From positions 512,001-576,000 of the forward strand of contig OY970340.1 of NCBI GenBank assembly GCA_963717465.1: a stretch of DNA of 64,000 nt, in the 5' to 3' direction. Made by a program: the position numbers and the translations under genes. The notes under the pieces were generated by a model. That model was not told the origin of the DNA and made no database searches. It saw only the letters and a list, made by a program, of their open reading frames with translations. Below, piece by piece: positions 1-64,000 of this stretch (positions are counted from its first letter, which is position 1; each line of letters begins with the position of its first letter). The stretch is from Candidatus Bathyarchaeota archaeon. GTDB taxonomy: Archaea; Thermoproteota; Bathyarchaeia; Bathyarchaeales; Bathycorpusculaceae.

Positions 1-870
1 TTCGCTCTTTACTTCTTGTATAGCTTGCCTATTGTTAGCTGGCTTTTTGCCAAAGAAAAGTTTACCAAATACTTCAACAGACCAAGCATCTATGGGGAAC
101 CCACCGTGTGGATTTATTATATCAGCGGAATAATCACCGATTCCCGGTAATTCCAGAAGCTTCAGCTTAGCTTCCTGTGGACTTAGCGTCTCCAATTCTT
201 GTAATGTTGGGAAATTTTCTTTAACGAGTTTCTCTGAGAGCTTGATGATGCGTTTTGCTCTGTAGCCGACCTTGCACGTTTTTGCGAACGCTGAAGGATT
301 GAGGCTTGCGAATCGTTGCGGTATTGGCCAGGCGTGAACTACTTTTCCATCGAACTCTGCAGCCTCTCCATAGTTTCTGATTACGCAATCCATCATTTCG
401 TTACTTCGCTTAAGTGGAGCCATCTGAAGAAGTATCGCCAGAACTGCATCTGGAAACACGTTGTCTCCCATCAGAGTGCTATGCATGCCATCTAAATCAG
501 AGATTACATACTTGAGAATCGAATCCTTCTGTGCAAGCGCGTAGAACTCCCGCAGATCATCATCCGCTCCAAGACAATGAATTAACGACTTCTCTATTTT
601 ATCGAGCCGACCATTCTCAAGCTTGCTTTTAAGAAACATTCTAACAATTATCCGTGGATTCCTAGTTGTACCTTTCGAGTCAAGTTTCAATCCAATCAGT
701 CTGCGATCAAGATAAAGAGAAGTCCAAAGCGTCTCTTCATCGTAAATCTCTAGAGGTGTGAATAGCGACCAGCCAGCAGGCTTTCTAACTGTTAGATGGA
801 AGTTGTACGGTGGAATGGGTTTAATCTCGAAATCTGATGAGTAATTAAGCTTAACCACAGGCTTATCCAC
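1..870 (-). CDS. HhH-GPD family DNA glycosylase (AlkA/Ogg-like); runs off the window edge
   Basis: My own translation from GTG at 870 is open to base 1 (absent from the ORF track because there is no stop). It contains 'VGYRAKRI', the HhH motif 'LLELPGIGDYSAD' and 'FPIDAW'. Confidence 0.85.
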   Translation of the reverse strand, partial: MDKPVVKLNYSSDFEIKPIPPYNFHLTVRKPAGWSLFTPLEIYDEETLWTSLYLDRRLIGLKLDSKGTTRNPRIIVRMFLKSKLENGRLDKIEKSLIHCLGADDDLREFYALAQKDSILKYVISDLDGMHSTLMGDNVFPDAVLAILLQMAPLKRSNEMMDCVIRNYGEAAEFDGKVVHAWPIPQRFASLNPSAFAKTCKVGYRAKRIIKLSEKLVKENFPTLQELETLSPQEAKLKLLELPGIGDYSADIINPHGGFPIDAWSVEVFGKLFFGKKPANNRQAIQEVKSE

Positions 871-1321
871 TGAAAAATTTTTAAGGATCCGCTAAAAGGG
901 CCTGATAATTTCTTAGTTTATGTCCATTGTCCATGTCAATTTATGATTTATAAACGATATTTAAAGTTAGCATCCAACATGGACCCTCGGTTTTGGGCTG
1001 TTCTGGTGCCCCTGTGGGATTTACGGCTTAAACTGTTTGCTTAAGGTTTTTCCCGCTGGGCAATATTACTGATTTATAAATTGCCGTAAGCTATTGAGGG
1101 ATAGTACTTTTCAAGAGGTATCTTGTCAAAATTCTTTTATAAATTTCTAATATTGTTTTTTAATTGGAGTGTAAAAATATAAGCCAAGTGGCTTACTACA
1201 AACCTTTCGCAGCATGTGTTCTCTCTTTGATTGGAGGCATTTCGGCTTTTGCGAATATCCATACTTCGCAAACTATTTCACAACAGTCTTCTTCATCGAA
1301 CATTGATAGAGGTGAAACTAC

Positions 1322-1570
1322 ATGATAAGAGTCGGAACCGTTTCATTGTCTGCTATCTACATAGCATTATATATTGCAGCATTCGTTGGCGCAGTGGGAC
1401 CTTGGCTGATGACACCAGTTGGCAGCTTAGCAGCATGGACACTTCTGCAGATTATTGGCACCATCTTGTTTTTCACGGTCGGTTTAATCGGTGCTATTTA
1501 CGCAGCGGATGCGTTGGTAAAAGCAGTTAGAGAAGCGGAACCTAAACCAACTAAACCGAATCCGCCATAA
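1322..1570 (+). CDS. small membrane protein (2 predicted TM helices)
   Basis: 82-aa hydrophobic ORF preceded by GAGGTGA (SD-like), with a Pro/Lys-rich tail. Confidence 0.6.
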   Translation: MIRVGTVSLSAIYIALYIAAFVGAVGPWLMTPVGSLAAWTLLQIIGTILFFTVGLIGAIYAADALVKAVREAEPKPTKPNPP

Positions 1571-1633
1571 TACCGAAAAACAAATCAAAAAGTAAAAGTG
1601 GCGGGTCCGCTGCCTAGTTGACAGGAAAATGAG

Positions 1634-2008
1634 TTAGACGACAAATTCGACTCCTTTTAGTCCTTTAAATGACTTATCTCCGGTTAGAAACTTGATCTTA
1701 AATTTAACGGCGAGATAGTACCCAAGGGCATCAGCGTAAGACAGGTTATAGCCCTTTTTCTTTAGTCTCAACCGAAGCCTCATTGAGCCCTCGACATCTG
1801 TTAAACCAAAATCACTGGTATATTTAGCAAAAACCTTCAGTACTTGAGAGGCAGCTTCCAACCCATGAACTTCAAGAGTGCGATAATATATCTCCATTAA
1901 ATTTAGTTTTGTTAAGTAACCATCGTTTTCTTCGAAGAATGACCGATAGTTTTGATTATCGCTTAGATAAGCGATAACGGCGTAGCTATCATAGAAGTAT
2001 TTTGCCAT
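1634..2008 (-). CDS. vapC: PIN-domain toxin (VapC family)
   Basis: 124 aa with PIN acidic motifs 'YFYDSY', 'LMEI', 'SYADAL', 'LTGDKSF'; directly downstream of an AbrB-fold gene. Confidence 0.85.
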   Translation of the reverse strand: MAKYFYDSYAVIAYLSDNQNYRSFFEENDGYLTKLNLMEIYYRTLEVHGLEAASQVLKVFAKYTSDFGLTDVEGSMRLRLRLKKKGYNLSYADALGYYLAVKFKIKFLTGDKSFKGLKGVEFVV

Positions 2009-2017
2009 TCTCTCACA

Positions 2018-2224
2018 TCATTCCCAACCATGTTTCATTTCTTCTTTTTCATGTTGCAGATCCTTGAACGGGTATTTTCCGCGCAGTTGGCGCACGTCAA
2101 ATACTTTTCGCACTGTTACCTCGACTTCTTCTCCTTCCCTGAGACCCTCTTCCGCGACTAATTTTTTCGGAAGTACAACGCCCACTGAATTTCCCCAGCG
2201 CTTAACTTTTGCCTTAATTATCAT
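2018..2224 (-). CDS. AbrB/MazE-family antitoxin (VapB-like)
   Basis: From ATG 2224: 'MIIKAKVKRWGNSVGVVLPK...GEEVEV', the swapped-hairpin signature. The longer ORF-track start at 2362 overlaps the tRNA and is rejected. Confidence 0.85.
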   Translation of the reverse strand: MIIKAKVKRWGNSVGVVLPKKLVAEEGLREGEEVEVTVRKVFDVRQLRGKYPFKDLQHEKEEMKHGWE

Positions 2225-2242
2225 AGTTAGACATGTATAACT
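2225..2242. promoter_or_regulatory. near-perfect 18-bp palindrome, probable TA autoregulatory operator
   Basis: AGTTAGACATGTATAACT (one mismatched pair) abuts the antitoxin ATG. A TATA-like TTTTAA lies about 26-31 nt upstream of the ATG on the minus strand. Confidence 0.6.
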
Positions 2243-2306
2243 GCTGGAATTAAAACGTTGCGAAAGCAAAAAGCAACACGTACAAACACCGCAAACAGAA
2301 GTTTGG

Positions 2307-2385
2307 TGGCGGGCCCGCTGGGATTTGAACCCAGGACCTCCGGCTCCGCAGGCCGGTGTCATAATCCGTACTAGACGACAGGCCC
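2307..2385 (-). tRNA. tRNA-Arg (anticodon GCG), intron-less, CCA encoded
   Basis: Minus strand reads GGGCCTG...CCGGC-CTGCGGA-GCCGG...GGTTCAAATCC...CGGGCCC-G-CCA; acceptor, anticodon and T arms all pair. Confidence 0.95.
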
Positions 2386-2505
2386 AGTCAACAGGCTATG
2401 CCCAAAGAATTGGGGCAGAATAGTAAAAGATTGCTGAAACTTAAAATTAGTGGTAGGAAGCTACTTTTTACTGTATTTCTGTTCTCTTTCCGGCTAAGTC
2501 AAGAG

Positions 2506-4107
2506 CTAACTTTTGATTAGTGCTCTCTGTAGAGCGGCAATTACGTTTTGTTTGCCCATTGCTAAAACGTATGGTCCAAGCCGTGGTCCTTGTTGCGCGC
2601 CCATCAGTATTGTGTATAGTGTTTTGAAGAAGTCGCCGGGTTTTATGTTGTTGTTTTTTGCTGTGTTGAAGACGGCGTTTTGGATTTTGTCCGGGTCATT
2701 TTCAGCTTCGAGTAATGGGATGAGTTCTAGTATGGCTTTTCTCTCTTCAGGCTTGAGTTCAATGGTTGTTTCTTTGATTTCTTCGAAATCGTTTGACCAG
2801 TTTTGAGCGTATTTTACTCGTTTTTCCAGCTCGGCATCAATTGCTTGGGTTTTCTGCAAGTAGCCGTAGCTTCTTAGCTTCTCGGTTAGGAACTCGTATA
2901 CGCTGTCTTTTGGAGCCATTTTGACCAGAAAAGCCATCAGGTTATAAGGCACATGAACGCTAGGCTTAGCGGGTGGTTTCATGACCCAGCAGTACTCGTA
3001 TAAGCCTTTGAGTTTTACGAAGTCGCGTTCGCCGACTTTTTTCTTGCCAAAGTATACATCCTCAATGTAATCAAGCTCATTCATGTAAGCTGGAATATCT
3101 GAAACATCCAGTGTGCGTGTGCCAACAAACCGCTTGAGCATAAGCAGCAAGAGCGACTGCGGCGAGCCATAGTTGAACCAGACTTGCGGCGTGAAAACGT
3201 TGCCGGCTGATTTGGAAATTTTTTTGCCACCCTTATCTAGAAACATCTCATATTTCGCGTGTGATGGCGGTTCGAAACCTAACACTTCTGCGCAGATGCG
3301 GTCGTTAATTTTTACTGAGTCAGCGATGTCTTTGCCGTAGGCTTCAAAACGGATGTCTAAGGCTTTCCAGCGTGCTGCAAACTCGCCCTTCCACGTAAGT
3401 TTGCCTTCGCCCTTCTTAATATCAGCCTCACCCTCAAAGCCACAGCCTTGGATTAGTTTGCCCCTGATTTCCAAGCCTTCACATTTGTAATGAACTTTGT
3501 CAGTTTTAGGGTCAAACGAGTAAGCTCGTGTGGTGTAGATGCGGCCGCATTTCTCGCAGACCGCAAAGTACGGCAACACTTCCGTGTAAGTGTCTTGACC
3601 AACTTCCTCTTTAACGATTTGACCCACATTCTTAGCATTCAAGAGGAGCGTGCGAGTTTCATTGAGGAGTAAGCCTTTTTCATAAACTTCTTTTGCAGAG
3701 TAATACTTGTATTGAATCCCGCATTTATCAAGTGCTTCTAAAAGCAGCATACTCATGTGCTTGCCGTAGCTTTCGTGACAACCAAACGGGTCAGGGATGC
3801 TACTGACTGGGTATCCAAGGTACTTCTCCATATCCTTTGAAAGCCCAGCGGGAACTTTCCGCAAACCATCTTTATCATCACAGTAAGCAACCAGCTCCGA
3901 ATTGAAGCCTAACCCCTGCAATGCGAGAGTTACTGCGTATGAGCGGGAAGCATCTCCTAGACTGCCGATGTGAGGAAAACCTGAGGCGCCAAGACCCATC
4001 TCGGTCCTAATTTTACTCGTGTTTCGGCCAAGTTGTTGTTCTCGTTCGATTACTTTTTTAGCCATCATGTCGTACCATGTGCCGTGACCGATAGTCTCTT
4101 CACTCAT
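2506..4107 (-). CDS. lysS: class I lysyl-tRNA synthetase
   Basis: HIGH-like 'SGFPHIGS', KMSKS-like 'KISKSAGN', 'FEAYGKD', C-terminal 'GPRLG'. Confidence 0.95.
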   Translation of the reverse strand: MSEETIGHGTWYDMMAKKVIEREQQLGRNTSKIRTEMGLGASGFPHIGSLGDASRSYAVTLALQGLGFNSELVAYCDDKDGLRKVPAGLSKDMEKYLGYPVSSIPDPFGCHESYGKHMSMLLLEALDKCGIQYKYYSAKEVYEKGLLLNETRTLLLNAKNVGQIVKEEVGQDTYTEVLPYFAVCEKCGRIYTTRAYSFDPKTDKVHYKCEGLEIRGKLIQGCGFEGEADIKKGEGKLTWKGEFAARWKALDIRFEAYGKDIADSVKINDRICAEVLGFEPPSHAKYEMFLDKGGKKISKSAGNVFTPQVWFNYGSPQSLLLLMLKRFVGTRTLDVSDIPAYMNELDYIEDVYFGKKKVGERDFVKLKGLYEYCWVMKPPAKPSVHVPYNLMAFLVKMAPKDSVYEFLTEKLRSYGYLQKTQAIDAELEKRVKYAQNWSNDFEEIKETTIELKPEERKAILELIPLLEAENDPDKIQNAVFNTAKNNNIKPGDFFKTLYTILMGAQQGPRLGPYVLAMGKQNVIAALQRALIKS

Positions 4108-4171
4108 AATTGTAACCTACCAAAACAAGTGACTGCGCAGGGGTATAAAAAAATGTTTAGAGCCTAAAAGC

Positions 4172-4522
4172 TCATTCAATTTTTTTGCCGTGGTGAAGCG
4201 CTGTGACTATCGCGAGTAGACCAAACAGTAGTACGAGTATTGCGATTGAGTATATCCAGTTGTAGGCGAATACGAACCATGCTCCGCCTATTCCGATTAA
4301 GCACAGACTTAACTGAACATAGCTGAAAGCGGGTCGAGAGTACTTTTCAGGGTTTGCCCGTTGCAGGTCTGCTAAAACAAGCAACCAAACACCGAATAAC
4401 AATAGACAAAAAGGCACTGTGCTGTACCATGAGATTATTGAGCTTGCGCCTAAGATGATTGCTGCGAAAATTATGATTAAGAAGACGCCGATGGTTAAGA
4501 TTTGACGATCAGTATTAGCCAT
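4172..4522 (-). CDS. small 4-TM membrane protein
   Basis: 116-aa hydrophobic ORF, last gene of a tight three-gene operon. Confidence 0.7.
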   Translation of the reverse strand: MANTDRQILTIGVFLIIIFAAIILGASSIISWYSTVPFCLLLFGVWLLVLADLQRANPEKYSRPAFSYVQLSLCLIGIGGAWFVFAYNWIYSIAILVLLFGLLAIVTALHHGKKIE

Positions 4523-4534
4523 TTTTTGCCTGCC

Positions 4535-5515
4535 TTAACTTATTTGTTGACCGCAATCAGGACAAAACTTTGAGTTAGAAGGGATATGTTTGCCGCATTT
4601 TGGACAAGTAATAGTTGCCTCTGATGGCGGTGTAAGGCTTGTTCCACATTCAGGACAGAACTTGCTGGTAGCTGGAATCTTGGCGTTGCACTTTGGACAA
4701 ATAACTAGCGGTGCTGAGGGTGCTTGCTGAACATTGCCGTACTGTCCCATTATTTGCGGTATAAGCACTGCTCCTGTAGCTATAGCTGCGCCACCGCCTC
4801 CTGATTTTCCTAGCGATTCAGCCGCGCTCTTCATGGTTTCCATGCGTAAGACTTCTTCAGGAGCGGTCTTTCCTGTTTTAAGCCAGAATAATCTTTCACG
4901 ATACTCCGGCGTAGTATCCATGCCGCCGAACCGCAAGTCAGTTAATTCTATGCCTACACGCTTAAAGTAATCGGCCACGCTGTTTTTGACAATAATCGAG
5001 GTTTCGTCAAGCCGAGTAAAAACTGTGACCAAATCATAGTGTGAAAGTTCATTGATTATTTTTTCGTTAAGGAAACTCCGCAAGTAATTGTCTACTTCTT
5101 CAGTCGTGTAAATCTTTTGACCGCCAACTACCTCGTTAACGAACAAGGAGGCATTTTCAATCTTGAACCAGAATTGCCCAAAGACTTTTAGCGGTGCAAG
5201 CTCAGTGGTCTGTGCCTGGGTCCCCCATTTTCCATCAAAAATTCTTGTGCTAATGTAGAGCACCATAGCTGTGAATGGCTTGTTACTGCCAAATCCAGCA
5301 AGATGCGTCAGCAAACTTGTCATCAAAGGCAAATTCAAGGTCGTCAGAGTGTGTCTTCCAGGACCGAAAACATCGTAGGCTTTTCCATCCCTAAAGAAGA
5401 CTGCAAATTCGTACTCGTGCACTATTAATTGTGCACCCCAAGTGATGTCTTCGTTTGGGTATCTCCATATAATATCGCTTTGACCAGCATTTTGCCATTC
5501 GATTACTTGCGGCAT
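4535..5515 (-). CDS. SPFH/Band-7 domain protein with C-terminal double zinc ribbons
   Basis: 'IIWRYP...QLIVHEYEFAVFFRDGK...FGPGRHTLTT' (YdjI-like SPFH) plus four CxxC motifs. Confidence 0.85.
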   Translation of the reverse strand: MPQVIEWQNAGQSDIIWRYPNEDITWGAQLIVHEYEFAVFFRDGKAYDVFGPGRHTLTTLNLPLMTSLLTHLAGFGSNKPFTAMVLYISTRIFDGKWGTQAQTTELAPLKVFGQFWFKIENASLFVNEVVGGQKIYTTEEVDNYLRSFLNEKIINELSHYDLVTVFTRLDETSIIVKNSVADYFKRVGIELTDLRFGGMDTTPEYRERLFWLKTGKTAPEEVLRMETMKSAAESLGKSGGGGAAIATGAVLIPQIMGQYGNVQQAPSAPLVICPKCNAKIPATSKFCPECGTSLTPPSEATITCPKCGKHIPSNSKFCPDCGQQIS

Positions 5516-5516
5516 A

Positions 5517-6053
5517 TCAATTCACTCCCAATATTACTTCGCTTCTTTTATCAAACGTATCCTCAAATGCATCAACTTTATCAGTTATAGCCTGAATTTG
5601 AGCCTTGAGGTTTGAGGTGTCTCCGCTTAGAAGTTTAGTTTTCAAGGCGTCCACATCAGCGCTTATACCGTTAACGCCATCGACAAGTTGATTGTCAAAA
5701 GTTATCATTTTATCCAGGTTTTCCTCTTTTACTTTCACCACGTCGAAAAGTCCAGAATACCCGTACGAGGCAAACTTTACTTTTCCTGTTATGCGATCCA
5801 TTTTCGCCGTTAACCTGTCCATGTCGGATAACACGTCCATGTAACGTTTATCCGTTATCTTCTGAAAAATATTCTTAACGTTGTCTTCTATCTGTGAAAG
5901 CTTCGACGTAAGATGATTTCTGATCAGTTTATCTGATTCTCTACGAAGTTCCTTTTCCTTATATCCTCTAAATCCCGGAATTGCAGCTTCCAAGCGTTCG
6001 GAAAGCCTCATTTGGCTTTTCGCTTGACTATACACATCATTATTCTCACTCAT
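5517..6053 (-). CDS. conserved alpha-helical hypothetical protein
   Basis: 178 aa, 'IPGFRGYKEKELRRESDKLIR', helical/coiled-coil pattern; 1-nt gap to the SPFH gene. Confidence 0.75.
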   Translation of the reverse strand: MSENNDVYSQAKSQMRLSERLEAAIPGFRGYKEKELRRESDKLIRNHLTSKLSQIEDNVKNIFQKITDKRYMDVLSDMDRLTAKMDRITGKVKFASYGYSGLFDVVKVKEENLDKMITFDNQLVDGVNGISADVDALKTKLLSGDTSNLKAQIQAITDKVDAFEDTFDKRSEVILGVN

Positions 6054-6171
6054 TTCACAATTCCCCTTGCTATTGACTCCGCTATAGAAAAAAAGCTTGC
6101 TTTTAAAGTTTATTAAACATAATTGAATCTTGAAAGGCGAATATCACTCAACGATTTCCCAAGCGAATGCC

Positions 6172-7557
6172 TCAATTAGTCTTCAGTTTTTCTCTTTTCA
6201 GTATTTCTCTGGCCACTATGACGCCTGAGGCTGAAGCTTGAACTAGGCCTCGTGTTACTCCTGCACCGTCGCCTATAGTGAACATGTTCTGGATCTTCGT
6301 TTCCAACGTGTTGGTTAACTGTAAGTGTGAAGAGTAGAATTTTACTTCTATGCCATACAGAAGGGTGTCTCGCGAATGGACCCCTGGAGCTATCACATCT
6401 AAGGCTTGAAGCATTTCCCGTATGTCAGATAAGTAACGGTAGGGTAGAACGAAGCTTAAATCTCCAGGCGTCGCGTTCTTCAAAGTCGGTTCAACCACGC
6501 TTCGGCTAAGACGCTCAGGCGTTGAACGACGTCCACTGACTAAGTCGCCTAAACGCTGCACCATAACTCCGCCGCTGAGAAGATTCGAAAGTCGGGCAAC
6601 GTATTTCCCGTAAGCAATCGGCTCCTTGAAAGGTTCAGTAAACGAAGTGCTAACAAGTATTGCAAAGTTTGTATTTTCAGTTCTCCGCTCAGCGTAACTT
6701 CCACCGTTAACAGTTAAAACTCCATCGTAAGATTCAGTGGTGACTTCACCGTAAGGCGAAACACAAAACGTTCTAATCTGGTCATCAAAAAGCTTCGAGT
6801 AATAAACAAGCTTTGGTTCATAAAGGGCTTTAGTTAAATTCTCCATAACAGAGGCTAAAACTTCAACTCTTACGCCAATGTCAACTGGGTTGTTAACGGT
6901 TTTTAATCCGCGAACTTGAGCTTCAGTTTGAAGCCACTCTGCACCACTTCTGCCAGGAGCAATAATCACGTATTTACCGTGAATTTTTTCCCCGCTTGCG
7001 GTTTCAACACCCTTGATTAAGTGGTTTTCAGCGATTAGTCCTTTGATGTCTGTTTTCGGCTGAAAAGTTATTCTTCCGTTTAATTCTTTGCGCATCTGTC
7101 TGAGCGTTTCAAGGCATTTGTCTGTGCCCATGTGCCGAACTTCTTGCCGTATAAGTTTTAAGCCGGCAAGTGATGCTTGACGTTCAATTTCGTCAACTTT
7201 TTCAGCGTCTCCACCGTAAACAGTTTCGCTTGCACCAAATTTCAGGTAGACGTTATCAACGTGTTTTACAAGAGCTTGAAGTTCTTTACTTGAAACGTAC
7301 TGATTTAGCCAGCCACCTACTTCTGTTGATAGCGTCAATTTTCCATCACTGTAAGCGCCTGCACCTCCCCACCCTGAAAGAACAGAGCATGGCTCACAAT
7401 GAACACATTCGAAACCTCTGCTCGAGGGGCACTTGCGCTTGTCTATATCTAAGCCCCTATCAAGGATTAACACGTTCAAATTTGTTTTTTCTGTTAGCTC
7501 TAATGCTGAGAAGATACCAGCTGGTCCAGCGCCCACGATTATTACGTCGTACTTCAA
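6172..7557 (-). CDS. FAD-dependent oxidoreductase (uncharacterised family, COG2509-like)
   Basis: Rossmann 'IIVGAGPAG', 'GWGGAGAYSDGKL', C-terminal 'IGDGAGVTRG', Cys cluster 'CPS...CVHCEPC'. Confidence 0.85.
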   Translation of the reverse strand: MKYDVIIVGAGPAGIFSALELTEKTNLNVLILDRGLDIDKRKCPSSRGFECVHCEPCSVLSGWGGAGAYSDGKLTLSTEVGGWLNQYVSSKELQALVKHVDNVYLKFGASETVYGGDAEKVDEIERQASLAGLKLIRQEVRHMGTDKCLETLRQMRKELNGRITFQPKTDIKGLIAENHLIKGVETASGEKIHGKYVIIAPGRSGAEWLQTEAQVRGLKTVNNPVDIGVRVEVLASVMENLTKALYEPKLVYYSKLFDDQIRTFCVSPYGEVTTESYDGVLTVNGGSYAERRTENTNFAILVSTSFTEPFKEPIAYGKYVARLSNLLSGGVMVQRLGDLVSGRRSTPERLSRSVVEPTLKNATPGDLSFVLPYRYLSDIREMLQALDVIAPGVHSRDTLLYGIEVKFYSSHLQLTNTLETKIQNMFTIGDGAGVTRGLVQASASGVIVAREILKREKLKTN

Positions 7558-7717
7558 GACCTCTAATCCCCTTGGAACCCAGAGTTACATGCAACTAGTG
7601 CCATATATTTGTTAAGTCAAGTTTTAGCTTGCAAAACTAGATAATCAACTAACCGAAAAAATTATCTTTCCATGATATGTCTAAAAACATTTAAAGCCAC
7701 GCAAAAAACCAAGTAAA

Positions 7718-7970
7718 ATGAAACGAATGACAAACCTACACAAAAACGAGGACGCAGAAGAATCCATTTCGGACTTTTCACGCTTTTACACACTCACGAT
7801 ACTTTATGAAGGCCCCACACGGTACAGCATAATCAACAGGTTCAAAAAAAGAGTAAAAAAAAAGAAGCCCAAGCTTAGTCTACCCGTTCCTGCAGCAGCT
7901 TGAAGAGAAGGATTAGTTAAACACAAAGATGAACTTGTGGGCAAGAAAAAAATAAAAGAGTTTTAATTAA
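7718..7970 (+). pseudogene. degenerate PadR-family regulator
   Basis: Across frames it reads 'SDFSRFYTLTILYEGPT..YSIINRF...SLVYPFLQQLEE.GLVKH', a PadR pattern broken by indels and small deletions. Confidence 0.65.
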
Positions 7971-7986
7971 CCAGAGAAGACCTGAG

Positions 7987-8703
7987 TTACCCATATCGTT
8001 TTTGGACAAGATAATAATAAACTAGAGCGCAAAGAAACGTTAAGAATCCAACGCCTAAAACTAGAGTCGCATAAGGGGTTGTTTGAATTAGCATTGTTCC
8101 AAGCGGCTGTGCAAAAATTACTGCTAAGGCAGCTGCGACTGATAAACCAGCTGAAATTATTAGAATGATTAGCAGATAAGAGAAACTGCCAGTAATCGTC
8201 CTTGTGACTTCAAGCGAGTCTCCGCCTCTTGATAACAATTCTTTTCGTGTGTTTTTTGTGTTTGATATAAATTTCAGAGTGATTGTGCAACTGAATATTG
8301 CAACTCCAATAATTGCTATTTGAATAAAAGATAAGTCCTGTGGTAAAGTTGGCATTCGGATTGGCAATCCAAGCAGCGAAGGAAGTTGCCAAAACCAACT
8401 TGAAGTGGAAAATGGTAGAATTGCGGGAATTAACGGGAGAAAAACGAGAAATTCAAGCCATTTGATTTTTTGGGGTTTGATGAAATAAATTAAAAAGGCT
8501 ATTAGCTCAAACAATAAAAACCATAACGGAATAATCAGCTGGCTTAAACTCGCAAGGTAGGGCACAATCATCAAAGAATTATAAATATAAATAATTATGG
8601 TTTGACCAATGCTTGTTTGAAAAAAACTCCAGAAGGAGACAGCAACCATCAAAATAATCGTCATTGCTGCTGCCAAATTTAAAGAGGTAAAGTCAAGTTT
8701 CAT
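7987..8703 (-). CDS. multi-pass membrane protein
   Basis: 238-aa hydrophobic ORF overlapping the DUF58 stop (ATGA). Confidence 0.75.
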   Translation of the reverse strand: MKLDFTSLNLAAAMTIILMVAVSFWSFFQTSIGQTIIIYIYNSLMIVPYLASLSQLIIPLWFLLFELIAFLIYFIKPQKIKWLEFLVFLPLIPAILPFSTSSWFWQLPSLLGLPIRMPTLPQDLSFIQIAIIGVAIFSCTITLKFISNTKNTRKELLSRGGDSLEVTRTITGSFSYLLIILIISAGLSVAAALAVIFAQPLGTMLIQTTPYATLVLGVGFLTFLCALVYYYLVQKRYG

Positions 8704-10079
8704 CGACTCTTGACCTCCGCAAGAAACACATGTAACAAAGACCGCTCAGTCGGATCCCAAGCTAAAACCATTGCTCCTGCTTCACGCAATCGGCTTTCAA
8801 TCTGGTAATCTTTGCATTGCAGAATGCCCGCGCTATACTTTTCTTGTTGAGTTTTAGCGGCAAAAAAATGACTTTTTACGTTTAATACTAAAATGGAAGA
8901 CTTTACCCAAGATTTATTGTATTTTTTAAGTTCTTTTATGCCGTCTAACAGATCGTTTGTTTTATTCTCACTTAAAGCAGTGATAATTATACTCAAAGGT
9001 GAATTGCCAACCAGATACGAGCGGCACATCTGGACTGATCTCCGCAAAGATTCAGCCTCAGCCATTTCTACTCCTAAGAGTTCTTTTGAAATCTTGAAAC
9101 GTTGTTTTCGCCCGATGTCAGGGAGAATTGTCCGTGGTTTTTTACTGTAAATGTAGACGCCTACAAAGCATTCCCGTTCCAGGTAATATTGTGATAAAGA
9201 GTTTACTGCAGCTATCGCGTTTTCGAAAGCGTTGCTTATGACTGAACCTTGTGACCCCATGGATTTTGAGCCATCCATGAATATCCAGACAAATTTTTTG
9301 CCTTCTTTTTCAAACTCGTTGACGAAAGGCTGCAGGAAGAGACCGTTGGATCTTTGAGCAGTGACTTTCCAGTTTATGTTTTTGTAGGGGTCACCAGGTG
9401 AGTACTCGCGAATTTCTTTAAAATCGGTTGTAGTTATGCCAGATTTTGCGAGTGAGCCTAGCGGAAGAGGAAGCCTTGAAAGTGTCTTAGTGTTTCTTAT
9501 TCGCCTTAGAGGAACTGTTCTTAATTGAACTATTAGTTCTTTTTTATCTCTACATTTCCCCACAACCGTCTGCCTTAGTCTTAAGGCATGACGAAACTCC
9601 CAATCGAGCTCCTCAAAACAGTAAACACCTCTTTTTGTACATTTAACCGCGTAACGAAAAGTATCCTTTTTAGGCTTGAATCCCTTCCAGAGAATCTTAA
9701 AGTTTGAGCCTTCAACGATCTCGAAATGTTTTGGAATTACATCTCGCAAAATAAGAAAACCGCTACCATCATTCACAGTAACATCGGTTTCAATTTCAAT
9801 GGTTTCACCCGTGTAGCAGCTCGATTTAATATCATGCCTTTTTATCTGAATCGATGTAGGCTGACTTAGAAGAAAACCTGAAACAACCAAGAATAATGGA
9901 ACCAAGCTGATGTAAATAAGCACTGGATTTTCCAGAAATAGACCAGCAATTAGAATACTTGCAAAGGCTGACAAATACTCTAAGGTGTCCTTAGTCAAGA
10001 TTTTTTTTGCAGAACCTTTTTCGCTTATTTCAGGTTTTGCATCTGCAATAGAGTTAATGTTTCCAGTTGACTTTGCCAA
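8700..10079 (-). CDS. DUF58 (VWA-like) protein
   Basis: 'DFKEIREYSPGDPYKNINWKVTA', 'KRGVY', 'FMDGSKSM'; adjacent to MoxR. Confidence 0.9.
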   Translation of the reverse strand: MAKSTGNINSIADAKPEISEKGSAKKILTKDTLEYLSAFASILIAGLFLENPVLIYISLVPLFLVVSGFLLSQPTSIQIKRHDIKSSCYTGETIEIETDVTVNDGSGFLILRDVIPKHFEIVEGSNFKILWKGFKPKKDTFRYAVKCTKRGVYCFEELDWEFRHALRLRQTVVGKCRDKKELIVQLRTVPLRRIRNTKTLSRLPLPLGSLAKSGITTTDFKEIREYSPGDPYKNINWKVTAQRSNGLFLQPFVNEFEKEGKKFVWIFMDGSKSMGSQGSVISNAFENAIAAVNSLSQYYLERECFVGVYIYSKKPRTILPDIGRKQRFKISKELLGVEMAEAESLRRSVQMCRSYLVGNSPLSIIITALSENKTNDLLDGIKELKKYNKSWVKSSILVLNVKSHFFAAKTQQEKYSAGILQCKDYQIESRLREAGAMVLAWDPTERSLLHVFLAEVKSR

Positions 10080-11057
10080 CTATTGCTTTCCTCTATTCCA
10101 ATCTTTCGGCACTTCGATTTGAGCAGTTATTTCGTCTACAAGACCTCGCAAGCTTACGTTTTCTAAGGCATATTCAATCTTCAAAATTAATCGATGTGCC
10201 AGCGTGTCTTTTACAAAGAACTTTACGTCGTCAGGAGTGACAAAATCCCTTCCGTACGTTGCAGCTAATGCCCTGACAACTTTCAACGTTGCTAGCGCTC
10301 CTCGTGGGCTGGAACCGATTTCTATTTTTGGGTGTTCTCTTGTTTTTCTAACAATTTTCGCAATATACTCAATGATTTTCGGGTCAATGTAAACGTCATT
10401 TTCACATTTGTACTGCATATCCAGAAATGTCTTAGAAGTAATGGCAGGCGTAATATCTTCAGTCGGGTCATCTTTCCTCCATTGAATACGATTTCTCAGT
10501 ATTCTGCATTCCTCATCTAAGGATTTAACATAGCCCGTGCTCATCTTCAACGCAAACCGATCAATTTGAGCCTCAGGAAGAGGATATGTGCCTTCAAGCT
10601 CAATGGGATTTTGGGTTGCAATTACAAAGAAGGGCAAAGATAACTTGTGAGTAACGCCTTCGATTGTCACTTGCTGCTCTTCCATCGCTTCAAGTAACGC
10701 TGATTGGGTTTTAGGCGGAGAACGATTAATTTCGTCAGCGAGCAGCACATTGGTGAAAATTGGTCCCTTTTCAAGGAGAAAAGACGAGTTTTTTTGGTCC
10801 CAGACTCTTGTGCCCACAATATCTGCTGGCAACAAATCAGGAGTAAATTGGATTCTTCCCCAATTTGAACCCAGCATCTTTGCAAAAGTTTTAGTCAAAA
10901 GAGTTTTGCCTAATCCAGGGTTGTCTTCGAACAGTACGTGACTGTTGGATAATCCTGCACAGAGAAGCTTTCTTAGCAGTACTTCATCTCCGACGAATAC
11001 TTTTCCTATGCTGTCAAGGGTTTTATCAACTGTTTCTTTCATTTCTTGAAAATCCAT
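10080..11057 (-). CDS. moxR: MoxR-family AAA+ ATPase
   Basis: 'PGLGKT', 'RIQFTPDLLPADI', 'LADEINR', 'ATQNPIELEGTYPLPEAQIDRF'. Confidence 0.95.
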   Translation of the reverse strand: MDFQEMKETVDKTLDSIGKVFVGDEVLLRKLLCAGLSNSHVLFEDNPGLGKTLLTKTFAKMLGSNWGRIQFTPDLLPADIVGTRVWDQKNSSFLLEKGPIFTNVLLADEINRSPPKTQSALLEAMEEQQVTIEGVTHKLSLPFFVIATQNPIELEGTYPLPEAQIDRFALKMSTGYVKSLDEECRILRNRIQWRKDDPTEDITPAITSKTFLDMQYKCENDVYIDPKIIEYIAKIVRKTREHPKIEIGSSPRGALATLKVVRALAATYGRDFVTPDDVKFFVKDTLAHRLILKIEYALENVSLRGLVDEITAQIEVPKDWNRGKQ

Positions 11058-12202
11058 TATTTTTTCTCTCCTGTATTTCTAAATAAGTCAGGTTCCAAAC
11101 TTTTGATAATGCGCTCTACAATTTCTTTTCTTGTTTGCAAGTTCCTTTCTTTTGCAATTTGAAGATCCCATGAGGAAATAATTCGGGGATTTGGAAGCTC
11201 AGTATAATTAATGAGATTGTTTAGAACAAAATCAATTTTTTTAGGGCTAACTTTTCGTGAAAATAACAATTCAAATAAGAACAAAAGTAAATCGTTCTTT
11301 CTTCCAGAACTCAAGAAATCATCCACGTATCGTGTTAGAGCTGAGAATTCTATGGTTGTTTGTAAACCAATTTCTTGCTTATGCTTGGTCCAAGTCTCGA
11401 GTATTAGCGGTGCTGATATGGGAGTAAGGTTGGATTTTAAACGGAAAAATGCAACAACAGTTAATGAGCCAATGAATAACCATTCACCAATAATCGTGAA
11501 AGTTGTGCTTAACTGCAAAAGATAGGCCCTTAAGAACAATACATAAGCAGCTATGATTAAGCCTAATATTATTTTTATCGAAGTGCCATTTCCTATCCAG
11601 CGACCAAAATTCTTAGCTATTGAATTACTTGAATATTGAAGCGGATAGAACAAAGAAGTTGCAGCGGCAAATAAGAAGCCATACAAGCAAATATCTGCAA
11701 CAACAGCATAAGTGCTTGCGAAACAATTTAGCACTGCAAACCTTAGAAGAAACGCTGTGCCGACGAGAACAAAACATCTCAACAATGCAACTGTTATTGT
11801 TTGATGGTAACTTCGCAATACAAAGTCAGCCAAAGAGTAAAGGGAAGCAGCAATGATCAAAATGAAAGTGTATACACTTAACGCTTGAAGCAATGAAGGC
11901 ATGTATTGAATCGTTAAAAAGTAATAAATTATTATGGCAACCATAAAACCGTAGAGCGTATTTGCTATCTGATCCGTGAATTTGCCTTTTAAAAGAATCT
12001 TGTAATAGGTTACAGCAGCAGAAAACGATAAGCCGATGAGGAAGTATGGGAATCCATATTCAAGCGCTGAAAAGATTGTTGATCCTAAATAATTCTCCAA
12101 AGAAAAAACGTCGGAGACAAGCGCGAACCAAAGTAACATAATAACCACGATGTAGGTTACTGTTGCCAAAACCAGTTTCTTTAACAGGTCTTTCTGCATC
12201 AA
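11057..12202 (-). CDS. multi-pass membrane protein
   Basis: About 8 hydrophobic segments; overlaps both neighbours. Confidence 0.75.
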   Translation of the reverse strand: MMQKDLLKKLVLATVTYIVVIMLLWFALVSDVFSLENYLGSTIFSALEYGFPYFLIGLSFSAAVTYYKILLKGKFTDQIANTLYGFMVAIIIYYFLTIQYMPSLLQALSVYTFILIIAASLYSLADFVLRSYHQTITVALLRCFVLVGTAFLLRFAVLNCFASTYAVVADICLYGFLFAAATSLFYPLQYSSNSIAKNFGRWIGNGTSIKIILGLIIAAYVLFLRAYLLQLSTTFTIIGEWLFIGSLTVVAFFRLKSNLTPISAPLILETWTKHKQEIGLQTTIEFSALTRYVDDFLSSGRKNDLLLFLFELLFSRKVSPKKIDFVLNNLINYTELPNPRIISSWDLQIAKERNLQTRKEIVERIIKSLEPDLFRNTGEKK

Positions 12203-15012
12203 TTCTGCCCTCCTTTTGCCTGTGACGCTTGCTTAATCGAAAGTGCAGAAAGAAACATCTTCTCATAATCGGTTCGGCCCAGATTGTACAAGCTGTAATT
12301 GGCTATTTCGAAAATTTGAACAAAACTATTTAAGGATGATTTATCTTCAAAATGAGAATTCTGCAAGATAGCGGCTTGAAATTCTCTAGGCGAAGTTTCT
12401 ACTCCTAATGGAACACCATTATTCTTTTCAAAATCAAACGTTTCTTTATAGATACTAACTATTTCCTCTGTATAATCAACAATCTTGATACTTCTTTGGA
12501 CAACAATTTCCTTGGAGTTGGGCTGTGAATACTTAGCGGTTAACAAGTAGGCGCCTTTTGTTTTCGTTTGGAAATCTATTTTGGCTATTCCCTCGTTTTC
12601 CGTGCTTAATTTTTTGAATGGTTCATCGCCAAACTGAACCTCGATCGTACCGTTAACTGGGAGGTCATTCTTTTTGAGGTGTATTTCGGCTTGAAACAAA
12701 TCGCCTACACCCCAAATGTCAGGAAACGGCGACTTGATGAGTGGAAAAACGATTTTAAGTACTACATTGTCCGAGTTTTTAGCTTCAACGATAAGAGGAG
12801 CAATCACTGGAGTAGCAAAAGATGGATTAGTTAGTTTGGATTTGCGTTTTTTGTAGAAAATGAAGCAAATTGCTGCGGCTGAAGCTATTGCAGCTATAAC
12901 GATTGCGTAGAATAGGGGAGAATTCCAAAAGCTGGATTGCGCAACTGAGTTAATGTTACTGATTGAGTTAATGTTAATTTGTCCATTAGCTTCGGTTGGC
13001 CATGAAGAGTTTGCTTGGCTAAGATAAACTGTGTAGTCTAATTTGCTTTCGTTGGTTTGAGGGAAAGATGAAAAAGAGAATGTTGCGAAACCCGTTTGAT
13101 TTGTTGTTGCAAGCATCTGAACGACTTGGTCTCCCAAAGAGTAATTTAGTGTAAGTTGAGTGTCTGGTACGGGATTTTCTGTGGTGCTGTTAGTTAATTG
13201 CGCAGTGACATTGTAGGATTGACCAATTGTTGCGTTTCCTGATTGAGTCAAGTTAATCTCAAGAATAGAGTTTAACATATTCAATTGTCCATCGAATTCG
13301 GATGACACGTAATTGCCTGTTTGGTTAAAGTAAACTGTGTAGTTCAGCGTATTGTCTGCGGTCTGCGGTAATGATCCGAAGGAAAGCGTTGCGTAACCTG
13401 TTTCATTTGTTGTGGCTACTGCTTGCTCTTTTTGGGTGCCGTTCATGTATGATAGTGTAAGTGTTTGGTTTGCAATCGGCGTTTGCGAATCATCGACCAA
13501 CTGAGCATAAATACTAAAGGGTTGCCCAACAAGTGGAGGACCACTTGACGTCGCGCTAATTTTAGTTGCTGAGTTCACTTGCAGAGTCGGGTCGCTATTA
13601 GACCCCGCATAAACGGTATTGCCAAGCGTTGAAGCTATTACTTGGTAGCTGCCGAGACTGACATTTTGGGGAATTTGACATAGAATATTAAATTTGCCTT
13701 CAGCATCCGTGGTGTTTAACCCACAGACAAACCCGACGGAATCGTTCTTGTCAATTTTCAAGGTAATAGAAACGCTAAGTCCGCTTACTGGATTGCCTTT
13801 ATAATCAGTTACAACACCTTGTGCGCTGAAATATCCGCCTCTTAAAGCCCAGGATGAAACACTTGTTATGGTTGTATTAGTTGGTATAAGCGTGGGTGTT
13901 GGAGTAGGAGTCGGGGTTGGGCTAGGCGTAGACGTTGGACTGGGAGTAGGAGTAGGGGTGGGTGTAGACGTTGAATTAGATTCAGAGGTTGATCCATTTG
14001 AAGCGGTTGTGGCGTCAAATTCAACCCAGCCTAAATTGCTAAAATCTACCTCTGCCCAAGCATGCGCCTGACCGCTTGTGACTTGTTGATATTCAGCAGT
14101 TGAGTTTATGTTGTAACCTACAACCAATCGCGATGGAATACCAATGTACCTTAACAGGAGAACGAGTGCAGAATTAAAGTTGGTACATACGCCTCTTTTT
14201 TCATATTGCAAAAACCATATAACTGGATCTTGACCTGCCGGAGCACGGGTGTAATTTAAATCGTACACATAGTTTGTTTTAAGATAATCTTGGATTAGCA
14301 AGATTTTTTGATAGTCTGATGATGCTTGGGAAAGATCGATTTTATCGATGATAGCTTGCAATGTTGAATTTAAACTAGTTGGAACTTCAAGATAAGTAGC
14401 GGAAGCCTGAGTGTTAACGGATTCGGAGTTAAGCAGGCTATCACTAAACGAATAATGGGTATACTCGTCAATATAAGGCTGGTCAAATTCGTCGACTACA
14501 CTGAAAATGTACAGTTGAGGGTAATAATAGGCTGTAGCATTCAGCAAATCAAGTTCGTTGCTGTAATAAAGCGCTGGAATAAATCCGCTCCAATCACCTT
14601 CAATAAGTACACTTCCGTCAGTAGCATTCGTGTAAACTGCCGGTGTCTGAGACAGATAGTCTCCATTGTATATTGATGAATTTGTATCAGACGCAATTGA
14701 CCATTCACCGCTTTGGTATATTTCGCCTACAGATGTTCGAATATAAGGTGTTTGGGTAACTCCAAAAATCTCAAAACTTGAACTACTATTTGCACCTTCA
14801 GCGGATATTTCTGGCAAGGATGTGTTGGGCGTGACATTTGAAGTATCCGTGCCTTTTCCCCCACGGTTTCCTGAACCATTCCCCAGACTCGTTTCGGCTA
14901 CAGAGATTTTAGGCATGAGACTGGTCAAAACAAACGCTGAAAAAATAACCCCAATCACGACGATTGCGAATAGCAAATACTTAGTCTTGGGGTTTGGACC
15001 AAGGTTATCCAT
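12199..15012 (-). CDS. membrane-anchored transglutaminase-like domain protein with Ig-like extracellular domains
   Basis: Cys-His-Asp triad motifs 'GVCTNF', 'HAWAEV', 'FDAT'; PT-rich linker; N- and C-terminal TM helices; DUF4129-like tail ('ETSPREF...FEIANYS'). Confidence 0.85.
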   Translation of the reverse strand: MDNLGPNPKTKYLLFAIVVIGVIFSAFVLTSLMPKISVAETSLGNGSGNRGGKGTDTSNVTPNTSLPEISAEGANSSSSFEIFGVTQTPYIRTSVGEIYQSGEWSIASDTNSSIYNGDYLSQTPAVYTNATDGSVLIEGDWSGFIPALYYSNELDLLNATAYYYPQLYIFSVVDEFDQPYIDEYTHYSFSDSLLNSESVNTQASATYLEVPTSLNSTLQAIIDKIDLSQASSDYQKILLIQDYLKTNYVYDLNYTRAPAGQDPVIWFLQYEKRGVCTNFNSALVLLLRYIGIPSRLVVGYNINSTAEYQQVTSGQAHAWAEVDFSNLGWVEFDATTASNGSTSESNSTSTPTPTPTPSPTSTPSPTPTPTPTPTLIPTNTTITSVSSWALRGGYFSAQGVVTDYKGNPVSGLSVSITLKIDKNDSVGFVCGLNTTDAEGKFNILCQIPQNVSLGSYQVIASTLGNTVYAGSNSDPTLQVNSATKISATSSGPPLVGQPFSIYAQLVDDSQTPIANQTLTLSYMNGTQKEQAVATTNETGYATLSFGSLPQTADNTLNYTVYFNQTGNYVSSEFDGQLNMLNSILEINLTQSGNATIGQSYNVTAQLTNSTTENPVPDTQLTLNYSLGDQVVQMLATTNQTGFATFSFSSFPQTNESKLDYTVYLSQANSSWPTEANGQININSISNINSVAQSSFWNSPLFYAIVIAAIASAAAICFIFYKKRKSKLTNPSFATPVIAPLIVEAKNSDNVVLKIVFPLIKSPFPDIWGVGDLFQAEIHLKKNDLPVNGTIEVQFGDEPFKKLSTENEGIAKIDFQTKTKGAYLLTAKYSQPNSKEIVVQRSIKIVDYTEEIVSIYKETFDFEKNNGVPLGVETSPREFQAAILQNSHFEDKSSLNSFVQIFEIANYSLYNLGRTDYEKMFLSALSIKQASQAKGGQN

Positions 15013-15377
15013 GCGAGTAAGCCCTCACTGAATTAGGGGTAGGTCTTAAATTTATCCGGTTTTTCATCGATCTTTTCAATGATATTTCGTGGATAATTGC
15101 ATTGTTAATCAATAAAATGAACTCAAGATTTATAGTTTAAAACCGAATTATTGTGTCCCATCATTTTAGTTTTTCATAACGAGTTTTTCTGTTGAGAATT
15201 TCTTGTTTTTTTTTAGTAAACTAATGTGAAAATAGGAATATCACGATTAAACCACAGTTTTTAGTAAGGCTATCTTTAGGCTAATAAAAAAGGTACCATA
15301 AAAGGTACTATTGGAATTTTCAAGGGGAATAAAGAAGAAATGTTTTCCTTGTTTCCCTCGTATTGTCGTAAACTTTT

Positions 15378-17548
15378 TCAGGTTTTATTTGCTTGAGGAA
15401 CTGTACTGTTCTTGTTTGCTTTTGGTCTTTTCATGAAATAAACCACACCTACGACGACTACGATAATTACGACTGCGAGGACGACGATAAGCATCGTTTC
15501 ATATGAATTGCTTTGGGTGGGTGTACCGACTGCAACTGTTGTTCCGGTTAAGGCTGAGGCGGGAATGATGCCAGAAACCGTGTGAGGAGACGTGAACGTG
15601 GTTGTGACTGATACCCAACTGTTTCCGTTCCAGTATTCAATTACGCTTGAGCTTGAAAACGCTGAGTTTGTGATGCTTACGGTTACGTTAACGTTGGAGC
15701 CTAATGTGCCGCTGCTTGAATTAACTTGGATATCATAGAAAACGGCACCGCTGATGGATAGAGTGCCTGTAGCTTCTGGCTGAGTACTGCCGTAATTAAC
15801 TGATGTAACGTTCACTTCTGCACCGTTTGGAAGAGAAGAGCCACTGACTGTGACGTTAACGCCGGTCTGCGATGATTGATCTATTGTTACGGAATTACCA
15901 CTTACAGAAGCCGTAGAAGTAGCGGTTGATAGTGGAGTTGGCGAAGGCTTTGGAGAAGATGTTGATGTAGCTGTTGACGTTGGAGTCGGCGTTGGAGTAG
16001 CTGTAGGAGTTGCTGTCGGCGTCGGAGTAGCTGTAGGAGTTGCTGTCGGCGTCGGAGTTGGTGCCAGCTGTTCGGTTTCCACGGTACCTGTGATTATACC
16101 AGATGGTATCGCGGTTAACTGGAAGTTAACGTTGGGTGTCGTTTGGTTAACTGTTACTGATATTGTCAGCACTTGCGATGACGAGTACTCGTCCGCTGTG
16201 GCTGTTACGTTGTATGTTCCCGTTGTTGTTAGACCTGTTGATATTGTGTAGTCTCCTGAGCTGTCTGTTGTAGCTGAGCCTGTTATCCAAGGCTCGTCGT
16301 TGCTTGCCGCGTCTACAGTGACGCCATCGATTGGATTGCCTCCCGCATCGGTTACTTTTCCGGTTATGATTCCTGAAGGTATGAAAGTGAGTTGGATGTT
16401 GACGTTTGATGTCGTTTGTCCCTGAGTGACGCTCACATTCGTGACTTCGTTAGGCGTGGCCGCGGGGTACGCGGCGTCAACCGTGTAATTTCCCGTTCCC
16501 AGATCGGTTGTGATGTTATACTGGCCTGCTGAGTCGGTGGTGGCGAAACCGAAGTAAGTGTCTGTGCTGTCAGATACGGAAACAGCAGCGCCTGCTATAG
16601 GTGTGCCGTCTGGTTGAGTGATTGTTCCTGTGATTTTGCCTGATGGTGCAAGGGCAATGTTTTGTCCTGATGTTGTTTGTCCCTGTGTGACGACAATATC
16701 TGAAATTGTGGTGGACATGTGACCGGTTGGGTCAGAGACTGTTACGTTGTATGTTCCTGTGCCTAGGTCTGTATCCATTGTGTATTGTCCTGAACTATTC
16801 GTCGCCCCGAATCCTGCGAATTGGCCGTCTGATGATTCCGCATAGACATCAATGCCCGAGAGGGTCGCGCTGGAGACTGCATCAGTGACTGTTCCAGTAA
16901 TTGCGCCTGATTTTGGAAGGGCAAGGTTGATGTTTGCTGTTGTTGAGCCTGCTGTTACTGAGACTTGGCTGACGGTTTGAATCATGTGTTGTCCTAAGTA
17001 ATCAATAGCGCTTACGTTGTAAGTGCCTGTTGGCAAGTTCGTGTTTATTTCGTAGTTTCCGTTGCTGTCGGTGTACGCGTCGTCACCGCCGCTTGAGTAA
17101 CCTCCTGTTAGGTCTGTCGAGTTTTCTGCTACCACTAAAGCGTTTGCTACTGGACGATTTGTTGAGGCATCGGTTACTTACCGGTTATGATTCCTGAGAC
17201 GGCTACTGTTATGGTGATGCCCGAGGTTGTTTCGCCTGCTGTGACAGGAACGTTGTCGACTTCTGTGTTCACGTAGCCAGTACCGCTTGTGGTTAACGTG
17301 TAATTGTCAGTTCCAAGGTAGCTTGTGATGCTGTATTGCCCTTGAGAGTTTGTGACGGCATGTCCTTCGCCGCCGCTCAAGCTATTGCCTAAGGCTGAGA
17401 CGGTAACGTTTGGAACGGGATAGGGTGGTTGAGCTGAGGCTTGTTGTGAGACTGAAGCAATGCCTATTATTGCGGCTATGAATAAGCCTACTAATAGTAG
17501 TGTTATCAAAAAATTGGCTGTTAGTTTGGATTTGGTTAGTGCACGCAT
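15378..17548 (-). CDS. secreted, membrane-anchored surface protein with about 5 carboxypeptidase-regulatory-like (beta-sandwich) repeats; one frameshift near 17176
   Basis: Signal peptide, repeated 'SG.ITG.VTD...G.Y.I...L.TG.YNV' units, PT linker, C-terminal TM. The two ORFs join if one A is restored (GGTAAGTAACC versus the intact repeat GGAAAAGTAACC, 'GKVTDA'). Confidence 0.8.
15994..16058. repeat. perfect 30-bp tandem repeat (about 2.2 copies) encoding the PTATPTATPT linker
   Basis: GGAGTAGCTGTAGGAGTTGCTGTCGGCGTC twice, plus GGAGT. Confidence 0.9.
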
Positions 17549-18458
17549 TTTAATTCCTTTCCTGCTTTATTGCTTCTTGCTTACAAATATAAAGTTACTT
17601 ATTATTTGTAGTTATAAGCATATTTTTGAAAAAAAATTTTCGCGGAAGATAAATCTTAAATCTAAATAGCGTAGAAATAGCCTAAACACAAAAATCAAGT
17701 AGGCATTAGCAAAATGTGAAGTTTTGTATTATATAGACAAGGAAAGGCACGGCGCGCATACAATGGCATGAGCGCACACCACCTTTAACACGTCTCACAC
17801 CATCGCGCTAGACCTACGAACAATACGGCAATTAAGAAATTAGCTTTTGCTTTTGTGTTATTTTGTTTTAGCCGAAGATAAAACTTGCGGCTCAAGATTT
17901 TAAATGTAGAGTTTTTTGGTTTTTTTCCATGCAAAACACCAAGACATTCTTTTATGCTCATAACTTGTTTATAAAATTAGCTAGCGCTTAGCTCTTTGGA
18001 GTCTATATTAGCACTTGGCCAGAATAAAACAGATCAACATGTCTAATGCAAGCGTGTGCTTTGCTTAAATTTACACAAGCTTACGGAAATGAACAATGTA
18101 AAATTGTTTAGAAAGAAAATATTAGTCTTATATGTTCTGAATTAATCTTTTATGGCTTCTATAAGATTAAAGTGGCGAAATCTCCCGCTATCCCCTCTTT
18201 TTTTAAATCTTTAAGAAAAGTGAGATGCTGGCATATCAGCCATCTTTACCGGAGCTAAATCACCATAAAGAAAAATTTGCCACCAAACGCAGCCCCACAA
18301 AACTAAAAACAAGAAACTAGTGCAAGGATGCTATTTGAAACCTCTAAGCAGTGGAGATTTCGTCTCTTCCTCCTTATTTTTGATTTGTTGACGACGAGAA
18401 GGTGATTTGGGGTTAATTAGGCACAAACTAAATACTTCAAGAATCACAAGTTTGGCCT

Positions 18459-19319
18459 ATGGGGTACCAGCCGCGTATAAAGTCGCCAAAAGGCGCGATT
18501 CACCCGTACAAAAAGCCTCTCCGTGAAAAAAGAAAGAGTAGAAAACGCATTCGCAAGAGTTGTGAACCAATACAGGAAGCGAAGCATACTGCAACTGAAA
18601 GAGAGGTCTCAGAGGTAACCCTCAAGCGGCTGCATACTCTGGGCAATCAAAGGTTTGGTTCTTTCCCGTTCAGCGAACATTTTGATCGTTGGCTAAGCAA
18701 CATAACGGCTGTTCTGAGCGAGTTTGAGTCTCACCCTAGCATAAGCGTAGATGATAAATTCATAAGGGAACGTTCAGAAATATTCTCAAGGATTAAGCTT
18801 CAACTTGAAGATAGACGCCGCAAGGAAGCTACAATTAATCAAGAAACAAAAAACTTATCAGACTCCATAAATCACCTTAAACAAATCAACACAGACTACT
18901 CAGATAATTTGAGGGCTTTAAGAGGTAGAAAAAACAGCGAAGTCAAGCGCCTGTATATGGACATAAATCGCCTGAAAAGACAGCAGGATAACATAATTCG
19001 GATGAAAACTGGTTTTTTGCGAGGTATTTCCGGAAGGGAAAAAGAACAAAAAGAAATAGAGATAGCTCAGGAATTAAACGATAAGCAGAAAGAACTTGAA
19101 TTGGTTATGCTGAATTTTAAAGCAAAACAAAAGGAACGCTGGGAGGAGTATGAAAATAGGAGAGAGCCAGTGTTGGAGCAGATAAAATTTTTCCAGAAAA
19201 GAATTGGGTATCTGGAGGACGATGGCTCCCTGGAAGAAAGATGGTTTGCTTGTGAAGCTCTCATTGATGTTTTGAACACATTTCTGCAAAGAAAAGCGAC
19301 GCAGCCGCATAACTCTTAA
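18459..19319 (+). CDS. coiled-coil hypothetical protein
   Basis: 286-aa ORF with a basic N-terminus and a long charged heptad region. Confidence 0.7.
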   Translation: MGYQPRIKSPKGAIHPYKKPLREKRKSRKRIRKSCEPIQEAKHTATEREVSEVTLKRLHTLGNQRFGSFPFSEHFDRWLSNITAVLSEFESHPSISVDDKFIRERSEIFSRIKLQLEDRRRKEATINQETKNLSDSINHLKQINTDYSDNLRALRGRKNSEVKRLYMDINRLKRQQDNIIRMKTGFLRGISGREKEQKEIEIAQELNDKQKELELVMLNFKAKQKERWEEYENRREPVLEQIKFFQKRIGYLEDDGSLEERWFACEALIDVLNTFLQRKATQPHNS

Positions 19320-19374
19320 GAGCTGAACCAGCAGGAATCTGACTCTAAAAAACAGCAAGTTGGCTCATAGTGAG

Positions 19375-19396
19375 TGCCGGGAGTGGGACTTGAACC
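19375..19396 (-). other. isolated tRNA 3' fragment (possible att-site scar)
   Basis: Minus strand GGTTCAAGTCCCACTCCCGGCA is a T-loop, 3' T-stem, acceptor strand and discriminator, with no 5' half upstream. Confidence 0.6.
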
Positions 19397-19859
19397 TGCT
19401 AACCCGTAGAATTATCGCCCGCAATCCTCTCTTTTTCTTTAAGAGTCATTTTTTATCAATCGAAGCTTAGGAGACAGAAAAAAGGTACTTGGCTATGAGA
19501 AAAGTGGCAATATAATTTCAAAAAAGAGGAGATTAAAGCTTGAAGAAATGAATAATATTTTTGCTATTAAAAAAAACTCACTTGTTTAGTAAGTTGAACT
19601 ATCTTTCGAATTTCGGGGAGTTTTCCAATTCTACTTCAACAAATTGTTTTTGTTCATATATTGAAAACTGCAATGCCGAGGTTTCCACTCCCATTATAAC
19701 TTAAATGCAAGATCATTCATGGATTTAGTCGATATATCTTCGATTCTTTCCCTATCAGTTTCTTTGGCTTTGATCACATCGTCTAAGAATTTTTTAACAA
19801 CTCCTCAGAAGGTGGATAGACGTGTTTCTTAAGGCTGTGTTGCCTATACCTTTTCCGCG

Positions 19860-20135
19860 TTAAGGTGATTTTTGTGATAGTTGAATTCCGCATTGTGGAC
19901 AGAACTTGGAGCTTGAGGGAATCCAGTACCCGCATTTTGGACATATAATCGTAGCACTTACTGGAGGCTTAAGGGAGGTTCCGCATTCGGGACAGAACTT
20001 TGATACAGCTGGAACATAGGCGTGGCATTTTGGGCAAATGATAAGTGGGGCTGTGGGCGCTTGAGCTTGACCTTGAGGACCCATAATTTGCGGTATAAGC
20101 AGCATGCCAACTCCTATCGCGGCTCCACTCTTTGC
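19860..20135 (-). pseudogene. C-terminal fragment of an SPFH/double-zinc-ribbon paralog (possibly a standalone 81-aa protein from ATG 20105)
   Basis: 'GAAIGVGMLLIPQIMG...APLIICPKC...SKFCPECGTSL.PP..ATI.CPKCG..IPS.SKFCP.CG' aligns with the C-terminus of 4535..5515. Confidence 0.75.
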
Positions 20136-20689
20136 ACGTGTAATTCTCGGGGCAACGAGTCCACTGTGTGTAAACCGACAATACATAGCGGTTAACAAAT
20201 CGAAGTAACATTGCGCAGCTATTATCGAAATTTTGCCGGGGTTAATGCTAAGAACAAACATTGCTTTATGCTCAAAAGAGTTAATGCTTTTAGCCTCCCG
20301 ACGTGCAGCACTTCCAACAGTAATATACTATATCACCCTAGTTTATACGTTGTGCATGGCGGCTTTTTCAGAGCTTATGCAATGAAGCAAAGTTAAATTT
20401 CTAAGTCTAAGCAGCTCCAATCTCAAAAGGCGCGCTTTCCTCGACACTTTTCTACGCTATATGAATTTAAGATGTATCTTTGAAAACTTGGGACCAAAAG
20501 AATGAGGCTAACGGTAATAGTAATGAATTGTTGGTAGCGTGTGCACTCAAGCAAGCGGTAACTTGTATTGGTTTCACAAGTGCATCCTTTCCGAATACCT
20601 TCCCCACTTCTCAAGCAAATCGGCAAACTAGATTTATTAGTTAGAATGAGCAATTGTTGTAAAATTAATTAATTAGGAAATGCATTAAT

Positions 20690-21151
20690 ATGTCTATAAC
20701 TCCCGAAGAAGCTGCCCATGAACTACTTGAAGTAGTTCCGATCGTCATGAGAGAAATACGCTCCCAAATGCGCAGCCGAAGATCACCAGACCTAACAGTT
20801 CCACAGTTTCGCGCACTTGCTTTTGTGGATAGAAACTCAAGTTCCTCGCTTCTGGAAGTTGCAAATCATTTAGGATTAACCCCACCCTCCACATCCAGAA
20901 TGGCGGATGGATTAGTCGCACGAGGCTTAATGAAACGAGAAGATCAGCCAAACGATAGACGACGCGTAAAATTAACCGTTACCCATCGTGGGCAACAGAT
21001 TTTAGAAAACTCGCGCAAAGGCACGTTGGCTTGCTTGGCTGACAAATTAAGCAGCATTAGCGCTAACGACAGAGAAGTCGTATTCAAGGCCATGAAGGCT
21101 CTACAGCCCATCTTCACGAATGGCGATGCACAGGTACAAGTGATGAAGTAA
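20690..21151 (+). CDS. MarR-family transcriptional regulator
   Basis: 'LTVPQFRAL', 'VANHLGLTPPSTSR', 'DRRRVKLTVT.RG'. Confidence 0.9.
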   Translation: MSITPEEAAHELLEVVPIVMREIRSQMRSRRSPDLTVPQFRALAFVDRNSSSSLLEVANHLGLTPPSTSRMADGLVARGLMKREDQPNDRRRVKLTVTHRGQQILENSRKGTLACLADKLSSISANDREVVFKAMKALQPIFTNGDAQVQVMK

Positions 21152-21154
21152 AAT

Positions 21155-21952
21155 ATGGCTATTCTCACAACAGAACATCTCACTCGCAGTTTCGGGCAAC
21201 TAAAAGCGGTTAATGACTTGACCATAGCTGTGGATGAAGGCGAAATCTTTGGTCTACTTGGTCCCAATGGCGCAGGTAAGTCAACCGTCATCAAAATGTT
21301 AACCACCCTTTTGCCTCCGACTGCTGGACGCGCAACGATTGGAGACTTCGATGTTGTGCATAACGCAGGCAAAGTAAGAAGATTGATTGGCTACGTGCCT
21401 CAACTTCTCTCTGCTGACAGCACCCTCACAGGCCGCGAGAACCTGATGATCTTTGCCAAACTTTATGATATACCCAAAAGTGAACGCGCCACACGAATCG
21501 ATGGGTCACTGAAGTTCATGGAGTTAACCGACGCCAGTAATAAACTTGTGAAAAATTATTCGGGCGGCATGATTAGGCGCTTAGAAATAGCCCAAGCCAT
21601 GCTGCATCACCCCAAAGTTCTGTTCTTGGACGAGCCCACCATTGGTCTTGATCCAGTAGGACGCAAAGCGGTATGGGATCATATCCAAAAACTGCGAGAT
21701 GACTACGGAATTACCATCTTTCTTACTACGCACTACATGGAAGAAGCAGACAAGCTATGCCCCAGGGTGGCGATCATGCATTTAGGAAAATTGGTTGTCA
21801 TTGGTGCACCTACCGATTTGAAGAAATCCCTAAATAGGGATGACGCAACGCTCGACGACGTATTCGCGTACTACACTGGGGGAGAACTCGAGAGAGGTGA
21901 AAGCTATAGAGAAACGAGCAGGACAAGGCAAACGGCGGGGAGGCTCGGCTAA
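21155..21952 (+). CDS. ABC exporter ATP-binding subunit (DrrA-like)
   Basis: 'GPNGAGKST', 'YSGGM', 'LFLDEPT', 'TTHY'. Confidence 0.9.
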   Translation: MAILTTEHLTRSFGQLKAVNDLTIAVDEGEIFGLLGPNGAGKSTVIKMLTTLLPPTAGRATIGDFDVVHNAGKVRRLIGYVPQLLSADSTLTGRENLMIFAKLYDIPKSERATRIDGSLKFMELTDASNKLVKNYSGGMIRRLEIAQAMLHHPKVLFLDEPTIGLDPVGRKAVWDHIQKLRDDYGITIFLTTHYMEEADKLCPRVAIMHLGKLVVIGAPTDLKKSLNRDDATLDDVFAYYTGGELERGESYRETSRTRQTAGRLG

Positions 21953-22760
21953 AACGATCCTGAATAAATTGAAAAATGCGGCTAAATCGGTTAATTCCTT
22001 CTCCTACAAAACATTGAGCATAGCAGAGATGGATGCACGGAAACTTCGTCATGATCCAACCGAGTTGATTACCCGTGCTGTACAACCTGCTCTCTGGTTA
22101 CTGATCTTCGGGGAAGTCTTCACAAGGGCACATATCATATCCACTGGTAGTCTACCATACATATCCTTCATAACGCCTGGAATTCTAGCTCAAAGCTGCC
22201 TCTTTGTAGCCATCTTCTACGGCATATCTGTTATCTGGGATCGCGACTTAGGCATTGTCCACAAATTCTTAGTAAGCCCAACGCCCCGAGAAGCGTTGGT
22301 TCTCGGTAAAGCATTGTCTGCAGGAGTCCGGGCGCTTTCTCAAGTTGTAATCATCTATGTACTAGCTATTTTGATTGGCGTAGGCATCAACTGGAATCCT
22401 ATAAACCTAACATTGGTCGTGGTCGTCACGATATTGGCTTCGGCTTTGTTTTCAACATTTTCACTCATAATAGCTTCTGTGGTGAAGACGCGTGAACGCT
22501 TCATGGGCATCGGTCAAATATTGACTATGCCGCTGTTCTTTGCAAGTAACGCCATTTACCCACTATCACTGATGCCTAGTTGGTTGCAAATCGTTGCTCA
22601 AGCTAATCCTCTTACTTACGCAGTTGACGCACTGCGAGGGCTCATGATTATAGGAGGATCCAGCACTTATGGGGTTGGCATAGACTTGCTTGTACTTTTT
22701 GTAGGCATGATTGCTCTGGTAATAATCGGCTCTAAACTCTACCCGAAAGTGATCATTTGA
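21840..22760 (+). CDS. ABC-2 exporter permease (DrrB-like); true start probably further downstream
   Basis: Six TM segments, 'FITPGILAQ', 'ANPLTYAVDALR'. Confidence 0.85.
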   Translation: MTQRSTTYSRTTLGENSREVKAIEKRAGQGKRRGGSAKTILNKLKNAAKSVNSFSYKTLSIAEMDARKLRHDPTELITRAVQPALWLLIFGEVFTRAHIISTGSLPYISFITPGILAQSCLFVAIFYGISVIWDRDLGIVHKFLVSPTPREALVLGKALSAGVRALSQVVIIYVLAILIGVGINWNPINLTLVVVVTILASALFSTFSLIIASVVKTRERFMGIGQILTMPLFFASNAIYPLSLMPSWLQIVAQANPLTYAVDALRGLMIIGGSSTYGVGIDLLVLFVGMIALVIIGSKLYPKVII

Positions 22761-22924
22761 AAACGTGCACTTTACTGCCTAGTCTTGATGTCTGCGACGA
22801 AAATATTAGCGCACGCACTTGCTCTCTAAGCTGTCAGCTGTTTTGTTGTCTTGAATTTAGGCAAGAGGCTAAATGAAGCATTGAAGAAAAATTACAATTT
22901 CAAGGGGCAGGCAAAGTTGGAAAC

Positions 22925-23253
22925 GATCACTAAGCGCTTGGAATTGCTAAAGCTTGAAGGATAAGGCTTTTCTCAGGCTGAGATTGTGAAGGAATTGAGC
23001 GTTAACTAAGCGGACAGTGTACAGTGACTTTGAGACCCGTGAAGGCTGGCAAGCCGCGCAGAGCGGGATTAAGCCAAACATGGTTCTGCTGAAGGTCATT
23101 AACCGTTATGAGCAGATTTATCGTCAAGCAAGCATGCGGTTTTTGTCGTCTTCCAATGAGTTGGCTCGGATGGCGGCATTGAATTTTATGCTAAAGACTA
23201 ATTCTATGTTGTTTGAGTGCTGGAAAATAGTGGTCTCATATACTCTAAACTAA
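22925..23253 (+). pseudogene. degenerate HTH-domain gene
   Basis: 'KRLELLKLEG*GFSQAEIVKELS...KRTVYSDF' is an HTH-like pattern with an in-frame TAA and a deletion/frameshift, continuing into ORF 23017..23253. Confidence 0.55.
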
Positions 23254-23528
23254 TCTTTTATGGCTTCTATAAAGCTCATGACGTTCCAGAGCTTGACTCG
23301 CGTGTAGGGCGGCATGTTTGGGTCTTGAAGAATCTCATCTAATAGAGATACGGCGTTTGAGGCTTTTACGGCGGGTGTAAATTCTGGGCTTTGCAGTGCG
23401 TTCATGGCATCTTTGGCGGTGCGTCTAATGTTTCTTGGTGTTGTATTGTCTTCAGAAACTTCTCCGAGAACGCCTAGTGCCTGCTTAATTTTGGCTTCAT
23501 ACTCTTCAGCTTTTTTCTTCCGAACCAT
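23250..23528 (-). CDS. UPF0147 family protein
   Basis: 'DNTTPRNIRR', 'DPNMPPYTRVKLWN'. Confidence 0.9.
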   Translation of the reverse strand: MVRKKKAEEYEAKIKQALGVLGEVSEDNTTPRNIRRTAKDAMNALQSPEFTPAVKASNAVSLLDEILQDPNMPPYTRVKLWNVMSFIEAIKD

Positions 23529-23591
23529 AAATTAGAACTCCTCATTGTTTTTCGAGTAACCAAGTTATATAAGCATTGATACGTATTTACT

Positions 23592-23963
23592 TTGGGGTTC
23601 TTGATGAAAGAAAAAAAGGAAAATACGTCGATTAAACGTATGGCTGAACTCTTAATGCAAGGCGCCACTTTAACTGACTTGTCATGCCCAGTTTGCTCTT
23701 CACCGCTTTTTAGATTAAAAGATGACACGTTATGGTGCGGTCAAGACGAAAAAAAAGTAATAATCGTAAAAGAAGGCGAGGAACCACCAAAACCACCAGC
23801 CAATTCAGCATACAATAAGCTTGAAGCAACATTAATGGCTAAAGTGGAAGATATCCAGAAAAAAATTGAAAAAACAGACAACATAGAGGAAATACAAAAA
23901 CTAACAGCAGCCCTCTCAGAGTTACTAAACAGTTTAGAAAAAGTCAAATCGATGAAGAAGTAA
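23592..23963 (+). CDS. UPF0148 / autoantigen-p27-like zinc-ribbon protein (ATG 23604 likely start)
   Basis: 'MAELLMQGATLTDLSCPVCSSPLFR' followed by a coiled coil. Confidence 0.85.
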   Translation: MGFLMKEKKENTSIKRMAELLMQGATLTDLSCPVCSSPLFRLKDDTLWCGQDEKKVIIVKEGEEPPKPPANSAYNKLEATLMAKVEDIQKKIEKTDNIEEIQKLTAALSELLNSLEKVKSMKK

Positions 23964-23979
23964 GCTGGAACATAAGCTA

Positions 23980-24486
23980 TTGCTTGGGGTATACGATAAT
24001 TTTCCAGTAAACCTCCACAGAATCGACACTTTTAACTCAGCTATCTCTTCCAAGCAACTTCAAAGGAGAATTATTCAAGTTTTTTACGAAATTAACCTTA
24101 AAACATTTAGTTTCGAAGAGATTGCTAACCCGACAGTTCCAAACGCAAAAATCATTTTTGAAATAGGTTTAGCAGAAAATACCAGCTTCTGTTTTATTGA
24201 TCAAGAAGAAGCTGCACAAGCACTCGATACTATAAGAAAGAAACGCGTTCAAATGTTGGATTTTTTTTGCGTAATCCGTTACCAAAAAACCGTGCAAGAT
24301 AAAAAAGCAGTTTTAAAATTTGATTACTACATGATCCGAATGTTATTTGGCAAAAACATGCTTGAACTTCAGATTTATCATGAGAAAGGTCCACGTTACC
24401 TAACTCCCGAGGACTTAAGCAATTTTATTCTTAGCAGACTTAACAGTTTTCCCAACAAAATATTAACGAGAATAGAAAGCGACTAA
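23980..24486 (+). CDS. hypothetical protein
   Basis: 168-aa ORF co-oriented with, and 16 nt after, the previous gene. Confidence 0.7.
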   Translation: MLGVYDNFPVNLHRIDTFNSAISSKQLQRRIIQVFYEINLKTFSFEEIANPTVPNAKIIFEIGLAENTSFCFIDQEEAAQALDTIRKKRVQMLDFFCVIRYQKTVQDKKAVLKFDYYMIRMLFGKNMLELQIYHEKGPRYLTPEDLSNFILSRLNSFPNKILTRIESD

Positions 24487-24583
24487 ATAGTTTTTAGAAA
24501 AACAATTATCAAAGTTTATAAGAGCCCTTGAGTAACGGTCAAAAAACAACTGGGATTATTTAGAACCGTCAGGAAGCAGAATA

Positions 24584-25564
24584 ATGAACCCTATCGTGGT
24601 AAAGTCACTCAAAAAATATTATGGCAGCCTAAAAGCGGTTGATAACATTTCTTTCACGGTTAATCAGGGAGAAATTTTTGGATTACTTGGTCCAAACGGA
24701 GCAGGTAAAACCACCACCATAGAAATTTTGGAAGGTTTACGTAAAAAGGAAGGGGGTGAAGTGGAAGTTTTAGGTCTTGATCCTTGGAGGCAAGGCTATG
24801 AACTGCATAAGAGAATTGGTGTTATCCCTCAAGAGTTTAATTTCTTTGAAAGAACAACTCCAAGGGAAGCAATAGTTTACTATTCTAGCCTCTTTAAAGT
24901 TAAGGTTGATCCTGATGAAATACTGAAAGAAGTTTTGCTTGAAGATTCAGGAAAAAATCAATTCCAAAACTTGTCCGGTGGACAGAAACAAAAAATGGGA
25001 CTTGCACTTTCACTAGTTAACACGCCGGAACTGGTGTTTCTCGATGAACCCACCACAGGTTTAGACCCTAACGCTAGAAGAGCAATCTGGGAAGTAATTA
25101 AGAGGCTAAAAGCTACAGGCAAAACCATTATACTAACAACTCATTACCTTGACGAAGCTCAACAGCTCTCAGATAACGTAGCCATAATGAACCATGGGCA
25201 CATCGTGGCCATCGGCACTTCAGATCAAATAATAGAGGAATTTGGCTCAGGCGAACGAATAGAGCTACATGGAAGCAACATAAAGCTTGCAGATTACATT
25301 CGAGATAACACGAAACTGCAAGTTGACTATTACGAAACTAAAGGCATTGTTAGCGTACTGATTAAACAGAAAAGTGATGCATTAAAAGCTTTGATGGCAG
25401 CTGAAGAGTCAGGTCTGGAATGGCGCGAAATGCAAACCCACCGAGACAGCCTAGATGACGTCTTTGTTAAGCTGGTAAATATGCAAGTTAATGAACAAGG
25501 CGAAATTCAAGAAAACGGAAACGCAAATAATAACAAACCAAAAAACAAAAAGGAGAAAAAGTAA
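24584..25564 (+). CDS. ABC transporter ATP-binding protein
   Basis: 'GPNGAGKTT', 'LSGGQ', 'FLDEPT'. Confidence 0.9.
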   Translation: MNPIVVKSLKKYYGSLKAVDNISFTVNQGEIFGLLGPNGAGKTTTIEILEGLRKKEGGEVEVLGLDPWRQGYELHKRIGVIPQEFNFFERTTPREAIVYYSSLFKVKVDPDEILKEVLLEDSGKNQFQNLSGGQKQKMGLALSLVNTPELVFLDEPTTGLDPNARRAIWEVIKRLKATGKTIILTTHYLDEAQQLSDNVAIMNHGHIVAIGTSDQIIEEFGSGERIELHGSNIKLADYIRDNTKLQVDYYETKGIVSVLIKQKSDALKALMAAEESGLEWREMQTHRDSLDDVFVKLVNMQVNEQGEIQENGNANNNKPKNKKEKK

Positions 25565-26700
25565 TGCCAAGCCTAAGAAGAATCTTTGCTGATTTCAAGG
25601 TTTTTAGCCGAGGATACATAAGAAACGTTATCGGCTTATTTTTCGGCTTGATATTTCCAGTTATACTAATTTTGATCTTCGGCGCAATATTTTCCTCAAC
25701 TGGAACCGTAACCGTCTACGTGCAAAATCTAGATACAACTAACAAAAATAATATTGCTACGTCATTCGTGGATGCAATCAATGGTACTTACCCCAATGGA
25801 ACTGCAATCAGCAGTAACTGGCCAGTCCAAGTAAAAATGGTTGATCCTTCCGTAAACTTCACTGAATACTTAAGAGAGCAATCATCCTCTGATGGCATAA
25901 TTATTCCGGCAAACTTTTCACAAGAATATCTTACACCTGGAGGACAAACGAATATCACAGTATACGGCAGTAGTTCCTCAACTACAAGTTCAATCATAAG
26001 CAGCGTAGTAACTTCCTTAGCAAACCAGTACAATTTGCAAAGAGCTGGCGGTTCAGAAGTTATACAGATATCCTCAGCTTCTGTAAACACTCAACAAACA
26101 AAATACATTGATACACTAATTCCCGGGCTCATCGGCTTTGCTATACTAGTTAACCCAATGTTCGCTATAGTAAGCATATCAGCGGATTACAAGAAAACAA
26201 AAATGTTTAAACAATTGTCATTAACTCCGCTAACGAAAATGGAGTGGCTAACATCAAAAATCTTGTTTTACATTTTACTTTCAGCCATTTCATTCTTACT
26301 CATGTCAGCCGTGGGAATCTGGGTCTTTGGCGCAAACATAACTTTTTCCGCATGGCTTATTCCGTTTATAATCCTGGGACCAATGCTCTTCTGTTCACTG
26401 GGTATGCTCGTGGGCACAGTATCAAAAACCCCTGAAACCGCAAGCATAGTAGGTAACATCATAACGTTCCCAATGATGTTCCTGGCAGGCACATTCTTCC
26501 CAATCTCAATCATGCCAACGTGGCTTCAGACACTCGCCCATGTACTTCCGTTATACTATGTGATTGAAGGATTAAACAATGTAATGGTTTACAACAACGC
26601 AAACCTCATGACGACATTGATAGACTTGGCAGTCGTTGGCATAATTACAGCAGTCTTCTTTATCGCAGCAATCCGTTTCTTTAAATGGCGAGAAGACTAA
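25564..26700 (+). CDS. ABC-2 type permease
   Basis: TM, extracellular loop, then 5 TM; 'FPMMFLAGTFFP'. Confidence 0.88.
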   Translation: MPSLRRIFADFKVFSRGYIRNVIGLFFGLIFPVILILIFGAIFSSTGTVTVYVQNLDTTNKNNIATSFVDAINGTYPNGTAISSNWPVQVKMVDPSVNFTEYLREQSSSDGIIIPANFSQEYLTPGGQTNITVYGSSSSTTSSIISSVVTSLANQYNLQRAGGSEVIQISSASVNTQQTKYIDTLIPGLIGFAILVNPMFAIVSISADYKKTKMFKQLSLTPLTKMEWLTSKILFYILLSAISFLLMSAVGIWVFGANITFSAWLIPFIILGPMLFCSLGMLVGTVSKTPETASIVGNIITFPMMFLAGTFFPISIMPTWLQTLAHVLPLYYVIEGLNNVMVYNNANLMTTLIDLAVVGIITAVFFIAAIRFFKWRED

Positions 26701-27311
26701 ACTTTTTCCCTCAACCCTTTCTTCTTCAAAAAGCTTTCTACTTTAGAGTATAAGTCCTGAGCAACTACATTAACGGGTTTCTCGCCGTCTAAACGACAAA
26801 GTTCACCATTCGCCACGAACTGTAAGTAAACCTGCCTGACTTTTTGTTGATTCTCCAAAGTTTCCATAACGGACCTTCCACGATTTAACCGCTGCATAAC
26901 AATTTCAGGACTAACATCAATAAAGAAAGCAGCATCGGGCTTCAAAGCATACTCGTTAATCGCTCTAATCCATTCCAGGCTTAGACCAGCGCTTCCCTGA
27001 TAAGCTAAAGATGAGTAAACGTAACGATCAGAAATTACAATTTTGCCCTCTTCCAACGCTGGTACCACTTCATTTTGAATATGCTCGATGCGGTCAGCTG
27101 CAAACAACAAAGCTTCAACAGAAGTTGGTAAACGCTTTTCACCGTACAAGCAACTTTCACGTATGAACGTGCCGATTTTGCCGTTGCTTGGCTCAGCAGT
27201 ACAAATAGCACTGATCGATTCACTTAATTTTTTTGTCAGCATTTTTGCTTGGGTGGTTTTTCCGCTCCCGTCTAAGCCTTCGATGCAGATGAAAACGCCT
27301 TTCTTGCTCAT
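26697..27311 (-). CDS. tmk: thymidylate kinase
   Basis: 'IEGLDGSGKTTQ', 'LLFAADR', 'SDRYVYSSLAYQ'. Confidence 0.95.
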   Translation of the reverse strand: MSKKGVFICIEGLDGSGKTTQAKMLTKKLSESISAICTAEPSNGKIGTFIRESCLYGEKRLPTSVEALLFAADRIEHIQNEVVPALEEGKIVISDRYVYSSLAYQGSAGLSLEWIRAINEYALKPDAAFFIDVSPEIVMQRLNRGRSVMETLENQQKVRQVYLQFVANGELCRLDGEKPVNVVAQDLYSKVESFLKKKGLREKV

Positions 27312-27403
27312 GTTTTTTCAACTCGGTTGGTTCAGCGTTACACATTATAAGAAGGCGCATAAATATAATTTAACTTTAGAGGCAAACTTTAGAGGCGTTA
27401 TTT

Positions 27404-28678
27404 GTGCCGGAGGCTCAGTGGGGCGAAATAAAAGATCCCGTTCACGGATATGTATACATAACTGAAGCAGAAAAGAATGTCATCGATTCTTATCCGATGC
27501 AGCGGCTTAGAAGGCTACGTCAACTTGCAGGTTCAGAATACGTTTATCCAAGTGCAAACCACACACGTTTTGAACACAGCATCGGCGTATTGTTTCTTGC
27601 ACGAAAAGTGCTTGAAAACCCAAACATTTCAAGATTAATTAGTGCTCAAGAAATCGAGTTATGCAGAGCATCCGCACTACTTCATGATGTTGGTCATGGT
27701 CCGTTTTCGCATGTGTTTGAGGAGCTACTGCAGAGATTTTTAAAAAAATCGCACGAAGACATTACATCTTGGCTGATTGAAAAGAGCGAAATTGCTGATT
27801 GCCTATCCAAGATGGGTTTTAGCCCCTGTGAGGTAGCGGCTTTAGCGGTAGGAAAACTGCGTAAGCCAGGCAAGGCGTTTCTTGATCAAATAATCAGCAG
27901 CGCAGTGGATGTTGATAAGCAGGATTTCATAGTAAGAGATACTTATCATACAGGCGCTGAATACGGCTTCATAGATGTTTTCCGATTAATCCACGCCTTA
28001 GACGTGTATGACGGAAACCTAGCTGTTGAGCTTGGCGCGTTATCAGCACTTGAATCATTAATGATTGCCAGAATTGAATCGTTCAAAAGTATATATTTTC
28101 ATCGCGTGGGAAGAGCAGCCCAGTTAATGCTGGCAAAAGCTATGGAAAAAGCTAACCCAGAACTCGGATTAACGACTTTTAAAACGCCTGAAGAGTATCT
28201 TGGTATGGATGATTATACTGTTTGGACAGCACTGAAAAAATGCGATGCATCCAAAACAATCATGAATAATTTGGCGCAGCGTAAAATGCTCAAATGCTCT
28301 TTTGAACGCACATTTTATGAGAAAGACACGATGATCACAAACATTTTTGGTCGTGAATCATACCGGTTAAAGATGCAAAATGAAATCGCAGAAGAAGCAA
28401 ATGTGGAAGCGGACTCAGTCATCATTGATGTGCCAACCGTGGCTTCAGTTCCATACCATTACGCTGAATTCTCCAAACCAACGGAAATCCCTGTCTATAG
28501 AAGAGATTCATCAGGTCACAAAACCGTCCAGAAGCTAACAGAAATCTCAAAAATCTTTGAAACCCTGCAGGGATTCATGAATATACTAAGAGTTTACACC
28601 GATGCGACAAACCGGGAAGCGGTAGAAAAAGCCGCAGTTAAAATTTTAGGAAAAGTTAATTCACCTGAAATGTTTTAG
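27404..28678 (+). CDS. HD-domain phosphohydrolase (SAMHD1/dNTPase-like)
   Basis: 'IKDPVHG', 'QRLRRLRQL', 'HTRFEHSIG', 'LLHDVGHGPFSH', 'DVDKQDF..RD'. Confidence 0.9.
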   Translation: MPEAQWGEIKDPVHGYVYITEAEKNVIDSYPMQRLRRLRQLAGSEYVYPSANHTRFEHSIGVLFLARKVLENPNISRLISAQEIELCRASALLHDVGHGPFSHVFEELLQRFLKKSHEDITSWLIEKSEIADCLSKMGFSPCEVAALAVGKLRKPGKAFLDQIISSAVDVDKQDFIVRDTYHTGAEYGFIDVFRLIHALDVYDGNLAVELGALSALESLMIARIESFKSIYFHRVGRAAQLMLAKAMEKANPELGLTTFKTPEEYLGMDDYTVWTALKKCDASKTIMNNLAQRKMLKCSFERTFYEKDTMITNIFGRESYRLKMQNEIAEEANVEADSVIIDVPTVASVPYHYAEFSKPTEIPVYRRDSSGHKTVQKLTEISKIFETLQGFMNILRVYTDATNREAVEKAAVKILGKVNSPEMF

Positions 28679-28712
28679 AAAAAAAGAAAGAGTTGATTGA
28701 TTAGACAGGGTT

Positions 28713-29642
28713 TCATTTGGTGGTGCTTTCTTGAGGCGGCAGTGGTAATTGCTGTTGCGGTTTGCTCTTTCTATATAAGTAGAAGAATACGCCAATACCG
28801 ACTAAAAGTAAACCTATGCCAAAAAGAATCACTGCTACCGCTTCAATGAACATTATGGTACCATAGCCCTGTGCAAGATAGAATATTGTGTTCTCAGCTG
28901 TTGACCAAAATGATGATTCAGTGCCATATGCTGCTTTATAATCGCTTAGCGCAGTACTGTAGTAGTTTGCTGCATCGGCAAAGTCGCCTGTTGCATAAGC
29001 CTCATCGCCAAGAGCTCTATTGTTATCAGCTTGTTCTTCATAGTTACGAGCATTTCCATCAATAAGAGGCAGAAAACCCAATTGCGTTAAATCAGTGTAA
29101 GCCGAAATTGTCCGATTGTCTTTATAAGCAGTAGCTTGGTTTGCTGAGAAAACTGCGAAATCACTTTCAGTGTCGATGGTCGTAGTGGTTACGGTTCCGC
29201 CAGAGGACTGATTCATTGTATCTACATATACACTGTAACTGTGGGTAACATAATTGGAAGCTATTGAAACAGATGGCACTGTGAAAGTTATCAAGACAAC
29301 ACATGATTGACCAGGTGATAGAATTAAAGCATTTGTTGTGCTGATTGTTGGATTTGTTGAACTGTAATTTGTAGCCCAATCGAAACCAACCTTTACCGCC
29401 GAAATGTTAAGCTGCTCGCTACCGCTATTTGGAATGTAAACTGCTAAGCTAGCATTAGTATTTTCAATGTAAGCTTCATCGACGTAGCCAAGGAACGAAT
29501 CGGAAAAATCTCTTGCAACCGGAGAAATCCAGTTACTTGAAGTAGTATATGCAGCTTTTACAGTTAAGTTAGGCGCAAACCCAAGTGCTATAATTAGAAT
29601 ACCAAAGCAAATAAGTGCACTCATCATTATTTTTTTTCTCAT
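28713..29642 (-). CDS. secreted protein with C-terminal membrane anchor
   Basis: Signal peptide 'MRKKIMMSALICF...', Ser/Thr/Asn-rich body, helical segment, C-terminal TM. Confidence 0.75.
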   Translation of the reverse strand: MRKKIMMSALICFGILIIALGFAPNLTVKAAYTTSSNWISPVARDFSDSFLGYVDEAYIENTNASLAVYIPNSGSEQLNISAVKVGFDWATNYSSTNPTISTTNALILSPGQSCVVLITFTVPSVSIASNYVTHSYSVYVDTMNQSSGGTVTTTTIDTESDFAVFSANQATAYKDNRTISAYTDLTQLGFLPLIDGNARNYEEQADNNRALGDEAYATGDFADAANYYSTALSDYKAAYGTESSFWSTAENTIFYLAQGYGTIMFIEAVAVILFGIGLLLVGIGVFFYLYRKSKPQQQLPLPPQESTTK

Positions 29643-29915
29643 TAATCTTTCCTCTTTGACAGGCAGGTATTTGCCAGCGTTAAGCATATAAGCTTTTTTA
29701 AGATTGCCTCGCTCTTTTGCCTAAAACAATCAGTCCTTTTTCAGATAAAGTGCTGCATTAAGGAAAATCGGTATAAATTTTGAAATCGAAGATGAACTAA
29801 AAAAATAGATTCTTATCTCTATTTGACGGCAATATAGACTTCTTTGGCCTTCGTTTGATAGGGAGCTTATTTTTAGGTACGTTTATATGGGGAGAAAAGG
29901 TAGGAGAGCGTTTTT

Positions 29916-30539
29916 TTAAACAGTTACCCATCCACTGCTTGTTAGTGACGATGGAACTGTAAATTGTATTGTAGCTGACGCTGTTTGCTCAAGGGTAACT
30001 TTAATGTCAACTTGTGATCCCGCTAATGCTCCGTTGGCATTGCTTAAGGATATGACGAGATATCCCTCGCTGTTTGCATTTAATGTGGCACCGTTTGGAA
30101 CGTACATTGCTGCTTTATCTGCTGTTGTGCTTGTTAATAGTGCATCGTAAGTGGTTGATGTTAATGCTTGAACGCCTGAGTATATGTCGGTTGTTATGAC
30201 TCCGTTTGCATCAAAGGTTACTTGTGTCGTGTTTGTGCCTAATGTAACAGTATTCACTCCAACTGCTTTTAATGGAATGACTATGCCTGTTATGTTAGAA
30301 CCATCTGCAGAGGCTTTAACGTAAATATCTCCATCAACGGCTAATGAGGAACTTGCTTGCGTCAAACTCTGCTGAATAACGCTTTTGCTTTGGTTAGAAG
30401 CAAAAAGCCCTTGATCGATAACCATGTAACTAAATACACCGGCAATGATAACGAAAGCTATTAGAATTATCGCCGCCTCTAAAGCAACTATACCACGCCG
30501 CTGCTTTATGAAGCTCCTTAGGTTCTTTTTCCCATTCAT
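29916..30539 (-). CDS. arlB: archaellin
   Basis: Class III signal 'KQRRG|IVALEAAIILIAFVIIAGVFSY'; 16-aa leader. Confidence 0.92.
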   Translation of the reverse strand: MNGKKNLRSFIKQRRGIVALEAAIILIAFVIIAGVFSYMVIDQGLFASNQSKSVIQQSLTQASSSLAVDGDIYVKASADGSNITGIVIPLKAVGVNTVTLGTNTTQVTFDANGVITTDIYSGVQALTSTTYDALLTSTTADKAAMYVPNGATLNANSEGYLVISLSNANGALAGSQVDIKVTLEQTASATIQFTVPSSLTSSGWVTV

Positions 30540-30696
30540 ATTATTTGCCTCTTCAATGACTTGTTTGCTTTAATTTGTCTTTCTAATCGTATATCTTTGT
30601 ATTAATGACTTACGACTTACCAATTAAGGTCAAAAAACAGAATTTAAAAACTATAGTAACGATAAGTTTTTGAAAATAAAAAATTAGTCTCATGCA

Positions 30697-30744
30697 CCAT
30701 GGCACCACCCTGTTACCCTGAGGTGGTGCCATGGCGTTTTTTTT
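30697..30744. terminator. perfect 13-bp inverted repeat with a T8 tract on the + strand, between the two archaellins
   Basis: CCATGGCACCACC-N12-GGTGGTGCCATGG followed by CGTTTTTTTT. Confidence 0.6.
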
Positions 30745-30772
30745 AACCGAACGTGCCCTTGTGTTATCTTCT

Positions 30773-31651
30773 TTAAGATACGGTGATGTAACTATCTGCC
30801 GGCAAAGCCGATGGAGTCTTGAACGCAACTGTAAGCGTTGAGGAATCTTGCGTTTTTATCTCAACAGTTATTGCTGACGTAGCAGAGGCCTGTGCATTAG
30901 AGCTGAGGGTAATTATCAAGTAACCTTCTGAACCGGAATCTAGTGTCTGGTCTCCATTGCTATTAGCGATTGCAAGGACTGCCCCAGTGCTAAACCCATT
31001 TGCATACGCTGTGGAATATGTTCCATTTACGTATGTGCTGCAGGAGGCGCCGCTCGTTGTTTGATTTGCTAGTTCAAAGCCGACAAAGTTGTCGAATTGC
31101 TGTCCAACTGGGTCGTATACTGTACTTGTTGCATTGTAAACGATGTCGTCATTGGTATATCCTGTGTACATGATGCCATGATACACATTTGCCCAAGCTT
31201 GATTACCAACTTGAAGCATCACGCTTGTTTCGTTTCCTTGCATGTTAACGGAGTTTACCCCAAATGCCTTTAATGGAATTACAATGAGGTCTATAGATCC
31301 GCCACTTGAGGTTGTTCGAACAATGGTCGACCCATCCGTCATCAAAGGTGTACTTGCTTCCTGTAGTCCCTGTTGGATCACAGTTTTGCCTTCATTTGTT
31401 GCGAATAATCCCTGGTTGACAACCATGAAGCTGAAGGCTGCGGCAATAGTTACGAAGGCGATGAGTATAATTGCGGTTTCTAAACCTACGATACCCCGTT
31501 TTTGCTTTACAAAATCCTCCAGGAATTTAGCTCGTCCTGAATTGCGAACTTTTTGATTACATGAAGGACAACTTACCATTTGAAGTACAGATCTTGTATT
31601 CCATTGGTATCCACATTTTGGGCATTTTATGTTCGGTTTTTGTTTAATCAA
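30773..31651 (-). CDS. arlB: archaellin with an N-terminal zinc-ribbon leader
   Basis: 'KQKRG|IVGLETAIILIAFV' at residues 53/54, preceded by CPKC-x14-CPSC. Confidence 0.9.
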   Translation of the reverse strand: MIKQKPNIKCPKCGYQWNTRSVLQMVSCPSCNQKVRNSGRAKFLEDFVKQKRGIVGLETAIILIAFVTIAAAFSFMVVNQGLFATNEGKTVIQQGLQEASTPLMTDGSTIVRTTSSGGSIDLIVIPLKAFGVNSVNMQGNETSVMLQVGNQAWANVYHGIMYTGYTNDDIVYNATSTVYDPVGQQFDNFVGFELANQTTSGASCSTYVNGTYSTAYANGFSTGAVLAIANSNGDQTLDSGSEGYLIITLSSNAQASATSAITVEIKTQDSSTLTVAFKTPSALPADSYITVS

Positions 31652-31655
31652 CTTA

Positions 31656-31685
31656 TACCACTTCTACTACTTCTACCACTTCTAC
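31656..31685. repeat. three tandem 9-bp repeats upstream of the zinc-ribbon archaellin
   Basis: TACCACTTC-TACTACTTC-TACCACTTC-TAC, ending 4 nt before the TTG start. Confidence 0.75.
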
Positions 31686-31850
31686 TTATAGTAGTTAGTA
31701 TTAAGTATTAAGATATACTATATTTAAACTTATTGCAAATAAGTATTCAAAAAACTAACCGTACTACACAAATACAAAATCATAATAGAAATCCATAACT
31801 AAAAAAATGATGGAAAAATAAGAACTGAAAAACTAAAACAAAATCAGAAC

Positions 31851-33419
31851 TTAAACGGACATTTTTAATGAAGGCATCGTATTCAACATAGAATTTATCA
31901 AATTATAAGAAACTATCCAAGTTGCTCCGCTTAAAACAAACAAGATTCCAAGATTCAGGAAAAATGTTCCCCAGTATCCGCCAGAAACCGCTTTAATCGA
32001 TAAAGCATTTACTACAGCAGTCGCTATGATCAAAACCACATTGCCGATTTGAATGACGGCAATGGGCATAGTATTAAACCCAAAGTATGCTACGGTACCC
32101 AAATATGTTGACATAAAACTTGCAAGGACTTCCAGAACTGTAAGGAGAACAACGCTCAGAGGCTGCGTAACCAAAACCACCATCTGAAAACTGCTTGCAA
32201 CAACGTCACGCATTTTTCTAAACTCAAGAAATTTAACGACACGGTTTCCTATCGCGTTAGATATTGTAAGGGGATTAGCACCTCTATCCAAAGCATCAAA
32301 CAGTATTTTATTACTTACATGAATATGATAGGATGCTGCCTCTTCGGAAAGCGCTTCTAGGGATTGCCTGTGATTTATGCCTAAATCCACTCTTGCTATT
32401 GTTGAACGGACAAGCTTGCGTAAAGGTCCAAGTTCCATATGAAGAATAAACGAAAGCGACGTTTTCAAATCAGAAGTTGAAGCCAAGTTTTCACCTAACG
32501 CTTTTAAGAACGTGGGGTAATTCGTCTCAATTTGATTTACTCGTCTTTCGAGCAAGTATCCGAATGTGCCTGGAATAATTGTGCCCAAACCAAAGATTAT
32601 CATAGCATACGGTGCACCCGCTTTAAGGTAAACAAAATAAGATAGAACAACAAAAACAGGCATGACAAACAAAGCAGTCCATTTCAGACATTTATAAGCA
32701 CTTGGCGGGTGTTTTCCAATGTGAACAATTCTTTCTCTGGCTGTTGAATACCATAAGAGGAAAAACATAAGTACGTTCGAAAAAACTGCGACAACATAGC
32801 CTACCCATAACATGTTTCCACTAGCCATGAATACATTCATGAGCACTAAAGTCATAATCAAAAAGATAAGTATGCTTTGGAACGCTGCAAATACGCCCCC
32901 AATAGCCTCCAAAGTTTTAACCATTCTTTCGTAATACCCTGAATACTCTTCCATAAGCATAGAATTCTCCATTTCCAAGTATCCCCTAGGCTCTACGCTG
33001 GAAAACGTGTTCGTACTTCTTATGAGAATGTCCTTTAATGGGGGCTTAACAGTCTTAGCAATCTGATTAGTTGCACTGGTTACTCCATAACCAAAATCCT
33101 TGGCTAAATTACGTATTTTATGGAAAATCTTACTGTAAAAACCGTAATCTTTGCTTTCTGCAATTGTGTTTACAAGATCTTGCGGCGTTGTTTCGCCTAA
33201 AGTTAGGCTATACATGTGGAAGATAACTGTCGTCAAAGTCTGGTCAATTCTTTTCTTAATTGCTCTTTTTCCCGTGTACATTATAATGAATACAAAACTT
33301 AATCCAACACCCAAACTAATTATCGCTTCAATAAATTCGCGACTAAGCATGAAATACAGTGAAAAGATTAGTGTAGGTGTCAATACCAAAACTAATTTGT
33401 TTGTCCGACTTAGGACCAT
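31851..33419 (-). CDS. arlJ: archaellum membrane platform protein
   Basis: Two T2SSF-like cytoplasmic domains with TM bundles, 'YPTFLKALG'; follows the ATPase. Confidence 0.88.
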   Translation of the reverse strand: MVLSRTNKLVLVLTPTLIFSLYFMLSREFIEAIISLGVGLSFVFIIMYTGKRAIKKRIDQTLTTVIFHMYSLTLGETTPQDLVNTIAESKDYGFYSKIFHKIRNLAKDFGYGVTSATNQIAKTVKPPLKDILIRSTNTFSSVEPRGYLEMENSMLMEEYSGYYERMVKTLEAIGGVFAAFQSILIFLIMTLVLMNVFMASGNMLWVGYVVAVFSNVLMFFLLWYSTARERIVHIGKHPPSAYKCLKWTALFVMPVFVVLSYFVYLKAGAPYAMIIFGLGTIIPGTFGYLLERRVNQIETNYPTFLKALGENLASTSDLKTSLSFILHMELGPLRKLVRSTIARVDLGINHRQSLEALSEEAASYHIHVSNKILFDALDRGANPLTISNAIGNRVVKFLEFRKMRDVVASSFQMVVLVTQPLSVVLLTVLEVLASFMSTYLGTVAYFGFNTMPIAVIQIGNVVLIIATAVVNALSIKAVSGGYWGTFFLNLGILFVLSGATWIVSYNLINSMLNTMPSLKMSV

Positions 33420-35074
33420 GGAATTTCCATCCCTCTTATTCTACGTTGCACTTCCCAAATTCCTAAACTGCGTGCAGTGGCCATTGTTTTGGCTACATCA
33501 GTGTATGAAGGAAAGTTTTCTGCGAGGAAACTAAGCACTTCAGCCCTTGCTTGCATTTCATCATAAATATCTTTGATTTTGTCTTTACTCCAGCCTCTAA
33601 ATGCAAGAACTTTATTCTCTAAATGGAAGCTGGAACCCATAAATCGGAATTGATCTAAGTTTTCATCATAAATAAAGATTGGTAAATAGTTTAATTTTCC
33701 CCCATCGGGTTCATAACCGATAACTTCGTTAATAGAGGTGCATCTTCTGATAAATTTCGTTCCTTTCTCAATTCTAGCCTGGAAAATAACTAGATTTAAG
33801 CCGTCTATGTGACTTTTTGGGACGTCAATCGGGTATGACGTCAGCCTTTGAAATAGTTGTCCAAGAGAACCTGCGTGCATTGTAGATAGCACAGGGTGTC
33901 CAGTTTCAACAGCTTGAAAAGCTACTTTCCCTTCTTCACCTCGTAATTCACCAACGATTATGTAGTCAGGTCTTTGTCTTAAGGCCGCTTTTAGCAGGTC
34001 GAACATCGTAACCTGAACTCCAGTGTGCAACCTTGTAACTTCTCTGATCCAGTTTTTGTGGAGGAGATTAATTTCCGGTGTTTCTTCTATGCTGATAATT
34101 TTTGAATCCTGACCGATAAAGGATGTTAAGGCATTCAAAGTTGTCGTTTTGCCAGAGGCTGTCTCACCGCATACTAATGCTGAAACGCCTACCTCAAAGA
34201 GCATCCAAAGATAGGCTGCTAATTCAGCGGTGAACGTGTGCCACTTGATTAACTGCGCGACTGAAATCGGCTCTGTTGGAAACTTCCTTACTGTAAAGTT
34301 GCTGCCTCTTAGGCTTATATCTTCGCCGAAGACTATGTTTAATCTTGAACCATCATCCAAATGAATATCAATTATCGGGTGAGTATAACTTAGAACTTTT
34401 CCGTGCCGTTCCGCTATATTTCTTAGCAACTTGTTAATGGCTTCTTGAGAAAGATCAAGGCTTGTTTCCAAATTGCCAAAAGTGTTGTGGTAAACAAAGA
34501 TTTTACCTGCTCCAGGGATGCTTATGTCTTCAAGCCCTGGATCTGCCAGAAACCCGTCTAAGAAGCCATTTCCGATTTTTTCTCGTAAAAAATGGTAAAG
34601 CAGATTAGTTTCATCAGTTCCTTTTGGAATTTTAACATTCCCCTTCTTTAAGGCGCGCCTAAAGAGCGTAGCTAAAATCTGTGTTTTTTTTTCACCGTAA
34701 TCTTTGCTTTCTACGAGTCTTGCAACTTCTTCTTCAATTGCAGTTAACAATTTTTGGTCTGGCTTTGGCGGTTCGATAATATTGTACCTGTTGCCTGTTT
34801 CATCCATGACCACGTTTGCGTAAATGCCTAAACCTAACGGATAAATTATGTTAACAAACTTTTTGTACGTTATAGCGCTAGCATCACGCGTGTACTCGGG
34901 CGGATCAGGCATTCCTTCAACATAAGATTTCAGGTAAGGGTGCTTTTGCATGGCAGTTGTTAAACTATCGTATACCTCGCGGTTGAATAAGCCTAAATCC
35001 ACGTCTTCCAATTTCTTGTGTCTAACGCGATATATCTTTTTCAAAATTTTTTTAGCTGGAGCCAAAACCGACAT
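33410..35074 (-). CDS. arlI: archaellum assembly/motor ATPase
   Basis: 'GETASGKTT', 'ALRQRPDYIIVGELRG', 'TGHPVLSTMHA'. Confidence 0.93.
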   Translation of the reverse strand: MSVLAPAKKILKKIYRVRHKKLEDVDLGLFNREVYDSLTTAMQKHPYLKSYVEGMPDPPEYTRDASAITYKKFVNIIYPLGLGIYANVVMDETGNRYNIIEPPKPDQKLLTAIEEEVARLVESKDYGEKKTQILATLFRRALKKGNVKIPKGTDETNLLYHFLREKIGNGFLDGFLADPGLEDISIPGAGKIFVYHNTFGNLETSLDLSQEAINKLLRNIAERHGKVLSYTHPIIDIHLDDGSRLNIVFGEDISLRGSNFTVRKFPTEPISVAQLIKWHTFTAELAAYLWMLFEVGVSALVCGETASGKTTTLNALTSFIGQDSKIISIEETPEINLLHKNWIREVTRLHTGVQVTMFDLLKAALRQRPDYIIVGELRGEEGKVAFQAVETGHPVLSTMHAGSLGQLFQRLTSYPIDVPKSHIDGLNLVIFQARIEKGTKFIRRCTSINEVIGYEPDGGKLNYLPIFIYDENLDQFRFMGSSFHLENKVLAFRGWSKDKIKDIYDEMQARAEVLSFLAENFPSYTDVAKTMATARSLGIWEVQRRIRGMEIPWS

Positions 35075-35086
35075 GCATGCACCTCC

Positions 35087-35788
35087 CTAGAGTTTTACGC
35101 CGCTAAGAGGCATTACTCGCAAGCCGATCTGAGAGCTAACTGCAAGAGTTATCGAGCTCTTTCTTTCACCGTTTACTCCCCAAAGCTTTATAGTTCTAAG
35201 TAATTTGACGTCTATTCCGGATATGCAAGCGTTTTCTAATACAAAGTAGGCGTCAGAGTTTGCTCTAAGTTTCATTATGGATTCTTCTGAAAGAAATTCA
35301 GGGTGAAACGTAATAACAACGGTCTTGTTATATGCGACTAGATTTTTTATTTTGGTGATGAACGTTAAGAACTCGTATAACGGTGTATCCATAGTTAAGA
35401 CGCTTAGGCTGTCGATAACAACAACATCATAATCGTGTTTTTTTGATTCAAGAAATTTCGTTATTATCATTAAAAAAAGAGCACTCTTTGACTTGCTCCA
35501 TCTTCCGCCCTCAACATGCAAAGGGAAAATTTTGAGGTAACCGTATAAATAGTAATTGTACGGGTCAAGCCTCACTGATTCCATCATTGAAAGATATTCC
35601 ATAGCCCTTGCTTCGCTTGAAATCACGTAAACTCTAGATTGATTCTTAAGCATCGCATGAACTATTTGCTGAACGAACACGGTTTTCCCAGAGCCATGAT
35701 CGCCTTCAACAAGCATTAGGCTGGGCGTCGGTATTCCACCACCGAGGTCCCTGTCCAATTCTGGAATGCCTAACTTCACTACTTTCAT
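35087..35788 (-). CDS. arlH: archaellum KaiC-like nucleotide-binding protein
   Basis: 'LGGGIP', 'EGDHGSGKT', 'IDSLS'. Confidence 0.92.
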   Translation of the reverse strand: MKVVKLGIPELDRDLGGGIPTPSLMLVEGDHGSGKTVFVQQIVHAMLKNQSRVYVISSEARAMEYLSMMESVRLDPYNYYLYGYLKIFPLHVEGGRWSKSKSALFLMIITKFLESKKHDYDVVVIDSLSVLTMDTPLYEFLTFITKIKNLVAYNKTVVITFHPEFLSEESIMKLRANSDAYFVLENACISGIDVKLLRTIKLWGVNGERKSSITLAVSSQIGLRVMPLSGVKL

Positions 35789-36312
35789 TGTGGACCAGCA
35801 GTCTCCCCTGTTGCTGTCACGCCATAGTAAGAAGCAAAGATTATGGATACAATGTCTTGGGATAAGATTTCTGGGGCTCCATCTGGAATACTCAGGGTAA
35901 TGTTGGCTTGTTCATCTGGATTTAAAACATTATGAGTTACTATGTTAAAGGTGGTGTTGGTACCTGAAATTCCGATTTCTGTTATTTGGTATCCTTCGAT
36001 TGCGTAAGAATTCACTTCTGAGCTGTTACCGTAGGTCAAGATTATTGTATTCCAATTGTAGCCGCTGGAATTTTGAAGGAATATTGTTGTTGACCCAATA
36101 TTCGTTACTGTAATGTTGCATGATGTGGCGCTTACTGAATTAACGGTCAATTGTATGTGTGTATTGAGTTTTTCTTGCTGAGTAGTTGCATAACCATTTG
36201 CTGTTACTGAGAGGTCATTGATACTTGTGAAAAAGACTGCTGAAACTCCGGTAAAGAACACCAAAAAGCCTATGAGCACTACAAACGAAGCTATCGCAAC
36301 AGAAAAACCCAT
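35785..36312 (-). CDS. arlF: archaellum stator protein ArlF-like
   Basis: 'MGFSVAIA' N-terminal TM, 'VTNIGST', 'LNPDE'; position directly before arlH. Confidence 0.7.
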   Translation of the reverse strand: MGFSVAIASFVVLIGFLVFFTGVSAVFFTSINDLSVTANGYATTQQEKLNTHIQLTVNSVSATSCNITVTNIGSTTIFLQNSSGYNWNTIILTYGNSSEVNSYAIEGYQITEIGISGTNTTFNIVTHNVLNPDEQANITLSIPDGAPEILSQDIVSIIFASYYGVTATGETAGPQ

Positions 36313-36321
36313 CTTTCAGCC

Positions 36322-36813
36322 TCATGTTAACGTTGAGAAGAGATAATCATTTCCAATTCCATTAGCAGGTACTACTTTAACTTCAAAAGTTGTGCCGTTA
36401 ATTGCCTCGGTTGGGTAAGCATATATGATTGCAGTTTCTCGCGGTTCCCATACTCCGTTCCCATTTGTGTCTACAATGTAGAACTTTCCGCTTCCTGCCA
36501 AAGCGTTTGAAGCATAATTATAGAGTTGGGCGCTGCCATAATTGCCAACGTAAACGTCCATATCCGCGTAATCGGTTATTGGAAGACTGCCTGTGTTCTT
36601 GGCGTATACTACAAAAACTGGTTGGCTCGTATTCGCTGTGGCATAAATTACTTGTACCTGCGTGTCCACGTTGTTTTTTGCGTTGTTAGCTTCTTGTGTC
36701 ACTTCATTCTGCACAATATTGCCAGTATAGAAGGCACAAGCAACAAAAGCACTTGCTAATATTACAGCACCTATAACCATAATTATGTGGGTTATGGTGA
36801 CTGAGAAGCCCAT
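36322..36813 (-). CDS. arlG: archaellum stator protein ArlG-like
   Basis: 'THIIMVIGAVILAS', 'YAKNTGS', 'DVYVG', 'WEPRET'. Confidence 0.75.
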   Translation of the reverse strand: MGFSVTITHIIMVIGAVILASAFVACAFYTGNIVQNEVTQEANNAKNNVDTQVQVIYATANTSQPVFVVYAKNTGSLPITDYADMDVYVGNYGSAQLYNYASNALAGSGKFYIVDTNGNGVWEPRETAIIYAYPTEAINGTTFEVKVVPANGIGNDYLFSTLT

Positions 36814-37502
36814 TTGTTGGTGCCTCTATTCGACTTCGGCTTTTTGTTGATCTGGTGTTCTGTCACTGCAACGAGTGTTTCCATATCAGCTGGGTCTAAG
36901 TCACTTTTTGTCAATGCAGCCGCTTTGTATAAGAATAACAGCAAATGTCCTTTACCTAAGCCTATTGACCTAAACTTTTCACACGTAACTGCTAAAGAAT
37001 AAATCAACTCGTTAGCTTGTGGCGCTACATAACCCATTAACTCGCATAAACGAGCTAATTCTCGAATATCGCCGGCAGCTAATCCAACGTCAAAAAGATC
37101 CCAAATCCAGTTAATATACTTCGACGCTACAATCGGCTTGACCACCGCTGACTGGGCAGGTTTGCTAGTTTCCTCGATCTGCGGAATCAAAGGTTCCAGC
37201 TTTTTGTCATCATTAGTTCTTGGTTTTCCCAAACTAATGGACTTTATACCCGGCGGGAGACTTTGGTTTTGAACATCTTCTTTCTCACTTGATATTGATT
37301 TCAAAACATTGAACGGATTCTCTATCTCAGTAACAGTAGCGCGTATGTTTGAAATGGATTTCTTGAGGTCACTAACTGAAGATTGAATTTCATTCGATAA
37401 TTCATCAATATCTGTTTTTAGCTCAACAATTTGGTTTTTTTCTTTGGCAGAGTTTGAAAAACTACCATTCTTTGCCTTATTATTATTTTCAACACTTTGC
37501 AT
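36792..37502 (-). CDS. probable ArlC/D/E-like switch protein
   Basis: Coiled coil ending in 'TEIENPFN' (ArlC-like), a low-complexity linker, then 'WIWDL...LCELMGYV' resembling the ArlD/E domain; first gene of the arl operon. Confidence 0.55.
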   Translation of the reverse strand: MQSVENNNKAKNGSFSNSAKEKNQIVELKTDIDELSNEIQSSVSDLKKSISNIRATVTEIENPFNVLKSISSEKEDVQNQSLPPGIKSISLGKPRTNDDKKLEPLIPQIEETSKPAQSAVVKPIVASKYINWIWDLFDVGLAAGDIRELARLCELMGYVAPQANELIYSLAVTCEKFRSIGLGKGHLLLFLYKAAALTKSDLDPADMETLVAVTEHQINKKPKSNRGTNKWASQSP

Positions 37503-37743
37503 AGCGTCGATATCATTATTTGCCAAACAGATTTCTCCTATGTAGTGATAATTTAAGTCGTTAGCGGTCATTATCTTAGGCAAAACCCTATATAATTTAT
37601 GAAGCCTGAATCAATATTGAGCCTGCAGCACGAATAAAAACGCAAAAGTAAAGAACACAACCCTGCTTAGATAGCCGTCCGTATCCGTGAACTTTAAATG
37701 CATGAGTCCAGAAAGTACACATCGAACAATAGGCGCTGATTAA

Positions 37744-38250
37744 ATGAATCCCGATGAACTTAAAAAAACAGATAGCGAAAACCAAAAAGATCAGTTTGTG
37801 GGACCAATTTATTCGAAAAAAGATGTTAGAAAAATTGTCTCAGAGTTTGCCTCTTCATGGATAAAAGGAACAATAATTATTCGCTTTCCAACTGCAGTGG
37901 AACTTGGAAAGAAAACTCCGCTGAACATTGCGTTTCCAACGGATCCATCTGTAAATGCAGAATTAAAAATAAAAGAATACTTTGTTGACTCACTATCTGT
38001 TTGCGCTGGAACTAAGAAGGCTTCAGTTGAGGAACAGGAGAAAGCAGTCACGGAAGTTTTTAAAATGCTACTAATGTTCCGATCAGCCAATAGAATAGAA
38101 GGCAAAATAATATCAGATGACTTAGAAAAGAAAATTGAAGCCCTAGAAAAAACCGTTAAGAATCAAGCGAGACTTTTAGATCAGGTTACGGGGTTTTTGT
38201 TTACACCGAAACCGAAAAAACATACTAAACAAAAACCAGTTAGCCAATAA
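37744..38250 (+). CDS. hypothetical protein with C-terminal coiled coil
   Basis: 168-aa ORF divergent from the arl operon. Confidence 0.65.
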   Translation: MNPDELKKTDSENQKDQFVGPIYSKKDVRKIVSEFASSWIKGTIIIRFPTAVELGKKTPLNIAFPTDPSVNAELKIKEYFVDSLSVCAGTKKASVEEQEKAVTEVFKMLLMFRSANRIEGKIISDDLEKKIEALEKTVKNQARLLDQVTGFLFTPKPKKHTKQKPVSQ

Positions 38251-38350
38251 GCAACTTTTTAAAAACATAAATCGAATTTTTTTATCGCAAAAAGGCGTGA
38301 GCCGTTAAAAGCATAATCATTATCTCTAACTTAGTCAAACTGGATAGTAA

Positions 38351-39445
38351 ATGGAGAGGAAACAAGTGCCCAAAAACTATACTTACACTGAAGCAGGTGT
38401 AAATCGCAGCAAACGTGCAGAATCCAAAAAAGAATTAAAAACGCTGTTTGAGACCTACAAGCAGAGTTACTTCGGCGATGTTTTGCGTTTGCCATACGGT
38501 AACGTTTTTCCCATCGGCGCGAACACTTTCTTGGATTTAGTAATCGAGGGTGTAGGTACAAAAGTTCTCATGGCACAACTGGCAGAGAAGTATGACACCA
38601 TTGGCATTGATGCTGTTGCAATGGCTGTTAATGATGTAATACGTTCAGGTGCTAAACCGCTCGCCATCGCAGATAACATTCATGCTAAAGCCAGTGACCC
38701 TGCACTGGTGAAAGCGTGGCTGCAGGGTATCGCTAAGGGAGCTATTGAATCTGAATGTCCAGTTACAGGCGGAGAAATCGGCGACGTAGCTGAAATAATT
38801 AATGGAATTCGTGAAAACGTTGGTTTTGACCTGGTTGTCTCCTCCATAGGGCAAGTAAGAAGAAAAGATGTCATAACGGGAGAGAACATCAAAGTCGGTG
38901 ACCCGATTGTTGGTTTAGCAAGCAGTGGTGTGCATAGTAACGGCATAACCCTAGTGAGAAAGATTCTTTTTAAACAGTGGGGTGGAAAATACGAGCCAAC
39001 GGATGTCCCCCAAGGATTAGAAAGACAGGTTGCATTGGAAGTTCTTGAGCCAACAAGAATCTACGTGAAAGAACTTTTAGCATTAGCTAGAGAAGTAAAG
39101 ATTAAAGCAGCAGTACACATAACAGGCGATGCTTACAATAAATTCTTAAACTTGAGCAATTATTCGCCAGGCATAGGTTTCGAGTTCAGCAATTTTAAAC
39201 CGCAACCAGTTTTTGGCTTAATCCAAAGGACAGCAGAGGAATTGGGATACAATATCTCAGATGAGGAGATGTTCAAAACCTTCAACATGGGATGGGGCTT
39301 TGCCGTAATAGTCGACAAAAAGGACACGGAGAAAGCTGTAAACACTCTTGAAGAAGTCCATGCGGCGCCTGAAATCATCGGAAAAATCACTAAAACAGGT
39401 AAAGTGGAAGTGCACTTCAACAATAAAAAGATGATTTTAACCTAA
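38351..39445 (+). CDS. purM: phosphoribosylformylglycinamidine cyclo-ligase (AIR synthetase)
   Basis: 'YTEAGV', 'EGVGTK', 'IGIDAVAMAVND', 'SSGVHSNG', 'HITG', 'EMFKTFNMG'. Confidence 0.95.
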   Translation: MERKQVPKNYTYTEAGVNRSKRAESKKELKTLFETYKQSYFGDVLRLPYGNVFPIGANTFLDLVIEGVGTKVLMAQLAEKYDTIGIDAVAMAVNDVIRSGAKPLAIADNIHAKASDPALVKAWLQGIAKGAIESECPVTGGEIGDVAEIINGIRENVGFDLVVSSIGQVRRKDVITGENIKVGDPIVGLASSGVHSNGITLVRKILFKQWGGKYEPTDVPQGLERQVALEVLEPTRIYVKELLALAREVKIKAAVHITGDAYNKFLNLSNYSPGIGFEFSNFKPQPVFGLIQRTAEELGYNISDEEMFKTFNMGWGFAVIVDKKDTEKAVNTLEEVHAAPEIIGKITKTGKVEVHFNNKKMILT

Positions 39446-39502
39446 TCTTTGCTGTCTTTTTGATGAAAGCGTTTAAATCTTCTTCATCATAATTTTTAGC
39501 CC

Positions 39503-39754
39503 ATGAAATACGCTGCGAAAATCGAAGTTAGCCTAAAACCTGGCCATAGTAACCCAGAAGGCGAAACAACTGCACATTTACTAAAAGAATTAGGATACAG
39601 TGTAAAGGCTGTGGATGTAAGCAAAGTCTACATAGTTACCCTTGAAGCCTCAAACCGTGTGGAAGCCAAAGCCAAAGCGGAAGAGATGAGCAAACGGTTA
39701 CTGGCTAACCCGACTAAAGACAATTACTCGATAATTGTTGAGGAGCAAAAATGA
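39503..39754 (+). CDS. purS: FGAM synthase subunit PurS
   Basis: 'LKPGHSNPEG', 'LLANP', 83 aa. Confidence 0.92.
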   Translation: MKYAAKIEVSLKPGHSNPEGETTAHLLKELGYSVKAVDVSKVYIVTLEASNRVEAKAKAEEMSKRLLANPTKDNYSIIVEEQK

Positions 39755-42144
39755 ACACGAGCCTCATCTTTCGCGCAAAAAGACAAGTTGCTTTTTGAGG
39801 TAGTCATTGGCAGAAGCAAATGATGAGCAGCTTGTTGAAGTAAACAATGAGTTAAGTTTAGGTTTTAGCATTCACGAACTTAAAAACATTCAAGAGTATT
39901 TCAAGAAAGAGAACCGAAACGCCACAGACGTGGAGCTTCAAACCATCAGTCAAACTTGGTCAGAACACTGCTACCACAAAACCTTCAAGGGAAAAGTCAA
40001 AGTAGGCAACAAAGAAATTGATAGCCTCTTTAAAACTTACATTGCCAAGGCAACAAAAGAAATCAATCCGCATTGGTGCTTTAGTGTTTTTGAAGACAAT
40101 GCAGGAATAATCCGCTTTGACAAAGGCTTTGGAATAGCGGCAAAAGTTGAAACGCACAATCATCCCTCAGCTGTTGAACCTTTCGGTGGAGCAGCCACAG
40201 GCACAGGCGGCGTAATACGGGACATTCTTGGAGTATGGGCTGACCCAATCGCATGCACGGACGTGCTGGGTTTTGGACCTTTAGATTACGATTACCAAAA
40301 ACTGCCTGCAGGAATAAAACATCCTAAATACGTTTACAGGGGCGTTGTTTCAGGCATAGGCACTTATGGAAACAACATGGGCATTCCAACAGTTAACGGA
40401 GCAGTATATTTTGATGAGAGTTACACAGGGAACGTCATTGTTTACTGTGGATGCGTAGGACTTCTGCCGCTTGAAAAATACATTAAAAATGCGAAGCCAA
40501 ACCACATCGTTGTTTTAGCTGGTGGAAAAACAGGCAGAGACGGAATCCACGGCGTAACCTTCGCTTCAGCTGAATTAACAGAGAAATCAGAAGTAGTTTC
40601 TCGTCCTGCTGTGCAAATTGCGGATCCAATAGAGGAAGAAAAACTTAAACGTGCAATAATTGAGATTCGAGACCGTAGGATTAGGCTCTGCAACAACAGA
40701 TCTTGGCGGAGGAGGATTATCCTCAGCTCTTGGGGAAACAGCTGAAAAATACAATTGTGGAACAACCATTGACCTGGCGAAGATTCCGTTGAAGTATCAG
40801 GGTTTAGCACCTTGGGAAATTTACATTTCAGAATCTCAAGAAAGGATGCTGCTGACTGTTTCACCTGAAAACTTGGATGCTGTAATGGCGGTTTTCGAAA
40901 AAGAAGATGTACAAGCAACTGCAATAGGCACGTTGACAACTGAGCGCCGTTTAAAACTGAAATATCAGCAGCGAAGTTGTTGCGGATTTGGAAATGGATT
41001 TTCTTTTTAACCCAATTAAAACCACGAAAACCGCAGTAATCGAAAACGTCTGTTTCACTGAACCCGAATTTTCTGAGCCTACAAACTTAACTCAGACCCT
41101 ACTGCAATTGATTTCTGCTCCAAACATTGCCAGCAAAGAAAGCGTAATTCGCAGTTACGACCATGAAGTGAAGGGAAACACGTTACTTAAACCGTTGCAG
41201 GGCAAGTACGCTGGACCAAACGATGCAGCCGTGCTAAAACCACTTGACAGTTCATTGAAAGGCTTGGTTATTTCTTGCGGTATGAACCCGAATTACGGCA
41301 AAATCGACGCTTACTGGATGGCAGCTTCAGCCCTCGATGAGGCAGTGAGAAATAATGTTGCGGTTGGCGGCAGAAGAATTGCCTTGCTGGATAATTTCGT
41401 ATGGGGAAATCCTGAGAAACCAGAACGATTAGGCTCACTTGTAAGAGCCTGTGAAGCTTGTTATGATTTTGCCAAGATATTTAAGAACCCCCTTCATATC
41501 CGGCAAGGATAGCCTCTACAACGAATCCCCGCTTGGTCCAGTAACGCCAACATTACTGATAACAGCAATCGGTGTAATTCCGAACATTCAATCAACCGTT
41601 TCCATGGATCTGAAAGCACCTGGCAACGCACTCTACATAATAGGTGAAACATACAATGAGCTAGGCGGCTCCGAATACTACAAGCAAAAAGGCTTTCTCG
41701 GCGCAACAGTACCCAAAGGTACATGGTGGCAAAGCAAAAAAAACCTTTAAAGCGGTAACTAAAGCCATCGATTACGGCTTAATCAAGTCTTGCCATGACT
41801 TATCTGAAGGTGGATTAGCAGTTGCAGCTGCTGAGATGGCTTTTGCAGGCGGCTACGGATTAGAACTGGATTTAAAAAAGGTTCCAGGTAAGGGTTTTGA
41901 TAGAAATGATTTTGTTCTCTTTTCAGAATCAAACAGCCGTTTCCTGCTTGAAGTGGCAGAAAAGGAGAAAAAAGATTTTGAAGCCTTGATGAAAGGGAAA
42001 GTCTGCGTTCAAATCGGGAAAGTAACAAGAGAAGAAAAGCTTCTCATTCATGGGTTGGATGGATCGGTTGTCGTAGATGCTTCATTATCTAGCTTGATTG
42101 ATAGTTGGAAGAAAACATTAAGCAGCGAGGCGCAGCCAAGTTGA
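39751..42144 (+). CDS. purL: FGAM synthase subunit PurL; several frameshifts
   Basis: 'WSEHCYHK', '[20 protein letters not shown]', 'SESQERM', 'YDHEV', '[10 protein letters not shown]', 'HDLSEGG', 'LFSESNSRF' spread over consecutive frames. Confidence 0.93.
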
Positions 42145-42958
42145 AGCGGGAAGAAATTAAAATTTGCGTTCTACGAGTTGGAGGAACGAACTGTGACGCA
42201 GAAACCCAGCGGGCCATCCAAGAGTTTGGTGTGCAAGCCCAAGTTTTGCATGTTAACGAGTTAATAAAAAAGCCAAACCTTCTAGATTTTCATGCTTTGG
42301 TTTTTCCAGGCGGCTTCTCTTTCGGCGATTACGTGCGGTCAGGCGTGATTTTTGCCAGAATGCTTTCAGCAAAATTGGGAAAGGAAATGAACACTTTTGT
42401 CGATGAAGGCAGACCGATTCTGGGAATTTGCAACGGTTTTCAAATACTTGTTGAATACGGGTTACTTCCAGGCTTTGAAGGCATGAGCGATTACCCCGAA
42501 GCTTCGCTGGCCAAACAACCAGCCAAGGCTACAAATGCCAATGGATTCACCTTAGAAGCGAAAACAAGGGAAAATGCGTCTTTTCAAGCAAAATCCCAAC
42601 AGGCAAAATTCTACGAATGCCGATTGCACACGGTGAAGGGCGACTGCTGTTTCCAAAAGAGAAAGAAGAGAAAATGTTGGCTAAACTCATTGATGAGGAC
42701 ATGCTGGTGTTCCGTTACTGCGGTGAAAACGGTGAACCTGCAGAGGGGAAATACCCAATTAATCCAAACGGCTCATTCAGTGACATCGCTGGAATATGCA
42801 ATAAGGAAGGTAACATTTTCGGTTTGATGCCGCATCCTGAAAGAGCAATGTACTGGTGGCAACAACCCGACTGGACACGGCAAAAAAGAATGGCGCAGTT
42901 CGGTGATGGAAAACTGGTTTTTGAAAGTCTGATTGAAAATTTAGTGAAAAAGCCGTAA
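42141..42958 (+). CDS. purQ: FGAM synthase glutaminase subunit PurQ; frameshift near 42510-42620
   Basis: 'GTNCD', 'PGGFSFGD', 'LGICNGFQ', 'AHGEG', 'MPHPER'. Confidence 0.93.
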
Positions 42959-43853
42959 GTCTTCAGCTTTAGGCAAACCTTCGCGGGCTCCCATTTTCAT
43001 CACTGACCTTGAAGCAACAAAATTGCCCAGTCGCCCACATTCCTGCAGATTTTTCTCTTTAAGTAAACCATAGAGGAAGCCAGCGTTAAAGGCGTCACCA
43101 GCTCCGGTTGTATCAACAACCTTAACTTTGAATGACTCTATCATGAAGCGTTCATGCCCATCTGTAACGTAAGCAGCCATTGCTGCCAAGTTTAACGGCG
43201 ACAATTTTAACGCCTTTATCGATCATGAAGTCTGCACTTCTACTGTAGTCGTGTTCGCCCGTTAAAAGTTCAAGTTCAAACGCGTTTGGCAGCAGAAGAT
43301 AAGTCTTGTTTATAATCTCCTCTAAAGCCTCCATGCCTTTTCTCGCGTAAACTGCACCAGGGTCAAAACTTACTTTCACGCTATTGGGAAGGGCAGTAAG
43401 GAGTTTTTTTTGTGTTTGCATTGATTTTTCTCCGACAAAAGAGGTTAAATGGATAAACTTTGATTTGAAACCATAATCTTGGTTTATCTCTTCAAGGGAT
43501 ATCGTGTCGTTAACGCCTGAGTTAATGTACAGGGCTCTTGCACCTTTCTTGTCAACGAAGCCGAGCACTGAACCACTTTTTCCCGTGGCATGAATTATTC
43601 CGTTTGTGTTGACGCCTTCTTTTTCGAAGCCTTTGCAGAGAAATTCGCCTTCTCTATCGTCTCCGACTTTGCCTATGAAGCCTGCTTTGCAGCCAAGCCT
43701 TGCAAGTCCAACAATCGTGTTTGCTGCTGAGCCTCCGCATGCTTCAACGTAATCTTCAATGAAGCTTTCCTCTTCTGCTTTCGCGATACGGTTTACTTTG
43801 AAGAGCGTGTCAACGTTGAGTGCCCCAAAGCCTACAACATCAAAATTTGTCAT
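42941..43853 (-). CDS. PfkB/ribokinase-family sugar or nucleoside kinase (EhaT-like); one frameshift near 43180
   Basis: 'GALNVD', '[15 protein letters not shown]', 'GKVGDD', 'FDPG', 'PNAFE', '[12 protein letters not shown]'. Confidence 0.9.
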
Positions 43854-44761
43854 GGAAACAACTCACGCAATGATATTATGTAATCCCCCAGTTTACCGCC
43901 GTAATTGCCAGCAGAAACCTTGACAACTCCATCAACACCTAAAACAGCTTGAATACCTACTTTCGTAGCTTTTTTTACTGCATCCAAAGAAACTCCGTTT
44001 AACACTATCTCCGCAATGTAACCCACGCCTTTTGGAACTTGAGATTCACCAGCTAACCGTTCTCGGAGGCTGGGACAATACGGGTGATTAGTTGTAGGAC
44101 CTATCTGCGGGAAATGTGTTTCAGGCTTTGAGCCGGCAGAGCAAACATCAAAAGGAGTAACTACATCATTCACCTTGCGGATTGCCGCTAACGCTTTTTG
44201 AGAGGCTTTTTTGAAGGATTCTTTTGAAGTGCACATTATCCAAAAGTTGCCGCCCATAACGCCCCTTGCATACCCTAAGTATCGTTCAATGATGAAGTCT
44301 GGAACCATTAGTGGAACAACGATTACTTCTCTGCCATAACGGTTTTCAACCCATTCGTAACCGTCTCCGCAGTGGCCCACACGCTCCATCATATCCAGTT
44401 TTCCCTCAGGCGAAGGCAAAGCGTCAAAAACAGCGGTGAAAGGCTTGACAAGTATATCTTGACGAATTCGATAGGAGAGTTCAGCTTCAAACTTTTTCAG
44501 TGATTCAGCGAATGTTTTTTTTGGGTTTATTGCACCCCAGAACTGCACTAAGGCGCCTTTACGTTTATCAGGCGTTTCCTTTTCGCTTAGCCACCGTTCT
44601 ATTCCACCTTCAACTCTGCCGATAACAACCGATGGTGTTGCAGTTGAATCCTCAGCAGCCTGCCTAAGGGTCTGTTCATCATCCGCCGTTACAATAAACC
44701 TGCAATATATTCCAGCAAACGCCTCAGCATAAGTATCCTCAACTAAGGGTTTTTTAACCAT
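43850..44761 (-). CDS. ftr: formylmethanofuran:H4MPT formyltransferase-like protein (divergent Ftr, EhaS type)
   Basis: Intact 303-aa ORF: 'EDTYAEAF', 'ETPD', 'GDGYE', 'GGNF', 'TN..YCP.L', 'EIVLNG', '[10 protein letters not shown]'. Confidence 0.92.
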
Positions 44762-45834
44762 TCATCCAAGCCTCCCAATTGCTACTCCGCGAACTTTCTT
44801 GCGAAATTCGCTGCTCTCTTTAACTAACGATTCCATATTTTGAGGAGTTACTATTTGAACTTTGGGAAAAACAGCCAATTCTTTCAGCAAAGTTTCACCT
44901 ATGCCTAAGCTGCTTGAGCAGTTTAGGAGACCATGATTTGATTGCATCCAACGTTTTGGCTTTTCCCAATTTACAGAAAATCTCCATGATAACAGCAGTC
45001 ACAAGGTTACTTTCAGATAAAACGGCGATTTGAGCGTTTTTTACTGCGTAACCGTTACCGTTAAAGGAAACCGTTAATCCATCATGACTCATTCACAAGT
45101 TTGAAGGCTTCAACATCAGTTATGCTGTCGCCAACATACAATACATCCTCTAATTTAGCTTCCAAGCGTTTTACTGCGTCTTGGATGGCTTCAGCTTTCT
45201 GCTGTCCACCAACAGTTGTCACCTCAGCAAAAATTCTTCCAACACTCATTCTTGGGATTTGCACCCAGAAAATCTCGTCAAGCCGCCTCAAGGTTTCTTG
45301 GTCTTTTTGGGAAAAGTCCTTGATGGATTTTGCTTCTTTGGGAATTTCGATTAGTGGCATTTGAGCAATTTCCAAAGCAATCATCTGCAAATCGTCGTTT
45401 CTTCTTCCGTTGTTGCTTGGTATTTGTTAAGGCAGAGTTTAGTGCAGTAAGTGTTCTTGTATGGAAACGTTAAAGCCTTACACAGAGGCTTTAGGTAATG
45501 CTCGTAACTTGTACTGACAATGAATGAGTCAGAAATCTCTTGAATATGACTCATGGTTTTTTTGCTGTCTGCAATCAAAACGATGTGTTCTGCAGAGAAA
45601 TCTTCCATCTGTTTATCGCTTACTTTGGTAAGCCTTGAAAAAGGGCAAAATCAACTTTAAAGTGCTGCCTGCAGTGTAACCTGGTTTTTGCAGTACATCT
45701 GCAAGTACATCATCATACTTGCTTATGTTAGTAAATAATTTTTCGCCTTCTGGAATAAAATGTGCTGCTAACTCGAATGCATTATCATTCTTGGATATTG
45801 GGCCTTCACAATCGGATACGAAGATGCGCTTCAC
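44762..45834 (-). CDS. HAD-like hydrolase (EhaR-like); about 4 frameshifts
   Basis: Starts at GTG 45834 with '[19 protein letters not shown]' (HAD motif I variant); also 'YDDVL', 'IVSTSYEHY' (motif II), 'VGGQQKA' (motif III), 'YVGDSITD' (motif IV), 'SFNGNGYAV', 'RKKVRG..IGRLG'. Confidence 0.8.
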
Positions 45835-45836
45835 GC

Positions 45837-47246
45837 TTAGCGCCTCAAATGCTCCATGTGGCTTACACTTTTTGCAATATGTGATTTTGAAGCTATGTCT
45901 GATCGGTTCCAAAGTGCGCCGCCAGTGATAGCTTTGGCGCCTTCTTGAGAGATTTGGCGTGCTTCCTCGATGGTTTTGCCTACGCCTAGAACGCCGACGG
46001 TTCTTGACTTCAGAGTCCAGTTCTTGCCATCGTTTGTTTCCATTGAGCCAGGGTAAATGCGGATTCTATCACCGTATTTACTTGTCAATGCGTAAGCTTT
46101 TGAGAGGTCAATTGGAGTATGTAACTGCTGATTTATCCACTTTGTCTGGATAAACTTCTTTATAGCCGCCGTAGTCTGATGGCACTTTGTAAGTTAACAC
46201 GGTTGCTGCATTCTCAACTTGCAGACTGGTCAGGTTGCCCTCAATCATTTTGAAGCAGACATCGACAAAATCATCCTTTATTATTGGCAGTATATTGATG
46301 ATTTCAGGGTCTCCTGGGCGACTGTTGTTTTCAAGAACTTTAATGCCTTTGCCAGTATGCATGAAGGCAAGATACAAGGGCACGCCGCGTAAAGCTGAAG
46401 CGTCCTTAATTTGCGATTGCCATCCATTAAAGATTTTTTAGCTAACTCAATTTCATGTTTTCGTTCTGCTTTAGTTAGGAAAGGCAACTTGCCATCTGCA
46501 TCTTTGTAGGAGCCCATTCCTCCAGTGTTTGGGCCCTTATCATCATCAAAAGCCCGTTTATAATCGCGAGTATCAGGTAACGGAATAAAGTGTTTTCCGT
46601 CGCAAAAAGCCATGAAGCTGGATTCTTCTCCATCTACTTTTTCCTCGATTATCACTGAGCCGTACTGGAAGTTTGATAGAGAAATACTCAAAAAGTTCTT
46701 CTCTTGTGGTAAAATGGTCGCCCCAAACGCCGACGCCTTTTCCTGCAGCAGGCTTATCAGGTTTCACTACTGCTTGGTTGTCCAGTTCATCAAGCCATTT
46801 ATAGACGTCTTTTTTGACTTCATCTTTGCCTTTGTAATCGTTTGGGTTGAAAATCTTGAAACGCGGGTTTGCTTCTGGCGCTATCTCTTGAAACAATAAA
46901 CGTTGCTTTACCTTGCTTTCTTCTATGGCGTATTCTTGCTTGGGACAAATTACAGGTATTCCAGTTTGCTTTTCGACGAGGTCTCTTATGCCGTCGATTA
47001 TTGGTTTTTCAGAACCAACTAGCGCAAAATCAATGTTGCCTTGTTTTCTTTTGCAAACTTGCAAATTTGAGCAACATCCAAGTTGGGGATAACAACATGT
47101 TTAACGGCTTTTTCAACGTTGAATGGGTTACGTTGTTTATCGGCAATGTACAAGTCTACTTTGTATTTTTGGCTTCTTGCAAGTGCATCAACCATGGCAG
47201 CTTCTCTTGACCCATAGGAAACAACTAACACGCCAATCTTTTCCAT
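45837..47246 (-). CDS. purD: phosphoribosylamine-glycine ligase (GAR synthetase); about 4 frameshifts
   Basis: 'GSREAA', 'IEESK', '[11 protein letters not shown]', 'IEEKVDGEE', '[18 protein letters not shown]', '[10 protein letters not shown]', 'RSDI'. Confidence 0.93.
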
Positions 47247-47289
47247 AAGAGACAACCTGTACCTGCATAGTTTAGCATGAACGCTTAAT

Positions 47290-48789
47290 TTACTTTGTCA
47301 CGGTTCGGGATTCGGGGGTTTCATCCATTTCGTAAATTCGTGTTTTTTCTTGGTAGCCGTTTTCGAATTTCTTTTTCATTTCATCAGCCATTTGCTGTGC
47401 GAGGGGTGTTGGGTACTTGCCAGTTATGCAAGCTAAGCATAATTGGTCGCGGGTTTTGCCTGTTGAACGTATTAGCGCCTCAATGGATTGGTAGCAAACG
47501 TTGTCTGCGCCTATAATTTTGGCAATTTCTTGAGCGTTATGTTTTGAACCGACGAGTTGTCCGTAAGTTGACATGTCAATTCCGTAGAAGCAGGGACCGA
47601 TTATTCTGGGAAAAGTCACGAAAACATGTACTTTCTTAGCGCCTGAACGACGCAGTTTATCAATTATAACTTTTGTTGTATCTCCACGAACGATGCTGTC
47701 TTCAGTTACTATTACACGTTTACCGTCAACTTTTGAACCTAAAATGTTAATTTTCTTATCAATCGTTAAGAAACGCTCATTGTTTAATAGTATGAAGGCT
47801 CGCTCAGTTACGTACCTGTGCCGCCTTGACGCTCGCTCCCATCGCAGTCCCGAGGCTTCATGTACCCCCATAGCGGGATCATCGCCGGTTTCAGGTATTG
47901 AAAGTATAATATCTCCATCTTTGGCAATTTCAGGATACTCTTTCACTATGTTTCGTCCGAAGTCTTCTCGGATTTCATACACATATTTTCCATTGAATTT
48001 TGAATCAGGTCTTGCAAAATATGCATATTCAAACGCGCAGAAAGCTTCTCGGGGATTCTTGATTAATTGTTCCCGTTTAAAGCCGTCTTTTGTAACTGTT
48101 ACAAGTTCACCAGGGTTAAGCTCGAAGTCTCGTACAAGACTATTCATGTCTAAACTTACTGTTTCAGAGGAAAAAGCAAAAGTTGCCCCGTCAAGTCCAT
48201 GTCCAGCACATAAGGGTTTTATTCCATGTGGATCTTTGAAGGCAAAGAATTCGCCTTCGCCTGTTATTCCAGTTACGGAGAATGCGCCGTCTAAGACTTC
48301 CATGCAGGATTGAACGGCAGATTTTAGGTCTTTTCCCTCTTTAAGCCCTAAGAGAAGTTTGTGGCAGAGTATGTCCGAATCGCATGTGTAATTAAAGTCT
48401 GGGAAGTTTTGGTCCATTTCTTTTTTTAATGGCGCAGTATTAACTATGTTGCCGTTGAATGATAACGCGATTTTTATTTTACCTTCTGAGGCTGTAACTG
48501 GCTGAGTCCCTTTAATCAGGGAGGATTCATCGCATTTACCTGACGTTGTGTATCGAACATTGCCGATGCCTATGGATCCTGGCAAGCGCCCGAACCATTC
48601 ATTTATTGCACTGGTTTTTATTTTTGGAACTAAATCGAGGTTTTTGTAAATGTAAAATTGCTTGTTGTTGTATGTTAGAAAGCCGTGTGATTGGTGACCT
48701 CTGTGATTTTGGGCTCTTAGCCCCCAATAAACGTATGGAAAAACAGGTATGTTTTCGAAGTTTATTGCACCAAAGATACCGCAGCCTAT
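47290..48789 (-). CDS. purF: amidophosphoribosyltransferase; no canonical start codon before the catalytic Cys
   Basis: The frame extends 66 codons upstream of the ORF-track start to 'CGIFG...QNHRG'. Also 'FNGNIVN', 'CAFEYAYFARPDS', 'EDSIVRGDT', 'PCFYGID', 'CLACITGKYP'. Confidence 0.95.
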   Translation of the reverse strand: MGCGIFGAINFENIPVFPYVYWGLRAQNHRGHQSHGFLTYNNKQFYIYKNLDLVPKIKTSAINEWFGRLPGSIGIGNVRYTTSGKCDESSLIKGTQPVTASEGKIKIALSFNGNIVNTAPLKKEMDQNFPDFNYTCDSDILCHKLLLGLKEGKDLKSAVQSCMEVLDGAFSVTGITGEGEFFAFKDPHGIKPLCAGHGLDGATFAFSSETVSLDMNSLVRDFELNPGELVTVTKDGFKREQLIKNPREAFCAFEYAYFARPDSKFNGKYVYEIREDFGRNIVKEYPEIAKDGDIILSIPETGDDPAMGVHEASGLRWERASRRHRYVTERAFILLNNERFLTIDKKINILGSKVDGKRVIVTEDSIVRGDTTKVIIDKLRRSGAKKVHVFVTFPRIIGPCFYGIDMSTYGQLVGSKHNAQEIAKIIGADNVCYQSIEALIRSTGKTRDQLCLACITGKYPTPLAQQMADEMKKKFENGYQEKTRIYEMDETPESRTVTK

Positions 48790-49295
48790 TTTTTGATCCC
48801 TTCTCCTTCGTATAATAGAATGTGGAGATAATTGAAAAGGGGTTTATTAGCTTTTAGTACATATTTGGATAAAAAGCATGAGCATTTTTTACATAAGATA
48901 ATTGAAACTCTTTTTTGATGGGATGAAGGGATTGTTTGTAGGTGTTTTAGACGTACAATATTAAATTTGCGAAAACACTATTAGTAATAAACGTTGAAAA
49001 ATTGCCTGTGTAAACGTTTGTTGTTGCATGGGTCAAGATTGTTTTGTGTCTTGAGTCTTAATATAGATTTTTGAGTTAGACTGTTATTTTTTAGGTTTAA
49101 GCAGTAAAGAGAATATTGAATCATGCGACAGAAGATATTTATAAAGAGTCACCCCTTTCATGTTGCAAAGATGAGTCGGCGAAAAACTATGTTACCCAAA
49201 AAAATAATCAAACAAGAACAAGTCAATAAGACTGTACAATTCCAAAGCCAACAGACTCATCACAAACCTCATGCACTAGGAGGTGAAATGATACA

Positions 49296-49890
49296 ATGAA
49301 CTACAATAACATGCACAAATTGCTAAAGAACCGCGTAGCACTCAGCCACTGTCGTAACCACACTTATCATCCTAGTCATTGCAGTCCTGCTCGCCAGCGT
49401 AGTCACATACTTCGCTATCAACGTAGTCAGCACAAGAGTTCAAGAAGAAAGCTTAGCTCTAACAAAACAACACGTTTGGTACAACGCAACTGATGGATCC
49501 ACCCAAGCAGCCTTATTGATAATTAACACTGGCGGTAGAGACGTAGTCATACAGAAGTTTGCCGTCCGAGGACAAAACGTAAACTGGGCCAATGTTACCT
49601 ATGCCACCACGACAGAGTCAATAGCCGCTGACCTATTATGCAACTGCAGCTCACAAGATGGTCAAGGCATACAAGCAGGTTCCTTCACAATAGGAACAAC
49701 AGATCCAGCAAATGTAACAATGTATACGGCTGCTGATTCACTAACACTGCGATCAGGTTACACAATGGTACTCTACATTAACGGCCCAGACAGCATCACA
49801 ATCAACGACGTAGGCTTAACCGTAAGCATAACCCTCAACACAGCCCAAGCAATGTACTACGTGGAAAGTAACGTACAAGCAATAAATTAA
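49296..49890 (+). CDS. type IV pilin-like protein (probable major pilin); +1 frameshift near 49347
   Basis: GGAGGTGA at 49279-49286. Removing one C gives 'KNRVA|LSTVVTTLIILVIAVLLASVVTYFAINV', a paralog of 50052..50609. Confidence 0.8.
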
Positions 49891-50051
49891 AAGCAGCAAA
49901 CAGCGCAAATTAAGAAACAATAAATGATACAAAGCAAGATCACCCAAGTTTTTTTCATTTTTTTCTTCTATCAAAAAAGTATGTAACTTTATTCTACGCA
50001 CAAATTTACATATCAAAAATTTGAGTTAATTGATTTTTCAAGTGAATAAAA

Positions 50052-50609
50052 ATGAGAAATATACTAAGAAATCGTTTGGCTTTAAGTACAGTCGTAACAA
50101 CTTTGATTATCCTTGTCGTTTCAGTGCTACTCGCAGGAGTCGTAACCTACTTTGCAATCAACGTAACCAGCACCAGAGTGCAAGAAGAAAGTTTATCGCT
50201 TACTAAGCTTCACGTATGGTGTCCAGCAAACAGCTCTCTAAGCCCTCAAGCAGCATTCTTGATAATTAACACTGGCGGACGCGACGTAGTCATACAAAAA
50301 ATGACGGTCAGAGGACAAGCAGCCGATTGGACTAACGTCTTCTACAACACTACAGGTTCATCGGTGACAAGTGACTTCACATACGTTAATTCTGTAGCAG
50401 CCAGCTCCTCAGTCAACATAACCGCTTCAAGCACTGTTACATTATCTGCAGCTACAGGCGAGTTAACTTTGGATTCAGGTAAAAGCATGGTTGTCTTCAT
50501 TTCCAGTCCAGACAGCATCACCATCAACGACATCGGCCTGACTGTTGGTATAACAGTCTTCACCTCGCAAGCAATGTACTATCAAGAAGCCAACGTACAA
50601 GCAGCTTAA
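50052..50609 (+). CDS. type IV pilin-like protein
   Basis: Basic leader 'MRNILRNRLA' followed by the hydrophobic helix 'LSTVVTTLIILVVSVLLAGVV'. Confidence 0.85.
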   Translation: MRNILRNRLALSTVVTTLIILVVSVLLAGVVTYFAINVTSTRVQEESLSLTKLHVWCPANSSLSPQAAFLIINTGGRDVVIQKMTVRGQAADWTNVFYNTTGSSVTSDFTYVNSVAASSSVNITASSTVTLSAATGELTLDSGKSMVVFISSPDSITINDIGLTVGITVFTSQAMYYQEANVQAA

Positions 50610-50825
50610 ACAAAATCTTCATAACAACCCCCACATCCTTTCTTTTTTTGTTATATTTTAAAACTTGTAAATTCTACAAAAATAAAATTAACAATTCAGA
50701 AATTTTTTCTAAAAAATGAAGCCAGCATAAAGATTTTCAATAACTATCTGTAATTTTTTTTACGCACAAACGCTTAATCCACTTTTTTAAAGAAAGACTA
50801 CGTAAGGCAATAGGAAGATACTAAT

Positions 50826-51659
50826 TTGAAAAGATTGACGAAGACGAAACTTGGATTTCATCATTCGAAAAAAGCGCTAGCTGTTCCTGTTACCTTCATG
50901 ATTCTTTTCGTGACATCTTTGGGTCTGATCTCAGTTATGTATTATTTTTCGGTGGAAAGGATAAACTCTCAAAGCACTACTTTAGAGGCTTCAACGGCAA
51001 AACAGGACATGATGTCGTTGGATCAAGCCATTTTATCTGCTGCATGGCAACCTGGCTCCTCAAGAGTGATAGACATTAGAGATTCAGGAGGGGAAACAAA
51101 CATCCAACCATTAACTAACGATTTATCAATCAGCGTCACCGATGACGTGAACATTAGCCAAGTTATATACAATCAAACGATTGGGCAAGTCATCTATGAC
51201 CTCCCAAGCACATATTCAGCCGACATAGGCTTATACCTTTCAGGAGACGGCCGCACTATCATAAACGATAGCAGTTCCGTCATGACACAACTCTACATCA
51301 CTAATGTTGGTGAAGGACCTGAAATTTCACTATGCTATCGCCCAGAGGTATCGTACTTCACAAGCGGACAAGAAAATGGTGAAACCGTTAACGACCTGCG
51401 AATTTACATAATCAACCTGAACAGTTCAGACGCATTCGAGTTGTATGGTGAACTCCCGCTTAAAGTATCATGCGAATCAATTCAAACATCAACCTTAGCT
51501 TACAACGTTTCAAACAGCACTCAAGTCTTAAGCATAACATCAGTTTTAAACGGGGCATCAGGCCAAATTTCCGTTCCAATTTCGAGCACTGATAACGGGG
51601 CAATAATCAACGTGGAAATGGTTGTTTGCAACCTGAACATCACGAGGTGCGTGATTTAA
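50826..51659 (+). CDS. minor pilin-like protein
   Basis: 'SKKA|LAVPVTFMILFV' class III-type signal. Confidence 0.75.
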   Translation: MKRLTKTKLGFHHSKKALAVPVTFMILFVTSLGLISVMYYFSVERINSQSTTLEASTAKQDMMSLDQAILSAAWQPGSSRVIDIRDSGGETNIQPLTNDLSISVTDDVNISQVIYNQTIGQVIYDLPSTYSADIGLYLSGDGRTIINDSSSVMTQLYITNVGEGPEISLCYRPEVSYFTSGQENGETVNDLRIYIINLNSSDAFELYGELPLKVSCESIQTSTLAYNVSNSTQVLSITSVLNGASGQISVPISSTDNGAIINVEMVVCNLNITRCVI

Positions 51660-52107
51660 ATGCCGACAATCATTCCAGGTTACGTATACTCGATTTTTGC
51701 TTCAATCCTAGTTGGTGCCATAATAATTTGTGCCATAGGCGTCGTTTCAACAAATATTGAACAATCCACTGAAAAACAGCAGTTATCAAACCTTGCAGGA
51801 TACGTTGCTACAAAAAGCCTTGAACTAATCGACCAATCAATCGCCAGCAACACGAACTCCACCGTTCAATTAAACCTGCCAACATCCATCGGAAATCAAC
51901 AATACTGGATTTCAATTTCCAATGACTCAGCCAGTACAATGGGTGGAAGTAGGTTTTGGACCAAACGTTGTTTCCAGTGAGCAGCAAGCGTACATACCCT
52001 CAGAAGTTTCTGCTTCAGGTGTATATCTAAGCACTTCAGGCGCAGCTAGTCTGGAATGCTATTCAGACGTTTCCGGAATACATTTAACAATTTACGGAGG
52101 AAACTAA
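51660..52107 (+). CDS. pilus-associated protein with N-terminal TM; one frameshift
   Basis: ORFs 51660..51980 and 51922..52107 join; abuts both neighbours. Confidence 0.7.
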
Positions 52108-53688
52108 ATGCCATTTGGAAAAAAGAAAAATGAAGAAGAACAAGAAAAAGAGAAAATATCCGAAGAAGAATTAATAGGCTATTTAGGTATTCAAGGTGCC
52201 CGTGTACCCGAAGGGTACATACAGATCGAAAGTTACCCACTTAAACCGCCTTTCTCTTACGCTTGGATATTCCAAGATGAGTCTGACGGAAGCATGTTTT
52301 ATGTCGTGGACGAATTAACACTGTCTGTTGAGGAAAGGGACGCCTATAAGCGGTTAAAAAACATTTTAGAATATGAATTAAAAGCCCCCAAAATAGATGA
52401 GACTCTTGATGATTCATTCCATAGACAATTACCTCAAATAATGAAGGATCATGAGAAAGTCCTTTCTGGAATCAATCAAATAGGCATTAAGAAAATTACT
52501 TACTATCTCGAAAGGGATCTTATAGGATTTGGGAAAATAGACGCTTTGTTTTCCGACCCCTACATAGAAGACATCAGCTGCATAGGAGTTAATAAGCCAG
52601 TTTACCTTTGGCACAGAAAATATGAAAATGCTCGAACCAACATAATTTTCATAGAAGAAGAATACTTGGATGATTTCGTAACAAGGATAGTACACCGACA
52701 AGGCAAACATGTTAGCATTGCACACCCAATCGTGGACGTAACTCTTCCAGGTAAACACAGACTCGCAGTATCCTTTGGAAAAGAAACAACCCCAGCTGGA
52801 ACAAGCTTCACAATAAGAAAATTCAGAGAAGACCCATTAACAATCGTAGATTTAATTATGAATGAAACAATCGATGAAACAATCGCTGCCTACCTTTGGA
52901 TGCTTATGGAAAGCAAAATGTCCGCAATGATTGTTGGCCCCACAGGAGCAGGAAAAACAACAGCACTAAACGCGATTGCCTGCCTAATAAAACCAGACTA
53001 CAAAATCATCTCAGTCGAAGAAGTCGCTGAAATCAATCTTCCACAAGAAAACTGGGTTTCAACCATCGCCAGACAAGGATTTGGAGGAGACAAAGAAGGA
53101 GAAGTCTCACTTTACGAACTTATCAAATCAGCAGTCAGGCACCGACCTGCACTCATCCTGATAGGCGAGGTTAGAGGTGAAGAAGCATATGTCTTATTCC
53201 AAGCCTTAGCTACAGGTCACGGTGGAATCTGCACCATGCACGCTGAAGATGTTGAAACAGCCATAAAACGTCTGAACCAGCCACCAATGAATATTCCTCA
53301 AGGAGTCATTCCGCTTATGAACTGTGTGATAGTCGTCAAACAAAATAAAAACCCAAATTTCATTGCAATAGACAAGAAAGCTTCAAACAGAAAATTTGTT
53401 AGAATCTCAGAAATAAACCCGAGCGGAGCAATACATGATGTCTTCCAGTGGAACCCATCTTCCGAAACATTCACGCAGAACCTGGAGCAGAGTTATCTGC
53501 TTTCAAGAATAGCTAAAAACCTTGATGTTCCAATTGGAGTCGTTCTTCAAGAGATTGAAAGACGAGAAAAAATCTTGCTGAAGATGATTGAAAAGAACAT
53601 GCGCGACTTCCGAAGTGTACACAAAGCGCTAAACAGCACGGTAATATTGCCAGAATTAGAGATCAAAGAAACAGAAACGGAGCAATAA
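52108..53688 (+). CDS. type II/IV secretion ATPase (PilB/TadA-like)
   Basis: 'GPTGAGKTT', 'VRHRPALILIGEVRGEE', 'TGHGGICTMHA'. Confidence 0.93.
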   Translation: MPFGKKKNEEEQEKEKISEEELIGYLGIQGARVPEGYIQIESYPLKPPFSYAWIFQDESDGSMFYVVDELTLSVEERDAYKRLKNILEYELKAPKIDETLDDSFHRQLPQIMKDHEKVLSGINQIGIKKITYYLERDLIGFGKIDALFSDPYIEDISCIGVNKPVYLWHRKYENARTNIIFIEEEYLDDFVTRIVHRQGKHVSIAHPIVDVTLPGKHRLAVSFGKETTPAGTSFTIRKFREDPLTIVDLIMNETIDETIAAYLWMLMESKMSAMIVGPTGAGKTTALNAIACLIKPDYKIISVEEVAEINLPQENWVSTIARQGFGGDKEGEVSLYELIKSAVRHRPALILIGEVRGEEAYVLFQALATGHGGICTMHAEDVETAIKRLNQPPMNIPQGVIPLMNCVIVVKQNKNPNFIAIDKKASNRKFVRISEINPSGAIHDVFQWNPSSETFTQNLEQSYLLSRIAKNLDVPIGVVLQEIERREKILLKMIEKNMRDFRSVHKALNSTVILPELEIKETETEQ

Positions 53689-53691
53689 CAA

Positions 53692-55199
53692 TTGAATAGT
53701 CCTTCAGGAGCACCCAAAGGTAAAGTTTCAAGTTTACTCTCAAAAGCAACCAGCGAAGAGAAAGAAAAAATTGAACACGAGTTACCGTTTGCTGTTATGA
53801 TTTTCACTTTAATGGCCGCAAGCGGCATCTCACCATACGATAGCTGGAAGAAATTGCGCAAACTATCATTCCTTCCAAACTTCAAAAAAGAAGCAGAGGA
53901 AATGATTAGACAAGTTGAAGTTTTAGGAAAAGACCCCTTGACAGTCATGCGCCAAAGAGCAGAAAAAACAAATTCAAAAATATACAGGAATTTTCTCGGA
54001 GGGTTTGCTTCATCAATTAGAAGCGGCGGAAAAACAGTGGATTACTTAAGAAGCGAGTTAAAAGAGATTTTTGAACTTAGACACGGAGAATTAACACGAT
54101 CGATTGAGAAAATAGCAACATTGGTTGAAGCCTACACTGTAATGTTAATCGTTGTACTATGCGTCTATATCTTATTTGTTGTCTTCTCAGCAACAGGCTC
54201 ATTAGACGTTTTAACCGGTTCCGCGATTTCTTTAACACCAGCAACATCTTACATTATAGCTTTTGTTCTTCTGCCTGTAATGTCTTTAATCTTCATTTTA
54301 GTTGCACATAACATGCAAAAAAGCGCTTTCAGCGATCTATCGGACCTTTACAAGAAAGCACTAATTATACTTGTGCCAGTTGGAATTGTGATAGCAGTCT
54401 TCGCCATGGTACCCGAGCTTGACAAATTCACTTGGACCGATTGGTTTACCAGAAATTGTTACAATCGGACTAGTTGTTGCTTCTGTGATCCCTGCAATAC
54501 AATATCATAAAATCTCAAAAATCAACTACAATGCAGAAGATGCAGTTCCACACTTCATACGAGAAGTAACCGAATCACATAAAATTGGATTGTCTCCTGA
54601 GAAAAGCATCATTCAAGCAACAAAACGCAAAGATTACGGACCGTTTTCCAGATACCTCGACTTAATGCGAAGCCAAATTGAATGGGGCATTCCATTGAAA
54701 AAAACATTAACTAACATCCGCAAGGAGATCAGAAGCTGGTTTGTAACATTAAACTTCGCAATGATGATTGAAACCATGGAAATCGGCGGAAATTCCACAG
54801 AGTCACTAGAAATACTCTCTGAATACAGTGAAAAAGAACGAGAAGTTCAAATTAACAGGCGAGCAACTTTAAAGCCATACATTCTTTTAGCAGTCATATG
54901 GAGCATTCTAATTGCTGTTACCACCAACATAGTTGCTTTAACCACAATGATGATGAATAACGTAGCAGGCATGGACGCAACCGACTTTGCATCTTCAGCA
55001 AATTTATTAGTGGAAAATCAAATGGAGTGTATTTTCAGTCGGAATAATTCTTCAATGCTGGATTTCAGGATTCTTTATTGGAAAAATTAGCGAAGGAAAC
55101 TTTGGGGCAGGCTTCAAGCATTCAGCTTTACTGGCGGCTGTAGCGTACATTTCATTGATAGTATCCAAGTATGTTCTGGCAGGAATGTTTGGATTGTAA
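53692..55199 (+). CDS. type II secretion F / TadC-like platform protein; about 2 frameshifts
   Basis: 'IEHELPFA', 'EDAVPHFIREV..S.KIGLS', 'QIEWG', 'GKISEGNFGAGFKH'. Confidence 0.85.
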
Positions 55200-55221
55200 A
55201 AATAGTGTGGAGGAAAACAAA

Positions 55222-56265
55222 ATACCAGCAATTTCCATCGACACTTTCTTTGCCTGCACACTGATAATCATGGTTACATTAACAGCTACAGCCTTTTTAG
55301 TTGAAACTTTGCAAACAAATATTGCAAGTGCACAAGATTTAAACAAAGAAAGTTACTTGAAAAACATAGCAGACGCAATAGTCACAGGTTGCGGTTCACC
55401 TGTAGATTGGGGATCAAGCGACACATTGCCAAGCAGTTTCGGCTTAGCCAGCGCAAACGCTTCATATGCATACACGCTTGACCCTGATAAAATCAGCAGG
55501 TTAAACAATCAAAGCATTTATTCAATACATATGTTGACGCGTTCAAAGCTGCTAGATTAAACAACATTGCCTTAGGAATATCTGTTACACAAATGTTGCA
55601 GATATCGATTTCTTGTTCAGGCAATACAACAGTTGGAGACCAATACAACATACGATTTTGAGGTTTTCGTAAGTCAAAACTCAGCCGCTGTAGCTACAAA
55701 CTTACATGCTTATGTTGTTGCCAATAATTTTTTAGGCGAAGTTTACAGTGAAACATCAAATTCTGGCATCGGAAACTTTAGTATCCAAATTCCTAATTCT
55801 TCAAATGGAACAGCTCTCTTAGTAGTGTTTGCCCAAGCTAAATCTGATGATAGGTTAACTGCTTACGAAACATTTTCTTTTACGCATTTAACAGGAGAAT
55901 TATTACCTAACCATACATTCATGGATTTAAGCCCGCTTAATAACACATTAACGTTAACACCTAACTATACCAATATGAACATAAGTGAAGCCTACGCTTT
56001 CTCCTACACTTACCAGTCAAACTTGACCAGCACTTCAGAAAATACATATGCTATCCCGAATTTTTTAGATAACAGCCCCATCGTTTTCGTAGTTTCTGGA
56101 ACAAATGAAACCACATATTTTACGGAGTGGACAGCGTACCCATGTGTTCCACTTAGTTTCGGAGCAAACTTTGCAAATTCTGAGGAAAACGTGTTTACAT
56201 ATATAGTTACCATCAATGGTGCATTTTACAAGTTGACACTTACCTTTGGAGATGTAGTCAATTGA
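55222..56265 (+). CDS. pilus-associated protein with N-terminal TM; about 2 frameshifts; start uncertain (ATA 55222 or GTG 55207)
   Basis: 'PAISIDTFFACTLIIMV', 'G.P.DWG', 'FGLA', 'LDPDK'; continues into ORF 55633..56265. Confidence 0.7.
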
Positions 56266-56695
56266 GGCGGCTACTGAAGAAACAACAGAGGGCAAATCCG
56301 AATTATCGAAGCGTTTTTCGCTTCAGTACTAATTTTTTCTTCGCTCGCGTTAATCCCCAGTTTTCAGAGCAACAATTCAAATAATTCTCTATGATGCCCT
56401 TTCAACCACTGCGAATAATACTCTTCTAAGCTTAGACAGCAATGGTCACTTAGCTAGTTTAGTGGATAACGGAAGCTGGAGTGAGCTTAAAGATTGCTTT
56501 CAATCAGCACTTTCTCCAGGAATCTGGTTTAATGTCACAGTCTTCGATGAAAACATGAACCCACTCAACAATATTCCGATAACAAGTGGAAGCGCAGTAA
56601 ACGACAAAATAGTAGCAGTAGATTACGTTTGCCCAAGTACAAGTAGCAATTATACAATTTACATAATTAGATTACAACTAGCAACGGTGTCATAG
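56262..56695 (+). CDS. pilin-like protein; about 2 frameshifts
   Basis: Reconstructs as 'MRRLLKNNRG|QIRIIEAFFASVLIFS', continuing into ORF 56462..56695. Confidence 0.7.
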
Positions 56696-56696
56696 C

Positions 56697-57470
56697 ATGC
56701 AAAGACGCAATCGACGCAACTCAGGCCAAGTACTAATCATAGTCTCATTAACAGTAACATTGCTTTTACTTTCCACAGCACTTTTTGTAGCTGAATCCTT
56801 AAGAAGCGAACTTGTAAATCAGCCAAGTTCAACTCAAACATTTTCTTTTTATGAACAAGGATTAAGAAATACGATGATAAGCGCTTTAGCGAATGTTTCC
56901 TTAGCGAATGTTTCGAATAGTGGAGACACAGGGGTTCTCTTAGAAGACTTGGACCAGTTTGGAGCAGTAGCAGCTAATTACTCGTATAATTCAATCTTAC
57001 AAATAACAGCTACACCGCTCAATGCAACACCTTACCAAGACGGCATATGGATAAATTGGAGTTCAAACGGAGAAGGAGTCACAAGCGCCTGCGTGAATTA
57101 TAGCCTGGACTCGTATGATACTGCATCAACATACCATTCAGAAGGCTCAATTAATATAACGACGGAAATCGACGTCAGCGGATACTATGCTTTGGAAGCT
57201 GGCTCAACTAAACAGGTCAATTTAACATGCAACGTTAACAATGAAGGAAAACCTGCACTCGCCAACAATTTCACTATTTATTATCAAAAGCTTAGTGGGC
57301 GTTGGGTACAAGTTTCTTCACCAAACAACATAGTCGATTACGGGAACGGCACGTATACAATGTCTTTTACGATTTCAACTTATAATCCATCAGCAGTAAT
57401 ATCAGTAAATTGCTATGATTTAAGAGGAATATTCGTTCAAGCTAACATGACATGCACCGAAGTTACTTAA
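56697..57470 (+). CDS. pilin-like protein
   Basis: 'MQRRNRRNSG|QVLIIVSLTVTLLLL'. Confidence 0.75.
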   Translation: MQRRNRRNSGQVLIIVSLTVTLLLLSTALFVAESLRSELVNQPSSTQTFSFYEQGLRNTMISALANVSLANVSNSGDTGVLLEDLDQFGAVAANYSYNSILQITATPLNATPYQDGIWINWSSNGEGVTSACVNYSLDSYDTASTYHSEGSINITTEIDVSGYYALEAGSTKQVNLTCNVNNEGKPALANNFTIYYQKLSGRWVQVSSPNNIVDYGNGTYTMSFTISTYNPSAVISVNCYDLRGIFVQANMTCTEVT

Positions 57471-57998
57471 TTTTAATTGAAAACATAAAAAAAAAAATGA
57501 AAGATACTAACTACTACCGAGGCTGTATTTGGAATCAGGATTAATAATTTTGAGAAGCAATCCTTGAATCATAACAATTAAGCACTTGATAACTAGTTTC
57601 TTATCAGAAATAAGAAGTAATAAGAACCCCATGTGTTAAACGCCAGTTAGGATACATGAGAGTTTTTTGATGCAAACCAAACACACCTGAAAAATACTTT
57701 GCGGTTTCGCTGTTTCTATGCTATTAGAAAGATGTTAATGCACCAAAGATCACATCTTTAAGTTGAGAAAGAAAGTGAACGGAAGCAAAACGACAGTAGA
57801 TTTGCGCCATGAACAGCTTATTGCCATGAAAAAATGCTTAACCGATCTTAGAAGATAAGGCAGTTAGAGTGTTAAGAAAAACAAATATCAGGATCAGATT
57901 TCCAGACAATTGCAGTTTTGTAATTCCTGATTGTGTAAGTTTTGGTTTAATCAAAAAAAGACAGAGTTATTGTTGACTGCGCTTTTGAAGAATTATGT

Positions 57999-58961
57999 TT
58001 ACTGGATTGCTTTTTGTAGGTAGACATTGTTTTCAATATTTCCTGTTTCAACGAGTTTTGAAAATAGCATTTGTAGAGTCCATACGAAAGCGTTGTAATT
58101 TGTCCAAATAGCAGATGTCTTATCTTTTTTCTTGTCGCCTGTTTCGGAGGAGGAGTCATTTTCGTGAAATGCAATTAACAATTCTTTTCTATCTGAAATC
58201 ATGAAGCAAGGCAAATTTTGAGTTTTTACGGTTAGATTTTTTTGACCAGACCACTTCATTTGATCAGTAAAGTAATTGCTTTTCTGAGAGTTTTCAGTTA
58301 ACAGAGTAATGTTTAGTTTACCTGCTTTCTTTTTCAGTTTGTCAGTGAAGTCGCTGTAATATAGTTGCGACAAATAATCATCCGGAGCGAAAATTTGGAA
58401 TTCGCTTTGTGTCTTATCAAGTAATTCTTCAGCTTTCAAGATTACTTGCTCGCCCTGTAACATTTGGAAAAGTTCTTTCTTTGTATTTTCGACATTTTGT
58501 TGAGGGATTGATAGCCAAAGTTCTACCAGGTTTGCTTTCTCTTTTTCCAGAAGCTTAATTTTCATTTTTTGCGCGTCTACAAGTAAATCTATAGCTTTGT
58601 CCAAGGGAACAGCCGTGAATTTCAGTGGTTTTTCAAAAACTGAGAAAAGTATTCCTTTCTTTTCTAAGTCTCGAAGGATACGGTAGGTTTCGGTTCTGTG
58701 AAGAGAAATTGCTTCTGCGATTTCACCGGCTTTCTTTTCGCCAGCTCTAGCGAGGTAAAGGTATACTTTTATCTCGTTTTTGAGAAGCCCAAATCTTGAT
58801 AGTGTTTCTTCTATTGTTAATAGTTGCTTGGTGAAGCCTTTATCTCTTTTTACGTATTTCCACGTTTCTTTCTTGTCATCGTGGATTTTTATAAGGTCGT
58901 CGGCTTTTTCTATTGCTAATTCCATGTATTTCACTTCTGCTTCCAAATCAGAATTAGTCAT
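57999..58961 (-). CDS. TrmB-family transcriptional regulator
   Basis: 'LSRFGLLKNEIKVYLYL', 'AEAISLHRTETYRILRDLEKKG', 'KPLKFTAVP'; ATG 58961 is the likely start. Confidence 0.88.
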   Translation of the reverse strand: MTNSDLEAEVKYMELAIEKADDLIKIHDDKKETWKYVKRDKGFTKQLLTIEETLSRFGLLKNEIKVYLYLARAGEKKAGEIAEAISLHRTETYRILRDLEKKGILFSVFEKPLKFTAVPLDKAIDLLVDAQKMKIKLLEKEKANLVELWLSIPQQNVENTKKELFQMLQGEQVILKAEELLDKTQSEFQIFAPDDYLSQLYYSDFTDKLKKKAGKLNITLLTENSQKSNYFTDQMKWSGQKNLTVKTQNLPCFMISDRKELLIAFHENDSSSETGDKKKDKTSAIWTNYNAFVWTLQMLFSKLVETGNIENNVYLQKAIQ

Positions 58962-59089
58962 CAATGTTGAGTTTCTATATATTTTATAGTTGTGACTTAG
59001 AAATATGAATTCAAAATTCATGTTATACAAAACAAATTTTAAACAAAACAAATAGAAACATAAGAGACCGAAAACGAAAAATTGAAAAA

Positions 59090-60815
59090 TTAAGTCTCAA
59101 TTGCCTTAACTGAAGCATCAATATAAGACTTGGGCAAACCTGTTTGTAAGGTCCTTTTGCGTGTAAACTGAAGTATAAAGTCTAAAGAAATTACCCATAC
59201 GTTTAGTTTCAACACCTATACCGATAACTATAACGTTTTTCCTCAACAAATCATCGACACACTCCTTCAAGGCAATCGGCATGTTTGCATATCCATACGG
59301 CCAACCATCTGAAATAACGATTAAAACACGTTGCTCCTCAAACCGTTTAGCTAACATCTTCCCTGCCACTTGAATTGCATCTGGAATATAAGTAAGCCCA
59401 TCAAAATTTAATCCTCCAATTCTTGCCCGCACGGTTTTAGAATATGACTCAGTGCTGTCTTTTAAAATGTAAAATCTATCATTGAAAGCAAAAAAAGTCC
59501 ATGAAGTTGGGTCCGGCATCAACTCGCGTGCTGCTTCACCAACACTGATAGCCAGTGCACGCGCATATTCTCCTCTAACTTTCATGCTTGAACTTACATC
59601 AAAAACAATTGACCAAGCAAAACTCTGCTTTAGATATTCATCAAGCGAAAACACGTCTGTTGCAGGCTTATTGCTAGCCATGGCTTGAATCACAGCGCTC
59701 AAATCAAGCTGACCAATTTCCTTCCTTGGGTCTTCATCCAGAAGATTCAAAGGCTGTCCTTAATGCATCCAGCAATCTTCGGCTTGCTCCTGGCAACTAG
59801 ACTTCTTGCCCGGAGATATTGCGTAAAATCTTCAGTTGGAAATGAAACTGATTTAAAACGTGTCAAAGAAGTGACATATTGATTCATTTTAGCGGCTATT
59901 TTTTCTTGACGTTCTTTTAAGTGCTTATCAGATTCAAAAGCTTGAAAGGCTTCGGCTTCTTGTTCTGGTCTCCAAAGCTGCTCCATATTATCTATAGCAG
60001 GCACAGTACCGCCTAAGTGTTTCAAGAGATCCAATGAATGTGCCTTCAAAATCGTCACTAATTGCCAATTCCGAATCGGTGAAGATGCTGCATTTACCTA
60101 GACTTTCAGTATGGGGAAGAGATGGTGCTTCAAGAAAGGGACCAAAAGGTTCAAGTTTACTCGTGATGAATTTGACTTTTTCGTTAAACAATTCTTCAAG
60201 GTTTACTTGTTCTCCGGCTAAAGAAGATAAAATGGTGTCTTTTAATGGCGCTAAATCGCTAAAAATTAGGTCAACTTGTTGCTGTTCCTCTGGGGTAAGT
60301 GAACCTTTGATTAAGCCTACGTTAAGTTTTGTTAATAGGGCGGTCATAATTCTAGTTGAGGAAGCAAAGATTCGTTGAGCGGGTTTGATTTTTTGGAAGA
60401 ATATTGTGCTTGCATAAGCTAAGTCGTTAAACCTGTCTGGATACCATGCTTGCAGGTAAGTATTAACAAAGATATCACGAACAAACGACTTTGCAAAAGC
60501 TGTAATAATAGGGTCTGAATTGTCGGGAGCAATTTTTTCTTTAGGCAAAGATGTTAATGTATGAGTCGTTAAATGCAAAACGGTTGCTCGAAATATTCGG
60601 CATAATTGAGATTTACCCGCTTGATTTTGAGGAAAAATTTGTCCAAGAAAAGAGATTTTCCCATCAGTTTGAAAGTTGATGCTTGGCATCTTAATGGTGA
60701 AGCCATAATCGTCCATTTCAATAGTGGATTGGTTTATGGTGGAATCTTGAAGTATTTTTACTTTTGCGTTATCTTTTTGCAAGGAAACTGCCCAAGCATA
60801 ATCAGTAAACCCCAT
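59090..60815 (-). CDS. VWA-domain protein (CbbO/NorD-like); about 3 frameshifts
   Basis: 'GQLDLSAVIQ', MIDAS 'FDVSSSM', 'GLTY', 'ISDGWP', 'IGIGV'; directly downstream of a CbbQ-type ATPase. Confidence 0.8.
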
Positions 60816-60837
60816 AAAATCTACCTTAAATTCAAAG

Positions 60838-61863
60838 CTACTGCTGTTTCGTGAAGACTGCTTCTAAGATTCTGCGAACATCTGATTGAACTTCTGGACT
60901 ATCACTTGTTAAGCCAATTATCGTTTCATCAGCCGCAACTATCGGTGAATTTCCATCATGAACTAAAGTTCCCCAGTTGATCAGGTCGCCTAAAGATGGA
61001 CCGTAAGGTAAATCTCCAGCTTTGTACTGCCTGCGTAATTCGGCCCCAGCTTGTATAATCTTGAAAGCTGTGTCTTGGTCAACTTTGGTTCTTTTCTGAA
61101 GCATTTCAACTTCATGCGGTGAAATCTTATCGCCAACGCTTAAGAAATCAAAGTTAATCCAAACGGCCATTCGTCTTCTCATGGCAGCGTTTAGCGGTTT
61201 TGTTCCTGAGAATTCGGCTGTGGCAGGGTTCATGCTGATTATCATGTAACCGTATTTATGGCGTTCAATTACTTCACTATCTTTTTCGTTGAGGACTAGG
61301 TGGCCTCTTGTGTCAAGAACTGGGTTAAGCCTTGTTGCTACATCTTGCTTCATCATGTTTGCTTCGTCAAGGTACATTATGCCGCCTTTTCTAAGCCATT
61401 GTGTTAATAATCCATCAACCCAGTTTTCTTTTCCTAATCCAATGAATCTGCCGATTAAGTCAAATGAGGATGTTGATAAGCCACAGTTTACCTCCCATAT
61501 GGGTAAACCCGTAAGTTCTGCAACTAGGTAGACTATGTGTGTTTTTCCTGTTCCTGATGGGCCTATTAGCGAGCACTGCTTGAAGTAGTATAGGGCTCTA
61601 ACGATTCTTTCTACGTAGTTAAGCCCATGGTCTAGATATTCTGGAGTGTTCTTTGGGATCATATCGTCTAAATGAGCAAAACTAAAGTTTGGGTGCAAGT
61701 CATACCTTTGAATGTTATATCTGTCGTATAGGGGTGACTTGGACATTGGCCGTTCTTTGTCTAGGGACACGATTACCTTGAATTTCTCTTGTTTTAGTGT
61801 TGAGTATTCTTGGATTCTGCTGGCTTCTTGTTTGTCTCGTAAGCCTTGGTGGCCGTATACCAT
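60838..61863 (-). CDS. CbbQ/NirQ/NorQ-family AAA+ ATPase
   Basis: 'LIGPSGTGKT', 'DLIGRF', 'WVDGLL', 'YLDEAN', 'SMNP', 'LNAAMRRR'. Confidence 0.88.
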   Translation of the reverse strand: MVYGHQGLRDKQEASRIQEYSTLKQEKFKVIVSLDKERPMSKSPLYDRYNIQRYDLHPNFSFAHLDDMIPKNTPEYLDHGLNYVERIVRALYYFKQCSLIGPSGTGKTHIVYLVAELTGLPIWEVNCGLSTSSFDLIGRFIGLGKENWVDGLLTQWLRKGGIMYLDEANMMKQDVATRLNPVLDTRGHLVLNEKDSEVIERHKYGYMIISMNPATAEFSGTKPLNAAMRRRMAVWINFDFLSVGDKISPHEVEMLQKRTKVDQDTAFKIIQAGAELRRQYKAGDLPYGPSLGDLINWGTLVHDGNSPIVAADETIIGLTSDSPEVQSDVRRILEAVFTKQQ

Positions 61864-62051
61864 TTAAATCGCTCTTATAAATTGTTGGTGGGCAGTGTCT
61901 AATATAAATATTATGTATTAAGACTTGATACTAAATATATTTGCACAGTTAACAGACACACAGTTTATAAACAACACACCAATGTGCGTAATTCAAGGTA
62001 CGTACAAGAGCTTTTCTTTAACAAAGGAAGTTAAACACTTTGTGGATAAAA

Positions 62052-62591
62052 ATGACTCAACAGATGGATCAGCCTGCACAAACCGTAATAAACATTGAAC
62101 AACCAACATCAGTACCAAGCTCTAAAAAAGAGAATATTCCCCAAATATCTTTACCAGAACTCCTCGACGCCATGAAAAACATCGCAGATGATGTTGGACA
62201 AATAAACGAGCTAACTTCAGAAGAAAAATTACTAGTTGCAGAGTTTTTCAATTCGTTACTAAAATTCATGCAACCACTAGCCCCAGAAATCGCCATAAAC
62301 GTTTCAGTCCTCCCACCAGGAATGGGAAACGTAACAGCTGCACACCTAGATCCAACTGGCCATTTAATTCTCATATTTGCTGATGGGCATATTGAATTGA
62401 AAAACCTTGCTGTTGACAAAAACCGGGACCTGTTAATATTGATAATTCAAGATGTGGTTCCGAAGTTTAAGCAATTAACAAGCGCAGAGAAACGTAAGGT
62501 AGAGAGCAGAATCAAGTTTTTATCAGCCATTACAAAAGAAATGCAGAAAATTTCAAACACTCTTTCATCCGCTATTTCAAAGCGTGAATAA
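62052..62591 (+). CDS. hypothetical protein
   Basis: About 179-aa ORF from ATG 62052 with helical termini. Confidence 0.7.
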   Translation: MTQQMDQPAQTVINIEQPTSVPSSKKENIPQISLPELLDAMKNIADDVGQINELTSEEKLLVAEFFNSLLKFMQPLAPEIAINVSVLPPGMGNVTAAHLDPTGHLILIFADGHIELKNLAVDKNRDLLILIIQDVVPKFKQLTSAEKRKVESRIKFLSAITKEMQKISNTLSSAISKRE

Positions 62592-62799
62592 ATTCGTTTG
62601 CTTTTCTCCTTTTTTGTTTTTTAATCCTTCTTGTTTTTTGTTATTATTCATTGTCTTAATGTTCATAATTTAAGCGGTTATTCCGCATTTTAGGTTGTTT
62701 GCTTTCTAAGTTATATTAAATCTTATGTGTTAATACACAATACTTTTATACGTAGACACGAGAATTAAAACAATAAAAACAACAATAGAGGAAAAAACA

Positions 62800-63168
62800 A
62801 TGGGAACAGTCCTCGTAGTAGACGACGCATCATTCATGAGAGCAGTGCTAAAAAAAATAATTCTACAATCAGGACACGAAGTAATTGCAGAAGCATCCAG
62901 TGGCGACGAAGCAATAACACAATTCCAACAGGCAAAACCAGACCTCGTATTGATGGACATAGTCATGCCGCCAGGACAAAAAGCAAAAGATGGAATCGAA
63001 GCAGTCAGACAAATAGTAACAACAAACCCAACGGCAAAAATAGTAATGTGCAGTTCAATGGGGCAACAAGCATTAATAGCAGAAGCTATCAAAGCAGGCG
63101 CTAAAGATTTTATCGTAAAACCATTCCAACCTCAGAAAGTAATGGAAGTACTATCGAAATATTGCTGA
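62800..63168 (+). CDS. cheY: chemotaxis response regulator
   Basis: 'VVDDASFMR', 'MDIVMP', 'CSSMGQ', 'FIVKPFQ'; next to cheD. Confidence 0.92.
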   Translation: MGTVLVVDDASFMRAVLKKIILQSGHEVIAEASSGDEAITQFQQAKPDLVLMDIVMPPGQKAKDGIEAVRQIVTTNPTAKIVMCSSMGQQALIAEAIKAGAKDFIVKPFQPQKVMEVLSKYC

Positions 63169-63180
63169 GGCAAGAAAACA

Positions 63181-63816
63181 GTGTTAACCAGCCCTACTCC
63201 AAATTTCGCGACTTTAGCGGCGGTCAACCTCCACAGCAAGTTCGAAATTGGAACATTAAGAAAACAAGCAAAACTAAACGCTATCCAAACTGAAACCGTA
63301 TTTGCAAGCCCATCGATATCAATACGTGCAGGCGAAAAAGTGGAAGAAGTTCGAGTGGAAATGGCGGAGATGAAAGTAGATAGTAGGCCAATAGAATTGA
63401 TTACATCAGTTGGATCATGCATTGCCATTTGCATGTATGATACAAAAAATGGATGTGGGGGATTGGCTCATATCATGCTTCCAAACTCTGCGATTGCTCC
63501 ACACGAACATCTTCCATCAAAATTTGCAGATACAGCTGTGCCTGCTTTGCGAGAAGGCATTATAAAAATGAGCAAAAGAGAAGAACGTCTTTCAGCAAAG
63601 ATAGCCGGAGGAGCCAACATGTTTTCGAGTTTAAAGAACAACACTCTTGAGATTGGGTCAAAAAATATTAGCGCTGTTAAGGCAGCGTTGGACAGTAATA
63701 AAATCAGGCTGATGGGAGAGGATGTTGGAGGAAATCACGGGCGAAAAATATCTTTTAATATTGAAACAGGAGTTACAATTGTTCGACATTTCAACGGAGA
63801 GATAATTAAAATATGA
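63181..63816 (+). CDS. cheD: chemoreceptor glutamine deamidase (GTG 63340 is an alternative start)
   Basis: 'VGSCIAI', 'GGLAHIMLP', 'KFAD', 'AKIAGGANMF', 'EDVGGNHGR'. Confidence 0.93.
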   Translation: MLTSPTPNFATLAAVNLHSKFEIGTLRKQAKLNAIQTETVFASPSISIRAGEKVEEVRVEMAEMKVDSRPIELITSVGSCIAICMYDTKNGCGGLAHIMLPNSAIAPHEHLPSKFADTAVPALREGIIKMSKREERLSAKIAGGANMFSSLKNNTLEIGSKNISAVKAALDSNKIRLMGEDVGGNHGRKISFNIETGVTIVRHFNGEIIKI

Positions 63817-64000
63817 GCGAAAATGTAGAAAACATGATAGAAGGGATAGATGCTTCAGAACAAAACTTTGTGATTACGACGACTCAAATTGACCAAAAGG
63901 AGCTGGACATATTCAGAGAGATAGGAAGCATAGGTTCAGGACACGCAGCAACGTCGCTTTCAGAAGTTCTAATGCAGGATGTCCAAATGGATATACCCTC
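63813..64000 (+). CDS. cheC: CheC-family phosphatase, 5' part only
   Basis: My translation gives 'ELDIFREIGSIGSGHAATSLSEVL'; ATGA overlap with cheD. Confidence 0.85.
   Translation, partial: MSENVENMIEGIDASEQNFVITTTQIDQKELDIFREIGSIGSGHAATSLSEVLMQDVQMDIP

Follow-up and report, generated by a model that had tools for sequence, protein, structure and literature searches.

A zinc ribbon in the class III leader of a bathyarchaeal archaellin and the promoter repeats that accompany it

The archaellum locus and its ribbon archaellin

The window, the whole stretch of 64,000 nucleotides of bathyarchaeal DNA analysed here, carries a complete archaellum motor operon on its reverse strand and, downstream of it on the same strand, two archaellin genes. 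The first gene of the operon (36792..37583), found in 26 of 35 loci, encodes a coiled-coil protein that is ArlX/ArlCDE-like by position, its match to ArlX being weak (E 0.2). The ArlF and ArlG stator genes (35785..36813) and the KaiC-like ATPase ArlH (35087..35788) follow, all recognized by profile match, and then the assembly ATPase ArlI (33410..35074; T2SSE, E 4e-33) and an ArlJ-like platform protein (31851..33419), assigned from a weak T2SSF match under the cut-off and from its conserved position. Next comes a gene at 30773..31651, whose place beside the motor operon is also conserved; it encodes a precursor of 292 aa from a TTG start, with no stop in its 292 codons. A perfect 13-bp inverted repeat at 30697..30734, just after this gene, is terminator-like and may act as such, suggesting that in this genome the gene is transcribed separately. 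Many relatives, by comparison, have further archaellins directly downstream of it. The second archaellin of the window (29916..30539) does have the 16-aa leader ascribed to it in an earlier note on this DNA. The genome also encodes seven chemoreceptors scoring over the cut-off and two CheW-domain genes. No study of motility in Bathyarchaeia was found in the literature searched.

Other parts of the window are recorded here for completeness. Downstream of the second archaellin lies a gene (28713-29687) for a protein of 324 aa, which has a signal at its N-terminus, an Ig-like central part, a pair of TPR-like helices and, at its C-terminus, a membrane anchor; it is not conserved at this place in relatives. 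Further away, regions that we take from their residue patterns to be PurL-like (39807-42144) and PurQ-like (42105-42958) appear broken up, the former over ORFs 39807, 40660, 40988, 41451 and 41836 and the latter over two ORFs, likely through sequencing frameshifts.

The 292-aa precursor has near its N-terminus a zinc ribbon core, C10-x2-C13-x3-W17-x10-C28-x2-C31 (31559..31624), continues through a linker into a basic amphipathic class III leader ending in KQKRG (31493..31558) and then enters the hydrophobic N-terminal helix, or H-domain, of the mature archaellin (31430..31492), all on the reverse strand. Cleavage by ArlK/PibD is predicted at 31493/31492; Gly53 terminates at 31493 and IVGLETAIILIAF follows directly, which makes a canonical class III site (KRG/IVGLE) with Ile at +1, Gly at +3 and Glu at +5. 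The helix scores over the cut-off of TIGR02537, and Pfam Arch_flagellin (PF01917) matches residues 53-277 with an E of 4e-13 (50.3 bits; cut-off 29.5). The predicted structure of the whole precursor has a mean pLDDT of 60; its top structural matches are archaellins, the best being that of A. pernix, 7txi (Z 17.0, rmsd 6.4, 182 aligned). The protein is an archaellin (ArlB) by domain, fold and gene context. It shares with archaellins generally (ArlB/FlaB, PF01917) the cleavage motif, the H-domain, the Ig-like fold, the arlG/F/H/I/J neighbourhood and the presence of ArlK/PibD in the genome, which encodes one such peptidase, in the region C1:2749350-2750096 of G000, with both catalytic Asp motifs. 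The difference lies in the leader, which in ribbon archaellins is 52-57 aa long and contains a folded domain that selection maintains. The earlier note had described an archaellin whose leader is a zinc ribbon of 53 aa, an observation confirmed, with the refinement that follows, by the reading frame, the Pfam match, the fold and the conservation given below.

The ribbon proper covers residues ~5-36, and the ~17 aa from there to the cut site are a class III leader of the ordinary sort, basic and amphipathic, so the 53-aa leader is a ribbon plus a conventional leader. The leaders of ribbon archaellins measure 52-57 aa, and those of 72 paralog rows 7-21 aa. The former fall outside the ~3-30 aa of the short hydrophilic leader of a class III signal peptide, though their last ~17 residues form a conventional one. 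Substrates of ArlK have leaders of 11-12 aa (PMC10117864), and the available text of PMC4471445 gives 6-26 aa, up to ~30 aa, for class III leaders. In the literature searched, in which reviews give 3-30 aa, no test of a folded class III leader of 53 aa was found.

The cut site is strongly conserved. Arg, Lys or His at -2, Gly or Ala at -1, Ile at +1, Gly at +3 and Glu at +5 are kept in 32 of 32 ribbon rows, all of which also show the features of the archaeal class III rule as set out in the available text of PMC4371748, namely a charged residue at -2, Gly, Ala or Ser at -1 and an H-domain thereafter. One row has His (H72) at -2, and 1 of 74 metagenome fusions has Arg at -1. Such conservation argues that the precursor is cut, and removal of the ribbon leader by ArlK/PibD is predicted. 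The fused copy with Arg at -1 (L232:192-390) may be a non-cleavable variant or a sequencing error.

The fusion is kept across related genomes. With residues 1-75 as the query, 31 proteins were recovered among 62 candidates, 16 of them with the whole ribbon and its four cysteines. Of 301 genomes drawn from the same family, 41 matched an archaellin at E <= 1e-20. Taking the best loci from 30 of these and adding one other gave a set of 31, and at all 31 the ribbon is fused and has its four cysteines. No ribbon was found in the one stretch taken from each of the other 11 genomes; one of these stretches has no archaellin row, and some are on short contigs. The ribbon is fused in frame at 33 of 34 GTDB loci and, in metagenomes, at 74 of the best 80 of 91 loci, 73 of these with a canonical site; besides the one with Arg at -1, the remaining metagenome loci comprise three at contig ends and three that are free-standing and represent one 44-aa protein. 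These sets of 31, 34 and 80 loci overlap, and recurrence in 31/31, 33/34 and 74/80 loci discounts chance or assembly error. Relatives are recorded as Bathyarchaeia, and one genome of another family (L070) also has the fusion.

The linker is found in six lengths, of 21-26 aa, and is in frame at every fused locus. A comparison of 31 loci, with synonymous sites close to saturation, gave the ribbon a pN/pS of 0.14, between the 0.07 of the archaellin helix and the 0.26 of the following 35 codons (the first beta region); these values indicate purifying selection on the ribbon. In a quick tree built from 133 mature domains, a single clade (SH-aLRT 99) takes in 32 of the 33 ribbon archaellins and one plain row; the last ribbon archaellin (L102) falls outside it, beside plain paralogs. 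The simplest reading of this tree is a single origin of ribbon archaellins followed by some exchange.

It might be supposed that translation of the archaellin begins internally, giving a short leader, and that the ribbon is a separate or vestigial upstream peptide. Some ATG, GTG or TTG does occur in the linkers of 16 of 30 loci and 41 of 73 metagenome loci, and databases often call the gene from a linker Met (P0023, P0024, P0027-29). None occurs in the other 14 of 30 and 32 of 73, among them the window gene, where the earlier note had rightly found no such codon in frame between Cys31 and the cut site and where the sole near-start is a CTG at -10. The positions are not conserved, and no stop separates ribbon from archaellin despite the six linker lengths, so this possibility is very remote; a conserved internal start, in particular, is ruled out by the lack of any fixed start position in the linkers of the 30 and 73 loci. 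Gene callers cut ribbon-archaellin genes short, and the fusion is easily overlooked as a result. The window gene's own database record begins at Met25, within the ribbon (P0018).

The ribbon family and its gene contexts

The four cysteines lie on two hairpin turns as two CxxC knuckles and are invariant in 27 of 27 diverse rows; the ribbon presumably binds zinc. Modelled alone in AlphaFold it folds with a mean pLDDT of 80 (core 85-89). Nothing in Pfam or NCBIfam scored over the cut-off for the leader, including Brz, MJ0042, HypA, TFIIB and DUF5817, Pfam Brz reaching E 0.009, under its cut-off. Among seven relatives only one passed (L073), matching Zn_ribbon_TFIIS over a partial stretch at 22.7 bits against 21. 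PHROG matches were weak, a sequence search of solved structures gave no relative at E < 0.016, and Foldseek gave no match to the ribbon model at E <= 0.001. Structural comparison of the model by VIA reached Z 3.7 at best, a weak match, with small two-knuckle fingers, and its Atlas neighbours are unnamed clusters of 40-50 aa. The ribbon belongs to a large family without a library name. When 401 genomes of the class and 401 of the phylum were searched with ribbon profiles, 49 and 29 respectively contained relatives, and a full-library search gave 2971 clusters (50% identity, E <= 0.001), a count that includes unrelated multi-finger proteins and, among its long matches, some DUF4379/CapR proteins. 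The best 150 clusters include 143 new ones, of which 70 are <=75 aa.

Many members are free-standing. Free ribbon proteins have 40-55 aa, 40-45 aa in the close relatives of the leader ribbon, and many are encoded directly before tnpB; one lies before cas1 and some lie in virus-like DNA, and one genome (G787) contains 14 ribbon copies. TnpB elements of other Thermoproteota (L140-L149, L163) open with a hairpin end, a TATA box, GTAG repeats and a 40-aa ribbon gene, after which comes tnpB; no transposase gene was seen between hairpin end and tnpB. At the cas1 locus (L074:430-1488) the free ribbon gene, directly upstream of cas1, is associated with five antisense repeats. Tandem arrays of two to five ribbons also occur; four proteins (P0034, P0154, P0165, P0181) were seen with three to six copies.

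A remnant of the archaellin fusion exists at L117:9900-10330, where promoter, repeats and four-cysteine ribbon are kept and the archaellin part is frameshifted and decayed. Its frame ends three codons short of the former cut site. In this single case the ribbon departs from the conserved T[RK]S word, and the queries used brought up neither an archaellin nor ArlJ elsewhere in the genome; the next gene (10470-11087) belongs to no recognized family.

In fused form the ribbon occurs on DNA methylases and nucleases, in weak RHH-like fusions, and at the N-terminus of a NuoE-like [2Fe-2S] subunit that heads an operon. The NuoE-like first-gene products come from several Bathyarchaeia families (L078, L081, L083, L084, L180-L195), and GGTAGGTAG repeats precede their genes. 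They have no peptidase site, so cleavage must be dispensable for ribbon function there. The earlier note had offered, as an alternative, that the ribbon gates processing by metal or redox state; the same ribbon in proteins lacking a peptidase site leaves this without support.

Four of 14 ribbon-less NuoE-like proteins (L196:1210-1938, L207:1204-1935, L197 and L198) have another small N-terminal domain in the same slot, RHH-like in character, and their genes have a different, palindrome-like upstream element. The domain scores 0.94 in Atlas to CopG/RHH clusters and matches the PHROG 876 repressor at E 8e-6 and 7e-5. Pfam and PDB sequence searches gave no RHH match for the N-termini of L196 and L207, and the RHH identity is drawn from Atlas, PHROG 876 and the residue pattern. 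In fusions of the PutA type an RHH domain stands on the first enzyme of an operon for self-regulation, and the RHH-like NuoE proteins would be self-regulating enzyme fusions of this kind. Sharing their slot, the ribbon takes a place that belongs to self-regulating DNA-binding domains. Some archaeal tnpB units are likewise headed by small genes of the RHH or AbrB/MazE type (PMC10691335, available text). The ribbon therefore fills both the RHH/MazE slot before tnpB and the fusion slot on a first enzyme, with a fold that differs from RHH; fusion into a cleavable leader is not described for the RHH/MazE modules in the available text of PMC10691335.

Repeats at the promoters of ribbon genes

The ribbon-archaellin gene has a predicted BRE and TATA box (CAATAAG TTTAAATA; 31721..31735, reverse strand), the TATA box itself falling at 31728-31721, and a TTTATTAA-type box is kept at the same place in relatives. 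Between this box and the start codon lies an array of RGTRG repeats (31658..31694, reverse strand), six sense and one antisense with a 9-nt period, which is a predicted operator. The motif averages 0.27 copies in 2450 upstream windows of the genome, and seven copies occur only here and in one other. The second archaellin has no upstream array.

The array accompanies the fusion. At least three copies precede 32 of 33 ribbon-archaellin rows (one genome being counted twice, and the single miss being an assembly gap) and 68 of 72 metagenome fusions, as against 2 of 80 plain rows (one gene being counted twice) and 1 of 39 rows from ribbon-less relatives. RGTAG, which does not resemble a Shine-Dalgarno sequence, shows the same trend (at least two copies in 24 of 33 ribbon rows and 0 of 80 plain). 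Many plain rows are operon-internal and have no promoter, which weakens the contrast; plain archaellin genes with TATA boxes of their own also have no array. A short upstream ORF inside the repeats (VEVV...) was considered and rejected, its frame and stops not being conserved.

The motif, derived from archaellin genes, was then applied to gene classes outside its source. Present at least twice in 11 of 93 background windows, it reached that number at 10 of 10 NuoE-like fusions, at 8 of 9 ribbons linked to TnpB and at 9 of the 22 other free ribbons. In a de novo count of 5-mers, from which redundant loci and five distant free ribbons were left out, GGTAG, GTAGT and AGTAG were the top words in the three non-archaellin classes. 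In a paired control of the 30 best NuoE-like loci, all 16 with the ribbon had at least two copies and none of the 14 lacking it did. Because every gene class represents a single clade, counts inside a class are not independent. Candidate cognate repeats thus come and go with the ribbon at its own promoter, the exceptions being 13 of the 22 other free ribbons and all 4 viral ribbons, which have one copy at most. A strict search for the repeat pattern in five ribbon-bearing and five ribbon-less genomes missed ribbon promoters, its single match lying off ribbon genes. The motor-operon promoter has 0-1 copies of the motif in 26 of 26 upstream regions, and the predicted target is therefore the archaellin unit.

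These data suggest a possible role for the leader, that its ribbon binds the RGTRG repeats at its own promoter and that ArlK/PibD frees a peptide of 52-57 residues which damps transcription of its own gene. We regard this as plausible at slightly less than an even chance. The repeats would be read as DNA, and the freed peptide would be the active form; repression is the sign suggested by the position of the repeats, which lie over or after the predicted transcription start.

The main rival is a serious one, if fairly unlikely: the ribbon may bind the repeats as single-stranded RNA of the 5' UTR and control translation through the ribosome-binding site, cleavage still releasing the ribbon. It is prompted by the strand of the archaellin repeats, nearly all of which are sense. 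In 13 loci 71 of 74 copies are on the sense strand, at or after the predicted start site, and in metagenome archaellin loci 373 are sense and 2 antisense; this bias and the 5' UTR position fit RNA binding equally well. The repeats extend to the start codon, GGTGG resembles a ribosome-binding site, and 11 of 28 loci have no ATG at the expected place (TTG 5, GTG 4, ACG 1, none 1). The ribbon model moreover weakly resembles RanBP2-type fingers (ZRANB2, FUS), eukaryotic binders of single-stranded RNA, in its two-knuckle form, its conserved Trp and the G-U-rich words concerned, with Z 2.1-2.5 (2.2 for the FUS finger bound to UGGUG, 2.1 for RBM5). Such scores are at the level of a common arrangement, there is no sequence match between the two, and the cysteine spacing of the RanBP2 consensus differs from that of the ribbon. 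RanBP2-type fingers bind GGU in single-stranded RNA (PMC6384913, available text). Outside the archaellin class the placement of the repeats speaks for DNA. In five free or tnpB-linked loci (L074, L127, L147, L132, L072) antisense repeats lie after the TATA box and 10-24 nt upstream of the predicted start site. They would stay untranscribed there, which favours a DNA target; in the NuoE and tnpB classes the repeats straddle the predicted start site, and one locus (L136) has a palindromic array. The TATA boxes and start sites used here are predictions, several of them doubtful picks. The RHH-like domain that takes the ribbon's slot on NuoE-like proteins is of a DNA-binding fold, a further point against RNA as the target.

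The ribbon could instead be a module for protein interaction or for metal or redox sensing, of the ZitP/MJ0042 kind, acting as a gate on processing or as a dock between subunit and motor, with the repeats as translation enhancers or SD-like elements. ZitP is a membrane protein with an N-terminal ribbon and is tied to pili; the ribbon has a weak likeness to its zinc finger (2nb9: Z 3.0, E 0.054), and the conserved place beside the motor operon would suit a docking role. The repeats, however, follow the ribbon into TnpB, Cas1 and NuoE contexts, where no motor or peptidase partner is present, occur in antisense and vanish with the ribbon, and we consider a module of this sort quite improbable.

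The leader as a candidate regulator

The reading preferred here, repression of the archaellin gene by its own cleaved leader, starts from facts that are directly established: ribbon and archaellin share one reading frame, this arrangement is conserved, the cleavage motif is intact, a gene for the peptidase is present, and the repeats go closely with the ribbon even where the gene contexts are unrelated. On the proposed scheme the gene would be transcribed from its own promoter and the precursor inserted in the membrane with the ribbon on the inside. ArlK/PibD would cleave after Gly53, the mature subunit would enter the filament, and the peptide of 52-57 residues, free in the cytoplasm, would bind the repeats at the start site and lower transcription. 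One peptide per processed subunit would tie archaellin synthesis to the rate of precursor processing. The earlier note had proposed that processing releases a folded zinc-finger peptide into the cytoplasm, and the cut site, the peptidase, the fold of the ribbon alone and the existence of free relatives support that well; it had further proposed a signal reporting filament assembly, of which the signal may stand, as one of precursor processing and not of assembly as such. As to origin, a portable unit of promoter, repeats and ribbon, such as stands at the head of TnpB elements and other mobile DNA, would have been captured by an archaellin, probably once and by one copy of a duplicated gene.

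The active form might also be the uncut precursor, tethered in the membrane as ToxR is, with removal by ArlK/PibD as the off-switch, so that a backlog of precursor shuts the gene down. Class III leaders face the cytoplasm until they are cut, and are cut on that side (PMC4471445, available text); on NuoE-like proteins and DNA methylases, moreover, the ribbon persists at the N-terminus with no means of being cleaved off. Against this, the free members of 40-45 aa and the remnant in L117 speak for a peptide that functions by itself, which makes tethering improbable. The free members mark the ribbon as a complete unit and, with the remnant, point to a free peptide as a natural form, as repression by the cleaved leader supposes.

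Membrane precursors and signal peptides with regulatory functions have precedents in proteolysis of the SREBP/ATF6 type, the Rem signal peptide of MMTV and PilA peptide signalling in Caulobacter. As in these cases, a precursor in the membrane would be cut by a membrane protease to yield a regulatory fragment in the cytoplasm; unlike there, the protease would be a housekeeping prepilin peptidase, the precursor a structural subunit of a filament, and the target of the fragment its own gene. Brz, a small four-cysteine protein of archaea, changes archaellin levels and swimming when lost. According to the available text of PMC12949519, loss of small four-cysteine zinc-finger micro-proteins of Haloferax likewise alters archaellin levels and swimming; these are free-standing and no target site is given there, in contrast to the leader-embedded ribbon. 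The archaellum regulators ArnA/ArnB, ArnR/ArnR1, Abfr1 and EarA are separate proteins, none of them described as part of an archaellin in the available text of PMC10117864; the ribbon would resemble them in controlling an archaellin promoter through short nearby sites.

Leaders of type IV pilins are usually treated as short disposable tags. If the proposal is correct, a leader with a folded regulator under selection answers the question of how a cell matches the synthesis of filament subunits to their processing. Small zinc-finger proteins affect motility in Haloferax, and the repeats provide a predicted target site for a large family of small archaeal zinc ribbons. What is new is the ribbon family, its occurrence before TnpB and Cas1 and on the NuoE-like gene, and the RGTRG repeats that travel with it. 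No description of the fusion or of the ribbon-repeat module was found in the open-licence PMC and bioRxiv literature searched, though supplementary tables to TnpB or archaellum surveys could list these ribbons. Taken as a whole, the picture of a regulator inside a class III signal peptide, with a prepilin peptidase as a signalling protease, one repressor per archaellin as a subunit counter, and an undescribed portable module of ribbon and RGTRG repeats before tnpB and on first operon genes, is put forward tentatively, and we would judge its chances to be somewhat below even.

Two further upstream elements were noticed. Outside the window (G000:C1:1906650-1906720) a (TAAGTAG)x4 array lies just after a TATA box and before the gene for a probably secreted protein of 504 aa; it is a possible second target of the ribbon. 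An ATTCnGA-like element (e.g. TTGATTCnnnnTTCATA), seen in the window at 37583-37620 and upstream of TATA boxes in L087-L118, is conserved before the motor operon and before many ribbon-archaellin promoters, and is likely the site of another regulator.

Follow-up and report, generated by a model that had tools for sequence, protein, structure and literature searches.

A candidate GAR-formylation module of a HAD-like protein, an Ftr paralogue and a PfkB kinase in a bathyarchaeal purine gene cluster

The purine cluster and its missing third step

How does an archaeon convert GAR to FGAR when its genome appears to hold neither of the two known enzymes for this third step of purine synthesis? The window analysed here, a stretch of 64,000 nucleotides from a Candidatus Bathyarchaeota archaeon, encodes the de novo purine genes purF, purD, purL/S/Q and purM, and purE, purC, two purP-like genes and purB were located elsewhere in the genome, a single closed contig of 3,053,889 bases with a marker completeness of 88%. 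A profile search of the whole genome for PurN returned no Formyl_trans_N match and the best match to PurT reached 37 bits, where the cut-off is 502, so that the purN/purT gap suspected in an earlier, sequence-only reading of the cluster holds genome-wide.

Searches with Pfam and NCBIfam, together with tblastn using intact orthologues, resolved a convergent arrangement in which purM-purS-purL-purQ on the forward strand face purF-purD-HAD-Ftr-like-PfkB on the reverse strand. On the forward strand, purM (AIR synthetase; 38351..39445) is intact at 364 aa, with 75% full-length identity to the purM of the relative L020, on which AIRS and AIRS_C domains were found, and purS (39503..39754) is intact at 83 aa, with 84% identity to its L020 counterpart, on which Pfam PurS was found. 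The purL gene (FGAM synthase II; 39765..42144) runs through frames 3, 1, 2, 3 and 1 with at least 4 frameshifts, its tblastn pieces having 72-83% identity to the 793-aa L020 purL, and purQ (FGAM synthase glutaminase; 42105..42958) contains one frameshift near 42523. On the reverse strand, purF (amidophosphoribosyltransferase; 47290..c.48792) matches TIGR01134 at 4e-84 in a frame that is open to about 48792 and includes the catalytic Cys (GCGIFG); no ATG, GTG or TTG was found upstream of this Cys in the open frame, and residues 6-499 of the 503-aa PurF of L023 align by tblastn to 48792-47308 in a single frame. TIGR00877 and GARS_N/A/C match five pieces of purD (GAR synthetase; 45837..47255), in which frameshift-aware alignment placed 4 frameshifts near 47038, 46680, 46438 and 46122. 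The remaining genes encode a HAD-IB-like protein (EhaR-like; 44762..45834) of about 357 aa, an intact Ftr paralogue of 303 aa (EhaS-like, here FtrL; 43850..44761; PF01913 and PF02741) and a PfkB-family kinase (EhaT-like; 42941..43853) with one frameshift near 43172. A 2-nt gap separates the purD stop (45837-45839) from the HAD start (45834), the HAD stop (44762-44764) and the FtrL start (44761) adjoin with a 0-nt gap, and the FtrL stop and PfkB start overlap at 43850-43853 (ATGA). Gene content, gene order and these three junctions had been read correctly from the letters, as the domain searches and tblastn confirmed.

What that reading missed is that five of the nine genes (purL, purQ, PfkB, the HAD gene and purD) do not have open frames, among them three of the five in the purF-to-PfkB operon; the only uninterrupted frames are those of purM, purS, purF and the Ftr homologue. 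In total, at least 15 frameshifts fall within about 9 kb, frameshift-aware alignment also giving 5 in the HAD gene and 1 each in PfkB and purQ. Such a density of disruptions, together with a marker completeness of just 88% in a closed genome, could indicate that the shifts are real and that the cluster is decaying into pseudogenes in an organism that salvages purines. We regard this as improbable, as unrelated genes are frameshifted too (at the second Ftr locus, for example, canonical Ftr, a radical-SAM gene and aRF1), long ORFs cover 0.73 of the genome as a whole, a low value next to 0.85-0.92 in seven loci of relatives, none of the catalytic motifs is missing from the pieces, whose identity is still 52-83%, 18 of 20 relatives have intact orthologues, and other fragmented MAG loci (L034, L053 and L093) show the same pattern. 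Because the genes are intact in relatives, the frameshifts are probably assembly or sequencing errors.

The three proteins and their counterparts in the eha operon

FtrL scored 335 bits against NF002554, above the cut-off of 297, and shares two FTR domains and a similar length with canonical Ftr (formylmethanofuran:H4MPT N-formyltransferase; PDB 1FTR, 2FHJ, 1M5H and 1M5S; FhcD 6S6Y), but it groups in a paralogue clade of its own, which separates from canonical Ftr at 100/100 support (13 vs 10 rows in the tree), and the canonical copy lies elsewhere in the genome. Its identity is 52-81% to members of this clade and 35-40% to canonical Ftr. The clade comprises pur-linked copies of Bathyarchaeia, EhaS of Methanobacteriales, and second Ftr copies of ANME-1, Methanopyri and the genomes G150 and G208, with the window protein grouping with EhaS of M. 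oryzae, Methanobrevibacter and Methanovirga; exactly two Ftr genes were present in all ten EhaR-positive genomes checked. Thirty-one alignment columns have one and the same residue throughout both clades, among them that of E251, which aligns with the catalytic Glu of Ftr, and the invariant residues specific to FtrL include H130, C131, C177, W75, W174, R100 and G221-P222-T223.

The HAD pieces hold the motifs DCEGP, STSY, K and GDSITD and a C-terminal VRGxxIGRLG, and intact orthologues carry the JGI label 'energy-converting hydrogenase A subunit R'. All four catalytic motifs of HAD enzymes persist in most of the EhaR family; a sub-branch of the Methanomassiliicoccales type (9 of 44 representatives) has lost both its nucleophile Asp and motif IV. 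An AF2 model of the L020 EhaR orthologue (pLDDT 94.7) had as its top PDB match AF1437 of Archaeoglobus fulgidus (1Y8A; TM 0.81/0.92, 25% identity), followed by SerB, ThrH and MtnX. AF1437 is a structural-genomics entry for which we know of no assigned function, ligand or activity, and it is shorter, with 313 residues in the chain. Its genus is reported as lacking PurN and PurT in the part of Brown (2011; PMC3261824) drawn on here. The kinase matched PF00294 on its two pieces (1e-32 and 8e-21), is 70% identical to the intact 303-aa L020 orthologue and scored best against ribokinase and ribose-1-phosphate kinases, with ribokinase as the top NCBIfam match, under its cut-off, and with the DTxGAGD motif kept (DTTGAGDAF).

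The HAD, FtrL and PfkB proteins are orthologous to EhaR, EhaS and EhaT, a known but unexplained set that had also been missed. These are the last three genes of the Methanothermobacter eha operon, with the identical families in the identical order, and in the portion of Kaster (2011; PMC3087415) that we cite they are co-transcribed with eha in M. thermautotrophicus and read as hydrogenase subunits of unknown role. That co-transcription (with ehaA-R) would suit accessory subunits of the energy-converting hydrogenase Eha, left in the present genome as a relic, as would the M. oryzae locus, where the trio directly follows NiFe subunits and polyferredoxins. We nevertheless consider such a role very improbable. 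In the window, the trio lies behind purF-purD and opposite purM-S-L-Q, in a neighbourhood free of hydrogenase genes, a context for which the subunit reading, as given in that portion, does not account; pur rather than hydrogenase neighbours recur in 28 loci, the module is found in bacteria with a PurN-like partner within a pur operon, and the families concerned are soluble enzymes whose catalytic motifs are intact. Our literature searches found no published account of the module.

Synteny, alternative partners and distribution

The order purF-purD-EhaR-FtrL is contiguous in five of five relatives, representing five families, with PfkB next in four, and among 80 loci retrieved with an EhaR motif, 28 had purD-EhaR-FtrL; synteny of the trio with pur genes, which the sequence-only reading had proposed to test, is thus kept in relatives. 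In 12 of the 80 loci, mostly bacterial, a PurN-like protein stands beside EhaR in the place of Ftr, with PfkB present in 11 of these, as in the Thermoleophilia locus L045 (purL-purF-purM-PfkB-PurNlike-EhaR-purH). The PurN-like partners (44-51 bits against PF00551 for the four scanned with Pfam, and 44-53 bits where the cut-off of TIGR00639 is 150) retain the Asn-His-Asp triad in ten of ten aligned sequences; they differ from PurN in being about 270-290 aa long, in a different N-terminal loop (GWFSTGRDxAAR), in two insertions, and in always being accompanied by EhaR and usually by PfkB. Two bacteria with such a partner were tested, and their Formyl_trans_N proteins consisted only of the partner and one stronger match, probably Fmt, with no PurT in either. 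EhaR is fused to a PurN-like domain in P0326 (599 aa) and to an ATP-grasp domain with a weak PurT-motif match (33 bits) in P0316 and P0334. The ATP-grasp partner, 540-590 aa long, is distantly PurT-like, with an uninformative genomic context; in a few lineages it is joined to EhaR in one protein or encoded next to it. EhaR was alone in 16 of the 80 loci and with PfkB only in 7, and the EhaR-PfkB pair stays joined whichever formyltransferase is present.

In a sample of Methanobacteriota, the phylum of M. oryzae, EhaR was detected in 121/121 genomes, PurT in 0/121 and PF00551 in 0/121. For the Halobacteriota-type phylum of ANME-1 (n=151), the counts were EhaR only in 59, PurN in 68, PurT only in 10, EhaR with PurN in 8, EhaR with PurT in 0 and none in 6. 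Canonical PurN scored 179-224 bits in these 8 of 67 EhaR-positive genomes, and G217, which carries both, has the full EhaR-PfkB-FtrL trio; the module is therefore not strictly alternative to PurN. Among 151 Thermoproteota, EhaR was present in 18, all Bathyarchaeia, none of which had a canonical PurN or PurT-like gene, whereas two of three EhaR-negative Bathyarchaeia had a PurT-like gene; all six Methanopyri were EhaR-positive. No EhaR-positive genome sampled contained PurT, counted at a threshold of at least 435 bits that we chose below the curated 502. Related genomes are not independent, so that the evolutionary events behind these counts are fewer than the counts suggest. The anti-correlation of the trio with purN/purT that had been predicted is thus borne out as a largely complementary distribution in three phylum samples, but not as strict exclusion, given the eight genomes with EhaR and PurN. 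Gene identities, orthology, synteny, fusions and phyletic complementarity are established directly by these data.

A candidate route from GAR to FGAR

Because this archaeon is without both known enzymes, the trio probably performs the third purine step, and we favour, with fair confidence drawn from sequence comparison, conversion of GAR to FGAR by EhaR, FtrL and PfkB as its most likely function where PurN and PurT are absent. The conserved operons, the bacterial pur-operon module, the EhaR fusions and the distribution all support the original idea that the trio fills this gap; the eight genomes with both EhaR and PurN weaken its extension to gap-filling more widely. By association, FtrL would be the formyl-transferring component, with the catalytic core common to Ftr kept, acting on GAR or its riboside as acceptor instead of H4MPT or methanofuran. 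Its donor would probably be formyl-methanofuran or N5-formyl-H4MPT, since genes for FwdA, Mch and a canonical Ftr are present in the genome. EhaR would form a conserved pair with the kinase, and the partner of this pair is Ftr-like in archaea, divergent PurN-like in many bacteria and ATP-grasp in a few lineages; as the pair is kept whichever formyltransferase is used, its action would lie with the acceptor or the product, most plausibly at the ribose-5-phosphate end. The proposed net reaction is identical to that of PurN, the folate-dependent GAR transformylase, and the bacterial formyltransferase is a PurN relative in the purN slot, whereas the fold of archaeal FtrL is unrelated. With PurT (formate- and ATP-dependent, TIGR01142) the module would share folate-independent FGAR synthesis at the cost of one ATP.

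One form of GAR formylation, suggested in the sequence-only reading and possible though doubtful, is that EhaR dephosphorylates GAR, the riboside is formylated and PfkB rephosphorylates it to FGAR, with one ATP spent per formyl transfer. The four HAD motifs kept in most EhaR proteins, a fold nearest to small-substrate phosphatases (SerB, ThrH, MtnX), the kinase's resemblance to ribokinase and ribose-1-phosphate kinases with DTxGAGD kept, and the constancy of the EhaR-PfkB pair across formyltransferase types are consistent with this order, and precedents exist in the HAD phosphatase and riboflavin kinase of FMN synthesis and in the PfkB aminoimidazole-riboside kinase of Salmonella. Yet folate-dependent versions should not need the ATP cost, the idea of a kinase that acts specifically on the formylated riboside is wholly conjectural, and the loss of the catalytic Asp in the dead EhaR relatives weakens the dephosphorylate-formylate-rephosphorylate sequence. 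It is unlikely, in our judgement, that the module is merely co-located with pur genes and serves another function (for example ribose(-phosphate) salvage to PRPP, transfer of the formyl group to a different amine, or a step of H4MPT/methanofuran cofactor synthesis), with another enzyme as the true GAR formyltransferase. EhaR without an adjacent formyltransferase, alone or with PfkB, in 23 of 80 loci, the eight genomes with canonical PurN and the resemblance of PfkB to ribokinase and ribose-1-phosphate kinases would fit such a function; the module's place at the very site of purN in a bacterial purM-...-purH operon, the EhaR fusions to formyltransferase-type domains and a distribution that, across three phylum samples, nearly complements that of PurN and PurT would not. 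Further points against it are that AICAR formylation already has an enzyme, PurP here and PurH in L045, and that no synthesis of H4MPT or methanofuran is known from the bacteria with the PurN-like version.

The preferred reading, GAR formylation, has its own difficulties: canonical PurN and PurT work without a phosphatase or kinase, leaving the need for EhaR and PfkB unexplained, one EhaR sub-branch is without the nucleophile Asp, EhaR can stand alone, the ATP-grasp partner is weakly PurT-like, and the cited portion of Kaster (2011; PMC3087415) has the genes co-transcribed with eha in Methanobacteriales. At the same time, the lineages reported without a GAR formyltransferase in the parts of two studies used here, namely Archaeoglobi, Methanobacteria, M. 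kandleri and ANME-1 (Brown, 2011, PMC3261824; Chadwick, 2022, PMC9012536), are those carrying the module. Labelling data that the same part of Brown (2011; PMC3261824) calls inconsistent, with C8 derived from acetate C2 in M. stadtmanae and not in M. smithii, would be reconciled by an H4MPT- or methanofuran-bound formyl donor.

Gene order and reading frames of the purine cluster

The purine cluster in the window consists of a plus-strand purM-S-L-Q set that converges on a minus-strand purF-purD-HAD-Ftr-PfkB set. On the plus strand, purM (38351-39445) and purS (39503-39754) were located by ORF listing, family scans and tblastn with intact orthologues, and both read through; they are followed by purL (39765-42144), which tblastn recovered across at least four frame changes, and purQ (42105-42958), located by tblastn and carrying one frameshift in a frameshift-aware protein-to-DNA alignment. 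On the minus strand, purF (47290 to approximately 48792) reads through as judged by family scans and tblastn, and precedes purD (45837-47255) and the HAD-like, EhaR-like gene (44762-45834), both found by tblastn and carrying four and five frameshifts, respectively, in the frameshift-aware alignment. The Ftr homologue, termed FtrL (43850-44761), reads through and the PfkB kinase gene (42941-43853) has one frameshift, both having been identified by family scans and tblastn. Purine steps 1 (purF), 2 (purD), 4 (purS/L/Q) and 5 (purM), which the sequence-only reading had assigned to this cluster, were recovered with family scans and tblastn, and the junctions it had described after purD, namely a 2-nt gap, a 0-nt gap and an ATGA overlap, held in ORF listing, tblastn and frameshift-aware alignment. 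The purF frame contains the catalytic Cys (GCGIFG) with no ATG, GTG or TTG upstream of it, and its start codon is either non-standard or was lost through an assembly error.

Most genes of the cluster are not open frames in the assembly, a point on which the earlier reading was silent. The splitting extends beyond the cluster: at the second Ftr locus of the source genome (L006, genome positions 1,036,371-1,039,628) the canonical Ftr gene lies in three pieces and its radical-SAM and aRF1-like neighbours are split as well, which argues for frameshifts genome-wide. In this genome, 0.73 of the sequence lies in stop-to-stop ORFs of 150 aa or more, versus 0.85-0.92 for seven loci of 20 kb each from relatives, a comparison that shows genome-wide fragmentation without separating assembly error from decay. 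The source genome is a single closed contig with a marker completeness of just 88%. Counterparts of the N-terminal HAD fragment occur in 18 of 20 relatives, in most of them as open frames of 360-448 aa, and the gene pieces of the window keep every catalytic motif. Taken together, these observations suggest that the window frameshifts are probably assembly errors, and real decay of the genes is, in our view, very improbable.

Two further irregular reading frames were noted. At 52108-55090 (+) a second T2SSE ATPase gene precedes a T2SSF membrane protein gene present as overlapping ORFs (53692-54510 and 54419-55090), probably another frameshift. In one fragmented Bathyarchaeota MAG (locus L093, 8387-10207), FtrL and PfkB form a single 607-aa ORF. 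Since the two genes overlap at ATGA and the locus is broken in many other places, an indel artefact is the probable cause.

Elsewhere in the window, an archaellum-type operon (29916-37583, minus strand) encodes four archaeal flagellins, a FlaI-like ATPase (T2SSE) and a KaiC-like FlaH; a 522-aa ORF lacking a Pfam match lies between them. Together with a CheD gene at the window end (63181-63816, +), the operon suggests that a Bathyarchaeon has genes for motility and chemotaxis. A PIN-domain gene adjoins a MazE-like antitoxin gene at 1634-2362 (-), a probable toxin-antitoxin pair, followed by a class I lysyl-tRNA synthetase gene at 2506-4107.

The trio as EhaR, EhaS and EhaT

The HAD-like, Ftr and PfkB genes of the window are adjacent on the same strand in the order EhaR-EhaS-EhaT, and the HAD orthologues carry the JGI name "energy-converting hydrogenase A subunit R". 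Kaster et al. (2011; PMC3087415) describe Methanothermobacter EhaS and EhaT as earlier annotated Ftr and ribokinase, and as sharing a transcript with ehaA-R. The trio of Methanobacterium oryzae lies directly after DUF1959, NiFe small and large subunit and two polyferredoxin genes, and the order EhaR-EhaS-EhaT recurs in 10 Methanobacteriales-type loci among the motif-scan loci listed. On the basis of name, annotation and gene order, the window trio is the EhaR/EhaS/EhaT set placed in a purine operon: the eha operon of Methanobacteriales has the same three families in the same order, whereas the window trio stands beside pur genes. Eha hydrogenase genes were not found among its window neighbours; pur genes flank it, with archaellum/pilus genes further out. 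A contig labelled Bacteroidaceae (L054) carries a Methanobrevibacter-type EhaR-FtrL-PfkB at 53-55% identity, as in Methanobrevibacter loci, and is probably a mis-binned archaeal contig.

Both FTR lobes are present in FtrL of the window (PF01913, 1.9e-43; PF02741, 7.2e-54), and it scores 335 bits against NF002554 (curated cut-off 297). It is not an orthologue of the canonical Ftr of methanogenesis and the Wood-Ljungdahl pathway: in a maximum likelihood tree of 23 sequences, two sets split at 100/100 support, with FtrL in a clade separate from canonical Ftr. It shares 52-81% identity with one Ftr copy per genome and 35-40% with the other, canonical copy. Grouped in the FtrL set are the Bathyarchaeia copies linked to pur genes, the EhaS proteins from three Methanobacteriales, and the second Ftr copies from ANME-1, one Methanopyri MAG and two genomes of Halobacteriota type; exactly two Ftr genes were present in all 10 EhaR-positive genomes checked individually. 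Thirty-one invariant columns are common to both clades, including Glu E251 of the window protein, which aligns with what we take to be the catalytic Glu of Ftr, and these kept core residues are what FtrL shows of a putative capacity for formyl transfer between formyl-methanofuran and H4MPT. Residues invariant specifically in FtrL are H130, C131, C177, W75, W174, R100 and G221-P222-T223. H130, C131, C177, C207 and C229 are invariant in an 18-row FtrL alignment; the canonical clade does not conserve H130, C131 or C177, whereas C207 is Cys in the Bathyarchaeial canonical copies too. H130 and Cys 131/177/207/229 may together make up a metal or redox site. A complex prediction for FtrL and EhaR, run without controls, scored 0.00 and speaks neither for nor against binding. 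At loci L155 and L156 (genomes G208 and G150), FtrL is 73% identical to the window protein and falls inside the Bathyarchaeia FtrL group (100/97 support), a position that hints at lateral transfer; a guaA-like gene adjoins the G208 copy.

The EhaR family is small, with 620 representatives at E<=1e-3 among 1.84 billion. The window pieces contain DCEGP, STSY, K and GDSITD, corresponding to HAD motifs I-IV and invariant in 16 typical members, which combine D-x-E-G-P, S-T-S-Y, Lys and G-D-S-I-T-D with VRGxxIGxLG at the extreme C-terminus. Family-profile scores were weak (TIGR01488, 31.8 bits versus a cut-off of 45). An AlphaFold model of the orthologue from a close relative (L020; pLDDT 94.7) showed a Rossmannoid core with a C1 cap; its best Foldseek match was AF1437 of Archaeoglobus fulgidus (1Y8A; TM 0.81/0.92), and the next were phosphoserine phosphatases (SerB), ThrH and MtnX. 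EhaR is assigned by motifs and model to the HAD superfamily, subfamily IB-like, as a predicted phosphatase type. A divergent branch of 9 of 44 representatives (P0333, P0347, P0352, P0359, P0360, P0367, P0376, P0383 and P0389) has lost the nucleophile Asp and motif IV, and is therefore probably not a phosphatase; all four of its taxon-named members (P0347, P0352, P0360 and P0376) are Methanomassiliicoccales. The kinase matches PF00294 over its full length, in two pieces (1e-32 and 8e-21), and has the C-terminal DTxGAGD anion-hole motif; its intact L020 orthologue reached no equivalog cut-off (ribokinase, 167 bits versus 300).

Purine step 3 in this genome and across phyla

Source names attached to near-identical Ftr and HAD proteins assign the genome to Bathyarchaeia. 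The sequence-only reading had noted the lack of purN and purT in the cluster and proposed a whole-genome search, which extended their absence to the genome: Formyl_trans_N (PF00551), the domain that bears the Asn-His-Asp triad of PurN, returned no match, and the best match to PurT (TIGR01142) was 37 bits versus a cut-off of 502. A second pur cluster near 2.51 Mb holds purE, purC and two purP-like genes, and purB lies near 2.095 Mb. With these present and PurN and PurT absent, step 3 alone has no known enzyme in the source genome, among the steps searched (all but IMP cyclohydrolase). The genome also encodes FwdA (802 bits), Mch (399 bits) and two Ftr genes, the canonical copy at genome positions 1,037,705-1,038,128, making formyl-methanofuran and formyl-H4MPT plausible metabolites of this organism.

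Phyletic samples were drawn from genomes at least 85% complete. In the phylum of M. oryzae (n=121), EhaR was found in all 121 genomes and PurT and Formyl_trans_N in none. The phylum of ANME-1 (n=151) yielded EhaR in 67 genomes, PurN in 76 and PurT in 12 (at least 436 bits, a threshold of our choosing). Matched per genome, 59 had EhaR only, 68 PurN without EhaR, 10 PurT only, 8 EhaR with PurN, none EhaR with PurT, and 6 none of the three; a second Ftr copy occurred in 52 of 67 EhaR-positive versus 12 of 84 EhaR-negative genomes. Among 151 Thermoproteota, which include canonical PurN in 54 and a PurT-like gene in 36, EhaR was present in 18 genomes, all among the 21 Bathyarchaeia. None of these 18 had canonical PurN or a PurT-like gene, with a weak PurN-like match in two, and two of the three EhaR-negative Bathyarchaeia had a PurT-like gene. 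EhaR was also found in 6 of 6 genomes of the Methanopyri phylum. Since related genomes are not independent, these counts describe a pattern and not a statistic, and the sampling covers lineages other than Methanococcales, which have both Eha and PurT.

The expected anti-correlation stood in part: the distributions are largely complementary in the three phylum samples, but eight genomes have EhaR together with PurN. Five of these eight were inspected; in four, EhaR is paired with PfkB and FtrL is missing, and one (G217) has EhaR-PfkB-FtrL plus canonical PurN. Canonical PurN and PurT work without helper enzymes. These co-occurrences, the EhaR relatives with dead motifs and the helper-free action of PurN and PurT speak against the EhaR module being a strict replacement.

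Linkage to pur genes in relatives, which had likewise been anticipated, was found in five of five relatives from five families, where purF-purD-EhaR-FtrL is contiguous, with PfkB directly next in four and purC-purB upstream in one. Scanning one genome per species with an EhaR motif gave at least 80 loci with flanks, a biased sample defined by the pattern GDSITD-x16-FNGN; the 80 loci listed were classed by BLAST against reference proteins and partly checked with Pfam. Among them, 28 had purD-EhaR-FtrL (26 with PfkB), 11 EhaR-FtrL without purD (10 with PfkB; all Methanobacteriales-type), 12 a PurN-like protein beside EhaR (11 with PfkB), 1 an ATP-grasp protein beside EhaR, 7 EhaR and PfkB only, 5 only purD nearby, and 16 EhaR alone. 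Hosts of the PurN-like version among these loci are Thermodesulfobacteriota, other "Deltaproteobacteria", Dehalococcoidia, Thermoleophilia, Fervidibacter and Bipolaricaulota, with two archaeal loci in addition. The Thermoleophilia locus (L045) reads purL-purF-purM-PfkB-PurNlike-EhaR-purH, the module occupying the classical purN slot. The sole Formyl_trans_N matches in that Thermoleophilia genome and in one Thermodesulfobacteriota genome were the PurN-like protein (44-46 bits) and one stronger match, which is probably Fmt; PurT was absent from both genomes. The PurN-like partners share the Asn-His-Asp triad with canonical PurN but differ in the N-terminal loop and contain two insertions.

Fusions were also found. 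P0326 (599 aa) joins an N-terminal PurN-like domain to EhaR, and P0316 and P0334 join EhaR to an ATP-grasp part of 540-590 aa with a short, weak PurT-motif match (33 bits). ATP-grasp fusions are 899-970 aa long, the two representatives measuring 899 and 961 aa. No pur or PfkB genes were found in the metagenome context of such fusions (loci L183 and L184), and two small conserved ORFs precede the ATP-grasp fusions.

A candidate GAR formylation system

GAR is indicated as the target by the pur-operon positions of the module and by the lack of PurN and PurT, and we consider it rather likely that EhaR-FtrL-PfkB is a GAR formylation system. Two other roles were weighed. AICAR formylation was ruled out because PurP or PurH is already present, and synthesis of the H4MPT or methanofuran cofactors was set aside as the main reading because the bacterial version sits in a pur operon.

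Within the preferred reading of GAR formylation, the constancy of the EhaR-kinase pair while the formyltransferase fold changes, and the fusion of EhaR to two such folds, points to EhaR and the kinase acting on a shared acceptor or product and not on a shared donor. In a more specific reading, which we consider rather unlikely, EhaR and EhaT would take GAR through its riboside, with an exchangeable formyltransferase adding the formyl group: an Ftr-like enzyme with formyl-methanofuran or formyl-H4MPT, a PurN-like enzyme with a folate, or an ATP-grasp enzyme with formate. Formyl transfer by the riboside route would be ATP-coupled. Dephosphorylation followed by rephosphorylation has a precedent in FMN synthesis; by this analogy, an explicit route through glycinamide riboside is conceivable, though we would sooner expect it to be wrong. 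Equally tentative is the broader proposal that archaea and bacteria might share a third, modular solution to step 3, in which GAR passes via its riboside to an exchangeable formyltransferase.

Eha is said to replenish formyl-methanofuran withdrawn for biosynthesis, a view reportedly advanced by Lie and co-workers in 2012. If the module formylates GAR, its eha linkage makes sense: formyl-methanofuran lost to purine synthesis would be restored by Eha, which would explain why EhaRST rides on the eha operon. Brown et al. (2011; PMC3261824) describe the GAR-formylating enzyme as missing in Methanobacteria, Archaeoglobi and Methanopyrus and term the labelling results inconsistent; we infer that an H4MPT- or methanofuran-bound donor would reconcile these results. 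Chadwick (2022; PMC9012536) still called the GAR formyltransferase unidentified, in ANME-1 too, and in the literature searched, which lay outside subscription journals and supplements, we found no paper assigning the EhaR/FtrL/PfkB module as a GAR formyltransferase.

The three-gene candidate makes the missing GAR-formylation step directly testable. If the assignment is correct, EhaR, EhaS and EhaT would gain a function, the methanofuran/H4MPT C1 pool would be linked to nucleotide synthesis, thousands of genes now labelled automatically as "Ftr", "EhaR" or "ribokinase" would receive corrected annotations, and the metabolism of methanogens, methanotrophs and Bathyarchaeia would be modelled differently.

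Follow-up and report, generated by a model that had tools for sequence, protein, structure and literature searches.

An EhaR/EhaS/EhaT-like gene trio within a purine gene cluster of Bathyarchaeia, a candidate replacement for PurN and PurT at the GAR formylation step

Results

Organization of the locus

The window, that is, the whole 64,000-nucleotide (64-kb) stretch of the Bathyarchaeia genome analyzed here, contains three genes in the order HAD-like, Ftr-like (Ftr2) and ribokinase-like, an order proposed by the initial annotation and borne out by the ORF layout and the family profiles. The three genes lie close together, all in minus-strand orientation, and the features of the locus are as follows:

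47290..48585, minus strand: purF (amidophosphoribosyltransferase), first gene of the run purF-purD-HAD-Ftr2-kinase
45837..47255, minus strand: purD (GAR synthetase), immediately preceding the HAD gene, in five ORF pieces in the assembly
44762..45834, minus strand: EhaR-family HAD phosphatase (AF1437 / PDB 1Y8A family), ~360 aa, four frame breaks; proposed GAR 5'-phosphatase
43850..44761, minus strand: Ftr2 / EhaS, a paralogue of Ftr, 303 aa, intact; proposed formyltransferase of the GAR step
42941..43853, minus strand: EhaT-like PfkB / ribokinase-family kinase, ~303 aa; proposed formylglycinamide-riboside kinase
38351..42958, plus strand: purM-purS-purL-purQ, post-FGAR steps, converging on the trio

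The HAD-like gene starts with GTG at 45834, 2 bases after the purD stop, and ends at 44762, where its stop abuts the ATG of Ftr2; Ftr2 and the kinase gene overlap by 4 bases, and the 3' end of the latter overlaps the 3' end of purQ. Of the 16 larger loci from Bathyarchaeia, 15 have purD immediately before the HAD gene. The source genome carries two purP-like genes, and two purC queries found no match in this indel-rich, 88% complete genome.

The reading frame of the HAD gene breaks near positions 45628, 45395, 45090 and 44905, and that of the kinase gene once, near 43173. These breaks are most likely assembly indels, since purL, purQ, purD, purB and the canonical Ftr of the source genome are broken likewise, and since relatives mostly carry the HAD and kinase genes as single long frames (25 and 24 frames, respectively, of at least 250 aa across 30 relatives' loci).

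The three protein families

Ftr2 scored 335 bits against NCBIfam PRK02114 (cut-off 297) and 231 bits against TIGR03119, below the cut-off of 292.6, and showed no Formyl_trans_N or PurT ATP-grasp homology. Its homology to Ftr of known structure (PDB 1FTR/2FHJ, 1M5H and 1M5S; FhcD 6S6Y) extends over the whole length, with 33-43% identity to Ftr1. Ser211, a catalytic residue in Ftr, and Glu251 are invariant among 25 Ftr1 and 44 Ftr2 sequences and are kept in the window protein. For the glutamate, a catalytic role is described in a section of PMC6926001. Compared to Ftr1, Ftr2 lacks the Pro-Gly loop before the serine and the GxGTSxIxC segment, and has gained invariant Trp75, Glu94, Cys131, Trp174, Cys207 and Pro222 as well as a near-invariant Arg100; it also occurs together with the HAD and kinase.

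The profile match and the retained catalytic Ser and Glu could indicate that Ftr2 is simply an Ftr isoenzyme serving a Wood-Ljungdahl or methanogenesis branch, with incidental neighbors, and five Halobacteriota (G056, G067, G071, G077 and G121) show no Ftr other than Ftr2 at E<=1e-30. However, the source genome also encodes a canonical Ftr1 (C1:1.038 Mb), and the two proteins form separate clades (support 100/100) that differ by numerous fixed replacements near the active-site loop. Together with a complementarity to PurN and PurT (below) that would not be expected of an isoenzyme, these data make this explanation very improbable. Ftr2 was found in 38 of 40 relatives, and Chadwick 2022 (PMC9012536) describes Ftr1 as the only characterized form and Ftr2 as uncharacterized in lineages without GAR formyltransferase.

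Among 120 members of the HAD family, motifs I-IV are largely kept (D8 in 85%, S107 in 92%, K212 in 98%, D235 in 89% and D239 in 100%), with motif I being D-x-E rather than D-x-D (the second acid is Glu in 89%). A predicted model of a relative's protein has a phosphoserine-phosphatase-type fold (C1-cap, SerB-like) and superimposes on AF1437 of Archaeoglobus fulgidus (PDB 1Y8A) with TM-scores of 0.81/0.92, in agreement with the sequence match between AF1437 and the HAD (E 8.6e-30). The AF1437-type gene of an archaeoglobal locus (L179) is unlinked to pur genes, in contrast to the window HAD, which lies in the pur cluster.

The ribokinase motifs N-x-D, GGxxxN and the GAGD base were present in 151, 149 and 162, respectively, of 165 PfkB frames. 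The window kinase scores below all NCBIfam equivalog cut-offs but has the family and ribose-binding motifs in common with PfkB nucleoside/riboside kinases (e.g., MJ0406, PDB 2C49). PDB 1TYY, which we take to be the Salmonella aminoimidazole riboside kinase, would be a precedent for phosphorylation of a purine-pathway riboside.

Relation to the eha operon and hydrogenases

The initial annotation likened the trio to the last three genes of the Methanothermobacter eha operon and proposed that it is an independent metabolic module rather than a set of hydrogenase subunits. With Methanobacterium oryzae standing in for Methanothermobacter, the orthology holds: each trio gene is the source genome's best match to the corresponding M. 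oryzae eha-tail gene (Ftr2 61%, kinase ~50% identity), a forward search in G041 returned one HAD match and two Ftr matches (61% vs. 36%), and members of the HAD family bear the source name 'energy-converting hydrogenase A subunit R'. The gene order was also recovered, as the same three families follow ehaN-ehaO-polyferredoxin-like genes at the eha operon end in the M. oryzae and Methanobrevibacter loci.

As for hydrogenases, their reported absence from the window was verified by a Pfam scan, which found no hydrogenase or antiporter family among the 68 ORFs scanned. Genome-wide, matches to the NiFe large subunit occur at C1:1.198, 1.603 and 1.706 Mb, and the sole group-4 type hydrogenase lies at 1.197 Mb, ~640 kb from the trio (0.555-0.558 Mb), which is thus placed differently from the eha tail of Methanobacteriales. 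Among HAD homologues more broadly, hydrogenase or eha linkage was seen at 9/80 genome loci and 1/80 metagenome loci, whereas a pur gene was found within 6 kb at 36/80 and 46/80, respectively, although the latter tallies may include a few false 'purF' labels. Labels of this kind in L228 and L403, close to the trio, proved to be asparagine-synthase-like and were discarded.

It could be argued that EhaR/S/T are true Eha subunits or accessories, perhaps coupling the hydrogenase to CO2 reduction, and that the window copy serves the distant group-4 enzyme, whose large subunit has both CxxC motifs. Tersteegen and Hedderich (1999) is reportedly the source for the co-transcription of ehaA-R. A passage of PMC3087415 describes the genes as co-transcribed with ehaA-R in Methanothermobacter, and the eha-linked loci counted above point in the same direction. 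Nonetheless, no trio lies beside the group-4 hydrogenase of the source genome, and four of nine further Methanobacteriota loci have the trio without any eha gene in 13-14 kb (one more of the nine stops at a contig edge). In addition, linkage of the family to pur genes is seen in Bathyarchaeia, Asgard and bacteria, and in the tree the EhaS clade of Methanobacteriales is nested within the Ftr2 sequences of Bathyarchaeia. Hence, we give almost no weight to a role as hydrogenase subunits, and the proposal of an independent module is supported.

Distribution relative to PurN and PurT

Genome-wide searches found neither PurN nor PurT in the source genome (88% complete), and PurN above the cut-off was found in 0/27 Bathyarchaeia and in 0/23 genomes of a set comprising a Methanobacteriota draw plus G043 and G045. 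Among 91 Halobacteriota, all 51 Ftr2-negative genomes have PurN (41) or PurT (10), while 38 of the 40 Ftr2-positive genomes lack both; the PurT search covered all but 37 HAD-negative, PurN-positive genomes of this group, and the sampled genomes are related, meaning that the counts overstate independence. The HAD was present in all 40 Ftr2-positive genomes. A divergent HAD in G049, G060, G071 and G080 was first scored as negative and, therefore, further HAD-negative calls may be misses as well.

Among genomes with the rest of the pathway, the module occurs in those that lack PurN and PurT, with G052, G063 and G240, which have both, as exceptions. The first two are Halobacteriota with Ftr2, HAD and PurN together, and a passage of Chadwick 2022 (PMC9012536) similarly attributes both Ftr2 and PurN to ANME-2a/2b; the third is an Asgard genome that holds the module and a PurN with a canonical loop. 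Four other Halobacteriota (G062, G082, G090 and G097) have HAD, kinase and PurN above the cut-off without Ftr2, and their PurN loop is altered. In Asgard, Ftr2 was present in 4/4 HAD-positive genomes tested, and PurN was also present in 3/9 HAD-positive genomes (in two pieces in G367). The deviating Bathyarchaeia agree with a role in the GAR step: searches of G010 and G034, both devoid of Ftr2, found no purD either, G181 has neither HAD nor Ftr2 but carries purD and a PurT-like gene (245 bits), and G213 has purF-purD-PurN-like, with HAD-kinase-folD and purH at other sites. Among bacteria with the HAD, canonical PurN and PurT were each found in 0/23; for some of the HAD-positive bacteria (e.g., G246, G247 and G288), the matches listed included no PurN-like partner.

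Exchange of the formyltransferase and a loop that follows the HAD

Within 3 kb of the HAD at 160 loci, we counted Ftr2 79 times, PurN-like proteins 27 times, a PurT-like protein once and the PfkB kinase 99 times. Bacterial loci have a divergent PurN in place of Ftr2 between the same HAD and kinase, with purH adjoining, and the HAD is fused to a PurN-like protein in P0192 and to a PurT-like protein in P0193 and P0210. Although Ftr2 is unrelated to PurN (EC 2.1.2.2) and PurT in fold and donor, the trio occupies the same operon slot, its proposed net reaction is the same, and divergent PurN-like and PurT-like proteins replace Ftr2 beside the same HAD.

The PurN-like proteins carry R-D-x-A-A in their N-terminal loop when the HAD is present (31/31) and mostly R-G-x-G-S when it is not (n = 12). 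Only three alignment columns separate the two groups, all of them in this loop (Asp in 31/31 vs. Gly in 12/12; Ala in 29/31 vs. Gly in 10/12; Ala in 31/31 vs. Ser in 11/12), and the groups interleave in the tree. We presume that this is the phosphate-binding loop of PurN; our literature search found no publication confirming phosphate binding by it. The loop argument comes from PurN-like proteins and is carried over to Ftr2, for which no HAD-less representative was found for comparison. We likewise take Lys355, Arg362 and Arg363 of PurT to be phosphate-binding. These residues are given in a section of PMC3261824. The three HAD-linked PurT-like proteins have GRIIG (two) or SRRIIG (one) and are too divergent to align with PurT.

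Discussion

Orthology, gene order, fusions, complementary distribution, catalytic motifs and loop co-variation are established here; all substrates, the donor and the reaction order are inferred. We propose, with a probability of roughly 0.58, that the trio replaces PurN/PurT and converts GAR to FGAR via the riboside, by dephosphorylation, formylation and rephosphorylation. Of the parts of this proposal, it is probable that the module supplies the GAR step and, if it does, the riboside detour is a likely way of doing so. Specifically, the HAD would strip the 5'-phosphate from the GAR made by PurD, Ftr2 would formylate the amine of glycinamide riboside from a carrier of the methanopterin system, and the PfkB kinase would add the phosphate back, giving FGAR for PurL/Q/S. 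The trio would thus probably act at the riboside level with two helper enzymes, in contrast to PurN and PurT, which act on the nucleotide alone. The formyltransferase appears to be swappable, with Ftr2 in methanopterin archaea, the PurN variant in bacteria that use folate and in some archaea, and, rarely, a PurT-like protein.

Ftr uses the N5 form of formyl-H4MPT, and N5-formyl-H4MPT is in our view the somewhat better candidate for the donor, the riboside then occupying the methanofuran-amine site; the alternative is formyl-methanofuran. PMC6926001 gives +4.4 kJ/mol for passing the formyl group from H4MPT onto the furan amine, and hence an ATP-driven pull would help; this reason does not explain the bacterial form, as its 10-formyl-THF donor needs no such pull. 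Parts of Brown 2011 (PMC3261824) describe C8 as derived from C2 of acetate in M. stadtmanae, not in M. smithii, and N10-formyl-H4MPT as not believed to be a formyl donor. This labelling pattern in the two species would agree with an H4MPT donor fed by serine.

Alternatively, Ftr2 might formylate GAR directly as the sole substitute for PurN/PurT, with the HAD and kinase clearing or salvaging intermediates (e.g., a nucleotide/riboside cycle or metabolite repair). Ftr2 indeed complements PurN/PurT more cleanly than the HAD does, the HAD also occurs beside canonical PurN (G240 and G356), the three genes are often scattered outside Bathyarchaeia and Methanobacteriota, and the newly invariant Ftr2 residues, including Arg100, could bind phosphate. 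Nevertheless, the retention of the HAD in all Ftr2-positive Halobacteriota sampled, the presence of Ftr2 in the HAD-positive Asgard genomes tested, the HAD fusions to two unrelated formyltransferase folds, and the shift of the PurN-like loop with HAD presence argue against it, and we regard direct formylation as unlikely, if still worth serious consideration.

We find it less plausible still that the module acts on a purine intermediate without being a GAR transformylase, for instance by providing formate or formyl-phosphate for PurP, by serving the AICAR step, or by feeding a side branch (e.g., toward thiamine, benzimidazole or a cofactor). According to PMC3087415, these archaea do employ ATP-dependent formate chemistry (PurP), the divergent HAD-kinase pair of G060 adjoins a RuBisCO-like gene, and the trio's substrates are themselves inferred. 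On the other hand, the AICAR step looks covered, by the two purP-like genes here and by purH beside bacterial modules, the alternative partners are both related to GAR enzymes, and the distribution complements PurN/PurT.

Turning to the broader reading of the riboside route, the odds seem about even that it is an unrecognized, horizontally mobile version of purine step 3, in which GAR loses its phosphate, is formylated as the riboside by one of three mutually unrelated enzymes (methanopterin-type Ftr2, Asp-loop PurN or a PurT-like protein) and is then rephosphorylated, common to Bathyarchaeia, Methanobacteriales, Methanopyri, Archaeoglobi, ANME-1, some Asgard and several anaerobic lineages of bacteria. 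In mainly non-subscription literature, we found no published account of the trio as a purine formylation module and no publication on Bathyarchaeia purine synthesis with Ftr.

Since 2011, Methanobacteriales (including gut methanogens), Archaeoglobi and Methanopyrus, among the lineages named in Brown 2011 (PMC3261824), have been on record as lacking a GAR formyltransferase, and ANME-1 was added later; candidate genes for this step are now named. If our model is true, the methanopterin C1 pool would feed purine C8 directly, linking it to nucleotide synthesis, and three 'Eha subunits' would turn out to be enzymes of purine synthesis whose genes came to lie behind the eha operon. Corrections would then be needed to the annotation of EhaR/S/T and to that of many 'second Ftr' genes now taken as methanogenesis or Wood-Ljungdahl markers. 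The mechanism is testable in E. coli with the folate-type bacterial trio, that is, without archaeal coenzymes, and, if it holds, the textbook purine pathway would gain a riboside-level detour.

Purine genes around the EhaR-, EhaS- and EhaT-like trio

On the minus strand of the window, the HAD (EhaR-like), Ftr2 (EhaS-like) and PfkB kinase (EhaT-like) genes belong to a run of abutting or overlapping genes, from purF to the kinase, on which a plus-strand pur run converges.

Purine genes in the window
47290-48585, minus: purF
45837-47255, minus: purD
45834-44762, minus: HAD gene, four frame breaks
44761-43850, minus: Ftr-like gene
43853-42941, minus: PfkB kinase, one frame break
converging run, plus: purM-purS-purL-purQ

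The genome is Bathyarchaeia-like, to judge by the names given to the nearest relatives of its Ftr-like protein. Ftr2 was present in 38/40 relatives, and purD directly preceded HAD in 15 of 16 larger loci. The frame breaks are probably assembly indels, since purL, purQ, purD, purB and the canonical Ftr of the same genome (G000; one contig, C1, of 3.05 Mb, 88% complete) are broken alike and the HAD/kinase loci of most relatives are unbroken. Single-base indels split many housekeeping genes, these and his-like genes among them, with others intact, at window 38351-48585 and genome-wide (e.g., C1:1030000-1046000); the assembly resembles long-read sequence that has not been polished.

The purine region is bordered by two further clusters (29916-37583, minus; 49516-55090, plus), one archaellum-type, with flagellin-family genes, a secretion ATPase and a KaiC-like ATPase, and the other type IV pilus-like. 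The window also holds cheY- and cheD-like genes (62800-63816), an AbrB/MazE-like antitoxin and PIN-domain pair (1634-2362, minus; a PIN-like gene, as read from translation, also lies 3' of the kinase in two relatives, L002 and L012), a MoxR AAA, DUF58/vWA and transglutaminase-domain cluster (7987-15012, minus) and a second CbbQ-like AAA and vWA cluster (59118-61863, minus).

Correspondence with the eha genes

The HAD family carries "energy-converting hydrogenase A subunit R" as its source name, and its one solved structure, AF1437, is of unknown function. The initial annotation gave the same gene order for the tail of the Methanothermobacter eha operon, and the loci of Methanobacterium oryzae and, in six cases, Methanobrevibacter do place HAD, Ftr2 and kinase in that order, after genes for the small subunit, the large subunit and two polyferredoxin-like proteins. 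The three M. oryzae tail proteins have their best G000 matches in the window trio, as expected of EhaR/S/T counterparts, and M. oryzae Ftr1 (canonical formylmethanofuran:H4MPT formyltransferase) matches best the other Ftr, at 1.038 Mb. The reported absence of hydrogenase and antiporter subunits from the 64 kb is also borne out (0/68 window ORFs match such families); hydrogenase large subunits are encoded at C1:1.198, 1.603 and 1.706 Mb vs. 0.555-0.558 Mb for the trio. According to passages of Kaster 2011 (PMC3087415), EhaS and EhaT were originally annotated as Ftr and ribokinase, functions judged "very unlikely" owing to co-transcription with eha; the paper applies both names, EhaS and EhaT, to the second Ftr at different points and tabulates MTH403 as Ftr.

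A quick-search tree built from 69 Ftr proteins has Ftr1 and Ftr2 as separate clades (support 100/100), with the Methanobacteriales EhaS clade placed among Bathyarchaeia Ftr2. An AU test on 30 rows rejected a grouping of the Bathyarchaeia-type rows without the EhaS clade (p 9e-16); because that group was defined after the tree was seen, the nesting is only a hint of gene transfer.

An HAD motif scan, which divergent members escape, returned at least 80 metagenome and at least 80 named genome loci.

Genes near HAD among the 80 metagenome and 80 genome matches listed, many at contig edges (metagenome, genome loci)
Ftr2, within 3 kb: 41, 38
PurN-like gene, within 3 kb: 16, 11
PurT-like gene, within 3 kb: 0, 1
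PfkB kinase, within 3 kb: 44, 55
pur gene, within 6 kb: 46, 36
hydrogenase large subunit, within 6 kb: 1, 9

Pur linkage was commoner than hydrogenase linkage among these matches. HAD occurs in 46/46 Methanobacteriota genomes, and 4/9 further Methanobacteriota loci have the trio with no eha genes nearby. Two Asgard genomes show purL-purF-purD-HAD-kinase-purE-purB-purM, with Ftr2 elsewhere, and bacterial loci show purM-PurN-like-HAD-kinase-purH (L083), purL-purF-kinase-PurN-like-HAD-purH (L116) or purM-kinase-PurN-like-HAD (L317, L318). Fusion proteins join HAD to a PurN-like domain in one case (P0192) and to PurT-like domains in two (P0193, P0210).

Three further loci deserve mention. Among the matches listed, the HAD motif occurs on just one contig from the viral collection (L051:2747-2824, IMGVR_UViG_3300003886_000013; HAD 3' of a UvsW-like helicase), which may be a piece of host DNA or may represent a purine-module gene carried by a virus. 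A divergent EhaR-family HAD and kinase adjoin a RuBisCO-like gene (414 bits, below the form III cut-off) in L351:496-4090 (G060). L197 (CAVDAS010000017.1), whose record title says Bacteroidaceae, contains an eha operon of Methanobrevibacter-like type, trio included; the contig is probably mis-binned.

Distribution relative to known GAR formyltransferases

Passages of Brown 2011 (PMC3261824) report no GAR formyltransferase found in Archaeoglobi, Methanothermobacter, Methanosphaera, Methanobrevibacter and Methanopyrus (with "four Methanomicrobiales" used for species that are Methanobacteriales), and Chadwick 2022 (PMC9012536) adds ANME-1. The latter also describes uncharacterised Ftr2 paralogues in ANME-1, ANME-2a/2b, Archaeoglobales, Methanopyrus and Methanothermobacter, in a separate place and, in the passages covered, unconnected to the missing enzyme. 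The G000 search gave no PurN, no PurT above background, no PurN-like, PurT-like or purH match, and no purC match with two queries. The genome encodes Mch, Ftr1 and two purP-like genes, the latter together with purE at C1:2509306-2513135, away from the window.

For Halobacteriota, one draw of 91 genomes (90% completeness requested) was scored for Ftr2 (at least 274 bits and at least 49% identity; Ftr1 scores at most 204 bits) and PurN (at least 142 bits). Ftr2 was present in 40/91, PurN in 43/91, HAD in 44/91 (four divergent) and PurT in 10 of the 54 searched for it; we give no p-value, as related genomes are not independent.

Halobacteriota genomes (n=91)
Ftr2 and HAD only: 38
Ftr2, HAD and PurN: 2
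HAD and PurN: 4
PurN only: 37
PurT only: 10
none of Ftr2, HAD, PurN, PurT: 0

Swaps within Bathyarchaeia weigh more than these counts. In G181, HAD and Ftr2 are absent but purD and a PurT-like gene are present; G213 carries purF-purD-PurN-like plus HAD-kinase-folD (Ftr2 lay outside the search there); G010 and G034 lack Ftr2, with no purD seen either. HAD was found in 0/52 Thermoproteota outside Bathyarchaeia. It was present in 13/56 and 10/41 bacterial genomes, with canonical PurN or PurT in 0/23 of the HAD-positive ones and PurN in 26 of 59 HAD-negative genomes searched (74 in all). The Asgard counts go against a strict HAD/PurN exclusion rule: PurN also occurs in 3/9 HAD-positive genomes and was not seen in 12/22 HAD-negative ones (PurT and purD lay outside this search).

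Five Halobacteriota genomes (G089, G050 and G081, loci L320, L321 and L322; G061; G072), all without PurN and PurT, encode an Ftr2 with 65-73% identity to that of the window, to which the G089 and G050 proteins are sister in the tree (97); the formyltransferase of these five is likely a transfer from Bathyarchaeia. Five others (G056, G067, G071, G077, G121) have Ftr2 only, Ftr1 being unmatched at E<=1e-30; they may have kept the purine paralogue once the catabolic enzyme was lost, a point relevant to the identity of the formyl donor.

A possible riboside route

The divergent PurN-like family of HAD-positive bacteria also occurs in many HAD-negative bacteria and differs between them in an N-terminal loop, which we take to be the loop binding GAR phosphate in E. 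coli PurN. Every PurN-like protein from HAD-positive loci or genomes has R-D (mostly R-D-x-A-A), and 17 fetched HAD-negative loci comprised 13 with a Gly loop (mostly R-G-x-G-S), two of another PurN variant and two unclassed. Three loop columns alone separate HAD-positive from HAD-negative proteins (31 vs. 12 distinct proteins aligned), and the two types are interleaved in a FastTree tree. Aligned with E. coli PurN, the family shows the catalytic Asn, His and Asp at matching positions; Brown 2011 (PMC3261824) names His108 and Asp144 in the passages covered. The occurrence of an Asp in the presumed phosphate site coincides exactly with that of a phosphatase and a ribose-type kinase, and so points to a riboside substrate. 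In L340-L343 (G062, G097, G082, G090), from genomes with HAD and without Ftr2, the N-terminal loop of PurN is altered (SSWGGN), perhaps a further way for a PurN to act on the riboside; HAD and kinase are adjacent in G062 and G097.

In both GAR and methanofuran the formyl acceptor is a primary aminomethyl group. The HAD keeps its four motifs (motif I, D-x-E), its nearest folds being AF1437 and then phosphoserine phosphatases; the kinase keeps the ribokinase motifs; and Ftr2 retains Ser211 and Glu251 within rebuilt loops, the Glu corresponding to one described as catalytic in FhcD in passages of PMC6926001. In the same source, formylation of such an amine by formyl-H4MPT is slightly uphill (+4.4 kJ/mol). 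HAD would dephosphorylate GAR, Ftr2 formylate the riboside and the kinase rephosphorylate it, and phosphate hydrolysis and ATP could drive the uphill transfer.

A literature search reaching few subscription journals found no published statement of EhaR/S/T as a GAR formylation module. The earlier inference that the trio is a metabolic module and not hydrogenase subunits holds and is sharpened here to a purine module. On these sequence comparisons, EhaR/S/T is the strongest candidate for the missing GAR step, with a probability of roughly 80% of supplying it, and GAR formylation by way of the riboside has, overall, somewhat better than even odds.
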